Below, piece after piece: positions 1-64,000 of a stretch of 64,000 nt of DNA. Positions within the stretch are counted from its first letter, which is position 1; every line of letters begins with the position of its first letter. Origin of the DNA: Macrostomum lignano (taxonomy: Eukaryota); assembly GCA_002269645.1 (NCBI GenBank), contig NIVC01000254.1, forward strand, positions 558,001 through 622,000, read 5' to 3'. The notes under the pieces were generated by a model, which saw only the letters and a list, made by a program, of their open reading frames with translations, ran no database searches and was not told where the DNA came from. Made by a program: the position numbers and the translations under genes.

Positions 1-714
1 GCTAGAAAAGAGATTGCGTCGGAATGGAAGCTATCGCATTTCAATTGACAACAGGCTTTCCAATCCGAAAGCGTGTTACGATAAGAGTCCCTGGCCAGGC
101 CTTATGAAAAAAATGGCTGGATTTCGAGGCACGGAAGCAAACAAGAGAAAAATGGCATAATCTATAAGCATAAGATAAACAAATAGAAGATCAAATGCTG
201 AATAATTGCATGCCGGCCCCAAACGGTCAAACCGTGAAATATTAAAGCTTTCTACGATATAGTATAAGCTAAAATTTGAGCACAATATATGGGGCTATAA
301 TGCAGAGTTACCGGGGGCATTGTAGACTCAATTTAATCACTCAAGTCTCTATAGGGTGGGTCCGAGCCCAAGCGGAGGGGGTGAAGCACATAATAACCTT
401 TATGATTTGCTAAAAATGTCACTGTGGTTTATCGGTGCCATTATCATATCGGACTATACTCAAGTCACTGCGCGGTGTCAAGTGTTTGAGCACTCCAGAT
501 ATTGAGCTCAGTAACCAGAATTGAACTTATCAGTTCAAGATATGCAATTGGTTTCGAGTATTTTGACTGCGTGCGCTCAAAAAGTTTATTAAGTTTTTTT
601 AATCTGAGATTTTTTAAAGTCAATTACTGCAAAACTCGTATATTCAGGAATTGCATGGAGGATATACTCGTAATAGGATTCAGATATTAATGAAGACACA
701 AAACATGCACAGTA

Positions 715-1510
<796 letters not shown>

Positions 1511-2351
1511 GGGGTGAGAGTGGGAGAGATTGAGATGAGAGAAGTAGGAAGAGAGAATTAAGTAAGAAGAAGGTAAGGAAAGATCAAATACGTGAAGAGC
1601 TGAAGAAGAGACTGGGAGAAAAGCCAGAGCATAACTAAGAAAGCTTATCGTCTTAGCAAAAGAGTATAAGGACAAGAAGAAGACAATGGAATCGCAGTGA
1701 AGATCAACTCTCCAAGCTGTAGACAGGCAAGCATTGTTTACCCAACTCCAATCTGCCTATCAATCCAATTGTTTGTTTAAAAAAAGTTTATCAACCACGA
1801 CAAAAATGCGTTTTCATAAATTAATCTTTGTTTACGAGTATGGATATACGTTCCTATGAAACTTAACCGCAATATGCAAACAGCTATGGAAGAAGTGTGC
1901 CTTGTATATTATTACTATACTGAGCCCCCCCCCCCTGCGGCGTGGTGATTGCCATCTCGGGGTAAACTCCATATACGTATTAGCAATGACGCAACGATTC
2001 ACCATTGATAGTAAATGAAAATGTGATAAACTGTATATGGGACTAAACAGCTATACATAATCGGAGGTGAGAAACTTATCGAGTTCGAATCGTAAAACCG
2101 AACCGAAGCAAGATATTGAAAGATGGAATATTCATACATATAGCTTATTATGTAACTGTCCCATACAGTTATGTCCAGTTGCCTCTCGGGCAAATTTAGC
2201 AGGTTTTGTTGCATTTGTGCTTGCCCAACTGCAATTGCAATGCCAGGGGGCAGGATTGTTCCGAATTGCTTCTGACCCCATGCTGTTATTTATTTGGGAT
2301 ATTATTTGCGCATCTTTTTCTCAAGATTGGCGCCTGTGTGGAGATGGAATA

Positions 2352-3178
2352 GCGCCGTGGGAATCAATTGAGGCGCCGCCGGAAGCATTTGAGGCGCCGT
2401 GGGGATCATTTGAGGCGCCGTGGGAATCCATTGAGGTGCCGTGGGAATCAATTTAGGCGCTATGGAGATCATTTGAGGCGCCGTGGGGATCAACTAAGGC
2501 GCTGTGAGGATCATTTGAGGCGCCGCGGGAATCATTTGAGGCGCCGTGGGGATCATTTGAGGCGCCGCGGGAATCATTTGAGGTGACGTAGGGATCTATT
2601 AAGGCGCTGTGAGGATCATTTAAGGCGCCGTGGGGATCAAATGAGGCGCTGTTAGGATCAACTGAGGCGCTGTTGGGATCAATTGAGGCGCCGTGGGGAT
2701 CAATTGAGGCGCTGTTAGGATCAACTGAGGCGCTGTTGGGATCAATTGAGGCGCCGTGGGGATCAATTGAGGCGCTGTGGAGATCAATTGAGGCGCCGTT
2801 GGGATCAATTGAGGCGCCATGGGGATCAACTCAGGCATCATGGGGATCAACTGAGGCGCCGTTGGGATCAACTCAGGCATCATGGGGATCAATTGAGGCG
2901 CCGTTGGGATCAACTCAGGCATCATGGGGATCAACTGAGGCGCCGTTGGGATCAACTCAGGCATCATGGGGATCAACTGAGGCGCCGTTGGGATCAACTC
3001 AGGCATCATGGGGATCAATTGAGGCGCCGTTGGGATCAACTCAGGCATCATGGGGATCAACTGAGGCGCCGTTGGGATCAACTCAGGCATCATGGGGATC
3101 AATTGAGGCGCCGTTGGGATCAACTCAGGCATCATGGGGATCAACTGAGGCGCCGTGGGGATCAACTCAGGCACCGTG
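2352..3178. repeat. 21-bp minisatellite evolving into a 42-bp dimer
   Basis: Unit GAGGCGCCGTGGGGATCAATT; from ~2820 two variants alternate. Confidence 0.92.
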
Positions 3179-3511
3179 GAGAAGGGTTTCTAATCAAACT
3201 ACCATGGAAACAGGCTGAAGGTGAATAGAGCCCCAGGAGGTCAACCACTAGGCAGTTGCAAATCCTATAATCTACAGTGTTGCTATGTGGAAATCCGGTA
3301 TGGCAAGTTAATCCAATTTCAGTAATAGAAAGCCATCATTATTAACGGAGGCGTTTTCTCACCAGCAATGTCTGTTGCTATGTGGATAATAAACCATTAA
3401 AGCTTGGCACATTTCAGGGGATTTCACGTGAGAAATGGGGTGACTGCTTTACAGTTTGACTTCCATTCCTCAAATTTTCACTCACTTTCCCAAACACTGT
3501 TCCGAACTCCT

Positions 3512-5932
3512 TCTCCCATCTCTTTCCCATCTCTCTCCCATCTCTCTCCCATCTCTCAACCATCTCTCTCCCATCTCTCCCATCTCTATCCCATTTCTCT
3601 CTCATCTCTCTCCCATCTCTCTCCCATCTCTCTCCCATCTCTCCTATCTTTCCCATCTCTCTCCCATCTCTCTCCTATCTCTCTCCCATCTCTCCTATCT
3701 TTCCCATCTCTCTCCCATCTCTCTCCCATCTCTCTCCCATCTCTCCTTCCATTTGACTTCAATCTCTCTCCCATCTCTCTCCCATCTCACTCCCATCTCT
3801 CTCCCATCTCACTCCCATCTCTCTGCCATCTCTCTGACATCTCTCCCATCATCCCATCTCTCTCCCATCTCTCTCCCATCTCTCTCCTATCTCTCTCCCA
3901 TCTCTCCTATCTTTCCCATCTCTCTCCCATCTCTCTCCCATCTCTCTCCCATCTCTCCTATCTTTCCCATCTCTCTCCCATCTCTCTCCCATCTCTCTCC
4001 CATCTCTCCTTCTTTCCATCTCTCTCCCATCTCTCTCCCATCTCTCTCCCATCTCTCTCCCATCTCACTCTCCATCTCTCTCCCATCTCACTCCCATCTC
4101 TCTCCCATCTCACTCCCATCTCTCTGACATCTCTCCCATCATCCCATCTCTCTCCCATCTCTCTCCCATCTCTCTCCCATCTCTCTCCTATCTCTCTCCC
4201 ATCTCTCCTATCTTTCCCATCTCTCTCCCATCTCTCTCCCATCTCTCTCCCATCTCTCCTTCCATTTGACTTCAATCTCTCTCCCATCTCTCTCCCATCT
4301 CACTCCCATCTCTCTCCCATCTCTCTCCCATCTCTCTGCCATCTCTCTGACATCTCTCCCATCATCCCATCTCTCTCCCATCTCTCCTTCCATTTGACTT
4401 CAATCTCTCTCCATCTCTCTCCCATCTCACTCCCATCTCTCTCCCATCTCTCTCCTATCTCACTCCCATCTCTCTCCCATCTCTCTGACATCTCTCCCAT
4501 CATCCCATCTCTCTCCCATCTCTCCTTCCATTTGACTTCAATCTCTCTCCCATCTCTCTCATATCTCACTCCCATCTCTCTGACATCTCTCCCATCATCC
4601 CATCTCTCTCCCATCTCTCCTTCCATTTGACTTCAATCTCTCTCCCATCTCTCTCCCATCTCACTCCCATCTCTCTCCCATCTCTCTGACATCTCTCCCA
4701 TCATCCCATCTCTCTCCTATTTCTCATATCTCTCCTATCTCTCAACCATCTCTCTCCCATCTCTCCCATCTCTATCCCATTTCTCTCTCATCTCTCTCCA
4801 ATCTCTCTCCCATCTCTCTCCCATCTCTCCTATCTTTCCCATCTCTCTCCCATCTCTCAACCATCTCTCTCCCATCTCTCCCATCTCTATCTCATTTCTC
4901 TCTCATCTCTCTCCCATCTCTCTCCCATCTCTCTCCCATCTCTCTCCCATCTCACTCCCATCTCTCTCCCATCTCTCTGACATCTCTCCCATCATCCCAT
5001 CTCTCTCCTATTTCTCCCATTTCTCTCTCATCTCTCTCCCATCTCTTTCCCATCTCTCTCCCATCTCTCCTATCTTTCCCATCTCTCTCCCATCTGTCTC
5101 CTATCTCTCTCCCATCTCTCCTATCTTTCCCATCTCTCTCCCATCTCTCTCCTATCTCTCTCCCATCTCTCCTATCTTTCCCATCTCTCTCCCATCTCTC
5201 AACCATCTCTCTCCCATCTGTCCCATCTCTATCTCATTTCTCTCTCATCTCTCTCCCATCTCTCTCCCATCTCTCTCCCATCTCTTTTCCCTCTCCAATC
5301 TCTTTTCCATCTCTCTCTTATCTCTCTCCTATCTCTCTCCCATCTCTCTCCTATCTCTCTCCTATCTCTTTTCCCTCTCCAATCTCTTTCCCATCTCTCT
5401 TCCATCTCTCTCCCATCTCTCCCCCATCTCTCTTCCATCTCTCTCCCATCTCTCTCCCATCTCTCTCCCATCTCTCCTATCTTTCCCATCTCTCTCCTAT
5501 CTCTCAACCATCTCTCTCCCATCTCTCCCATCTCTATTTCATTTCTCTCTCATCTCTCTCCCATCTCTCTCCCATCTCTCTCCCATCTCTCTCCCATCTC
5601 TCTTCCATCTCTCTCCCATCTCTCTCCCATCTCTTTTCCATCTCTCTCCCATCTCTCTCCCATCTCTCTCCCATCTCTTTTCCCTCTCCAATCTCTTTTC
5701 CATCTCTCTCCTATCTCTCTCCTATCTCTCTCCCATCTCTCTCCTATCTCTCTCCCATCTCTTTTCCCTCTCCAATCTCTTTCCCATCTCTCTTCCATCT
5801 CTCTCCCATCTCTCCCCCATCTCTCTTCCATCTCTCTCCCATCTCTCTCCCATCTCTCTCCCATCTCTCTCCCATCTCTCTCCCATCCCTCTCCAATCTC
5901 TCTCTCATCTCTCTCCCATTTCTGCCATCTCA
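3512..5932. repeat. 11-bp polypyrimidine minisatellite (TCTCTCCCATC)n
   Basis: Direct reading, ~2.4 kb, with higher-order blocks marked by CCATTTGACTTCAAT. Confidence 0.95.
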
Positions 5933-6012
5933 TCTACATGTTTAGATGTATTCTTTCAACGCATTTTCAACTTCAACTTTGCAACTTAAAGCCTATATCT
6001 TATGCATGCAAG

Positions 6013-6692
6013 TGTTGGGCTGCGCCCTTCCAGTGTGTATGTACTCGTACTTTTGTTTTCAGTTTTCATGCCACCCCGCCCCGTCCCCCGTCTCGCGCCC
6101 GGGCCAGGGTTTGTGAGAGGCGTAAGTCTCAACCCTGGCCTAGCCCTTTGCACCCAGCCCCCGGCCCAATCTCTGTCCAATCTGGGTGCCCCCCCCCTCC
6201 CTCGTTGCCCGCCTCACCCTGGGGCTGCTCGTATTGGCTGGCTGGCTGATAAGCCGGCTGGGCCCCAGGGTTTGGCTCGCCGTCTCCATTCTGCCCCACC
6301 CCTCCCCCTTTTTTGTGTATTATTTAAATGCTAGCCCTGAGCGGGCTGCGCTCCACGGGGCTCTCTATTGGTGTCCGCTTCGTTCTTACTGTTTTTGCGT
6401 TCATCGGCGTACCTCTGCTTCGTGCCAATAAACGCTTCGTTAGTAACTCGATATATCAAGGAGAGGTGAGCTCGAGCTTTCGTTCTTCTGGGTTGCCGCG
6501 TGGGGCCGGGATCTGCAGGGACCTGGGGACGGTGAACTCTCGCCGATCCCAGGGTGTTCGGTCAGGCGAACTCTCGCCGAACCGAGCGAGACAGGGTAGG
6601 AATAGCCGGGGTGAGGGCTGGGACCGGGGTGTCTCAGGCGGGGAGGGCCCGAACCTTGACCCGTCCAGCGGCCATTAGGCCGAGACACAACA
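6013..6692 (+). repeat. 5' LTR (680 bp)
   Basis: By-eye identical to 13935-14613 except CTCCACGGGG here versus CTCCACGGG. TATA-like TATTTAAA at 6321-6328 and AATAAA at 6427-6432. Confidence 0.97.
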
Positions 6693-6694
6693 AG

Positions 6695-6712
6695 TGGTGC
6701 CGTGACCAGGAT
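6695..6712 (+). promoter_or_regulatory. Primer-binding site complementary to tRNA-His(GTG) 3' end
   Basis: TGGTGCCGTGACCAGGAT starts 2 nt after the LTR end. It is the reverse complement of ...ATCCTGGTCACGGCA-CCA, the 3' end of invertebrate tRNA-His (recalled from memory). Confidence 0.88.
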
Positions 6713-6816
6713 CAGCGGTCCTCTCCCCTGCTGTCCTGCCGTGTGTTTAGGGTTGTGTGTGTTGCCTAGTTTATTTGTGTGTTGTTTGCTTCGGTTGTCT
6801 CTGTGTTTTTGTAGCC

Positions 6817-7797
6817 ATGGCCAATTTAGACGATCTGATTGACGCCCTGACGGCGCGTCTGCAAAACGAACTTAATGTGGCACAGCGGGTGCCGAGGCCA
6901 AATAAGTACGTGCCCACACAGGACTTTGCCCTTTGGATGCAACAATTCACAGGGTATTGTGAGGCGGCTCATATTCTAGGGGATCAGCGCAAGCAGGCGC
7001 TGCTCAGTCTGCTTGACTTTAATACTGCTTTTAAGGCTGTTGCGAATCTTGAGTTGGCCGATGATTTGCCGTATGATGAGTTTGTTGAGCAGCTAGAAGC
7101 TAGGTTTGATGAGAATAGGACTGCTCAAGATTACAAGACCGAGTTCCAGAGTAGGAATCAGAAAGATGGCGAGCCCATTGAAGAATATGCAGACGTGCTC
7201 AAGGAGCTTATGAGAAAATCGTACCCAATGCTGCCAGCGGCCCAGCGAGAAGAGTTGGTGAAAGACAGGTTTTTGAAGGGGATTCGGGTGCCAGCCCGGG
7301 TGCTGGAGAGCGTGCTGCTGCAAGCGCCAGAGACGCTCCAGGACGCTATTAGGCGGGTGCGTCAAGTGAGGGCATCGTTGGCTCTGATGGAGCCTGAGGG
7401 TAAGCGAGCTGTGCACATGGTGGGGGGTCAGGCCGCAGCGGCTGGCAACAGCCAGGAGTCCAGGGCAGCCGCCGAGATAGCAGCTCTGAAAGCGGAAGTG
7501 GCTCAGCTAAAAGCAAGTGCTGCAGCGCCCACTGCGCCGATGGCGACAGCAAGGTCTGAGCAGCCAAAAGTGAGCTTGCAGCATCGAGCCCCTGAGCAGA
7601 GTCAGCAGCAGAGGCAGTGTGGTCGGTGCCTGCAGACAGGGCATACTACGGCTCGGTGCCGTAATGCAGTGGTCTGCCGGGAGTGTGGCCAGTCAGGGCA
7701 CATGCGCAACCGCTGCTATCGTCGGTGGGACCAGTCGGGTTCGGGAAACGGATTGGGGGCTCGGCCGGGGCACCCGTCCGGGCCCCAGCGTCAGTGA
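6817..7797 (+). CDS. gag: Gag (retrotransposon capsid plus two CCHC zinc knuckles)
   Basis: ATG in GCCATGG context at 6817 (MANLDDL...). Capsid-like region with FQSRNQKDGEPIEEY and LVKDRFLKG. Knuckles CGRCLQTGHTTARC and CRECGQSGHMRNRC. Confidence 0.93.
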   Translation: MANLDDLIDALTARLQNELNVAQRVPRPNKYVPTQDFALWMQQFTGYCEAAHILGDQRKQALLSLLDFNTAFKAVANLELADDLPYDEFVEQLEARFDENRTAQDYKTEFQSRNQKDGEPIEEYADVLKELMRKSYPMLPAAQREELVKDRFLKGIRVPARVLESVLLQAPETLQDAIRRVRQVRASLALMEPEGKRAVHMVGGQAAAAGNSQESRAAAEIAALKAEVAQLKASAAAPTAPMATARSEQPKVSLQHRAPEQSQQQRQCGRCLQTGHTTARCRNAVVCRECGQSGHMRNRCYRRWDQSGSGNGLGARPGHPSGPQRQ

Positions 7798-10700
7798 ATC
7801 CGGGTGCATCGGGGGCCGCGGCCTTGTCCCAGAGTGTGCTGAGTCGGCAGGGACTGGGCTATGTGGATGCACAGTTTAGGTTTGGGCCCCCGATTGCATG
7901 TCTGCTGGACAGCGGGGCCACCGTGTCGTTGTTAAGCAACCGTTTCCTGAAGTCTAGAAAAGCCGACATTGACTTATCGCCGAATTTGCCGAATTTTTCC
8001 GTTTTCGCTGCCAATGGGGAACCGATTGCTGTACATGGAATGGTGACGATGAAGTTTTCTGTTGGGGACACCGAGTTTTTGCACGAGTTCGCTGTGGTCG
8101 AGGAACTGGCTGTGGCATGTATTCTGGGCACTGACTTTTTCGTGAGACACGGGATGGCGATTGACTTTGCTAGGAATTGCTTGCAGACTGCATCCTGTGT
8201 GTATCCGTTTCGCTTATCAGCAGATAAGCCGCGTCTTTGCCGTCTGGTGCTGAGTCAGCCTGAGCAGTTCAATGCAGGTCAAGAGAAGGTGGTGCACGTC
8301 AGGTTGCAGAGAAGGGTTCCCTCTGGGGTTCAGTTCCTAGGCATTGTGGAGTCTGAGAGGAGAGTGAGTAACGAGCAGATGGTGGCCAGATCGGTACAGA
8401 TGCCTGACGGGGACGGTCGCTTGGCTGTCAGGGTGTTGAACACGTCAGGATGCAGTCTGTCATTAAGGAAGGGAAGCCGAATTGGTTGGTTCTCCCCAGT
8501 GGCGGCCCAGCAGCCAGCTGGGTGGCAGGTGAACTCGGTGGAGAGTGTCCGAGACGACTGGAACCCCCTCAGCGATGTCAAGGAGTGGGGAGGATGTGGC
8601 CTGACGGGCGATGAGAAGCACGAGTTTGAGCGCCTGATGGCTCGGAATCGTGATGTCTTTGCCAGGGATAGCTCGGAGTTGGGACAGTCACACTTGATGG
8701 CGCATGAGATTGACACCGGCAACGCCAAGCCAGTAAGTCAGCCCGCGCGTAGGATTCCACCGCGCTGGAAGGAGGAAATTGATAAGCAGGTTGATGAGTT
8801 GTTGCAGCAGGATCGCATCTATCCCTGCTACTCTCCGTGGGCGAGCCCGATCGTGCCGGTTAAAAAGGCCGACGGTAGCTTGAGGTTGTGTCTAGACTAT
8901 CGGCGCCTTAACGAGGTCACAGTGCCAGATCCTTACCCACCGCCGCGGATGGACGAGACGCTTGATGCGCTAGGAGGGAACTGTGTTTTCTCGACGATGG
9001 ATCTGGCCTCCGGCTATCATCAGTGCCCGATTGAGCCGAAGGACCAGTTGAAAACGGCGTTCGTGGTACCCAACAGGGGTCAGTTCGCCTGGAAGTGCAT
9101 GAGTTTTGGCTTGCGCAATGCTCCCGCTACGTTCGCCAGGCTAATGTCTATGGCCCTGTCTGAGGTTAACTGGAAGGAGTGCCTGGTGTACTTTGACGAT
9201 ATAGTCGTGTTCGCCAAGTCGGTGGGTCAGCATCTCGAGCGATTGAAGCATGTTTTCCAGTGCCTGAGGGATGCCAATGTCAAGCTGAAGCCCGCCAAGT
9301 GTGTGTTCCTCGCAGAGCGGGTGAAGTTTCTGGGCCACATCGTCTCTCAGGAGGGGATCGCAACGGACCCGAGCAAGTGCGAGGAGATCCAGAATTGGCC
9401 GAGGCCATGTAGCGCCAAGAAGGTGCAGGCATTCCTGGGTACGTGCGCCTACTATCAGTCATTTATCCCGCAGTTTTCGGAGATTGCAGCGCCGCTGTAT
9501 AGGTTAACCGCAGACGGAGTGAAGTTTGAGTGGGGTAGTGAAGAGGAGAGTTCGTTTTGCAGGCTGAAAGACGCTTTGTGTTCACCGAATGTGATGGCAT
9601 TCCCGGATTTTTCGCCTGGTGCCGGGGAGTTCATCCTCGACACGGACGCCAGTTCGCGCGTCGGGCTGGGAGCCGTCCTGTCACAGCGTCAAGCAGATGG
9701 CCGTGAGAAGGTGATCGCTTACGGGTCTAGGATGATTCATGCGGCGGAGAAAAATTATTGCACCACCAGGTTAGAGTTGCTTGCCGTCGTGCACTTCGTC
9801 AAAAAGTATAGGTACTATTTGTTAGGTAGAAAGTTCACTGTTCGTTCAGACCACAAAGCTTTGCAGTGGCTAGCCAGTCTGAAGGACGTAGAGGGTCAGT
9901 GCGCAATGTGGCTTGAGTCGCTCCAGAACTTCGACTTTGAGATCATTCACAGGCCAGGCAAGGAGCACGGCAACGCTGATTCGCTGTCTCGCAAGTACCG
10001 AAAACACGCTGGCCATGAGAGCTGCCCTAGCTGCCAGTTTAGCGAGAATGTGCCAGTAGTGAACGCGGTGTTTGGCAGTGGGCTGTCTTCGAAGGAAGTC
10101 CAGCAGGCGCAAGTGGCCGAGAAGAAGCTTGCAGCTGTCCGCTCCTATGCCCTGGACCCGGGTTCGAACCCCAGTGCGCCTAGAGTGATGTCGTGGGAGG
10201 AGCGTGTGCTGTGGGCACAACGGCAGCTGATAAGAGTAGAGTCTGATCTGTTGTATTTTCAGAGTCCCGGGAGTGGGTGCCAGAAAAAGATCTTGCTGCC
10301 GCCGGCTTTGCTGCCGAAAGTGCTCAGTGAGCTTCATGATGGGGTTGCAGGAGGGCACCTTGGGGTTAGGAAGACACAAGAGAAAGTGAAGGCGAGATAC
10401 TGGTGGCCGGGGCTGAGTCGTTCCGTGGAAGAGTATTGCCGGAGCTGTGTCCACTGTGCGAAGGCGAAGCCTTGGCGCAGCAACCGGGCGCCTTTGCAGC
10501 CAATCTGCTCGGAAGGAGCTTTCCAGAGGATCATGAGTGACATTGTCGGGCCGTTGCCCAAGTCCAGAGGTGGCAATCGATTCGTGCTGACAATCCAGGA
10601 TTCTTTTACTAAGTGGCCGGTGGCGGTGCCCTTGTCCAATCAGCGAGCCCCGACGGTGGCGCGAGCGATTTTTGATCACTGGATTGCGCACTTTGGTTGT

Positions 10701-11681
10701 CCTGAATTTCTAGTCACCGATAAGGGCACCAATTTTGAGTCGGCTTTGATGAAGCAGTTGTGTCGGTTGCTTGCCGTTAAGAAATGCAGAACGTCCTCCT
10801 ATCACCCGATGGCTGATGGTCAGGCTGAGAGTTTCAATAAGACGTTGAAGTCAATGATCAAGTGCAGGATGAGTGAGTCGGTGGGCGAAGGAGACTGGGA
10901 GGATCTGATCCACCCGTCTCTCATGGCGTACCGTAGCAGCGTTCACAGAGGCACGGGGTACACCCCGTACTACATGCTGTACGCCAGGGAGATGCGGCTT
11001 CCAGTGGACATTGGAACCTTGCCTGAGTCCATTCCTGCCAGTGCTCCGGCGTATGTTCAGTCATTAGGTAATAGTCTGGCTGAGGCTCATTCGCAGGTGC
11101 GGACCAACCTGCAGCAGTACCAGAGGAAACAGAAAGTGCTGTACGACTCAAGGGTGCGAGGCCCGGCCATAGAAGTTGGGGATGCCGTCCTAGAATACTC
11201 GCCTGCGCTGCAGGCAGGGGAGGCAGCCAAGTTCCATTGCAATTGGAAGGGGCCGGCGAAGGTGTTAGAGAAGATATCCGATTTGAATTACCGGGTAAAG
11301 CACGCCAATAGGGGAAAGAGCAAAATAGTGCATTATAATAATTTGCGAAAAGTACCCGAGCGGCCTGAGCAGTTCAGGTTGATGAATAGGCATACGGCAG
11401 TGCAGCGCCGGTCGGCGCATCCGCCTGAGCCGGCAGGGTGCATACAGGAGCCCGCGGGGCCGGCGACTAAAGAGCCGGAACTTGAGGAGGAGGAGGAGTT
11501 TTACTCGTATGTGGTGCCACCAGTTGCCGTTGGGCCTCGGCATGGGATAGTAGGGCCGGGAACGCCAGTTGCGCCATGCGCACCGGTGGCTCCAGCGGCG
11601 CCAGCCGTGTCTCCGCGCAGACTGCGCGAGCGTCGGGGTGTGCCCCCAGCGTATTACGGGAATCCGGTATTGTATCGTTAA
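7683..11681 (+). CDS. pol: Pol polyprotein (protease, RT, RNase H, integrase), -1 frame relative to gag
   Basis: Uninterrupted 1332-codon ORF. Protease LLDSGA; RT LDYRRLN...YFDD; RNase H LDTDAS...ELLAVV...SDHKAL; integrase HDGVAGGH...CRSCVHC, DIVGP/TDKG/AESFN and WKGP (GPY/F-like). Confidence 0.97.
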   Translation: MWPVRAHAQPLLSSVGPVGFGKRIGGSAGAPVRAPASVNPGASGAAALSQSVLSRQGLGYVDAQFRFGPPIACLLDSGATVSLLSNRFLKSRKADIDLSPNLPNFSVFAANGEPIAVHGMVTMKFSVGDTEFLHEFAVVEELAVACILGTDFFVRHGMAIDFARNCLQTASCVYPFRLSADKPRLCRLVLSQPEQFNAGQEKVVHVRLQRRVPSGVQFLGIVESERRVSNEQMVARSVQMPDGDGRLAVRVLNTSGCSLSLRKGSRIGWFSPVAAQQPAGWQVNSVESVRDDWNPLSDVKEWGGCGLTGDEKHEFERLMARNRDVFARDSSELGQSHLMAHEIDTGNAKPVSQPARRIPPRWKEEIDKQVDELLQQDRIYPCYSPWASPIVPVKKADGSLRLCLDYRRLNEVTVPDPYPPPRMDETLDALGGNCVFSTMDLASGYHQCPIEPKDQLKTAFVVPNRGQFAWKCMSFGLRNAPATFARLMSMALSEVNWKECLVYFDDIVVFAKSVGQHLERLKHVFQCLRDANVKLKPAKCVFLAERVKFLGHIVSQEGIATDPSKCEEIQNWPRPCSAKKVQAFLGTCAYYQSFIPQFSEIAAPLYRLTADGVKFEWGSEEESSFCRLKDALCSPNVMAFPDFSPGAGEFILDTDASSRVGLGAVLSQRQADGREKVIAYGSRMIHAAEKNYCTTRLELLAVVHFVKKYRYYLLGRKFTVRSDHKALQWLASLKDVEGQCAMWLESLQNFDFEIIHRPGKEHGNADSLSRKYRKHAGHESCPSCQFSENVPVVNAVFGSGLSSKEVQQAQVAEKKLAAVRSYALDPGSNPSAPRVMSWEERVLWAQRQLIRVESDLLYFQSPGSGCQKKILLPPALLPKVLSELHDGVAGGHLGVRKTQEKVKARYWWPGLSRSVEEYCRSCVHCAKAKPWRSNRAPLQPICSEGAFQRIMSDIVGPLPKSRGGNRFVLTIQDSFTKWPVAVPLSNQRAPTVARAIFDHWIAHFGCPEFLVTDKGTNFESALMKQLCRLLAVKKCRTSSYHPMADGQAESFNKTLKSMIKCRMSESVGEGDWEDLIHPSLMAYRSSVHRGTGYTPYYMLYAREMRLPVDIGTLPESIPASAPAYVQSLGNSLAEAHSQVRTNLQQYQRKQKVLYDSRVRGPAIEVGDAVLEYSPALQAGEAAKFHCNWKGPAKVLEKISDLNYRVKHANRGKSKIVHYNNLRKVPERPEQFRLMNRHTAVQRRSAHPPEPAGCIQEPAGPATKEPELEEEEEFYSYVVPPVAVGPRHGIVGPGTPVAPCAPVAPAAPAVSPRRLRERRGVPPAYYGNPVLYR
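7743..7807 (+). promoter_or_regulatory. -1 ribosomal frameshift signal: G GGA AAC heptamer plus H-type pseudoknot
   Basis: Heptamer 7743-7749 is in the gag frame, followed by a 6-nt spacer. Stem 1: 7756-7764 GGGGCTCGG with 7778-7786 CCGGGCCCC. Stem 2: 7770-7776 GCACCCG with 7801-7807 CGGGTGC. Confidence 0.85.
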
Positions 11682-12018
11682 TTCGCAGTGGGCTCACAAG
11701 GCGGTCGTCATAAATTGATTTTTAATATGCACTTGTATTAATGCCTCCACGCTGTTGTCTATGGTAGAAAGCCTAAAATAACCTAAAATGAAAAAAATGA
11801 TACAACCCCAAAGCACAAAAAAATCATAAAATGGAACGCATGGAAAGCACGTAAAAAACATTAAATGTATTAAAATTACAAAGTATGCTAGGCAAGAAGC
11901 GTTCTCAATCGTATTGTAAAATAAACATGTCATAGGATGGGTCAGGTCAGGGTCACAGTTGCTAGTCCGCAAGGCATAGGTAGTGATTGGGTTTAAATGT
12001 CATCATTGCAGGAGGACC

Positions 12019-13695
12019 ATGTCGTCGCCAACGACACCGACTGATTTGTATGGCGTGTTAGGCGTGGGTCGGACTGCTAACTCTGCGGAGATTGAGGCAG
12101 CGTGTAGTCGTCTGTACTCAAAGCGGCCCCGCGTCTGTCCTGCCGAGGTAGAGTCTCCGGAGTCTCAGCGAGACGTGATGGCGATGTGCGTTTTATCTGA
12201 CCCAGTGTTTCGGGAAGTATACGATCGGGTTGGAGAGGCAGCGTGTCAAGGGGTGTTAAAGTACGCCTACTTTTTCAATCCTCCCCCTGACGTTGAGTTG
12301 CCCGAGCAGGTCAGGTTAGCTTTGGCTAGTCTTAAGGGAAGCGCCGCAGGGGAAGCTCCAGTTCACGCGGAGATCCCAGCCGAGTTATTGGCTCCGGCTG
12401 CGCTTGCTGAGTGTAGGCGGCTGAGGGGTGCGCTGCTGGCGCGGTTGAGGGCTGGGGATAGTGAAGGAGCTTGCCTGGTGGTTCAGGAGGTGGCGAGGTT
12501 TCTTGATGGGGCTGGTGTGAGTGTGCCTGAGCAGTTGTCTAGATTCTTAGCAGTGTCTGTGTCGTTTCTGTGCAATCAGTATGGGCGGAAGAGAGGTTCT
12601 GGTGGTGGCTCCGGGAGGTGTCGGAGGGTCCCGCCTTCGGTGCTGCAGGCGGCGTTTGAGTGCGTGTTGTTGGCTGTGCGGGGTTTTGAGCTGTGTGAGT
12701 TGGGGGGTCCCTTGTTGGGGAGGCTCCGGGGTCTGTCTCTCTTAGTGGATCCTGGCCTCGCGCGGCGCCCGGAGGAGGGGAGTGACGGGCCGCACCTTTC
12801 GCAGACTCCGCTGACGGCCCAGCGCGACTTGGCGACCGAAGAGTTAACGGGTGTCGACCCCGAGCAAGTACGACCGGCCGACACGGTCCAGGAGGTCTCC
12901 CCCCGTGACGACCCGAATCAGCGCAAGGTCAGCTCGGCTAAGCGTCTCGTCGATGCAAAGGCATACCTAACGAGGCTGGGCCGGTCGATTCAGCCCGAGG
13001 ACCTTCGTGGCGTGCGTCGATGTCTAGCGGCTGTAAACTCGCCGTACTGCCTGCGTCTAGAATGTCCCGTTGTCCGACCACTGCTGCAAGACCGACGGAT
13101 CGTGTTCGCCCTGGGCCTGAAGGCCAGTGCTGCACCGTGGTGGCCATCGCTGCGAGACGATGTACGACGATTTCTAGCGGGTAGCTGGCCGCGTGTCGTG
13201 GCGGTCGGCGAAGTCGAGCTCAATTGGGACGCTGAGAGGTCGCAGCGCCAGGACCAGTTAACGGCGGCGATGGAGCAGTTCTTGCTTGCCAAGGAGTTCG
13301 GCCTGCCGGTTTTGTTCCGAGTTGAAGGCGGCGAACCTGCCTGGGCGGTCGCCCTAGGATTCCTCCGGCAGCCGGAGTTTCAAACGATGAGCGTCATGCT
13401 GGCCGAGGACCTGGACTTGCCGGAGGCCGTCGAGGCCGCGCTGGTGAGCAAGTGCCACGGGGTCTTCTTCGAGGTGTCCGCTCGGTGCCGAGGATCCCCG
13501 CGAGCGGTCCAACGGGCTAAGCGTCTCCCGCGGCAGCGCCTGCTAGTGACATCGGCCGCACCGTTTGGTGGAGACCCCAAGGACCCGACAGCCATCAAGT
13601 TCGTGCCGGAAGCCCTAGCGGACAGTGAATGTGATCGCAGGTACTGGACTCGACTGTTTGCGACCAACTGTAGTAGATTTTTTGGCCGATTGTAG
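12019..13695 (+). CDS. ORF3: DnaJ-like N-terminal domain, helical/linker region, and TatD-like amidohydrolase (TIM-barrel) domain, both apparently degenerate
   Basis: ATG at 12019 (ACCATGT); the ORF is open from 11983. J-like: DLYGVLGVGRTANSAEIEAACSRL...VLSDPVFREVYDRVGE (~12043-12237). TatD-like (~12946-13692): VDAKAY, VVAVGEVELNW, FLLAKEFGLPVLFRV, LPRQRLLVTSAAPF, LFATNCSRFF. Lies between pol and the PPT. Confidence 0.85.
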   Translation: MSSPTTPTDLYGVLGVGRTANSAEIEAACSRLYSKRPRVCPAEVESPESQRDVMAMCVLSDPVFREVYDRVGEAACQGVLKYAYFFNPPPDVELPEQVRLALASLKGSAAGEAPVHAEIPAELLAPAALAECRRLRGALLARLRAGDSEGACLVVQEVARFLDGAGVSVPEQLSRFLAVSVSFLCNQYGRKRGSGGGSGRCRRVPPSVLQAAFECVLLAVRGFELCELGGPLLGRLRGLSLLVDPGLARRPEEGSDGPHLSQTPLTAQRDLATEELTGVDPEQVRPADTVQEVSPRDDPNQRKVSSAKRLVDAKAYLTRLGRSIQPEDLRGVRRCLAAVNSPYCLRLECPVVRPLLQDRRIVFALGLKASAAPWWPSLRDDVRRFLAGSWPRVVAVGEVELNWDAERSQRQDQLTAAMEQFLLAKEFGLPVLFRVEGGEPAWAVALGFLRQPEFQTMSVMLAEDLDLPEAVEAALVSKCHGVFFEVSARCRGSPRAVQRAKRLPRQRLLVTSAAPFGGDPKDPTAIKFVPEALADSECDRRYWTRLFATNCSRFFGRL

Positions 13696-13922
13696 AGTAG
13701 AATTGCGTTCTTAAGCCCGTTTTCAATTTTTGCGTACGCAATAGTTGTGTCCCGTTTTCATTTTTTCGTTTTTGTTTTTTGTAATGCCGGCGATATCCAC
13801 GCGTCGCGTCAAAGTTTTTCTGTTATTTTTCGGCCGTCGTTTTTTGAATTAACTTTTTTTCAGACTTGCTTGTTCATGCGTTGCTTTTTGCTTGACATCC
13901 CCTTTCTCCTCTTCTTTTTCGT

Positions 13923-13934
13923 GGAGGGGGAGGA
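13923..13934 (+). promoter_or_regulatory. Polypurine tract (plus-strand primer)
   Basis: GGAGGGGGAGGA directly abuts the TG of the 3' LTR. Confidence 0.9.
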
Positions 13935-14613
13935 TGTTGGGCTGCGCCCTTCCAGTGTGTATGTACTCGTACTTTTGTTTTCAGTTTTCATGCCACCCCG
14001 CCCCGTCCCCCGTCTCGCGCCCGGGCCAGGGTTTGTGAGAGGCGTAAGTCTCAACCCTGGCCTAGCCCTTTGCACCCAGCCCCCGGCCCAATCTCTGTCC
14101 AATCTGGGTGCCCCCCCCCTCCCTCGTTGCCCGCCTCACCCTGGGGCTGCTCGTATTGGCTGGCTGGCTGATAAGCCGGCTGGGCCCCAGGGTTTGGCTC
14201 GCCGTCTCCATTCTGCCCCACCCCTCCCCCTTTTTTGTGTATTATTTAAATGCTAGCCCTGAGCGGGCTGCGCTCCACGGGCTCTCTATTGGTGTCCGCT
14301 TCGTTCTTACTGTTTTTGCGTTCATCGGCGTACCTCTGCTTCGTGCCAATAAACGCTTCGTTAGTAACTCGATATATCAAGGAGAGGTGAGCTCGAGCTT
14401 TCGTTCTTCTGGGTTGCCGCGTGGGGCCGGGATCTGCAGGGACCTGGGGACGGTGAACTCTCGCCGATCCCAGGGTGTTCGGTCAGGCGAACTCTCGCCG
14501 AACCGAGCGAGACAGGGTAGGAATAGCCGGGGTGAGGGCTGGGACCGGGGTGTCTCAGGCGGGGAGGGCCCGAACCTTGACCCGTCCAGCGGCCATTAGG
14601 CCGAGACACAACA
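13935..14613 (+). repeat. 3' LTR (679 bp)
   Basis: Direct repeat of 6013-6692, ends in CAACA and is followed by the TSD CAAG. Confidence 0.97.
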
Positions 14614-15142
14614 CAAGCTACCCTCAGAGATAAATAGCAATGAAAGAAGATTTCTTCAAGTCACATTTTTCTGTAAACACACACACTGCCAGTGAGGCAT
14701 TTATCAGCAGCTGTGCAGAATATTTTTTACAGTCGCATCATAATGCACATATTTATAAGCGAAAGTACCATTCTTAAGATGAGAATGGCAATTTAAAATT
14801 TATAACCCGTTTCGGTATGCATTTTTTATTATATTGTTGAGCCATAAATTCGAGATGACTTGTAAACTATATTTCTTAATATTTAATTGTGTGACTCAAC
14901 TCTTTAGAATATGGAATAAAACTCAAGGTCTACTCATTATGCTGAGTTATGAATCATTTTTAAATAATAAAACTTACTCAAACTCGAATATTGTAAGATT
15001 AATCCTGTCCTGGGTGGCAACTAAGTATTCTTAATCTAGAGCTAAGTTGGATGGTCCGTCATTCGTACCTATAATATGCTGTCTTGTTTTGCTTCTCTTT
15101 CAGTCAGGTCCCATATGTAAGCCCTTGCTATTTTCCCTCAGC

Positions 15143-15965
15143 TCTATCTCCCATCTCCCATCTCCAATCTCGAATCTCCAATCTACCATCTCCCCTCTCC
15201 CATCTCCCATCTTCCATCTCTCATCTCCAATCTCACATCTCCTATCTCGAATCTCCCATTCCCCATCTCCCGTCTTCCATCTCTCATCTCCCATCTCACA
15301 TCCCCATCTCTCATCTCCTATCTCGAATCTCCCATTCCCCATCTCCCGTCTTCCATCTCTCATCTCCCATCTCACATCCCTATCTCCAATCTCCTATCTC
15401 GAATCTCTTATCTGCCATCTTCCATCTCACATCTCCCATCTCCCATCTCGCATCTCCCATCTTCCATCTCCCATCTCCCATCTCCCATCTTCCATCTTCC
15501 ATCTTCCATCTTCCATCTTCCATCTCCCATCTTCCATCTTCCATCTCCCATCTCCCATCTTCCATCTTCCATCTTCCATCTCCCATCTCCCATCTCCCAT
15601 CTCCCATCTCCAATCTTCATCTCCGATCTCCTATCTCGAATCTCCCATCGCTCTTCTTCCATCTCCCGTCTTCCATCTCTTATAGCTCTCATCTCAAATC
15701 TCACTTCTCAAATCTCCCATTCCCCATCTCCCATTTCCCGAATCTCGTTTTCCATCTCTCATCTCCCATCTCCTATCTCACATCTCGTATCCCCATTTCC
15801 CATCTCCAATCTCGAATCTACCATTCCCCATCTCCCATTTCCCGAATCTCGTTTTCCATCTCTCATCTCCCATCTCCCATTTCACATCTCGCATCCCCAT
15901 TTCCCATCTCCTATCTCGAATCTACCATTCCCCATCTCCAATCTTCCGTCTCCCATCTCCCATCT
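15143..15965. repeat. 7-bp-based polypyrimidine repeat (CATCTCC/CATCTTC)n
   Basis: Direct reading. Confidence 0.92.
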
Positions 15966-17789
15966 CTAATCTGCACTGTCTCATCCACCGGCTGTTTTTT
16001 TCACTGACCATCTGCTATTAGAAAATTTAGATTGTAATGAATCATATTAGTAAAAATGTCCTATACATGTAGCAATGGTGTTCGAGCTGAACTAAAATAG
16101 TCCGAGTTTGTTGCCATGTGCACTCAGGTAAAATTCTAATTTGGGTCAAATTTTACACTAGAAAGAATTTGGCCTGGTTCAAGCAATCCATTATTTGAGT
16201 ATTTAAACTTCACTGGTTCAATGAGACGAAAATGATTTCATTAATGAGATTGGCTTAAAACATAATAAGCTTTCTGATTCTTTTTTGCCTTGCATCAACA
16301 CCTTCAGTGCAGGAGCATATCATATTTGCTAAGTCTCACGGATAATTCAAATTTGGTTGCACAATATTCATTGGAATTCAGCCCAAAATATGGTTTGGGT
16401 TTTAGCACCGACCCCACACTGGTGCACCATGCAGTTCCACCTCACTGGGGAGTGAGACCAACAATGACAATGCAGTCCTTCCTCAATCTAAATCCTTTTT
16501 AATTCCCCGTGTTTCGTTCGAGGCCATTGTAAAGGCGTGTCGAGGTTAAGGTGCGAAAAGTCAGCCGATCAAATGTTTACTTATTTCACTTGTATAGACA
16601 AACTGTGTAGTGTTATTCATTTTCAACACTGCCAGTCCTTGACTCGTTGACTTTTTTAGTTGAGCCAAGTAAATAATATTGAGGTCCGAAGTTTGCTTAA
16701 CTTTCTAATCGCCTTTATAGTTTTAGCTGGCCCCAGTAATAATATTTTTACTAAGGCTTTGCAGATGTTTGACAAAGTCAATAATCATGTGCACCAAAAT
16801 CGAACTGAACAGACTGCATACGTGTAGAAATATTCGCGTAACCATATTTTAGCCGCAACGAGTAAATAGACACAGCTGGGCACTTGAAAGATCAAGAAGA
16901 GAGCAAGAGTAAAGCGTCGAGCACCATTGGCATTATTATAGTAAAAATACATATTATATAGTCTACAGACAACGTGAATATGTATTTATAGAGTAATCCT
17001 TATTGGCTTATAAAGATTATGTGACTTTGTCAGTTTTAGGTGCAGTAAACATTAGCTGTGCTACGAAGTCTCGTAGATAATACAGGTCTTGTTCATTCAA
17101 GTTTAAATTTAGAGCTCTCCTATTGGCTAGGCGGTCTTAGCCAATAAGAATCGTTCCATCCCTATCCTTTTGCCGGGACAGAGGGGTAGAGGCAAGCCAA
17201 CCACCCCAAAACCGCCGCACGCAGCCAGTAGGAATAGAAAATTATAGGAGTGCGGTGAAGTACCGGGGATTTAAAGCAAGAAAGAAAGCTAGTTAAGCAA
17301 GTAATCAAGAAATTGAGTTCCTCGAACAGGCAGACTACTATTATTTCAAATGGCGCATCACAGTTCCGATTGCAGTGTGGACAAAATTTCCGGTGAGTGT
17401 ATTTAAGTCTAAAATCATAATACATTATTAGTGCAACTGTTTTATTATTTATTATGCCGATTGATTGACTATGCTGAAGAAAGAAAGCCTTCTGTAGTAT
17501 ATAAAGGGGCCTGGACATAAGGTATCAGATTTCCTGCGCGTGTCAGCTCCTAGTCTGTCAGTTGTCGGGTCATAATATAGCTTAAGCTGCTTAACTAAAT
17601 GCATAATTCTAAATGTCCTTGCACAGGGTGGTACCAACTGTGCAGAATTGCATGCCAGTGCTGCGACACCAGAATTCATAGCGCATTTTTGTAGCTTCTT
17701 ATATTTCTGGTAGTTTTTAAGTTTACTGCAGTGCTACTGGACTTTTATTGATTTTGCCGAAATGCAGTTCAGACTCAGAGGGTAGCGGC

Positions 17790-17975
17790 GGCCCAACCTA
17801 AAAAAAGGACCAGGTGGCGATGGTGTGGCGGCGGCCCAACTGAAAAGGACCAGATAAGGTACTCGTAGCGGCGGCCCAACTGAAAAGTACCAGATAAAGT
17901 AGTGGCAAGGCGGCCCAACTGAAAAGTACCAGATAAAGTAGTGGCAAGGCGGCCCAACTGAAAAGGACCAGATCG
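17790..17975. repeat. 39-40-bp tandem repeat, ~5 copies
   Basis: GCGGCCCAAC at 17831, 17871, 17910 and 17949. Confidence 0.88.
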
Positions 17976-18863
17976 AGTCAGCGGAGGCCTAACCAAAAAA
18001 AGAAAATTGGAAATTTCAGATGATACTCATTCATTTGGCGCTATCGTGTAATTTTTAGGTACTGCTAATATTAGCTTCAGCTTAGTGATCGATTGATCAG
18101 TGTTCCATGCTTAAAAGTAAAATGACATACGCTCATTAAATATGCAATCTTATCTTCTTCCTATTTTATATTTCAAGTCGATTTAATTGGCATTATTTAC
18201 TACGCAATTCCATCTACGTAAGTATCTTATACCCCGAAAAAAAACACGTGACGTCACACATTCAGGCTGCTTGATTCATAATTTGGTGTCCACTGTCCCA
18301 GTCATGCTTCATCGCGATCCTATCTAGAGTTTATAAATCATTCGAAAGTGAAAGCTCTTCTTGTTTTTTTCTTGTAATTCTTCTTTCGCGCGACGAAATC
18401 TGAAATCTGATTCAGCGACAGAAGAAAACTTTTCTTAGAAAAGGAGGGCCTAGCCCTATATACATATATTCGATTGAATTTAGATTATAAGATTGCGCAA
18501 GCCACACTATTCAGATATACAGATAGATATCCATCGCCAAATGATATAATTAGTTAGCCAATTATAATTACGCGCGACAATGTATATAAAGAACATTTAG
18601 AAGTGGCAATGCATGGCTGACTAGGACTAGGGGGCGATAATTATCTTATTCCTCCATTTGACCATTTCATCCTTATCGCTTTACTCGGCGTAAAATTTCT
18701 CTATACTAGCTGGCTAAAAAATCTGGATTACCCTTCTCCAGCTATAAATTGACCAATTATCTTGTTTATAACAAAAGTACTCATCAGATAAACAATCGCT
18801 GATTATTTTATGTTTATTATTTAATTTTATTCTTGATTTTCTCTCAAAATTTCGCATTCCCAG

Positions 18864-21800
18864 AGCATCAACTAGCGCAGCAGATTCAGGAGGCAGCGGC
18901 GGCTGCAGCAGCTGATTCAGGATTTCCCAGTTCGCCAATGGATCTGAGTCAAAGCCGCCAGGGTGGCGCCCGATGCAGTTCAGCCGACGAGGACGTTGAA
19001 ATAGACGTCGAAGGAGTTGGAGGAGAAGGAGAAGACGACTACGAAGCAAACAAAACCGGGAATTCAAGATGGTCTCAATCGCCATCATCGAAGCGTTCGA
19101 AGTTCGAATTCGACGATGACAATTCGGAGGAATCCGATAGCGCAGATCCGCTGGCCAGGTTCATGATCGTGTGCGACAGTGATAAGGTCAAGTGGCGACA
19201 GCTAATCGATCGGCACAGGGGGCATCAGCCGCCGAATCGTTGCGGCGAGTGTCAGAGAGATTTCCGGTGTCGGAGCGCGCTGATGACGCACTACAGGACT
19301 CATACAGGTAAGACTCGGGGGGGGGGGGTCAGACGGGACGGGTTAAAAAGTTTTCGGGATCGGAATCCTACCTCTAGAACATAAACTGTTAAAGTTACTA
19401 CTGATAATTGGTAATCAGTAGTCTAACGTCAATATATTGTCTTGACGTCAAAATAACGCACTGCCACTGAGTTTGCAATTGAGACGTAAACAATTTAATT
19501 TAAATTTAACAATTTAATCTGTTATATTTCCAGCACTACCAAAGTTTCTCGTTTCCCTTCAGTTAATGTTGACCCAGACAGATTAACATTAAATTTACAG
19601 CATTATTTTACTTTGCGTGCGTATTTTGCAGGAAAAACAAAGCATATTAAGTATTCACAATGTGCCGCTTGTTATTTATTATTTTAGGGGCGCGAGACGA
19701 AACTTCTTAAACTAAGAAGTTTAATAGTGACTTATAATAGAATTAGTAAGTAGTATTAATAATAACAGACCTCTAGTTAAACTTATACGTCGTATTGAAA
19801 AGAATTGGTTAAAATTCGTTGGTCGCGTTTCGTCAGTTCATTTCTCATTCCCGGGCCCATCCTCAACTCCTTATCAGTATCAGCGCCCAGACATTTTTAT
19901 TACATCGACCGGGCCGGGGGAGGATGGTGGGTGGGGGTTTAAAATTAAATTCAATTCAAACCACTAGCGAGCGCGCGCGGCGGGGGGTTTCCATCAGAAG
20001 CCGCCACCACCCCATTTCTCGTCCCCCTCCGGGTTAGGCTTTACGCCTACCAAAAACTCTCCTTTAAACTTGTGTGAAGATTCAAACTTTAAATTTTAAT
20101 TACAATTGAGACGCGACGCGACTGTCCGTTAAACAACTGTGTAAGTTCTACTTGCACTTAACCGCTATTAATAACAACTTAGCTTAGATTGTAAACAACT
20201 ATTTTTGTTTTACTGTAAATTTTATGCTATACTGCAAGACTAAAGATTAATAAACACATAGTTAAACTGGTTAATTATTAATGGCAAGAATAAAATCATA
20301 GAAATTGATTTTATTACAATGAATAACTACCGTCTCAAACTTTAAGGCTCACTCAATATGTACTTCTCAAGATAGCCAATAGGCGTGCTCGAATTTTTGT
20401 CATTTTCAGTTAGAATTTATTAAAGATAGTCGTATCATATCTGGCTACCGCTCGTGCCAGGCCGTGAAACTTAAAAATTTTCTTTGAACTGAGTAAAAAA
20501 CAGTTACATTTGTTGAAACTTTGACCTTCACTTGACTCGTAACTCTTTTGTGTTGATTTTTTTCAGTTCGAACTTATGGGGGTGTGGCACACTGACGCTC
20601 TCAGGCTTTTTTATTTGGCTTTAAGCTTAATCATCAATTTGATAAGATAGTTAATTGTGCCAGTGCGTGCTGTCATGTTAAAAAAGGCAGAAAAATGGAA
20701 ATGACAAATCCGATATCAAACCGACTCTTAACTCTAATGCCATGCATATTCCTTCCATACCAGACGAGCGACCTTACCTGTGCTCCATCTGCCAGAAGAG
20801 CTTCGCCACTAAAGGCAATCTAAAGTCGCATCTGAACGTGCACCCTGAAGCTCAGCAGCTGCTGCAGCAGAAACTGCCCAACTCTGACTGTAGCAGCAGC
20901 TCAACCGCAGCTTGTACAATGGCTCCGACCCCGAACCCCCCAGCTCAGGAGCCGCTGCAGCAGCCCAGTGCGCTGATCAGTAATTCTATGAAATCAACCA
21001 CTAGCGGCTGCTTCTTTAGCAATGACGATCGGCCAACTTGGATGCTGGATAAAATGGTGAGAGAGAATTTTATTGAACTCTCAAACCCGAAATATCACAA
21101 ACCCGTAATATCACAAACTCGAAATGTCACAAACCCGAAATGTCACAAACCCAAAATATCACAAACCCAAAATGTCACAAACTCGAAATGTCACAAACTC
21201 GAAATGTCACAAACCCAAAATATCACAAACCCAAAATGTCACAAACTCGAAATGTCACAAACTCGAAATGTCACAAACCCAAAATATCACAAACCCAAAA
21301 TGTCACAAACTCGAAATATCATAAACCCAAACTGTCACAAACTCGAAATATCACAAACCCGAAATTCCACAACCGAAATATCACAAACACAAAATATAAC
21401 AAACCCGAAATATCACAAACCCGTAGCATCACAAACCCGAAATATCACAAACCCGAAATGTCACAAACCCGTAGCATCACAAACCCGAAATATCACAAAC
21501 CCGAAATGTCACAAACCCGAAATATCACAAACCCGAAATGTCACAAACCCGAAATATCACAAACCAGAAATGTCACAAACCCGAAACATCACAAACCGAA
21601 ACTGTCACTAACCCGAAATATCACAAACTCGAAACATCACAAACCCGAAATATCACAAACCCAAAATATCACAAACCCAAACTGTCACAAACTCGAAATA
21701 TAACAAACCCGAAATGTCACAAACCCGAAATGTCACAAACCCGAAATATCACAAACTCGAAACATCACAAACCCGAAATATCACAAACCCAAAATATCAC

Positions 21801-24058
21801 AAACCCGAAATATCACAAACCCGAAATATCACAAACACAAAAAATCACAACTCCGAAAGCACGTCTGATCATAAACCCATCATTATAGTAAAAAAGTGGT
21901 GCCCTATTGTCAAACATCAGAACGACACACTGAAATAGCCAGACGTTTTCACATAGTATTAATCAATGCCACTTGAAAACTAACAAAAATGACGCCCAAT
22001 CCATATTTCCCATTTCCACAGGCATCCCAATTCCTCAAGCCGTTTCATCAGCCACCCCAGACGGAACCGCTCGAGCTGACAAAGTACAGCGCCGTTAGCA
22101 ACAGCGGCGAGATTCTGCCGCTTCTGCCTCTTAGCACCCAGCAGCCCTCACGGCCACCAACTGCGGCAAACACATGCGAATTGTGTGGCAAATCCTGCAG
22201 CTGTCGGAGCGCTTTAGAAATTCATATGCGAACGCATACGAAAGAGAAACCGTTCCACTGCGGCCAGTGCGGCAAGGGATTCAGCACCAAGGGCAATATG
22301 AAACAGCACGAACTGACGCACAGGTAAGTTCAAGTTTTATATTGGTTAAGAAGGCTTATAAATGAATAAAGGATTAGTGAATCTATAAAAACTAAATCTC
22401 TTTAGTTATTTTCAAATTTCTTTATCTTTAGGACTTGATGTCCCGGTAGAGGATTAAAGGACCTGATTAAGGATTAGAGGACTTGGTTGAGAATTAGAGG
22501 GCCTGATAAAGGATTAGAGAACCTGGTTGAGAATTAGAGGACCAGATAAAGGATTAGAGGACCTGATAAAGGATTAGAGGACTTGGTTGAGAATTAGAGG
22601 GCCTGATAAAGGATTAGAGAACCTGGTTGAGAATTAGAGGACCTGATAAAGGATTAGAGGACCTGATAAAGGATTAGAGGACTTGTTTGAGAATTAGAGG
22701 ACCTGATAAAGGATTAGAGGACCTGATAAAGGATTAGAGGACTTGTTTGAGAATTAGAGGACCTGATAAAGGATTAGAGGACCTGATAAAGGATTAGAGG
22801 ACTTGTTTGAGAATTAGAGGACCTGATAAAGGATTAGAGGACCTGATAAAGGATTAGAGGACTTGTTTGAGAATTAGAGGACCTGATAAAGGATTAGAGG
22901 ACTTGTTTGAGAATTAGAGGACCTGATAAAGGATTAGAGGACTTGTTTGAGAATTAGAGGACCTGATAAAGGATTAGAGGACTTGGTTGAGGATTAGAGG
23001 ACCTGATAAAGGATTAGAGGACCTGATAAAGGATTAGAGGACCTGATAAAGGATTAGAGGACCTGATAAAGGATTAGAGGACTTGTTTGAGAATTAGAGG
23101 ACCTGATAAAGGATTAGAGGACCTGATAAAGGATTAGAGGACCTGGTAAAGGATTAAGAGGGTCTGATAAAGGATTAGAGAACCTGGTGGAGGATTAGAG
23201 GACCTGATGAAGGAATAGAGGACCTGATGAAGGAATAGAGAACCTGACAAAGGATTAGTGGACCTGGTAGAGGATTGGAGTAGAGGACACCTAACTCCAA
23301 CGGATAATTAGGGAATAAACCTAAACCTAAACGCTGTTCCCTAATTACATAAATAGGGGTTAACAAAGTCGTTTCAACTTCCATTCCCAATCAGCAGGCG
23401 CAATCTGCGTCAGCCGGAGGATCCAAAGCCGACGCCGCCGCGGCCCACCACGCCGGTTCAACTGCCGTCGGCCAATCAAGCCATTGAGGAAGACGCTGCA
23501 GCAGCGACTACGTCGACACCGATGGCCGCGCCATCTCTGCAGCAGCAGCAGCAGCAGCAGCAGCCCATTAAACAGCGCAGTCGAGTTTGCGAGCACTGCA
23601 ATAAAGAGTGCCCAACCCGTTCGGCCCTGGAGATTCACCGTCGTTCGCACACCGGCGAAAAACCGTACAGATGCCCCAGCTGTTCAAAGAGGTTTTCCAC
23701 TCAAGGCAACATGCAGGCTCACATACGCCGGCACTGCCCGCAGAGCAAAGCCGAGGACAGCGTCTCTAAGGTGTCGCCAAAGCTGCAGCCAGTAGCGCAG
23801 CCTCCGCAGCCGCCGGTGGACTTCATCGGAGCTCCACCGTTATTGCCGTCGACGCAGTTTCCGCTGCCAATTCTGCCGCAGCCGCCGCTGCCAAATCACC
23901 AGCTCATGCTGTACTCGATGGCCGCGGCATTAGCGCCGCTGCCGCCGCCAGCATTCAATCAGCCGTTTGCCTACAACAATTTCGTGCTCGACAATGGATT
24001 GTCCTCGGCGTTTCGACCCGTGCTAGCGTTCGATTCGGCCAATCAGAATCAGATTTAA
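18864..24058 (+). CDS. sall: Spalt/SALL-like C2H2 zinc-finger transcription factor (multi-exon; 5' exon not identified)
   Basis: Exons 18864-19307, 20765-21056, 22022-22323 and 23395(or 23398)-24058, with GT-AG introns and matching phases. Three double fingers with SAL-type motifs: [16 protein letters not shown]...[24 protein letters not shown]...[24 protein letters not shown]...FSTQGNM. Confidence 0.85.
21080..21850. repeat. 16-bp minisatellite (TCACAAACCCGAAATR)n in spalt intron
   Basis: Direct reading. Confidence 0.93.
22455..23275. repeat. 20-bp minisatellite (GGATTAGAGGACCTGATAAA)n in spalt intron
   Basis: Direct reading, with two alternating variants. Confidence 0.93.
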
Positions 24059-26958
24059 AACTGGCCGGTTGCGCAGTTGAGGACTGAGAAGCATTTAAGA
24101 GAAAGATTGATTTAAAAACATTTATTTTTAGGTCTTCAAGATTCTACTCTCAGTAGCATGCCCAGGTTTTTGCTCAGTAATATTTAGTAGTAATATTTCT
24201 ATTTATAGTTTGATGTTCGACTTCTACGCTCGTAGTTTGGGAATCGATGCTTCCGTATTGCTTGTCTTTTTTCCCGCAATTGATGCATAGGAATTGTGGC
24301 AGTCCCAGTTTTTACCTATTTTACCTTTTAAAATGGTGCTATCTAGTAATTTTAGAGTTATACAAGCATTATCTAGGGCTGATAGTAGTGTATTGTGCGT
24401 TATACGTGTCCAAGCGCCCGTGCGGTTGCGGCAGCTCAAACTTTTTATCATTATTTTAATTTAACAGTCGGTTTCAGGGTTTTCATTTTGTTTCAGTATC
24501 TGATATTCTCTGTCTGCTAGTTTGTTTGCATTGCTAGAAAATTTGTCTTGCTAATTTTTTAATTATTTAATTTACGCTCGCATTCTGTTGTCAAAGGGAC
24601 TTTGATTTGTACTTAGTAATGAATTAAAACTGCCATTTTCAGTTCATTTGCCACTTACTGATGCATGCGGTGTCAATCTTACTTTTTCTATCTAGAATTA
24701 AAAAATGCATAAGACTTCTTGTTTCCCTTGCTCGCTCGTGTGTTAAAGTTTCATTGCACTTTCTTTGATACTCACTGTTAACTTTTTATTGCACATGTTG
24801 ATTCCTTTAACAAAAGATCTTTTTGTGCATCGTAGCTCGCAAGAAAATTAATTCCCATTCCCATCGAATATACCACTACTAACTTGGTATTTAGTTTTAC
24901 ATATTTTCGCACGCTTCAAATAATAATGATGCTTGTAACTGTTTCGTTTCGTTTAAAAAATATACAAAAAATTCTATAGGTAGTGCGCTATGCCATCCTT
25001 GATAAAATAAACTATTCTCTTTTTTGCTTTTGCTGCGCCGCGGAAACAGTGTTAGTCTGAAGGTGCCGACGGCGTCGGGGTGATGGCGAAATGCTTGAGA
25101 CTTTCTGAGGATGTCCAGCAGTTGTTATTTGCCCACTGCCGAGTCTCGATCAGCGAAACTCGAGAAATTTGGAACAGCGTGTCTATGCCAGTGGTGCCAC
25201 CTGTGTAAGGTCCAGAGACTAGAAGCTCGGCCTGGGTAAAGGCCAGCGACCAACGAAATCAGCTGATGCAGACACATGTGGTCGACGTGTCGATTAAATT
25301 GGAGGCTTGGCAATTAGGCTGCAACTGAGGCTCAAGTGCTGATTGGCGCACAGGGGTGCATTGAATACACTGGCGCTTATGGGAAAAATCCAGCGTTCTG
25401 GCAAAATCGTCGAATATCTCGACGGTCTGGAGGTCTGGCGACTTGATTCTTGCTTGAAAAGGTGCGCAACAAAAAGTTAGTCACGTGCTCTTGAATTTCG
25501 TGTTGCCTCCATTGCTACGTTCCGGGGCAGAAAAAAACGGAAAGGTATTCCTACTGTTAATACGAGGTCAAACCTTAGCGTCGCTGAAATAAAAATATGT
25601 ACTTCTTCATCGCTCTCTTGTTGTGAACCCTCGCAAATGTGATGGAAGGGAGCTAGTAAACCGAGACAATTTTTACTTGACTTAGAAGATTTAGATTTCA
25701 GCCTACGGGATTTGAAGATAAGTTTATTAGAAAAAAATTCAATTAAGACACAATGAATAGTGAGCCTCAGAGTCGTGAAAGCGTTTGTCTGCTTGCTTGC
25801 ATTAGCAAGCAAGCAGAACTAATTATCTAACAATACTTGACCTGTCGACCACAATGTTTTAATATCGTAAGAAAAAGGGATCATATTAAAATGAACTGAA
25901 AATCAGTATACAGTAGTAACTAGCCAGATCCGCACTTTTACTTCTTTAAATACTTGATTGGTAAAAACTTTCTGTTTTTTTATTTAATTAAATAAAAAAC
26001 TAAAACTGCATAAAAGTTTTACTTGCCCTCGCATTATTTATTTTATCGTTTCTGAGAAACAAATTTTTGTGAATACAATACATTTTTAAATTAAAAATTC
26101 TTGCGACGAAGCTCAATAGGATGTTATGACTGGTTTTTCAGTTCCAGTTCCCAAATCGTACTTTAAAATCCCGCCGTAACGGAATATGTTACAACGCATA
26201 TTAAAACAAATGTTTACTCCTTTAAGAATGAAGTTGACATTAATATTTAAAAAAAAATAAAATACAATATTATTTAAACTTTTCCTTATTTTATTTATAT
26301 TTTTTGGTAGAAACAAGTACTATTATAGAGGCGAATATTCAAAAAACCACGGTTCGATCTCGGAGTCAACTCGATCTATCATTATCGTTGTATGTGATAA
26401 TGTGACGATAACAATATGAAGTAAGAACTCTACTAAATATGATAAAAAAAAATAATGTGTAGAATGAATAAAAAAAGAAACTAGTAGACAATTATAAAAA
26501 ATGTTTCGTTCTTTTTACACTTGATAAAGACAGTAGTTAACTACAATTAAGTTAACTACAATTACTTTGAACTCAAAAATATTGTGGTAAATTAATAAAT
26601 TAACTAATAGCAATTCAAATAATGGTTTCAATTGACGCTAAAAAATTGTAAAAGTTAAAGGTCCTTATAAAACATGGGTTTTGAATATTACATGTGAAAT
26701 AAAAATATTGAGATAACAATATAAGATAGGATACATGTAATTTATAAGATTATGATGTTACTTCTCCAGAAGAATGCATGTAATTGTCGTAAAAAATTCT
26801 ATCAATAACTTAATACAGACAATACGTAATTTAATCCAATAGTGCACCTTGAATTGATTAATTGTAATTTCTCTACAGACCTTACAAATCTAATTGATCA
26901 AATATTAAACATGTAAATATTTTGCACAATTAGATGTAATTCTTAACTTGCATGTGAT

Positions 26959-27186
26959 CAGGGGCGTGAGCGCGTCGCTATGGATTTTATGGTGGGGGAC
27001 AAAGTCAAGAATTTTAAGTGACGAAATTCCTACATTATTTTTTATATCGGTGTTTCTAACACTCAATTTTATTGCCAAACAGACACTCATTTTGTTCACT
27101 TTTTCATAGCTTTCACTCAGACCAGGGGGGACATGCACAGTTGTCCCTATGTCAGCCCCTGTCCCGCGCGGTGACGCGGGCCCTTG
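26959..27186. mobile_element. 228-bp non-autonomous MITE with 8-bp TSD (hAT-like)
   Basis: CATGTGAT is duplicated exactly at 26951-26958 and 27187-27194. Imperfect terminal inverted repeats CAGGGGC.../...GCCCTTG. Confidence 0.72.
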
Positions 27187-27404
27187 CATGTGATTATGCA
27201 TTTAAAGGTACAATTTCGTAAAATGAAACAATGTACAAGCTAAACCTCGGAAAAATAGGAAATTAAAGGAGTTACAACTCCGAGGGGCCGAGACCTTTCA
27301 CGACTCTGTGAAAGGTCTCGGCCTTTACTCGGCATTTTTTAGGGTTTTTAATTATTATGGCATTTGATTCAGTGCTAAGAGTAACACTTTCTTTTGTCCT
27401 ACGA

Positions 27405-28760
27405 ACCTGTCGAGTCCCCAGCAGCTACATGTAGTTGACGCCATCATATCGCTGTATGGTGATATGTCAGCTCCGCTGGGACATCGGCTCGCTGGTCATG
27501 CCAGCGCCTTGGTCTTTCAGCGTGTCGACAAATAGGCCGACGCTTTGATGCCACCTCGACCAACCTTAATCTAGCGCTGTGCGCCATCAACAGTTGAGGA
27601 CAGGAGTGTGAGGTCGTCGGCGTAGCCTAGAACCGCTCAGGCGCTTCTCGTTGTGGCGGCGACCGATGTGTCTGTGCAGCAGGAAGCCGTCGCCTGCTGA
27701 AGGGGGTCCGTTTCGAAGCTGCACAATCCATGCCAGGAGCAGCACGAAGAGGAACGGTGCTAGAATGTGTCGCTCTGTGTAGCACTCCTAAACGAAGTTT
27801 CAGACAGGTCAGACAAGCCGTCTGCCGTCACCACAGCGTAATGCCGCGGCGCAGACGGGCAGACGACCAACCTCGCGCGCTGTCAGCGGTTCACCTCGAC
27901 GGTCTGATGCCCAACGTTGAGGACGAAATTCGGCGACGCAGATCTAGATCGAGAGGACTTGCCTGGACGGCCTACCGGTCGATTCGCGCCATCCTTCAGT
28001 CCAAAGTGCTGCCCGATCGTCAGAGGGCTCGGCTGTTGAGACCGTGTTGCTCGACAACGCTGCAGAGACGTGGATGTTCAAGGGACGCTAGAATTCGCGC
28101 TACTGGATTTTGTGCTAATTGTCTTCTGCGCACCAGGATTTTGCACGAATCGGATGATTTTAGGCGACTTGAAATTGAATTCGACTGCATCATTTCTCGC
28201 GACTTACTTCAAGCGACTAGATTTCGCGCGACGTAGAATTTCGTGCGACTGGATTTCGCGCGACTGAATTTCGCGCAACGGGATTTCGATCGACTGGATT
28301 TAAATCCAGTCGTGTGAAATCCAGTCGCTAGAAAGAAGTCGCGCGCTTCAATTCCAGGTCGTGCGATTTCCAGTCGCGCAAATGCAGTCGCTCGAATGCC
28401 AGATCGCGCGAAATCCAGTCGCGCGAATTCTAGCGTCCTGATGTTAACGGTCACGCTGGAGCAACAGCTAAACAATTGGATCGCTCGGCCCGCGGGGCTG
28501 CTCCATGCGTTCAGGCTGACAAAAGCGTCCTGTCCAAGGATGTACCATCCTGCAGCGAGACGGCGACTCCAACTGACAGGCGCTACGTGATCCGGGCTAT
28601 TGCCCTAGCCTGTCCAGGACATCCTGCCGCTCACTTTGCTAGAACAGTTCAGGCGGGCTCAAGCGACCGAGGACACAGAGATACGTGGACTGCATCCTGA
28701 GCAACGTTGGGGCGCCCGACACTGTCGACCAATGGGCCGGACAATTGATTAATTCGCCTG
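27405..28760 (+). pseudogene. Decayed RTE-like non-LTR retrotransposon RT fragment with internal inversion and nested MITE
   Basis: Plus strand: VPQQL..DAIISLY (~27410-27475). Minus strand (~27480-27810): LAPFLFVLLLAW and LGYADDLTLLSST. Plus strand again: EDEIRRRR..GLAWTAYRSIRAILQS..LPDRQRARL, AETWMLTVTLEQQL and RRYVDC. Many frameshifts and stops. Confidence 0.72.
28081..28439. mobile_element. 359-bp MITE (hAT-like) inserted in the LINE fragment
   Basis: Perfect 18-bp inverted repeat GGACGCTAGAATTCGCGC (28083-28100 / 28421-28438). Flanks GATGTTCA (28073-28080) and GATGTTAA (28440-28447) form a 7/8 TSD. The interior carries TGGATTTCGCGCGAC-like subterminal repeats in opposite orientations. 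Confidence 0.8.
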
Positions 28761-28896
28761 CTGGCGCTTCGACATGTCATCTGACGCTCCCTCCACTGAC
28801 TACTGGGGCGACTGCGTATTTTTTGTTGCTGTTGTTCTATAATTACCTACGAGTATAAGCTGGTTATTTTACAAATTCAAAGTTACAAATCCTTAG

Positions 28897-31800
28897 TTAC
28901 GAAATCGTACAGTTTCTGACGTTTCAACATCACGCTATGCAAGATTGAAGACCTGCACTGAAGCAACAGTAAGGTTTGTGAAGCTGATTTTTTATATAAA
29001 CACAGATTTCAGATGGTAAATTGCAAAAATAAAATTGGTTATCAGTTGTTGTTGGGTATTTCGTAGTTCTAGGGGTAGAATTATTTAGCCTGTATGCGAA
29101 ATCCTGCAGTTACTGACGTTTCAACATCACGCTATGCAAGATTGAAGACCTGCACTGAAGCAACAGTAAGGTTTGTGAAGCTGATTTTTTATATAAACAC
29201 AGATTTCAGATGGTAAATTGCAAAAATAAAATTGGTTATCAGTTGTTGTTGGGTATTTCGTAGTTCTAGGGGTAGAATTAGTTAGCCTGTATGCGAAATC
29301 CTGCAGTTACTGACGTTTCAACATCACGCTATGCAAGATTGAAGACCTGCACTGAAGCAACAGTAAGGTTTGTGAAGCTGATTTTTTATATAAACACAGA
29401 TTTCAGATGGTAAATTGCAAAAATAAAATTGGTTATCAGTTGTTGTTGGGTATTTCGTAGTTCTAGGGGTAGAATTATTTAGCCTGTATGCGAAATCCTG
29501 CAGTTACTGACGTTTCAACATCACGCTATGCAAGATTGAAGACCTGCACTGAAGCAACAGTAAGGTTTGTGAAGCTGATTTTTTATATAAACACAGATTT
29601 CAGATGGTAAATTGCAAAAATAAAATTGGTTATCAGTTGTTGTTGGGTATTTCGTAGTTCTAGGGGTAGAATTATTTAGCCTGTATGCGAAATCCTGCAG
29701 TTACTGACGTTTCAACATCACGCTATGCAAGATTGAAGACCTGCACTGAAGCAACAGTAAGGTTTGTGAAGCTGATTTTTTATATAAACACAGATTTCAG
29801 ATGGTAAATTGCAAAAATAAAATTGGTTATCAGTTGTTGTTGGGTATTTCGTAGTTCTAGGGGTAGAATTATTTAGCCTGTATGCGAAATCCTGCAGTTA
29901 CTGACGTTTCAACATCACGCTATGCAAGATTGAAGACCTGCACTGAAGCAACAGTAAGGTCTGTGAAGCTGATTTTTTATATAAACACAGATTTCAGATG
30001 GTAAATTGCAAAAATAAAATTGGTTATCAGTTGTTGTTGGGTATTTCGTAGTTCTAGGGGTAGAATTATTTAGCCTGTATGCGAAATCCTGCAGTTACTG
30101 ACGTTTCAACATCACGCTATGCAAGATTGAAGACCTGCACTGAAGCAACAGTAAGGTCTGTGAAGCTGATTTTTTACATATACACAGATTTCAGATGGTA
30201 AATTGCAAAAATAAAATTGGTTATCAGTTGTTGTTGGGTATTTCGTAGTTCTAGGGGTAGAATTATTTAGCCTGTATGCGAAATCCTGCAGTTACTGACG
30301 TTTCAACATCACGCTATGCAAGATTGAAGACCTGCACTGAAGCAACAGTAAGGTTTGTGAAGCTGATTTTTTATATAAACACAGATTTCAGATGGTAAAT
30401 TGCAAAAATAAAATTGGTTATCAGTTGTTGTTGGGTATTTCGTAGTTCTAGGGGTAGAATTATTTAGCCTGTATGCGAAATCCTGCAGTTACTGACGTTT
30501 CAACATCACGCTATGCAAGATTGAAGACCTGCACTGAAGCAACAGTAAGGTTTGTGAAGCTGATTTTTTATATAAACACAGATTTCAGATGGTAAATTGC
30601 AAAAATAAAATTGGTTATCAGTTGTTGTTGGGTATTTCGTAGTTCTAGGGGTAGAATTATTTAGCCTGTATGCGAAATCCTGCAGTTACTGACGTTTCAA
30701 CATCACGCTATGCAAGATTGAAGACCTGCACTGAAGCAACAGTAAGGTTTGTGAAGCTGATTTTTTATATAAACACAGATTTCAGATGGTAAATTGCAAA
30801 AATAAAATTGGTTATCAGTTGTTGTTGGGTATTTCGTAGTTCTAGGGGTAGAATTATTTAGCCTGTATGCGAAATCCTGCAGTTACTGACGTTTCAACAT
30901 CACGCTATGCAAGATTGAAGACCTGCACTGAAGCAACAGTAAGGTTTGTGAAGCTGATTTTTTATATAAACACAGATTTCAGATGGTAAATTGCAAAAAT
31001 AAAATTGGTTATCAGTTGTTGTTGGGTATTTCGTAGTTCTAGGGGTAGAATTATTTAGCCTGTATGCGAAATCCTGCAGTTACTGACGTTTCAACATCAC
31101 GCTATGCAAGATTGAAGACCTGCACTGAAGCAACAGTAAGGTTTGTGAAGCTGATTTTTTATATAAACACAGATTTCAGATGGTAAATTGCAAAAATAAA
31201 ATTGGTTATCAGTTGTTGTTGGGTATTTCGTAGTTCTAGGGGTAGAATTATTTAGCCTGTATGCGAAATCCTGCAGTTACTGACGTTTCAACATCACGCT
31301 ATGCAAGATTGAAGACCTGCACTGAAGCAACAGTAAGGTTTGTGAAGCTGATTTTTTATATAAACACAGATTTCAGATGGTAAATTGCAAAAATAAAATT
31401 GGTTATCAGTTGTTGTTGGGTATTTCGTAGTTCTAGGGGTAGAATTATTTAGCCTGTATGCGAAATCCTGCAGTTACTGACGTTTCAACATCACGCTATG
31501 CAAGATTGAAGACCTGCACTGAAGCAACAGTAAGGTTTGTGAAGCTGATTTTTTATATAAACACAGATTTCAGATGGTAAATTGCAAAAATAAAATTGGT
31601 TATCAGTTGTTGTTGGGTATTTCGTAGTTCTAGGGGTAGAATTATTTAGCCTGTATGCGAAATCCTGCAGTTACTGACGTTTCAACATCACGCTATGCAA
31701 GATTGAAGACCTGCACTGAAGCAACAGTAAGGTTGTGAAGCTGATTTTTTATATAAACACAGATTTCAGATGGTAAATTGCAAAAATAAAATTGGTTATC

Positions 31801-34800
31801 AGTTGTTGTTGGGTATTTCGTAGTTCTAGGGGTAGAATTATTTAGCCTGTATGCGAAATCCTGCAGTTACTGACGTTTCAACATCACGCTATGCAAGATT
31901 GAAGACCTGCACTGAAGCAACAGTAAGGTTTGTGAAGCTGATTTTTTATATAAACACAGATTTCAGATGGTAAATTGCAAAAATAAAATTGGTTATCAGT
32001 TGTTGTTGGGTATTTCGTAGTTCTAGGGGTAGAATTATTTAGCCTGTATGCGAAATCCTGCAGTTACTGACGTTTCAACATCACGCTATGCAAGATTGAA
32101 GACCTGCACTGAAGCAACAGTAAGGTTTGTGAAGCTGATTTTTTATATAAACACAGATTTCAGATGGTAAATTGCAAAAATAAAATTGGTTATCAGTTGT
32201 TGTTGGGTATTTCGTAGTTCTAGGGGTAGAATTATTTAGCCTGTATGCGAAATCCTGCAGTTACTGACGTTTCAACATCACGCTATGCAAGATTGAAGAC
32301 CTGCACTGAAGCAACAGTAAGGTTTGTGAAGCTGATTTTTTATATAAACACAGATTTCAGATGGTAAATTGCAAAAATAAAATTGGTTATCAGTTGTTGT
32401 TGGGTATTTCGTAGTTCTAGGGGTAGAATTATTTAGCCTGTATGCGAAATCCTGCAGTTACTGACGTTTCAACATCACGCTATGCAAGATTGAAGACCTG
32501 CACTGAAGCAACAGTAAGGTTTGTGAAGCTGATTTTTTATATAAACACAGATTTCAGATGGTAAATTGCAAAAATAAAATTGGTTATCAGTTGTTGTTGG
32601 GTATTTCGTAGTTCTAGGGGTAGAATTATTTAGCCTGTATGCGAAATCCTGCAGTTACTGACGTTTCAACATCACGCTATGCAAGATTGAAGACCTGCAC
32701 TGAAGCAACAGTAAGGTTTGTGAAGCTGATTTTTTATATAAACACAGATTTCAGATGGTAAATTGCAAAAATAAAATTGGTTATCAGTTGTTGTTGGGTA
32801 TTTCGTAGTTCTAGGGGTAGAATTATTTAGCCTGTATGCGAAATCCTGCAGTTACTGACGTTTCAACATCACGCTATGCAAGATTGAAGACCTGCACTGA
32901 AGCAACAGTAAGGTTTGTGAAGCTGATTTTTTATATAAACACAGATTTCAGATGGTAAATTGCAAAAATAAAATTGGTTATCAGTTGTTGTTGGGTATTT
33001 CGTAGTTCTAGGGGTAGAATTATTTAGCCTGTATGCGAAATCCTGCAGTTACTGACGTTTCAACATCACGCTATGCAAGATTGAAGACCTGCACTGAAGC
33101 AACAGTAAGGTTTGTGAAGCTGATTTTTTATATAAACACAGATTTCAGATGGTAAATTGCAAAAATAAAATTGGTTATCAGTTGTTGTTGGGTATTTCGT
33201 AGTTCTAGGGGTAGAATTATTTAGCCTGTATGCGAAATCCTGCAGTTACTGACGTTTCAACATCACGCTATGCAAGATTGAAGACCTGCACTGAAGCAAC
33301 AGTAAGGTTTGTGAAGCTGATTTTTTATATAAACACAGATTTCAGATGGTAAATTGCAAAAATAAAATTGGTTATCAGTTGTTGTTGGGTATTTCGTAGT
33401 TCTAGGGGTAGAATTATTTAGCCTGTATGCGAAATCCTGCAGTTACTGACGTTTCAACATCACGCTATGCAAGATTGAAGACCTGCACTGAAGCAACAGT
33501 AAGGTTTGTGAAGCTGATTTTTTATATAAACACAGATTTCAGATGGTAAATTGCAAAAATAAAATTGGTTATCAGTTGTTGTTGGGTATTTCGTAGTTCT
33601 AGGGGTAGAATTATTTAGCCTGTATGCGAAATCCTGCAGTTACTGACGTTTCAACATCACGCTATGCAAGATTGAAGACCTGCACTGAAGCAACAGTAAG
33701 GTTTGTGAAGCTGATTTTTTATATAAACACAGATTTCAGATGGTAAATTGCAAAAATAAAATTGGTTATCAGTTGTTGTTGGGTATTTCGTAGTTCTAGG
33801 GGTAGAATTATTTAGCCTGTATGCGAAATCCTGCAGTTACTGACGTTTCAACATCACGCTATGCAAGATTGAAGACCTGCACTGAAGCAACAGTAAGGTT
33901 TGTGAAGCTGATTTTTTATATAAACACAGATTTCAGATGGTAAATTGCAAAAATAAAATTGGTTATCAGTTGTTGTTGGGTATTTCGTAGTTCTAGGGGT
34001 AGAATTATTTAGCCTGTATGCGAAATCCTGCAGTTACTGACGTTTCAACATCACGCTATGCAAGATTGAAGACCTGCACTGAAGCAACAGTAAGGTTTGT
34101 GAAGCTGATTTTTTATATAAACACAGATTTCAGATGGTAAATTGCAAAAATAAAATTGGTTATCAGTTGTTGTTGGGTATTTCGTAGTTCTAGGGGTAGA
34201 ATTATTTAGCCTGTATGCGAAATCCTGCAGTTACTGACGTTTCAACATCACGCTATGCAAGATTGAAGACCTGCACTGAAGCAACAGTAAGGTTTGTGAA
34301 GCTGATTTTTTATATAAACACAGATTTCAGATGGTAAATTGCAAAAATAAAATTGGTTATCAGTTGTTGTTGGGTATTTCGTAGTTCTAGGGGTAGAATT
34401 ATTTAGCCTGTATGCGAAATCCTGCAGTTACTGACGTTTCAACATCACGCTATGCAAGATTGAAGACCTGCACTGAAGCAACAGTAAGGTTTGTGAAGCT
34501 GATTTTTTATATAAACACAGATTTCAGATGGTAAATTGCAAAAATAAAATTGGTTATCAGTTGTTGTTGGGTATTTCGTAGTTCTAGGGGTAGAATTATT
34601 TAGCCTGTATGCGAAATCCTGCAGTTACTGACGTTTCAACATCACGCTATGCAAGATTGAAGACCTGCACTGAAGCAACAGTAAGGTTTGTGAAGCTGAT
34701 TTTTTATATAAACACAGATTTCAGATGGTAAATTGCAAAAATAAAATTGGTTATCAGTTGTTGTTGGGTATTTCGTAGTTCTAGGGGTAGAATTATTTAG

Positions 34801-37800
34801 CCTGTATGCGAAATCCTGCAGTTACTGACGTTTCAACATCACGCTATGCAAGATTGAAGACCTGCACTGAAGCAACAGTAAGGTTTGTGAAGCTGATTTT
34901 TTATATAAACACAGATTTCAGATGGTAAATTGCAAAAATAAAATTGGTTATCAGTTGTTGTTGGGTATTTCGTAGTTCTAGGGGTAGAATTATTTAGCCT
35001 GTATGCGAAATCCTGCAGTTACTGACGTTTCAACATCACGCTATGCAAGATTGAAGACCTGCACTGAAGCAACAGTAAGGTTTGTGAAGCTGATTTTTTA
35101 TATAAACACAGATTTCAGATGGTAAATTGCAAAAATAAAATTGGTTATCAGTTGTTGTTGGGTATTTCGTAGTTCTAGGGGTAGAATTATTTAGCCTGTA
35201 TGCGAAATCCTGCAGTTACTGACGTTTCAACATCACGCTATGCAAGATTGAAGACCTGCACTGAAGCAACAGTAAGGTTTGTGAAGCTGATTTTTTATAT
35301 AAACACAGATTTCAGATGGTAAATTGCAAAAATAAAATTGGTTATCAGTTGTTGTTGGGTATTTCGTAGTTCTAGGGGTAGAATTATTTAGCCTGTATGC
35401 GAAATCCTGCAGTTACTGACGTTTCAACATCACGCTATGCAAGATTGAAGACCTGCACTGAAGCAACAGTAAGGTTTGTGAAGCTGATTTTTTATATAAA
35501 CACAGATTTCAGATGGTAAATTGCAAAAATAAAATTGGTTATCAGTTGTTGTTGGGTATTTCGTAGTTCTAGGGGTAGAATTATTTAGCCTGTATGCGAA
35601 ATCCTGCAGTTACTGACGTTTCAACATCACGCTATGCAAGATTGAAGACCTGCACTGAAGCAACAGTAAGGTTTGTGAAGCTGATTTTTTATATAAACAC
35701 AGATTTCAGATGGTAAATTGCAAAAATAAAATTGGTTATCAGTTGTTGTTGGGTATTTCGTAGTTCTAGGGGTAGAATTATTTAGCCTGTATGCGAAATC
35801 CTGCAGTTACTGACGTTTCAACATCACGCTATGCAAGATTGAAGACCTGCACTGAAGCAACAGTAAGGTTTGTGAAGCTGATTTTTTATATAAACACAGA
35901 TTTCAGATGGTAAATTGCAAAAATAAAATTGGTTATCAGTTGTTGTTGGGTATTTCGTAGTTCTAGGGGTAGAATTATTTAGCCTGTATGCGAAATCCTG
36001 CAGTTACTGACGTTTCAACATCACGCTATGCAAGATTGAAGACCTGCACTGAAGCAACAGTAAGGTTTGTGAAGCTGATTTTTTATATAAACACAGATTT
36101 CAGATGGTAAATTGCAAAAATAAAATTGGTTATCAGTTGTTGTTGGGTATTTCGTAGTTCTAGGGGTAGAATTATTTAGCCTGTATGCGAAATCCTGCAG
36201 TTACTGACGTTTCAACATCACGCTATGCAAGATTGAAGACCTGCACTGAAGCAACAGTAAGGTTTGTGAAGCTGATTTTTTATATAAACACAGATTTCAG
36301 ATGGTAAATTGCAAAAATAAAATTGGTTATCAGTTGTTGTTGGGTATTTCGTAGTTCTAGGGGTAGAATTATTTAGCCTGTATGCGAAATCCTGCAGTTA
36401 CTGACGTTTCAACATCACGCTATGCAAGATTGAAGACCTGCACTGAAGCAACAGTAAGGTTTGTGAAGCTGATTTTTTATATAAACACAGATTTCAGATG
36501 GTAAATTGCAAAAATAAAATTGGTTATCAGTTGTTGTTGGGTATTTCGTAGTTCTAGGGGTAGAATTATTTAGCCTGTATGCGAAATCCTGCAGTTACTG
36601 ACGTTTCAACATCACGCTATGCAAGATTGAAGACCTGCACTGAAGCAACAGTAAGGTTTGTGAAGCTGATTTTTTATATAAACACAGATTTCAGATGGTA
36701 AATTGCAAAAATAAAATTGGTTATCAGTTGTTGTTGGGTATTTCGTAGTTCTAGGGGTAGAATTATTTAGCCTGTATGCGAAATCCTGCAGTTACTGACG
36801 TTTCAACATCACGCTATGCAAGATTGAAGACCTGCACTGAAGCAACAGTAAGGTTTGTGAAGCTGATTTTTTATATAAACACAGATTTCAGATGGTAAAT
36901 TGCAAAAATAAAATTGGTTATCAGTTGTTGTTGGGTATTTCGTAGTTCTAGGGGTAGAATTATTTAGCCTGTATGCGAAATCCTGCAGTTACTGACGTTT
37001 CAACATCACGCTATGCAAGATTGAAGACCTGCACTGAAGCAACAGTAAGGTTTGTGAAGCTGATTTTTTATATAAACACAGATTTCAGATGGTAAATTGC
37101 AAAAATAAAATTGGTTATCAGTTGTTGTTGGGTATTTCGTAGTTCTAGGGGTAGAATTATTTAGCCTGTATGCGAAATCCTGCAGTTACTGACGTTTCAA
37201 CATCACGCTATGCAAGATTGAAGACCTGCACTGAAGCAACAGTAAGGTTTGTGAAGCTGATTTTTTATATAAACACAGATTTCAGATGGTAAATTGCAAA
37301 AATAAAATTGGTTATCAGTTGTTGTTGGGTATTTCGTAGTTCTAGGGGTAGAATTATTTAGCCTGTATGCGAAATCCTGCAGTTACTGACGTTTCAACAT
37401 CACGCTATGCAAGATTGAAGACCTGCACTGAAGCAACAGTAAGGTTTGTGAAGCTGATTTTTTATATAAACACAGATTTCAGATGGTAAATTGCAAAAAT
37501 AAAATTGGTTATCAGTTGTTGTTGGGTATTTCGTAGTTCTAGGGGTAGAATTATTTAGCCTGTATGCGAAATCCTGCAGTTACTGACGTTTCAACATCAC
37601 GCTATGCAAGATTGAAGACCTGCACTGAAGCAACAGTAAGGTCTGTGAAGCTGATTTTTTATATAAACACAGATTTCAGATGGTAAATTGCAAAAATAAA
37701 ATTGGTTATCAGTTGTTGTTGGGTATTTCGTAGTTCTAGGGGTAGAATTATTTAGCCTGTATGCGAAATCCTGCAGTTACTGACGTTTCAACATCACGCT

Positions 37801-38081
37801 ATGCAAGATTGAAGACCTGCACTGAAGCAACAGTAAGGTTTGTGAAGCTGATTTTTTATATAAACACAGATTTCAGATGGTAAATTGCAAAAATAAAATT
37901 GGTTATCAGTTGTTGTTGGGTATTTCGTAGTTCTAGGGGTAGAATTATTTAGCCTGTATGCGAAATCCTGCAGTTACTGACGTTTCAACATCACGCTATG
38001 CAAGATTGAAGACCTGCACTGAGGCAACAGTAAGGTCTGTGAAGCTGATTTTTTATATAAACACAGATTTCAGATGGTAAA
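28897..38081. repeat. 197-bp tandem satellite, ~46.6 near-identical copies
   Basis: GTTTCAACATC recurs at 28921, 29118, 29315 ... 37982, which equals 46 x 197 - 1. One unit carries a 1-bp deletion near 31732. Confidence 0.98.
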
Positions 38082-39480
38082 TTTGAGTTTCGACCTAAAA
38101 ATCGTTTTACATTCAAGTGTTTTCTGCTAAATCGATCTTTTTGTTATTTTTATCTTATCGGGAACTGGAACTGAAAAACCGGTCACTATAAAAGAATAAT
38201 AGAAGTCTTTAAAGTTTTTAACTAAAGCTTTTTCTTAAATCTTAATCATTTCGGTATTTTCTGACTTTTTTGTATTTAAGTAGAATATGAACTCGTTTGT
38301 GTAGTTGCAAAGAATAAAATCTGATATGATAACAAATCATTCCATTTATTTTAGTGAAGCATACACTACAGCAGCATAGGCGGTGTTGTCATTGTTTTAT
38401 AATAAATTAGTGACTTTGATTAAATGAAGGTTAAGCTAAACTTTGAGATAAGGCTGAAGTAAACTTTGCTTTGCATTATTTATTTTCATTCATGTTTAGC
38501 CTGTACAAAATTGATTCATTTTTTTAATCCTTATTATTTTACTTTAAAAAATTACTTCACAGTTAGACTTTTACTTAAGCTAAAGTTTTTCTATTGCTTC
38601 AACTTTTTGCAATATTATTAATATTATTCTCATTGATTATAGAATTATTGTTTATAGCAAGGCCTTTTAAGAAAGGCTTTATGCATTCTATTTGAAATTT
38701 GTCCTTAGGCTCCCCCTATACTATCATTATGAAATTTTTTTTGCAAAAATCTTTTTATCTGCCTATCTATGTCTAGACTAACAATTGATAAGGCTTTGAA
38801 TTAAGCCATAAACCATAGGCCTAATTTGAATAAATAGAAGCCTATTTGACATTATATTTTATATTATATTGTATATGATAATTCATTTTTAGTCTATGTT
38901 TTTATTATATTATTTAAATCTTCTAGAATGAAAGTCTGTAATAGGGCCTATAAATTATAATAATAAATAATTCTATTAATAATAATACATTGTTTATTTT
39001 GTTATATAGATTATAGTATTTAAAAAGATAATAAAATAAAATCAAACTTTAAAGACAACTCTTCAGACATTGTTTTACAATTGTATCAAAAAGGGTATGT
39101 CTCACAATTTTTTTATTAATTTTAATTTTTATAAATTTTATGGCATATTTCTCTTATTTTTTAATATTTTTATTAATTATATTTTTTGATGCTTTCATTA
39201 TTGAAGTTTATCAATATTTTGTTATATTAAATATAGTAATATATTAAAATATAGTATTATAATTTTATATACTACAACTTTAAAATCTTGTTTATAACAT
39301 TAATATTATATCTAATAGAGCAAAGCAAATTTTTTAATAGCATATTTTTACCTAGTCTTTTTTCTTAATTTTAACCATATAATGTGGTATATAATTAATG
39401 TATTTGTGGTGTTTTACTTATGGTTTGCTATAAAGTCAGTTTAAAGTCACAAAAATATTCTTCTACTGCATGACTAGACA

Positions 39481-41194
39481 ATGTCCAAGCGAGTGCCCCT
39501 ACAGAAACCAGCACCAAAGTCTAAAGCCACAGCAGCCAGTAATTCAACTCGACCAAAGAAGAAGCCACCAAAGACCCAGTCTCCTTCATCTACCCTACCA
39601 GACAAAGATGCTGGCACAGAATTTGGCGATGAATTTCTCAGCAGCACACCACCAGAGATGCTGAATGATCACCAGCAGGATCAGATGGAACCAGAGTCAG
39701 CAGAGGAACTGCAGAAGCGTCTATTAGACAGACTTTTATCTCCATCATCGCCCAGTGACACCTTGTGCGAGCTCACTCACGCCCGACTCGATCGGGCTGA
39801 ACTAACCAGCATAGATTGCTTCGCCAACATGTGGCCAAGCAATAATAGTGTTACACACCTGTATTTGCAGCACAACAAATTGGAGAGCTTACTGCCGGGT
39901 ATTGAGTATTTGCCTAATCTTGTGTTTCTAACCGTGGCGCACAATCGGTTAACCAATTTGACTGGATTGGCCAGCTCAGCACCGGGTCTGAGGTTTCTGG
40001 ACGCTTCGCATAATGGATTGACAAGACTGGAGCCCAGCACAGACTTGCCTGCGAATTTGTTTATTTTGTGTTTACAGGTGTGTCTGTAGGTTTGTACTTT
40101 CGTGTTTTCCGCCCCCTAAACAGCTACACAGATCGGGGTATCCGCCCCCTAAACGGCAAAACAGATCGGGTTATCCGCCCCTTAAACAGCAACACATATC
40201 GGGTTATCCGCCCCCTAAACAACAAAACAGATCGGGTTATCCGCCCCCTAAACGGCAAAACAGATCGGGTTATCCGCCCCCTAAACAGCCAAACAGATCG
40301 GGTTATCCGCCCCCTAAACGGCAAAACAGATCGGGTTATCCGCCCCTTTAACAGCAAAACAGATCGGGTTATCCGCCCCCTAAACAGCAAAACAGATCGG
40401 ATTATCCGCTCCCTACACAGCTACACAGATCGGGTTATCCGCCCCCTTCTACACAGCTACACAGTTCAGGTTATCCGCCCCTAAACAGCCACACCGATCG
40501 TGTTATACGCCCCTTCCCTAAACAGCAGCACAGATCGGATCATCCGCCCCTATATTAAGCCACCTGTTTGGTTATCCGCAGTTTATGAATTTATGATGCA
40601 TTAATTCTTCTGCTTAGCAACGAGATGATTCGTCACCCAAAACCCGCCACCGTTGCCAAGGGCAACCCGTGTCGCGGCTACCGTCGCTCGGTGCTGTCCC
40701 GACTGCCCCGGCTGCACCAGCTGGACCTGCGAATCGTTGAGCGGCAAAGCGGCGACGACGAAGGTGCCGCCGCCGACTCCGAACGGTTGCCAACGGACTC
40801 CGAGGACGATGATGACGACGAAGCCGGCTCGGAGGATCCGGTTGACGACGATGTTGCCAGGATGCTGCGCGTTGCCAGGCAGTGCCTTGGCGAGCTGGAC
40901 GAATCGGACATCGATGAAGATGTTGACGATATTGAAGATGCTGACTACGAGGTTGAAGATCAGTTGGACGATCTCGGCGATGCTGGCGAATCCGACGGGA
41001 CTGGCGGGGACGCGGCGGCGTCGACATCGGTTCGCAGGCTCGCTGCCGACATTCTGCTGCGATCGCAGTCCCGTCTAGAAACCATGATGTCCGCTGCCGC
41101 CGAGGCCGCCGCCGACACCGAACGGAGGCGTCGAGAAATTTCTTCGGCTGCCAACGCCGGGTCTGTCGCCGAGTCGTCGACAGATCTCGAGTGA
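39481..41194 (+). CDS. LRRC46: Leucine-rich-repeat protein, LRRC46-like (2 exons: 39481-40077, 40661-41194)
   Basis: SDS22-type LRRs: VTHLYLQHNKL, LVFLTVAHNRL, LRFLDASHNGL. Splicing joins LFILCLQ|GNPCRGYRRSVLSRLPRLHQLD, an LRR cap. Acidic, helical C-terminus. The orthology call is from memory of the family. Confidence 0.78.
40105..40550. repeat. 33-bp minisatellite in LRRC46-like intron
   Basis: GTTATCCGCCCCCTAAACGGCAAAACAGATCGG units. Confidence 0.92.
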
Positions 41195-41698
41195 TTTATG
41201 CATAATTCTTGTTTTAAAAAAATCTCCTGAAAAAAGTTTACTACGATACATATCGGCATACTTATTCACACAGTACAGTTGTCAGAAAGGGCCAGCTACC
41301 AATGCACAGAGAGCACGAACGCAAAAGGGTAGCTTAATATTCTTATCACCATCGTTTTATTTAGTCGTCCTAGAGATGAAGTTGTTTCCTAGATATGTCG
41401 GGCAGAATCAAATTTTATAAACTTTATAATATTCTTAATTTAACTTGTCCATTGTAACTGAAGACTGCTGTGATTGTATATGAAATATCCGTCCATTTTT
41501 TGGTTTGCAAATTTAATTTTTATTCCTGTTCGCGTATTTTTAGTGCCTTTGGTTCCCATTTTCTTGCTTCTTTTACTATAAAATAAATATTCAAGCACAT
41601 TTTAAGGCAAAGATTCAACTTTCTTACTTTATTTTATATTGTTAAATTAAAAAATAATTTCTGTGCCACTTTTAGGTTTTCTTTTTTCTCCACCTTCA

Positions 41699-42727
41699 GT
41701 GTGAGATTTTGAGATTTGTCTCTACTTCCTCTAATGTGAGATTTTAAGATTTGTTTCTACTTCCTCTAAGGTGCGATTTTGAGATTTGTCTCTACCTCAT
41801 CTAGGGTGAGATTTTGAGATTTGTGTCTACCTCCTCTAGTGTGATATTTTGTCTCTACCTCTAGTTTGAGATTTTGAGATTTGGCTCTACCTCCTCTACT
41901 GTGAGATTTTGAGATTATTCTCTACCTCCTCTAGTGTGAGATTTTGAGATTCGTCTCTACTTCCTCCTCTAGTGTGAGATTTTGTCTCTACCTCTAGTTT
42001 GAGATTTTGAGATATGTCTATACTTTCTCTAGGGTGAGATTTTAAGATTTGTGTCTACCTCCTCTAGGGTTGGATTTTGAGATTTGTCTATACTTTCTCT
42101 AGTGTGAGATTTCGACACTTGTTGTCTCTACTTCCTCTAATGTGAGATTTTGAGATTTGTCTCTACTTCCTCCTCTAGTGTGAGATTTTGAGATTTGTCT
42201 CTAATTCCTCCTCTGGTGTGAGATTTTGAGATTTGTCTCTACCTCTTCTAGTGTGAGATTTTGAGATTTGTTTCTACTTCCTCTAAGGTGCGATTTTGAG
42301 ATTTGTCTCTACCTCTTCTAGTGTGAGATTTTGAGATTTGTCTCTACTCGTACCTCTTCTAGGGTGAGATTTTGAGATTTGTCTCTACTTCCTCTAAGGT
42401 GAGATTTTGAGATTTGTCTCTACTTTCTCCTCTAGTGTGAGATTTTGTCTGTACTTCTAGTTTGAGATTTTGAGATTTGGCTCTACCTCCTCTAGTGTGA
42501 GATTTTGAGATTTGTCTCTAACCCCTTCTCTAGTGTAAGATTTTGAGATTTGTCTCTACCTCCTCTAGTGTGAGATTTTGACACTTGTCTCTACTTCCTC
42601 TAGTGTGAGATTTTGAGATTTGTCTCTACTTCCTCCTCTAGTGTGAGATTTTGAGATTTGTCTCTACCCCCTCCTCTAGTGTGAGATTTAGAGATTTGTC
42701 TCTACCCCCTCCTCTAGTGTGAGATTT
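41699..42727. repeat. ~35-bp degenerate minisatellite (GTGAGATTTTGAGATTTGTCTCTACTTCCTCTAGT)n
   Basis: Direct reading. Confidence 0.92.
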
Positions 42728-42788
42728 CTTTCCATCAGGTGCGAGTTTTGGTTATTTCCCGCTTTTGACGTCTCCTTTCCCGCTGCAG

Positions 42789-45700
42789 GCTGCCACGACA
42801 CTCGCTCAGCGGTCGCCTACGGCCGCCGCCGCTGCTGCCGTCTCCTCGCGTGTTCATGTCGCCGCCACATTCAATGTGCCCGACTTTGCTGCCGAGTCCG
42901 CCGCCGCCGCCACCGGCGCCGTAGCTTCGTCTTCGACAACCTCAACAGCCGATGCTCTGACGCTTGCAGAGTACGGCGTCGGTCGCAGCAACAGCTGGTT
43001 ATTGCGCCGTCGTAGACCTCTGCCATTGGGGTCGGACTCCTCCGACTTGTTCGAGGACTGCTTGGCATATCTGCCAGACTCTGCGGATGACGCTGCCCTT
43101 GTTGAGTACGATTCTCCTGTAGTGTCTTCGCCTATTGGTTTAGCTGCATCAGCTTCTGAGCCTCAGCAGCCTCAGCAGGAGCAGCAGCAGGAGCAGAAGA
43201 CCACTGCGACATCGTCGAATGTCCCGGCTCAGCAGAAACCAGTTGTCATGGTGAAATCCTCTTCAGCCGTCGCCACCACCGCCTTGACAGGTCAGAAAAG
43301 TCGCCGCTCGGGTCTTCGCAGCGCGTTTAATCCGGCTTATAAGCAGCGAGATTCGGCTCTGCATCGGCTGTTTAAAGAGGTCCCGGCAGCTGAGCGGCTT
43401 GTCACGGACTGCAGTTGCGCCTGGGACCGCAACGGCTTCCTGGTGCAGGGCCGGCTGTACGCCACCACAGTGAGACTGTGCTTCTATTCGAAAATTATCG
43501 GCTTTGAGACTCGGTTTACCGTGCCACTGGCGTCCGTCACTTCCCTTACTAAGGAGCGAACCGCTCGATTAATTCCTAATGCTATCTTGGTTGTGTCTGG
43601 TCAGGACAGGTATGTACAAGTAGCTCTGCTAGATTCCCGGATTTTTTATGGTTTGTAGCTCTTCTGGAGTTTTGAGCTGGTTTTGTAGGTGTAGGTCTTT
43701 GTTCCTGTAGTTTTGAGCTGGTTTTGTAGGTGTAAGTCTCTGTTCATGTAGTTTTGAGCTGGTTTTGTAGGTGTAGGTCTTTGTTCCTGTAGTTTTGAGC
43801 TGGTTTTGTAGGTATAAGTCTTCCTGTAGTTTTGAGCTGGTTTTGTAGGTGTAGGTCTTGTTCATGTAGTTTTTAGCTGGTTTTGTAGGTATAAGTCTTT
43901 GTTCCTGTAGTTTTGAGCTGGTTTGTAGATGTAGGTCTCTGTTCCTGTAGTTTTTAGCTGGTTTTGTAGGTGTAGGTCTTTGTTCCTGTAGTTTTTAGCT
44001 GGTTTTGTAGGTGTAGGTCTTTGTTCCTGTAGTTTTGAGCTGGTTTTGTAGGTTTAGGTCTTTGTTTCTGTAGTTTTTAGCTGGTTTTGTAGGTGTAGGT
44101 CTTTGTATGTGTAGGTCTTTGTTGCTATAGTTTTTAGCTGGTTTTGTAGGTGAAGGTCTTTGTTCCTGTAGTTTTTAGCTGGTTTTGTAGGTATAAGTCT
44201 GTTCCTGTAGTTTTGAGCTGGTTTTGTAGGTATAAGTCTGTTCCTGTAGTTTTGAGCTGGTTTTGTAGGTGTAGGTCTTTGTTCCTGTAGTTTTGAGCTG
44301 GTTTTGTAGGTATAAGTCTGTTCCTGTAGTTTTGAGCTGGTTTTGTAGGTGTAGGTCTCTGTTCATGTAGTTTTTAGCTGGTTTTGTAGGTATAAGTCTT
44401 TGTTCCTGTAGTTTTGAGCTGGTCTTGTAGATGTAGGTCTCTGTTCCTGTAGTTTTTAGCTGGTTTTGTAGGTGTAGGTCTTTGTTCCTGTAGTTTTTAG
44501 CTGGTTTTGTAGGTGTAGGTCTTTGTTCCTGTAGTTTTGAGCTGGTTTTGTAGGTTTAGGTCTTTGTTTCTGTAGTTTTTAGCTGGTTTTGTAGGTGTAG
44601 GTCTTTGTATGTGTAGGTCTTTGTTGCTATAGTTTTTAGCTGGTTTTGTAGGTGAAGGTCTTTGTTCCTGTAGTTTTTAGCTGGTTTTGTAGGTGTAGGT
44701 CTTGTTCCTGTAGTTTTGAGCTGGTTTTGTAGGTTTAGGTCTTTGTTTCTGTAGTTTTTAGCTGGTTTTGTAGGTGTAGGTCTTTGTAGGTGTAGGTCTT
44801 TGTTGCTATAGTTTTTAGCTGGTTTTGTAGGTGTAGGTCTTTGTTCATGTAGTTTTTAGCTGGTTTTGTAGGTGAAGGTCTTTGTTCCTGTAGTTTTTAG
44901 CTGGTTTTGTAGATGTAGGTCTCTGTTCATGTAGTTTTTAGCTGGTTTTGTAGGTGTAGGTCTTTGTTCCTGTAGTTTTGAGCTGGTTTTGTAGGTATAA
45001 GTCTGTTCCTGTAGTTTTGAGCTGGTTTTGTAGGTGTAGGTCTCTGTTCATGTAGTTTTTAGCTGGTTTTGTAGGTGTAGGTCTTTGTTCCTGTAGTTTT
45101 GAGCTTGTTTTGTAGGTGTAAGTCTCTGTTCCTGTAGTTTTGAGCTGGTTTTGTAGGTGTAGGTCTTTGTTCCTGTAGTTTTGAGCTGGTCTTGTAGATG
45201 TAGGTCTCTGTTCCTGTAGTTTTTAGCTGGTTTTGTAGGTGTAGGTCTTTGTTCCTGTAGTTTTTAGCTGGTTTTGTAGGTGCTGCTACTATATAGCGTT
45301 TATAAGCTGTGTTTCATTTTGAAAAAACGCGAGGTAAAAGTCAAATTATTGTGCACTGCAGTCTGCAGTTGACCCGGTGTAAAATTCTTTTTTTTCAGGT
45401 ACTTTCTAACCAGCCTGACAGCCAGGGAGAAGACATTTAGTGTGCTCAGCCTACTGTGGGAACTGTGTCCTCAGCCTATGCATCCCACTATCATGTGGGA
45501 GCTGATTCACGAGTCTTATGGAAACGATCTGGGTATGTCGTGACGTGTTACCGAGTCCTGGTTAGCCAAATAGTCATCGATATTGAGTCTCTTTTAAAAA
45601 ATTAAAATGCCTTGCGTTTAATGCTCTGGGTTTAAAATAATAGTGCTGTGTAGTATGACATTGCAAATAGAAGCTTATGTTATACTAGAACTCTGTGCAC

Positions 45701-48700
45701 TGCTATTAACTAAGAACTAGGAATGTCTGTTTGCTTCGCTGTCAGATTTATGGATGATTTATATGCTTTATCAGTTTTGTGCTTGCAATCTGTTTTCTAC
45801 AGTTGCTGGACTAAGTAAAATGGCTATTGGGGGAGCCTGCGGTTAAAAAACAGCACCACGAGACAAAGATGATGAGGAGCCAAAACAGGGAGACTGAGTT
45901 GATAAAGAGCCAAAACCAAAATAGAGCCTGGGAGAAAGAGATGAAGACTCAAAACAGGGAGACTGGGAGATGATGAGGAACTAAAACAGGGAGACTGGGA
46001 CTGGGAGATGATGAGGAACTAAAACAGGGAGACTGAGAGATGATGAGGAATCAAAACAGGAAGACTGGGAGATGATGAGGAACCAAAACAGGGAGACTGG
46101 TAGATAATGAGGAATCAAAACAGGGAGACTGGGAGATGATGAGGAACCAAAACAGGGAGACTGGGACTGGGAGATGATGAGGAACTAAAACAGGGAGACT
46201 GAAAGATGATGAGGAATCAAAACAGGAAGACTGGGAGATGATGAGGAACTAAAAAAGGGAGACTGAGAGATGATGAGGAATCAAAACAGGAAGACTGGGA
46301 GATGATGAGGAACTAAAACAGGGAGACTAGGACTGGAAGATGATGAAGAACTAAAACAGGGAGACTGGGAGATGATGAGGAACTAAAACAGGGAGACTAG
46401 GACTGGAAGATGATGAAGAACTAAAACAGGGAGACTGGGAGATGATGAGGAACTAAAACAGGGAGACTAGGAGATGATGAGGAACTAAAACAGGGAGACT
46501 GGGACTGGGCGATGATGAGGAACTAAAACAGGGAGACTGAGAGATGATGAGGAATCAAAACAGGAAGACTGGGAGATGATGAGAAACTAAAACAGGGAGA
46601 CTGGGAGATGATGAGGAACTAGAACAGGGAGACTGAGTTGATAAAGAGCCAAAACCAAAATAGAGCCTGGGAGAAAGAGATGAAGACTCAAAACAGGGAG
46701 ACTGGGAGATGATGAGGAACTAAAACAGGGAGACTGGGAGATGATAAGGAACTAAAACAGGGAGACTGGGAGATGATGAGAAACTAAAACAGGGAGACTG
46801 GGACTGGGAGATGATGAGGAACTAAAACAGGGAGACTGAGAGATGATGAGGAATCAAAACAGGAAGACTGGGAGATGATGAGGAACTAAAACAGGGAGAC
46901 TGAGAGATGATGAGGAATCAAAACAGGAAGACTAAGAGATGATGAGGAACTAAAACAGGAAGACTGGGAGATGATGAGGAACTAAAACAGGGAGACTGGT
47001 AGATGATGAGGAACTAAAACAGGGAGACTGGGAGATGATGAGGAACTAAAACAGGGAGACTGAGAGATGATGAGGAATCAAAACAGGGAGACTGGTATAT
47101 GATGAGGAATCAAAACAGGGAGACTGAGAGATGATGAGGAATCAAAACAGGGAGACTGACTGGTAGATGATGAGGATTTAAAATAAGGAGACGCGAGGAA
47201 GTTGATGAAGCGCCGAAATAAAGACTGGTAGATGATAAAAAAACCGAATTCTGAGTCCGATAGATAATAATAAACATTGGGAGACTGCAAACTGATGAAG
47301 CATCCCGCTCGCCTTGCGCAGGCCTGGACTCGGATGACACTGACTACGTGCCAAGCATTTCCCGGCAACTGCCTAGCAACGATTCTTCGCCAGCTTTAAT
47401 CTCGTCGCCAACTGAAGAAGACGGCAGCGGCGGCGGCAACGGTAGCGCCAACGAAGCCGCTTCGTCATCCGTTGCCATAGCAACCGACGCTAATAATGGA
47501 TTATCGCCGGCTTTGCCTTCGCTCTCGCCGCCGTCGTTCTCAATCGGCGAAACGTCGGGTTCGTCGCTCCAAAGCCGTGTGCTAGCCGAAGAGTTCGGCC
47601 CGCCAGACTCCGCTGCAGGCGATGAGGCAGCCACCCAGCAGGAGGTCCAGACTGAGGAGTGGCTGGCCATGGACTTGCCCGCAGATGTTGACACCGTGTT
47701 TCTGGGCATATTCGGCCGCAGCTCGGCCTGGTTTCGTCAGTTTGCCGGCGAGCGAGGCTATTTGGAGATTCGAGTGGAACAGTGGAATCAAAGGGCTCGG
47801 ACCGTGTCTTATCGGGTGCCGCTGAGTGGCGCGATCGGGCCCAGGAATGCTGTGCAGGTGAGATTTTGAGACTTTATTGTGAGTCTCTCTGAGTGAGATT
47901 TTGAGACTATAGTGAGTCTGTCTGGGTGAGATTTTGACAGTTTATAGTGAGTCTGTCTGGGTGAGATTTTGACAGTTTATAGTGAGTCTGTCTGGGTGAG
48001 ATTTTGACAGTTTATAGTGAGTCTGTCTGGTTGAGATTTTGACAGTTTATAGTAAGTCTGTCTGGTTGAGATTTTGACAGTTTATAGTGAGTCTGTCTGG
48101 TTGAGATTTTGACAGTTTATAGTGAGTCTGTCTGGTTGAGATTTTGACAGTTTATAGTGAGTCTGTCTGGTTGAGATTTTGACAGTTTATAGTGAGTCTG
48201 TCTGGGTGAGATTTTGAGACTTTATAGTGAGTCTGTCTGGGTGAGATTTTGAGACTTTATAGTGAGTCTGCCTGGGTGAGATTTTGACAGTTTATAGTAA
48301 ATCTGGATGGGTGAGATTTTGACAGTTTATAGTAAATCTGGATGGGTGAGATTTTGACAGTTTATAGTAAGTCTGTCTGGGTGAGATTTTGACAGTTTAT
48401 AGTAAATCTGGATGGGTGAGATTTTGACAGTTTATAGTAAATCTGGATGGGTGAGATTTTGACAGTTTATAGTAAATCTGGATGGGTGAGATTTTGACAG
48501 TTTATAGTAAATCTGGATGGGTGAGATTTTGACAGTTTATAGTAAATCTGGATGGGTGAGATTTTGACAGTTTATAGTAAGTCTGTCTGGGTGAGATTTT
48601 TACACAATGAGTGTGAGTCTGTTTGGTGAGATTTTCAGACAGCTGGACCTGTCTTTTTCAAATCATAAAAAACCCGACCCATCATCGTCCCGCAGGCTGA

Positions 48701-49559
48701 CGAGCAGCGAATCACCCGCTACCAACCGGGCGAGGCCTACTCAGTTGAAGCCTCGTCAACCAGTCGTGACGTACCATACGGAGACGCATTTAGCACTTTT
48801 ACAGCCTACCAGCTAACCTGCGCCGGGCCGGGCAGGTGTCGCCTCCGAGTCCTGTCCGAGCTTCGATTCCATCGCCAGCTCTTCCGTTTTGTACGCGGAG
48901 TTATTGACGCCTCGTGGCGTCGCGGTGTGACGCAGCACTATGCCACCATGCGGACCAGCTTAACTGCGCACTTCAACTCGTCAAGCGCGTCAGCTGGCAA
49001 CGCCTCGGTGGCAGCAGCCGCCGCCGCCGCCACCGCTAGCGCAGATTTGTCCGCCTCCGTGTCGGACGGATCCGACAATGTCGAAATCATTCCCGACGAC
49101 TCTGTAGCGGCATCCCTATCGGATGGCAACTCTTCGGATCCGGCACTTACTTCCGCCGCTGGTGCTGCCGTTGTTGCCGCCGCCTCTGCCTCGGCTTCTA
49201 CGATGTCAGTCTCATCGATATCAGCGTCGTTGTCGTCGGCGTCAGTTTGTCGTCGGCTTATTATCGCTTTATTGATTGCCAGCGTATTTCTGTGCGTCTG
49301 CTTCTCGCTGCTGCATAGTCGGTGCGATCGACTGAACGAACTGTTGATGGAAGCTACAGCGGGGTTGGCGCCTTCCCCTCCTGTTTCTCCTGCTGCTGCT
49401 CCTCCTCCAGCTGCTGTTGTGTCTTCGTCCGACGTTGAATCAGTTGAATCTGAGCAGACTAGACAGCAGCTGGTGCAAATTATTGATGGCGCCATAGATT
49501 CGTTGGATCGGCTTTGCGCGACCCTGGCCGATTTGAGACTGCGTCTGCGTCGCCTTTAA
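42789..49559 (+). CDS. GRAMD1: GRAMD1/Aster-like ER lipid-transfer protein (GRAM, VASt, TM, coiled coil); 5' exon not identified
   Basis: Exons 42789-43609, 45399-45532, 47322-47857 and 48696-49559, phases 2/1/0 all matching. GRAM: YKQRDSALHRLF..DCSCAW..QGRLY..LCFYS. Also MWELIHESYGNDLGLDSDDTDYVP. VASt: GPRNAV..DVPYGDAF..CRLRV. TM: LIIALLIASVFLCVCFSLL. Confidence 0.9.
43655..45281. repeat. ~41-bp minisatellite in GRAMD1-like intron
   Basis: CTGGTTTTGTAGGTGTAGGTCTTTGTTCCTGTAGTTTTGAG units. Confidence 0.94.
45870..47175. repeat. ~32-bp minisatellite in GRAMD1-like intron
   Basis: GATGATGAGGAACTAAAACAGGGAGACTGGGA units. Confidence 0.93.
47858..48601. repeat. 35-bp minisatellite starting at the splice donor of a GRAMD1-like intron
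   Basis: GTGAGATTTTGACAGTTTATAGTGAGTCTGTCTGG units. Confidence 0.93.
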
Positions 49560-49699
49560 ATCCGATTCTTACTGGGATAAAGATCCTCTCTATAACTCTA
49601 GGATGTAATTTAAGCCGATTTTTATTACCTCTCCCTTACCCTGACGACGTATAGTGATACTTTGAGTCTCTAGTTTCTGCCTATCCCCGTTACCCTGGC

Positions 49700-50355
49700 C
49701 GATAGATAAGTGTTTGGCGCAGGAATGTACGCTGTCTCTACTTACCCTACCCCCGCCTTGACACCCACCTCACTCCCTTTTAGCGCAACTTGAGTGTGCG
49801 GTGCAGGAATGTTAACTGTCTCTACTTACCCTGCCCCCACCTCTGACACCCACCTCACTCCTTTTCTCGCGGCTTGACTGTTTCTCTCTATACCACCCAC
49901 AAAGTGGCTGTTGATAACCGTGCGGTGCAACGTACACTGCAAATTGTTGACGCCCACCTCACTCCCTTACTTAACTGCTAGTAACATTGTTGCTTCGTTT
50001 GATTTTCCAGACTTCTATAAATCTATATAACAGTCTAATTATCTATCCCTCCTCTCCCCACCTCCTGGACCAAGGACGATACTGTTAATACAATTGTCCA
50101 CCGTCTCGTACCCCCCCCCCCTAATTGGTCGATAATTGACTTTGGCGCACGAGTGTACACTGCTTCTCTTAACCCTCCCTCCACCCTAGACACCCACCCC
50201 ACTCCCTGTCTCGCGGCTTGCTTAGTCATCACAAGAGAATTCGCGTTATCTCTACTCCCTAACTGGTCGATAATTGACTGTAGGGCACGAGTGTACACTG
50301 TCTCTCCTAACCTTCCCTCCACCCTAGACACCCACCCACTCCCTGTCTCGCGGCC
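49700..50355. repeat. Degenerate dispersed/tandem repeats with GACACCCACCYCACTCCC core
   Basis: The core recurs about five times. An ~80-bp block is duplicated at ~50140-50220 and ~50275-50355. Confidence 0.6.
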
Positions 50356-51469
50356 TGTCTTCGTTTCACATTGTTACACAGAACCGATGAGTTCCCTATC
50401 CCTATTGCATTTTCCTATCATCCCCATCATTTCTTCTTAATTCGGCAAATATTCGGGGCACAATATTTGTCATCTGGGACTATTAGTGTATTTTAATTTA
50501 AACAATAAAAGCACAGTAAAAAATCTAAGCTTTTATATTGCATTTTGACCTATTTTTCTAGTTTTTTCTTTATTGTTATCAACCTACAAATATAAGATAA
50601 AATTTATTTTAAGCTATATAACTTCAAAATATTTCCTAGCTTTTACTTCCGTAGAGCCTGACCTTGTGTTGATCTCTATTTGAACTGTCTATAGCGAGCC
50701 CTTTTAATTGCCATGTATTTTTATTAAAGCACTTTCTCAAAGTAGAAGAAATTTTAAGCCTACATATCCTATTTTAGATAGCTAAAGAAGAGCACAGATT
50801 ACGTCATATTTTGCCTTGGACTTTTTTAGATTGATTTACTTTCTCGCAGTTTCTTTCTAAACTGATAAACTGAAGTTTAGTGTTTTCACATAGTTTTTTC
50901 AAAATGTTAGAAAATCCGTGTCTTGGATGCGTGCAATATATTTTATTCGAAATCTTTATTAGTCTAGTCTAAGTTCGCACACTCTTATAATATTGACAAG
51001 TAGTATTTTAAGTAGTATAGTGTGCGCGCAAAGCTTTCGAGCTCATTCGTTTGTCTTTGTCTATCTATTATCATTAGTTAGTTTGTCACGGCTGTTTAAT
51101 TCCTATTGTATTATTTATCATTGTTTTTCCCTTCTTTAATTGCCATGCAGAATTTTGTTGATGGCCAGCAAGTTTTGTGAAGACAAATTTACTCGTATCT
51201 ATTACCATATGCTTGTTGTCACTCTATATTGTCACAATCTTTTAATCGGAATTTGTGTATTTTTCTCCCCATGATTTTCTGTCAAAGATGAAATTATTTA
51301 TTGAACATTCGATGCTTGTGTTTGAGACAATTTACGCTTTTCCCACAATAACTGCTGTTTTATAAAGCTTTTAAAACATCTACTAGAATATAATGTCAAC
51401 TCAGCCTACGACTCTGCTGACATGTAACAGTGTCTTTCTGCTTACCACAGCCATTCATTGCTGCATCTA

Positions 51470-53110
51470 CTGTCTGTCTACTATCTCCCATCTAATCTCT
51501 GTCTATTCTCTCCCATCTAATCTCTGTCTATTCCCTCCCATCTAATCTCTGTCTATTCTCTCCCATCTGATCTCTGTCTATTCCCTCCCATCTAATCTCT
51601 GTCTATTCTCTCCCATCTAATCTCTGTCTATTCTCTCCCATCTAATCTCTGTCTAGTGTCTCCCATCTGATCTCTGTCTACTATCTCCCATCTAATCTCT
51701 GTCTATTCCCTCCCATCTAATCTCTGTCTATTCCCTCCCATCTAATCTCTGTCTATTCCCTCCCATCTAATCTCTGTCTATTCCCTCCCATCTAATCTCT
51801 GTCTATTCTCTCCCATCTACTGTCTGTCTATTCTCTCCCATCTAATCTCTGTCTATTCTCTCCCATCTAATCTCTGTATATTCTCTCCCATCTAATCTCT
51901 GTCTATTCCCTCCCATCTAATCTGTCTATTCTCTCCCATCTAATCTCTGTCTATTCTCTCCCATCTAATCTCTGTCTATTCTCTCCCATCTAATCTCTGT
52001 CTATTCTCTCCCATCTAATCTCTGTCTATTCTCTCCCATCTAATCTCTGTCTATTCTCTCCCATCTAATCTCTGTCTATTCTCTCCCATCTAATCTCTGT
52101 CTATTCTCTCCCATCTAATCTCTGTCTATTCTCTCCCATCTAATCTCTGTCTATTCTCTCCCATCTAATCTCTGTCTATTCTCTCCCATCTAATCTCTGT
52201 CTATTCTCTCCCATCTAATCTCTGTCTATTCTCTCCCATCTAATCTCTGTCTATTCTCTCCCATCTAATCTCTGTCTATTCTCTCCCATCTAATCTCTGT
52301 CTATTCTCTCCCATCTAATCTCTGTCTATTCTCTCCCATCTAATCTCTGTCTATTCTCTCCATCTAATCTCTGTCTATTCTCTCCCATCTAATCTCTGTC
52401 TATTCTCTCCCACCTAATCTCTGTCTATTCTCTCCCATCTAATCTCTGTCTATTCTCTCCCATCTAATCTCTGTCTATTCTCTCCCATCTAATCTCTGTC
52501 TATTCTCTCCCATCTAATCTCTGTCTATTCTCTCCCACCTAATCTCTGTCTATTCTCTCCCATCTAATCTCTGTCTATTCTCTCCCATCTAATCTCTGTC
52601 TATTCTCTCCCATCTAATCTCTGTCTATTCTCTCCCATCTGATCTCTGTCTATTCTCTCCCATCTACTGTCTGTCTATTCTCTCCCATCTAATCTCTGTC
52701 TATTCTCTCACCTAATCTATGTCTATTTTCTCCCATCTAATCTCTGTCTATTCTCTCCATCTAATCTCTGTCTATTCTCTCCCATCTAATCTCTGTCTAT
52801 TCTCTCCCACCTAATCTCTGTCTATTCTCTCCCATCTAATCTCTGTCTATTCTCTCCCATCTAATCTCTGTCTATTCTCTCCCATCTAATCTCTGTCTAT
52901 TCTCTCCCACCTAATCTCTGTCTATTCTCTCCCATCTAATCTCTGTCTATTCTCTCCCATCTAATCTCTGTCTATTCTCTCCCATCTAATCTCTGTCTAT
53001 TCTCTCCCATCTGATCTCTGTCTATTCTCTCCCATCTACTGTCTGTCTATTCTCTCCCATCTAATCTCTGTCTATTCTCTCACCTAATCTATGTCTATTT
53101 TCTCCCATCT
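51470..53110. repeat. 25-bp minisatellite (CCATCTAATCTCTGTCTATTCTCTC)n
   Basis: Period 25 (CCATC at 51961, 51986, 52011). Confidence 0.95.
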
Positions 53111-53787
53111 AATTTCTGTCTACTCTTCCATCTCGTGTCTTGATGTCTATTCTCTCTCTCATCTGTCTATTCTCTCTAATCTAATCTTTCTCTTGTCTCT
53201 GTTTCCTCGTGTCGCTTTTCTCCAATCTCCTTCCTATGTTGTCCTAAAGTTCATTTATATTTTCAAATTTGTAGAAACACTTCTTATATATAAGGCGTTC
53301 TTATCGTTTATTTAAAAAACAGGCTTTTTCTTTTAATGACATCATATTTATAAACATTTGTTACAAACAGATTTTTTGCGAGCAGTTCGATTAATATTTC
53401 TGGTTTCATTCCTTTTGATTTTATTTAATTTAGAGATGCTTTCTAATGCGCGTATTTTACTACTGTCAGCTATAGACATGCTTGGATCACAGATTTTGTA
53501 TTTTATTGTAGAGAATTCCTATTGATTGTGCTTTTTTTCGAATTCGCACCACAATCGATGGACTAAAGTTAAACAAAAAGCAAAGATTGCACTTCAGTAG
53601 TATGTAGTAGATTTGTGTGTTATTTCTTATTTAAATTCTATTAATGTTCTGTCTTGTAAATGTTGATGGAATAAATATTTTGAGAACGAGTTTTACTCTG
53701 CCTGAATTTTAAACAATCCGTTCTGTGTCGACGTAAAAGCTACCGACTTTTTTGACGTTAGTTAATTCATTTTCTTGTGCTGTTGTA

Positions 53788-54922
<1,135 letters not shown>

Positions 54923-55489
54923 CACAGACTAATGGTTTAGAGAGTTTAAATTGTGAGCCAGCTGACTTCTAAACGATTCAGAACTTGCGAAATGCCCCGA
55001 TATTGCTGTATGCCTACTAATAGTAGATAAATTAGCAATAGCTGACTAAGCAATCAATCTTTAATAATTTAATTGACTGCAATATCGAAAATTATGTTTG
55101 TAAGTGTCTTTCCGGCTGGTTAAGCTTGAAGTACATAGCTACTGAAATATTTAATAGCAAAGCAGCAAAAAATATTAACAATAAACTTTTTGTAGCCAAC
55201 GCGCCGGATAATCACTAGGGTAGAGTTTTCAGGTTGAATGTGTCAATCAGCTTTAGTTGGCTTGTTATTAGTGGCTGCTTGATGCGTTTATTGATGATGT
55301 ATCGACTGAACTGTTTATAAAGTTGGTGGGGTCCAGAATTGCAGATGGAAAACAGGGAGGGAGAAAGGGGGGAAAAGTGAAGTGGTGGAGGGTAGATGAG
55401 AAAGGGATTTAGATAGGAAAGCGATGGTAAATAGAGCACAGAGTACGATATATCAAGAAGATAGAGAGGGCCAGTGTTAAAAGCAAAGG

Positions 55490-56160
55490 GAGATAGGGTA
55501 GATAGAGAAGGGGAGAGGGGGTAGATATAAAAGGAAAGAGGGTAGATAGAGAAGGAGGGAGGGTAGATAGAGAAGGGGAGAGGGAGTAGATAGAGAAGGA
55601 GAGGGAGTAGATAGAGAAGGAGAGAGGGTAGATAGAGAAGGAGAGAGGGAGTAGATAGAGAAGGAGAGAGGGGGTAGATAGAGAAGGAGAGAGGGAGTAG
55701 ATAGAGAAGGAGAGGGGCTAGATAGATGAGGAGAGGGGGTAGATAGAGAAGGAGAGAGGGAGTAGATAGAGAAAGAGAGGGGGTAGATATAAAAAGAGAG
55801 AGGGTAGATAGAGAAGGGGAAAGGGGGTAGATATAAAAGGAGAGAGGGTAGATAGAGAAGGAGAGAGGGGGTAGATATAAAAGGAGAGAGGGTAGATAGA
55901 GAAGGAGAGGGAGTAGATAGAGAAGGAGAAAGGGGGTGGATATAAAAGGAGAGAGGGTAGATAGAGAAGGGGAGAGGGAGTAGATAGAGAAGGAGAGAGG
56001 GGGTAGATATAAAAGGAGAGAGGGTAGATATAGAAGGGGAGAAGGAGTAGATATAAAAGGAGAGAGGGGGTAGATATAAAAGGAGAGAGGGTAGATAGAG
56101 AAGGGGAGAGGGAGTAGATAGAGAAGGAGAGGGTAGATGGCAAAAGGGAGAGAGGGTAGA
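55490..56160. repeat. Purine-rich ~21-bp minisatellite (GGGTAGATAGAGAAGGAGAGA)n
   Basis: Direct reading. Confidence 0.9.
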
Positions 56161-56791
56161 CTAAAAGTACATTTTGATATTGGATAGTGTGTGTAGCGAG
56201 TAGATTAGAGAGTACAGAATGAAGGAGTACAAAGAAAACTTTCAAAATTTCTACAGCATCGCAGCAGTAAGCCGAAAGATTTGCATTGCATGCTGGGAGC
56301 CAAAGCTCTGCAAGCCAGTGAGTGGATCAGAGACGGGGGTCACTGCTGCCTGCTGCAGCCTCTTCCACTCCCCCCGCCCCACCACCCCTTTGATCCCATT
56401 GGCTCCCAAGGACTGCCCCTCTTTTGCATGTTGAAAAGCACTAGGAGTTGGATCGGAGGGGGAGGAGGCGAACCCCCGGCTTTTCCCCCCGCCTGTGTAC
56501 ACCGCCGCGCTGCTGCAGTGTGTTCCATGTTGGGACGAACAAGGTGGGAGAGAACTTACTTGGCCAGAGTTTTGCCCCTGTTTCCTCTCCCTGCCCCCCC
56601 CCCATCCACTGGCCAGGAATGCACGGGACGCCCTCCGAGGTTTAGAAGAAAGAAACGAGAGCAGCACAGTAAGTTCGTTTAAGTTGCTCGTGTGTTAAAC
56701 AAGGTTTTTTTTTAACTTATATCCGTCATCTCTCACTACTAGGTATGATATTGAGCTCTGAGCAGTGACTGACAGACACAGTCTGACCAAT

Positions 56792-59700
56792 ATGGGCTGC
56801 GAGATGGCCAAGCTGAGGAGATTAGATATCTCCTTGGACAACAGTCTGGGCATCTACAGTCCCGGAGACAGGGTCACCGGCTTCGTGTGCGTTGACGTCA
56901 CGGAGCCTACGGAGGTGCACGGTGAGTGCGGTGAGGGAAGTGAGTGAATGGTGTGATCTACTCTATGAGAGAAGTGTGTGAATGGTGTGATCTACTGTTT
57001 GAGAGAAGTGTGTGAATGGTGTGATCTACTGTTTGAGAGAAGTGTGTGAATGGTGTGATCTACTGTTTGAGAGAAGTGTGTGAATGGTGTGATCTACTGT
57101 TTGAGAGAAGTGTGTGAATGGTGTGATCTACTGTTTGAGAGAAGTGTGTGAATGGTGTGATCTACTGTTTGAGACTGTGTGAATGGTGTGATCTACTCTA
57201 TGAGAGAAGTGTGTGAATGGTGTGATCTACTGTTTGAGACTGTGTGAATGGTGTGATCTACTCTATGAAAGAAGTGTGTGAATGGTGTGATCTACTGTTT
57301 GAGAGAAGTGAGTGAATGGTGTGATCTACTGTTTGAGAGAAGTGTGTGAATGGTGTGATCTACTGTTTGAGAGAAGTGAGTGAATGGTGTGATCTACTAC
57401 TCTATGAGAGAAGTGTGTGAATGGTGTGATCTACTGTTTGAGAGAAGTGTGAATGGTGTGATCTACTGTTTGAGACTGTGTGAATGGTGTGATCTACTCT
57501 ATGAGAGAAGTGTGTGAATGGTGTGATCTACTGTTTGAGACTGTGTGAATGGTGTGATCTACTCTATGAGAGAAGTGTGTGAATGGTGTGATCTACTGTT
57601 TGAGAGAAGTGAGTGAATGGTGTGATCTACTGTTTGAGAGAAGTGTGTGAATGGTGTGATCTACTGTTTGAGAGAAGTGTGTGAATGGTGTGTGCCCCGG
57701 TCGTTTGGACTTTTCGAGAACACATCCTGGTACTGATGCAGAAGATCTTTGACACACTGAACTTGATTGGCTGTAAGATTTTTCTCATCAATGTGCACAT
57801 TTGGTACATACTCGGCGATTTGACCTTTCACTGTCTCAACTTGCATTGACAACTCTGCATCGGCACCATCTGACATCGGCTCAAAAGTCCCCAGTCTTGT
57901 TCCGGGGTAAAATGTATGCGGCTTGGTGTCCGTATTGACATAGTGAACAGCGATGAGTCCTCCTCGCAACACCGAGAGGCTGCGCGCTCCACACATGACC
58001 ATGGAGATGTCCTTCGAATTGTCAGGCTCAAAGATGCCGCACTCACCATCAACAGCTGCATCTGACTCACTTGCCAATCTCGCTGGGAAGACGATTTCGT
58101 GACCAGCGGGCACGGTTGTCCTGTCTGCTTCCTCAACGGCGAATACACAGCTACTTGCTGCCGATGACTCCATTTTTACTTGCTGACCGCACACAGTGAG
58201 CGTTTGGCGATTGCAGTCGATGACGCAGCCACAGTTTGCCAGGAAATCTGCACCCAGCAAAAAATCCTTGGCCAGATTGTTGACAACCAAAACTCTTTGT
58301 CGAACCGTTGCCACACCGAAACTTAGCTGCACTTCCTGCCAACCACAGGCAGCCAAATAGTTACCGTCTGCCAGCTTCAACTGCACCGGAGTCGTCAAAG
58401 GCAGGAGCCTCTCATTCAGCTTGCGAAACAGGGAACTTGACATCAGACACTGGGAACACCCAGTGTCAACTAGACAGCTGGCAGGGACACACATTGGCAG
58501 GATGCGACAGTTTACCAGCATGTTGGCACCAGTGGCTGAGCAGGACACCTCTACGACTGGTTGCGCCGGGATTCTCACTTGCGGAACGGCACCCCGGCGG
58601 TCGCCGCTCCATCGAAGTTTCCCGACTTCTGAGTGCAAAATTTTTTAACATGGCCCGGCTTACCGCACTTTCAGCATGTCACAACTCTGCGTCTGTCGCC
58701 GCTCTGACGATGATCCTGGTCCTTTGACTCCCAGCGGCTGAGCTTGTTGGACAGCTCCTTCAGGGACCGTTGAATTCCGACTGCAAAGGCTTCGGGAACC
58801 TCAGCAGCTAGAGCCGTAGCAGTGCCTCCTTGCGACTGTATCGATTCCACGAATCGCGCTGTTTCAACTGTATCAGCGAATGTCGCCTTTGCCTGCATCT
58901 GCGTCTGCATTCGCACAGCTGGGTCCCTCAATCCGGATAGAAACCGACCTTTGAGAAGCTCGTCCTTCGCTGTCACCGACGTCTCCTGCTCGGCACCTGC
59001 TTTCGTCTCCATCAGACTCGGGAACGCACGCTTTGCCGCAACGATCAGGGCATCGGAATAGTCTGCAACCGACTGACCGTCCTTTTGAGTCAGATTGAAG
59101 AACTGCGCCTGCAGCTCAGCAGAGGATGTTGATGGCCGAAATCGATTTTTCAGAGCCTTCTCAAAGTCGTCGTAGGACAGGGAAGCATCCAAATTGTTGG
59201 CCGCTTGATATGATTTGTCGTCGAGGAATGACAGCAGAGCATTCTTGCGCTGATCGACAGGAAGAGATGATGCGAAATTGTTGAATCGTGCCAGCCAAAG
59301 TTCAAAGTCTTGTCCATGCTGGTATTGAGGCGGCCGCAAAAACATGTTGGCAAAACTAGCTTGGGGCTGAGTCACCGCCACTGTAGGGCTCTCTGCACTG
59401 CCTTCATTTTCAGTCATCCCACCGCTGCCACCAATGTAAGAACAAGCGAAAACGAGAAATTGGCTTAAGGCGTAGACCGACTCTTGGCTGCCCAGGGCGC
59501 CAAGGCATTCACTTATATATTATCATTGTACAGCGAGCAAATGTACATAAGAGCTAGTGAACGTGCGCACACGCAATCAACTAAGCAAACCATCTTACAG
59601 AAGTGTGTGAATGGTGTGATCTAGTCTTTGAGAGAAGTGAGTGAACTCAGTGCTGTAGTTCAGTGTAGTTTTATTTCTAAAATCAAAGGATCATTTTTAA

Positions 59701-62700
59701 ATCAGAGAATTTTTCTGCCTTTTGAAATTTGCACCCAAGTCAGCTGCAGCGTTCCAGCCTCCGGTATTCCGGTTTTAACCGCCCCCAGACCTTCATCAAT
59801 TATGGTGCTTAATAACCCCTGCGCTTCCCCGCAACCCATTGAGAGCATTTATTTATGGTTTAGACTCTGACTGCGGTCGACTATGAGAGGGAAAATTTGC
59901 CGTGAAATATCGCTGTCCGTGAGACGAGTTCATCTTGTGTTTTATGAATGCGCCTGTGCTTCTAACACTGCGTGTAATAAAACTTCAGTTGTCACACTTG
60001 GCTTGAGTAATATGCAGTGCTCTTAAACTCTTATATCTTCATTAACGAACACATGAATTCCAACTGATGAAATACAACTGATTTTTTGGCGGCTTGTTGG
60101 GATTCCGACTGAGTTAGAACAGTATTGTTTAGGAAATTTGTGTTAAACAATCTTTCAAATGCTAGACAGACTTCCAGATGTTAGACAGGCTTCCTGGTGT
60201 TAGACAGGCTTCCAGATGTTAGACAGGCTTCCAGATTTTAGACAGGCTTCCAGATGTTAAATTGGCTTCCAGATGTTAGACAGGCTTCCAGATGTTAAGT
60301 TGGCTTCCAGATGTTAGACAGGCTTCCAGATGTTAGACAGGCTTCCAGATGTTAGACAGCCTTCCAGATGTTAGACAGGCTTCCAAATGTTAGACAGGGT
60401 TCCAGATGTTAGACAGACTTCGGGATGTTGGATAGGCTTCCAGATGTTAGACAGGCTTCCGGATGTTAGACAGGCTTCCAGATGTTAGACGTACAGGCTT
60501 CCAGATGTTAGACGTACAGGCTTCCAGATGTTAGACAGGCTTCCAGATGTTAGACAGGCTTCCAGATGTTAGACAGGCTTCCAGATGTTAGACGGGCTTC
60601 CAGATGTTAGACAGGCTTCCAGATGTTAGACAGGCTTCCAGATGTTAGACAGGCTTCCAGATGTTAGACAGGCTTCCAGATGAACTTAAAGCCAACCCTT
60701 GCCCGCCTCGATCCACAGGTGGCAGGATGTGGTTCTACGGCAACGCCGAAACCTCCTGGGTGGAGATCACGAAGTCTGAAGGCGCTGAAACTGTAACGGG
60801 CCATCAGGTGTTCTTTCAGACCTGCTGTCAGCTATTCGGCAAAGGTGAGGCAAAAGCTGTTAGAGATTCCAACTGGCTGAGTTTGTCTGGCCTCAGTCAC
60901 ACGGAAAAGCCTCAGTCAATTGGAAAAGCCTCAGTCAATTGGAACAGCCTCAGTCACATGGAAAAGCCTCAGTCACACGGAAAAGCCTCAGTCACATGGA
61001 AAAGCCTCAGTCCTATGGAAAAGCCTCAGTCACATTGAAAAGCGTCAGTCACACGGAAAAGCCTCTGTCACATGGAAAAGCCTCAGTCACATGGAAAAGC
61101 CTCAGTCACACAGAAAAGCCTCAGTCACACGGAAAAGCCTCTGTCACATGGAAAAGCCTCAGTCACATGGAAAAGCCTCAGTCACACAAAAAGCCTCAGT
61201 CACATAGAAAAGCCTCAGTCACACGGAGAAGCCTCAGTCACACGGAGAAGCCTCAGTCACACAAAAAGCCTCAGTCACATAGAAAAGCCTCAGTCACACG
61301 GAGAAGCCTCAGTCACATGGAAAAGCCTCAGTCACATGGAAAAGCCTCAGTCACATGGAGAAGCCTCAGTCACATGGAAAAGCCTCAGTCACATGGAAAA
61401 GCCTCAGTCATACAAAAAAGCATCAGTCACATAGAAAAGCCTCAGTCACACGGAGAAGCCTCAGTCACATGGAAAAGCCTCAGTCACATGGAAAAGCCTC
61501 AGTCACATGGAGAAGCCTCAGTCACATGGAAAAGCCTCAGTCACATGGAAAAGCCTCAGTCATACAAAAAAGCATCAGTCACATAGAAAAGCCTCAGTCA
61601 TACAAAAAAGCCTCAGTCACATGGAAAAGCCTCAGTCACATGGAAAAGCCTCAGTCACATGGAGAAGCCTCAGTCACATGGAAAAGCCTCAGTCACATGG
61701 AAAAGCCTCAGTCATACAAAAAAGCATCAGTCACATAGAAAAGCCTCAGTCATACAAAAAAGCCTCAGTCACATGGAAAAGCCTCAGTCACATGGAAAAG
61801 CCTCAGTCACACGGAAAAGATTTCTTTAAGTGCGTCCGACAGCAAAGTTGCTCTGCAGTGGTGCGGACTCTTAAGTAATTAATGACAAACATGCCTTCAT
61901 AAAAGTCGACCAGAGCCCATGCAGTCTTATACTGACTGCACCCTCACCGTCTGGGAGAATAGAATTTCCACCGCTTCTCCCAGGGGGATCATCTCTTCGT
62001 TCCCTCTTTCCTGCCTCTGGAGTTTCCCCATCTATCTGTCCCTCACGTATTAGTGCACGCGGAGTTCCTTGGCCAGCTCGTCAGCGGCGAAGCATTTGAA
62101 AGCAGCAAGGAGGAGCCTGAAGCCACAACTCTGCCCCAAACGTCCCCACATGTTCAGACAACTGCAGAGCCTGGAGTCACAAATTTTCTTCTGCCTTTAT
62201 AGCTTGAGAGAATTATGTGATAAATAAAATGATTGTTTACTCGGGTACCCAGAATTTATTCAAGCCTACAGTTGTCTGAAAATTTGTTACTCCAGGTTCT
62301 GCTTCTGGGCCTCCTTGGAAGAAACCAGGCAATTCTCGCTGTATCTGTCACTCACTCTCACTCTCTCTCTTCTGTCCCGTCATTCATGCACTCGCTAGTT
62401 CTTGACTTTTCAGTTTTCGTCTTCATCTGTTTTTTTTCTCTTCTGTAGAAAACAGGCGGAAAAAACGCAACGAAAACAATGGCGATTGGCGTGCTGATAT
62501 CAGTAGCAGGTTTTTTTACTACGAGCGCACTTATAGTGCATCTAGAAAGTCCGGGCCACTCGCTGTACACCCTGTGTGATCGTGTCTGCGTGCATACCTG
62601 CGAACAGTATCAGATTAATCTCCCTCTGTCTCCCGCAGAGCTTGACGACAATTCAGAGTCTCCGGGATTTGTGATCGGGCCCGGCTTTCACCAGTTCCCC

Positions 62701-62892
62701 TTCCAGTTCCAGCTGCCGGAACAGCTGCCATCCTCGTTTGAGTACTACTCAGAGACTGGCCGCATCAAGGCCCGGGTGTCTTTCAGCGTCAAAGCGGAGG
62801 TGGAGAACTCCAGGAGGACGGCAAGTCACAGCCGGGAGAGACCGATCCTGATCATCAACTTCTACGACTTGAATGTGCACCGGCATCTCATA
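56792..62892 (+). CDS. ARRDC: Alpha-arrestin / arrestin-domain-containing protein, first three exons (continues beyond window)
   Basis: Exons 56792-56921, 60719-60844 and 62639-62892, phases 1/1/0. Arrestin_N motifs IYSPGDRVTGFV, FYGNAETSW, GFHQFPFQFQLPEQLPSSFE, VSFSVKAEV. Confidence 0.85.
56936..57692. repeat. 34-bp minisatellite in arrestin intron 1
   Basis: GAAGTGTGTGAATGGTGTGATCTACTGTTTGAGA units. A further ~1.3 units follow the LTR at 59600-59646. Confidence 0.94.
57693..58623 (-). pseudogene. pol: Pol 5' fragment (aspartic protease plus spacer), truncated before RT
   Basis: CLVDTGCS and DFLLGADFLAN motifs, ending at LLHQYQDVFSKSPNDRG. In the -1 frame relative to gag, with GGGAAAC at 58623-58617. 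Confidence 0.85.
58575..59417 (-). pseudogene. gag: Gag with premature TGA inside the CCHC zinc knuckle
   Basis: MTENEG..QDFELWLARFNNF..FFNLTQKDGQSVADY..LKGRFLSGL. Reading through the TGA at 58671-58673 gives C*KCGKPGHVKKFC, and the frame ends at ...VPFRK*. Confidence 0.82.
59416..59433 (-). promoter_or_regulatory. Primer-binding site complementary to tRNA-Leu (AAG/TAG type) 3' end
   Basis: The minus strand reads TGGTGGCAGCGGTGGGAT, the complement of ...ATCCCACCGCTGCCA-CCA. Confidence 0.85.
59435..59599 (-). repeat. 5' LTR (165 bp) of truncated Gypsy element
   Basis: 7-bp terminal inverted repeats TGTAAGA...TCTTACA. PBS begins 1 nt after it on the minus strand. TATATAAG inside. Confidence 0.85.
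60165..60682. repeat. 19-bp minisatellite (TTAGACAGGCTTCCAGATG)n
   Basis: Direct reading. Confidence 0.93.
60890..61818. repeat. 19-bp minisatellite (GGAAAAGCCTCAGTCACAT)n in arrestin intron 2
   Basis: Direct reading. Confidence 0.93.
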
Positions 62893-62909
62893 GTGAGTGC
62901 AGCTGGGCG

Positions 62910-64000
62910 GCGACAGCTCGTGGGATTTGAGGGTGACAGCTCGTGGGCTTTGAGGGTGACAGCTCGTGAGATTTGAGGGTAACAGCTCGTGGGATTTGAG
63001 AGTGACAGCTCGTGGGATTTGAGGGTGACAGCTCGTGGGATTTGAGGGTGACAGCTCGTGGGATTTGAGGGTGACAGCTCGTGGGATTTGAGGGTGACAG
63101 CTCGTGGGATTTGAGGGTGACAGCTCGTGGGATTTGAGGGTGACAGCTCGTGGGATTTGAGGGTGACAGCTCGTGGGATTTGAGGGTGACAGCTCGTGGG
63201 ATTTGAGGGTGACAGCTCGAAGGATTTAGGGTGACAGATCGTAGGATTTAGGGTGACAGATCGTAGGATTTGAGGGTGACAGCTCGTGGGATTTGAGGGT
63301 GACAGCTCGTGGGATTTGAGGGTGACAGCTCGAAGGATTTAGGGTGACAGATCGTAGGATTTAGGGTGACAGATCGTAGGATTTAGGGTGACAGATCGTA
63401 GGATTTAGGGTGACAGATCGTAGGATTTAGGGTGACAGATCGAAGGATTTGAGGGTGACAGCTCGAAGGATTTAGGGTGACAGATCGTAGGATTTAGGGT
63501 GACAGATCGTAGGATTTAGGGTGACAGATCGTAGGATTTAGGGTGACAGATGCATCTGGGAGTGACAGATCATGGAATCTGGCAGTGACAGATCATTGAA
63601 TCTGGGAGTGACAGATCATAGAATCTGAGAATGACAGATCATGGAATCTGGGAGTGACAGATCATGGAATCTGGGAGTGACAGATCATGAAATCTGGGAG
63701 TGACAGATCATGAAATCTGGGAGTGACAGATCATGGAATCTGGGAGTGACAGCTCATGGAATCTGGGAGTGACAGATCATAGAATCTGGGAGTGACAGAT
63801 CATCTGGGAGTGACAGATCATAGAATCTGGGAGTGACAGATCATAGAATCTGAGAATGACAGATCATGGAATCTGAGAATGACAGATCATGGAATCTGGG
63901 AGTGACAGATCATCTGGGAGTGACAGATCATCTGGGAGTGACAGATCATCTGGGAGTGACAGATTATCTGGGAGTGACTGATCATCTGGGAGTGACAGAT
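62910..64000. repeat. Compound 23/22/23/18-bp minisatellite with GTGACAG core in arrestin intron 3
   Basis: GGGTGACAGCTCGTGGGATTTGA grades into TCTGGGAGTGACAGATCATGGAA. Confidence 0.93.

Follow-up and report, generated by a model that had tools for sequence, protein, structure and literature searches.

The window, a stretch of 64,000 nucleotides of Macrostomum lignano (contig NIVC01000254.1, positions 558,001 to 622,000), contains a very young Ty3/Gypsy LTR retrotransposon of ~8.6 kb with a third open reading frame, ORF3, behind pol (Table 1). The element possesses the hallmarks of its group: LTRs with the ends TG...CA, a target site duplication (TSD), a primer-binding site (PBS) which may be tRNA-His-like, a polypurine tract (PPT), gag, and a pol in the order protease, reverse transcriptase (RT), RNase H and integrase (PR-RT-RH-IN). 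The sole difference between the two LTRs is one indel over 680 columns. An earlier note on this DNA, made from the sequence alone, had described a young Gypsy element with a sense ORF of about 558 amino acids between pol and PPT, inside both LTRs, and the LTR pair, the CAAG duplication and the coordinates of ORF3 bear out this description.

Table 1 Features of the retrotransposon in the window. Positions are counted from the first nucleotide of the window; aa amino acids, res residues of ORF3
Feature	Position	Strand	Remarks
TSD	6009..6012 (left), 14614-14617 (right)	+	CAAG, flanks both LTRs
5' LTR	6013..6692	+	680 bp, TG...CA; TATA-like box 6321, AATAAA 6427
Predicted splice donor	6463..6471	+	exon end 6465, then GTGAG; just 3' of poly(A) signal
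PBS	6695..6712	+	TGG..., 2 nt past LTR; nearly the same in family B
gag	6817..7797	+	326 aa, zinc knuckles
pol frame	7665..11681	+	open, 1338 codons; protease, RT, RNase H, integrase
Candidate -1 frameshift heptamer	7743..7749	+	GGGAAAC, stable predicted hairpin next; prediction
Predicted splice acceptor	12006..12011	+	TTGCAG, 7 nt 5' of ORF3 ATG
ORF3	12019..13695	+	558 aa, no internal stop; between pol stop (11681) and PPT
J-like domain	12043..12225	+	res 9-69; HPD site reads YSKRPRV (12115-12135)
Helical domain	12403..12753	+	res ~129-245, ~115 aa; basic Arg/Lys loop 12586-12630
Linker	12754..12933	+	res 246-305; low model confidence, probably disordered
TatD-fold barrel	12934..13692	+	C-terminal part of ORF3
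PPT	13923..13934	+	
3' LTR	13935..14613	+	679 bp

The family of the window element (family A) was found on 22 contigs among the 60 genome matches listed (78 candidates scored), 10 of them with a complete open ORF3 frame and 12 with a broken or partial one. In the family A loci retrieved, ORF3 is located 3' of the integrase and 5' of the same LTR wherever the locus extends that far. The LTR end is reached in 15 of 26 loci and the flanks differ in all 15, while seven copies are just 0-4 nt away from the window copy. Family A is a young family with repeated transposition. Database proteins that are 97-100 % identical to parts of ORF3 carry the label Macrostomum lignano.

The ORF3 protein starts with a J-like domain, which is followed by a conserved PPxG/PPxD extension up to residue ~105, and ends with a barrel of the TatD fold. 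The Pfam matches of the protein itself are below the curated cut-off, both for DnaJ (residues 9-69; E 0.0025, 18.3 bits) and for TatD (residues 359-535; E 4.9e-5, 23.3 bits), whereas the matching regions of sister families exceed it with 49-65 bits (DnaJ) and 32-35 bits (TatD), the J-domain scores of the sister families spanning 31-65 bits in all. Furthermore, with profiles built without family A, ORF3 reaches 47.6 bits for TatD and 52.9 bits for J + helical, far above the best of 500 shuffled sequences (3.9 and 4.0, respectively), and 39 bits are obtained for J-domain homology against a sister-family profile. YSKRPRV occupies the HPD site in 17 of the 18 family A loci read, the remaining one being frameshifted; ORF3 is therefore homologous to the J-domain protein family (PF00226) but lacks its HPD motif. 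The best PDB sequence match of the J region is DNAJB13 (E 6e-5), which was rejected as a specific relative because the J-domain of family C prefers DNAJB12/Sis1.

The AlphaFold model matches TatD/YcfH structures with Z 23.6 and an rmsd of 2.4 Å over 227 residues (Z 20-24 for nine TatD structures, at most 17 for the next families; Foldseek E 8.7e-7), a fold match that is partly circular because the 15-row input alignment included three bacterial TatD rows. The pLDDT is ~80-93 in most of the barrel and 60-85 in the helical domain, with the J region at 55-83; a single-sequence fold with pLDDT 39 was discarded. In comparison to nine intact TatD sequences one of the six metal ligands, Glu398, is retained in ORF3. 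K314/Y316 stand in place of HxH, K368 in place of the GxH histidine and R434 in place of a further His, the second barrel His is absent, and T511/A513 replace the acids of ETD. With respect to the TatD nuclease family (PF01026), ORF3 shares the TIM barrel by homology and lacks the ligand set of HxH (or G/AxN), Glu, His, His and Asp. Both domain assignments of the earlier note are supported, and its readings of a J-like N-terminus without HPD, a TatD/YcfH-like C-terminus and the motifs DAKAY, GEVEL, PVLFR and TSAAPF, with no second barrel His, are all correct. Its designation of the barrel as probably catalytically dead stands in so far as five of six ligands are gone; however, the Glu that is kept is the residue most critical in TATDN1/3. 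Judged by its residues, the barrel is likely, but not certain, to be catalytically dead.

A third conserved domain, the helical one at residues ~129-245, had been missed in the earlier note. Pfam offers no family for it and PDB no sequence match with E below 0.03, and in whole-protein fold searches the matches were filled by the TatD barrel. The histone-chaperone region of DNAJC9 was considered as a relative and rejected (profile comparison probability 0.05); matches to HTH_DNAJC9 (PF23302) in the genome comprise three host loci and no ORF3. No signal peptide, membrane segment or hydrophobic N-terminus is predicted in ORF3 (maximal 19-residue hydropathy 1.49), and a membrane segment is absent from all seven ORF3s examined across families. 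Lacking a signal peptide and a transmembrane anchor, ORF3 was rejected as a member of the envelope class (errantivirus env).

A core consisting of the J-domain and the helical domain is present after pol in the families B, C, F, G, H, I and J as well, and HPD is found in seven of seven sister families with a readable site. Families B (loci L029-L032 and L034, including a full element with 97.7 % identical LTRs) and C (L038) possess a three-part ORF3 like that of A, with ~36 % identity; between B and A the identity is 61 % in gag and roughly 35-58 % in pol, depending on the region. HPD is intact in L029 and L038, and the degraded copies L031/L032 read RPD. The TatD site of B and C is degenerate, too, with four of six ligands lost and the first His and the Glu retained, and every B and C copy seen is interrupted by stops or frameshifts. 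P0003, a database protein from another source, is 51 % identical to the TatD part of A, has the same degenerate site and groups with A; this genome contains no closer match to it than family A. G-E is invariant in the TatD parts of A, B, C and P0003.

Further multi-copy ORFs came to light in a search with the J-domain of family C; F is represented by 19 rows, G by 25 at 99-100 % and H by 18 near-full-length ones. One locus each was retrieved for F, G, H, I and J. The first four have the layout integrase, ORF of 293-328 aa, PPT and LTR start, and in J the ORF is fused to RT-RNase H via an apparent deletion. Each of these five ORFs comprises a DnaJ domain above the cut-off, in which HPD is present, as well as an acidic linker and the helical domain. 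TatD is missing in all of them; at least five ORF3 families rich in young copies have none. The ORF3 of family H additionally contains a chromo domain (47.7 bits), and the basic Arg/Lys loop of the helical domain is conserved across families. A SIM-like motif, hydrophobic and then acidic, was defined as a hydrophobic core with an acidic/Ser stretch (PMC12751080). Its strict pattern occurs in four of eight families (B, C, G and I) and in 0.4-1.4 % of 5000 shuffles per sequence, a pattern chosen after the sequences had been seen, with B and C being related and acidic linkers favouring such motifs. A looser pattern additionally matches E and F, and none is found in A, H and J. In the sister family K, whose integrase is 73-81 % identical to that of A, no J, helical or TatD match exists in three of three loci; missing in so close a sister, ORF3 is dispensable.

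ORF3 is under purifying selection. In comparison to two 96 %-identical copies the NG86 dN/dS of the family A ORF3 is 0.33 and 0.28, with bootstrap upper limits of 0.52-0.56, and pol gives 0.21 and 0.09 in the same comparisons. Between B and C a dN/dS of 0.10 over 542 codons was obtained for ORF3 and 0.09 for the integrase, dS being near saturation. Among three family A copies pN/pS is 0.27 for the J, 0.20 for the helical and 0.40 for the TatD part, based on small counts. The earlier note had held that the frame was kept open and had named a dN/dS near 1 as the result that would speak against it; the values are well below 1 and agree with its view. The N-terminal half of the family A ORF3 has a branch of 1.81 versus 0.32 for the integrase, a fast evolution which goes in step with the loss of HPD and the SIM-like motif.

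In the integrase and ORF3 trees A, B and C are found on one side of a branch (100/99 and 98/99, respectively). Rooting on one distant outgroup unites A, B, C and K in a clade (100/100), the root being placed by a single long-branch row. In our reading, an ORF3 with J and helical domain is ancestral to a larger Macrostomum Gypsy clade, TatD was appended once, later, to this existing ORF3 in one sub-clade, and family K lost or replaced the gene. As far as the sequences of the sister families can tell, the loss of HPD is peculiar to family A. The proposal of the earlier note that the element itself had captured and fused two folds and thereby lost both activities does not fit this order, in which an HPD-bearing J-domain is ancestral and TatD was added later. 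The comparison with host and bacterial TatD it had suggested was carried out with TATDN1/3-like host rows and 11 bacterial rows; the sequence searches had returned no TATDN2. The resulting tree does not single out a donor, neither host TatD being rejected as sister (p-AU 0.09 and 0.17). The two host TatD genes found in the genome have kept their catalytic motifs.

Predicted splice sites suggest that ORF3 is likely translated from an env-like spliced mRNA, which would join a donor in U5 to an acceptor just 5' of the ORF. In seven of seven families a YAG precedes the J start by 20 nt at most; in G, H and I it directly adjoins the ATG. An acceptor of the type [T/C]TNCAG occurs once per spacer in six of the seven (background 0.003 per nt); in the window TTGCAG is the only one in the 337-nt spacer between pol and ORF3. 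The pyrimidine tracts of the acceptors are weak (0.35-0.60), and in the family A copy L010 the acceptor is altered. The ORF3 of family C has no in-frame ATG, the acceptors of B and C are followed by TG, and LTR donors of the B and D type end in A (the donor of C itself lies outside the retrieved sequence), so that splicing would supply the start codon. The database gene model P0004 joins the LTR donor of A to the ORF3 acceptor, though such models may be ab initio. For family H, NCBI lists ORF3 as a gene model of exactly 328 aa that begins at the predicted ATG. The GenBank annotation of Macrostomum lignano is transcript-based (PMC5730564), and via this annotation the family H model would be supported by transcripts. 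Assembled contigs from four runs, compared over 6013-13934, cover ORF3 and bridge none of the predicted splice sites, which counts neither for nor against splicing, as contigs cannot prove an absence.

In Macrostomum lignano [T/C]TNCAG has also been reported at trans-splice sites, and the spliced leader (SL) ends in ATG (PMC8629364). The leader ATG is in frame with ORF3 in G, H and I only and out of frame in A, F, B and C. For this reason, and because an upstream LTR donor exists, SL trans-splicing was rejected as the sole route; it may occur alongside. An in-frame intron of 96 codons in the database models P0001/P0002 was rejected as well, since it would delete most of the conserved helical domain and is therefore probably a prediction artefact. 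Kinship with the heat-induced Macrostomum lignano LTR families that carry heat-shock elements (PMC12801592) was rejected for want of a canonical element: three-unit GAA/TTC repeats, even with 1 mismatch, are missing in the LTRs of A and B and in the parts of other LTRs scanned.

Third ORFs that encode a captured enzyme fold instead of env have already been described in rotifers and orchids, and a non-env product in Cer1. The ORF3 of bdelloid rotifer LTR elements (DEDDy exonuclease, GDSL esterase; PMC5408684) likewise lies after pol, lacks a membrane segment, carries nuclease-fold cargo and shows family-specific gain and loss, and its messages are typically spliced. However, its catalytic residues are intact and its evolution is reported as not departing from neutrality, whereas here ligands are lost, purifying selection acts and a J core is present; DnaJ and TatD have 0 occurrences in the accessible text of that paper. 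CERV of the Caenorhabditis elegans element Cer1 is a nuclear, non-env regulatory product of a Gypsy-type element made from a spliced mRNA, for which the accessible text describes no J or TatD domain (PMC10309623); its likeness to ORF3 lies in these described traits. An orchid Ty3/Gypsy ORF for an AlkB-type m6A demethylase is a captured host-like enzyme fold with a proposed role in counter-defence (PMC9289625), but it is an active plant enzyme of another fold. The env of Drosophila gypsy shares the position, a spliced transcript and a start codon across the junction (PMC8096092), the latter being predicted here for B and C; unlike env, ORF3 has neither signal peptide nor membrane segment. With the HxH-group nucleases TatD, YcfH and TATDN2-3 (PMC10085689) ORF3 shares the barrel, the GE motif and a DxHxH-like first strand, yet most ligands are missing and the barrel lies behind a J and a helical domain on a retrotransposon.

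A word search with ORF3 in a collection of 5.8 billion proteins revealed no relatives outside this genome, and a search of the same collection with the TatD alignment gave P0002 and six TatD-family proteins only. Among 1.84 billion representatives 13 matches were found (three Macrostomum lignano models, P0003, seven TatD-like and two J proteins). Metagenome and viral contigs contained no ORF3 relatives, and in the Atlas the whole ORF3 had no match and family C gave TatD clusters at 0.93; the protein and contig collections searched hold few animal transposons. In the literature searched, with Repbase, Dfam, GyDB and subscription journals lying outside, no LTR element with an ORF for a J-domain or a TatD protein is described, in line with the earlier note, which knew of no Gypsy accessory gene of this architecture. 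A term search in the accessible text of a recent paper on Macrostomum lignano LTR elements (PMC12801592) found no mention of DnaJ, TatD or ORF. The Gypsy variant with a J + helical (+ TatD) ORF3 is real, selected and apparently undescribed.

Our preferred reading, held tentatively and at somewhat less than an even chance, is that ORF3 is a non-env nuclear adaptor which ancestrally recruited Hsp70 and that the form in the window is an Hsp70-independent nucleic-acid-binding scaffold. In polyomavirus T antigens an HPD-bearing J-domain and a target-binding module aim Hsc70 at a nuclear complex. For the sister families with HPD they serve as a working model, but they belong to DNA viruses, and the window protein lacks HPD; no T antigen is among the fold matches listed for the ORF3 model. 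The mRNA would be spliced in an env-like manner, from the U5 donor to the acceptor just before the ORF, and the ancestral J-domain would bring Hsp70 to a target chosen by the helical domain together with interchangeable modules (SUMO-binding-like motif, chromodomain). There Hsp70 would most likely relax the repression that the host imposes on the chromatin or the nascent RNA of the element itself. The TatD barrel of the sub-clade, devoid of its metal site, would probably serve as a nucleic-acid-binding module, and family A would then have lost HPD and the SIM-like motif, its protein becoming an Hsp70-independent scaffold still under selection. An adaptor is favoured because the modules around the core are nuclear in kind (SIM-like motif, chromodomain, basic loop and nucleic-acid-processing fold). 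Those of the sister families speak more for a nuclear role than for the decoy, particle-assembly or PIWI-loading roles considered in the earlier note. As the window protein has neither SIM-like motif nor HPD, the argument for a nuclear adaptor is drawn from its relatives, and chromodomain and SIM-like motif fit integration targeting equally well. A bolder form of this idea is doubtful: at least eight flatworm Gypsy families would encode a nuclear T-antigen-like Hsp70 co-chaperone with swappable targeting modules, which strips SUMO/heterochromatin silencing complexes, the window gene being a derived Hsp70-independent form.

It is unlikely that ORF3, made from the spliced mRNA, is a Rev- or CERV-like factor which binds unspliced genomic RNA via its Arg-rich loop, and via TatD in the families that have this barrel, and brings the RNA out of the nucleus, with Hsp70 remodelling the RNP in the HPD-bearing families. 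For such a role CERV is a precedent, since this nuclear non-env product of an LTR element comes from a spliced message and is required for genomic RNA export (PMC10309623). The predicted donor and acceptor would make the genomic RNA intron-containing and the basic loop is conserved, but chromodomain and SIM-like motif stay unexplained, and the sister family K exists without ORF3, though it may need no export help. Chromodomains in integrases steer integration, a point in favour of ORF3 acting on the particle or the pre-integration complex: by Hsp70-driven uncoating or assembly, by a dead TatD shielding cDNA ends or RNA:DNA hybrids, the decoy or scaffold idea of the earlier note, or by integration targeting through chromodomain and SIM-like motif. 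This is distinctly unlikely, even though ssDNA ends and abasic sites are substrates of TatD enzymes (PMC10085689), TATDN2 binds R-loops (PMC10711561) and the basic residues K314, K368 and R434 stand at three metal/phosphate His positions. ORF3 is encoded in a frame of its own and shows no evident link to Gag that would allow packaging, and end-shielding is not its core function, since TatD is missing in at least five ORF3 families with many young copies.

The invariant Glu and the substituted basic residues could also form the site of an atypical active nuclease or lyase, and in B and C the first His has been preserved in addition to the G-E shared by A, B, C and P0003. In TATDN1, E112A alone cut both activities and D222A, E220A and H174 changes had little effect (PMC10085689). 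Such an enzyme is nevertheless improbable: five of six ligands were lost together in A and four of six in B and C, D218A lowers TATDN3 30-fold (PMC10085689), TATDN2 needs a second Glu, E705 (PMC10711561), which by its spacing would be the ETD Glu lost in A, and the kept Glu may be structural. The view of the family A ORF3 as a decaying relic, open only through the youth of the family, is already disfavoured and very improbable. The missing HPD and SIM-like motif, the long N-terminal branch, which is expected under partial decay, the broken or partial frames on 12 of 22 contigs and the absence of the gene in K would suit it. However, dN/dS of 0.28-0.33 with upper limits of 0.52-0.56 argues for constraint, P0003 from another source retains the same degenerate TatD at 51 % identity, and in the same set of copies pol, too, is frequently broken, which suggests assembly indels.

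The HPD-bearing J-protein found throughout the clade is of more importance than the double loss in family A. Many Gypsy families share a strongly selected J-domain gene whose natural variants possess or lack HPD, SIM-like motif, chromodomain, pseudo-nuclease or the whole ORF, and these constitute a ready-made comparison series in an animal amenable to RNAi and transgenesis. In addition, the sub-clade adds a lineage of TatD pseudo-enzymes, and some gene models of Macrostomum lignano named 'J domain-containing protein' are transposon genes. Counter-measures of animal retrotransposons against host silencing are poorly known; if the anti-silencing reading is true, ORF3 would represent an anti-silencing system encoded by an animal retrotransposon.

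An intact HPD J-domain ORF3 of 293-328 aa is also found in four further young, multi-copy Gypsy families of M. lignano (see table). The ORF3 of one of them, family H (L043), contains an internal chromodomain and is annotated by NCBI as a host hypothetical protein. Judged by the integrase, the nearest relative of the window's element is family K, in which the pol-to-PPT region spans about 1.3 kb and is devoid of ORF3 (L049:1443-2704, L050, L051). Short open frames of 247 and 141 codons are present there in L049, with a similar arrangement in L050, and none of those in these two copies has a Pfam match. The family K integrase tail carries a SIM-like stretch comprising hydrophobic followed by acidic residues.

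In the window, exons of four host genes, a second, distinct Gypsy remnant and a near-perfect tandem array are present. Long pyrimidine-rich simple repeats adjoin the inserted element at both sides (3400-6008 and 15000-16000). On three contigs elsewhere in the genome, intronless SUMO genes form inverted pairs with 7-22 kb between the partners.

Coordinates of ORF3 genes in sister families, of other window features and of SUMO gene pairs
Feature	Location	Strand
HPD J-domain ORF3, Gypsy family F	L041:1581-2459	
HPD J-domain ORF3, Gypsy family G	L042:1265-2209	
HPD J-domain ORF3, Gypsy family H	L043:1558-2541	
HPD J-domain ORF3, Gypsy family I	L044:1246-2226	
C2H2 zinc-finger protein, host exons	window 18803-24058	
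Tandem array, 197-bp unit, about 47 copies	window 28779-about 38000	
LRR protein, host exons	window 39478-41194	
GRAM/VASt protein, host exons	window 42723-49559	
Gypsy remnant, gag and protease frames	window 57661-59519	(-)
Arrestin-domain protein, host exons	window 62449-62976	
Inverted intronless SUMO gene pairs	G000 contigs C1551, C1565, C2589 (loci L054-L056)	

In the family J locus (L045:2164-3999) a J-domain ORF3 lies in frame downstream of RT-RNase H, both forming one continuous frame, and the integrase has apparently been deleted. The ORF3 of family B is accompanied by two different LTR types, that of L029 and that of L031 (L029:1200-1450, L034), and the L029 copy retains only the final pol codons upstream of ORF3, which together suggests that LTR exchange took place in this family and that non-autonomous derivatives retaining ORF3 arose.
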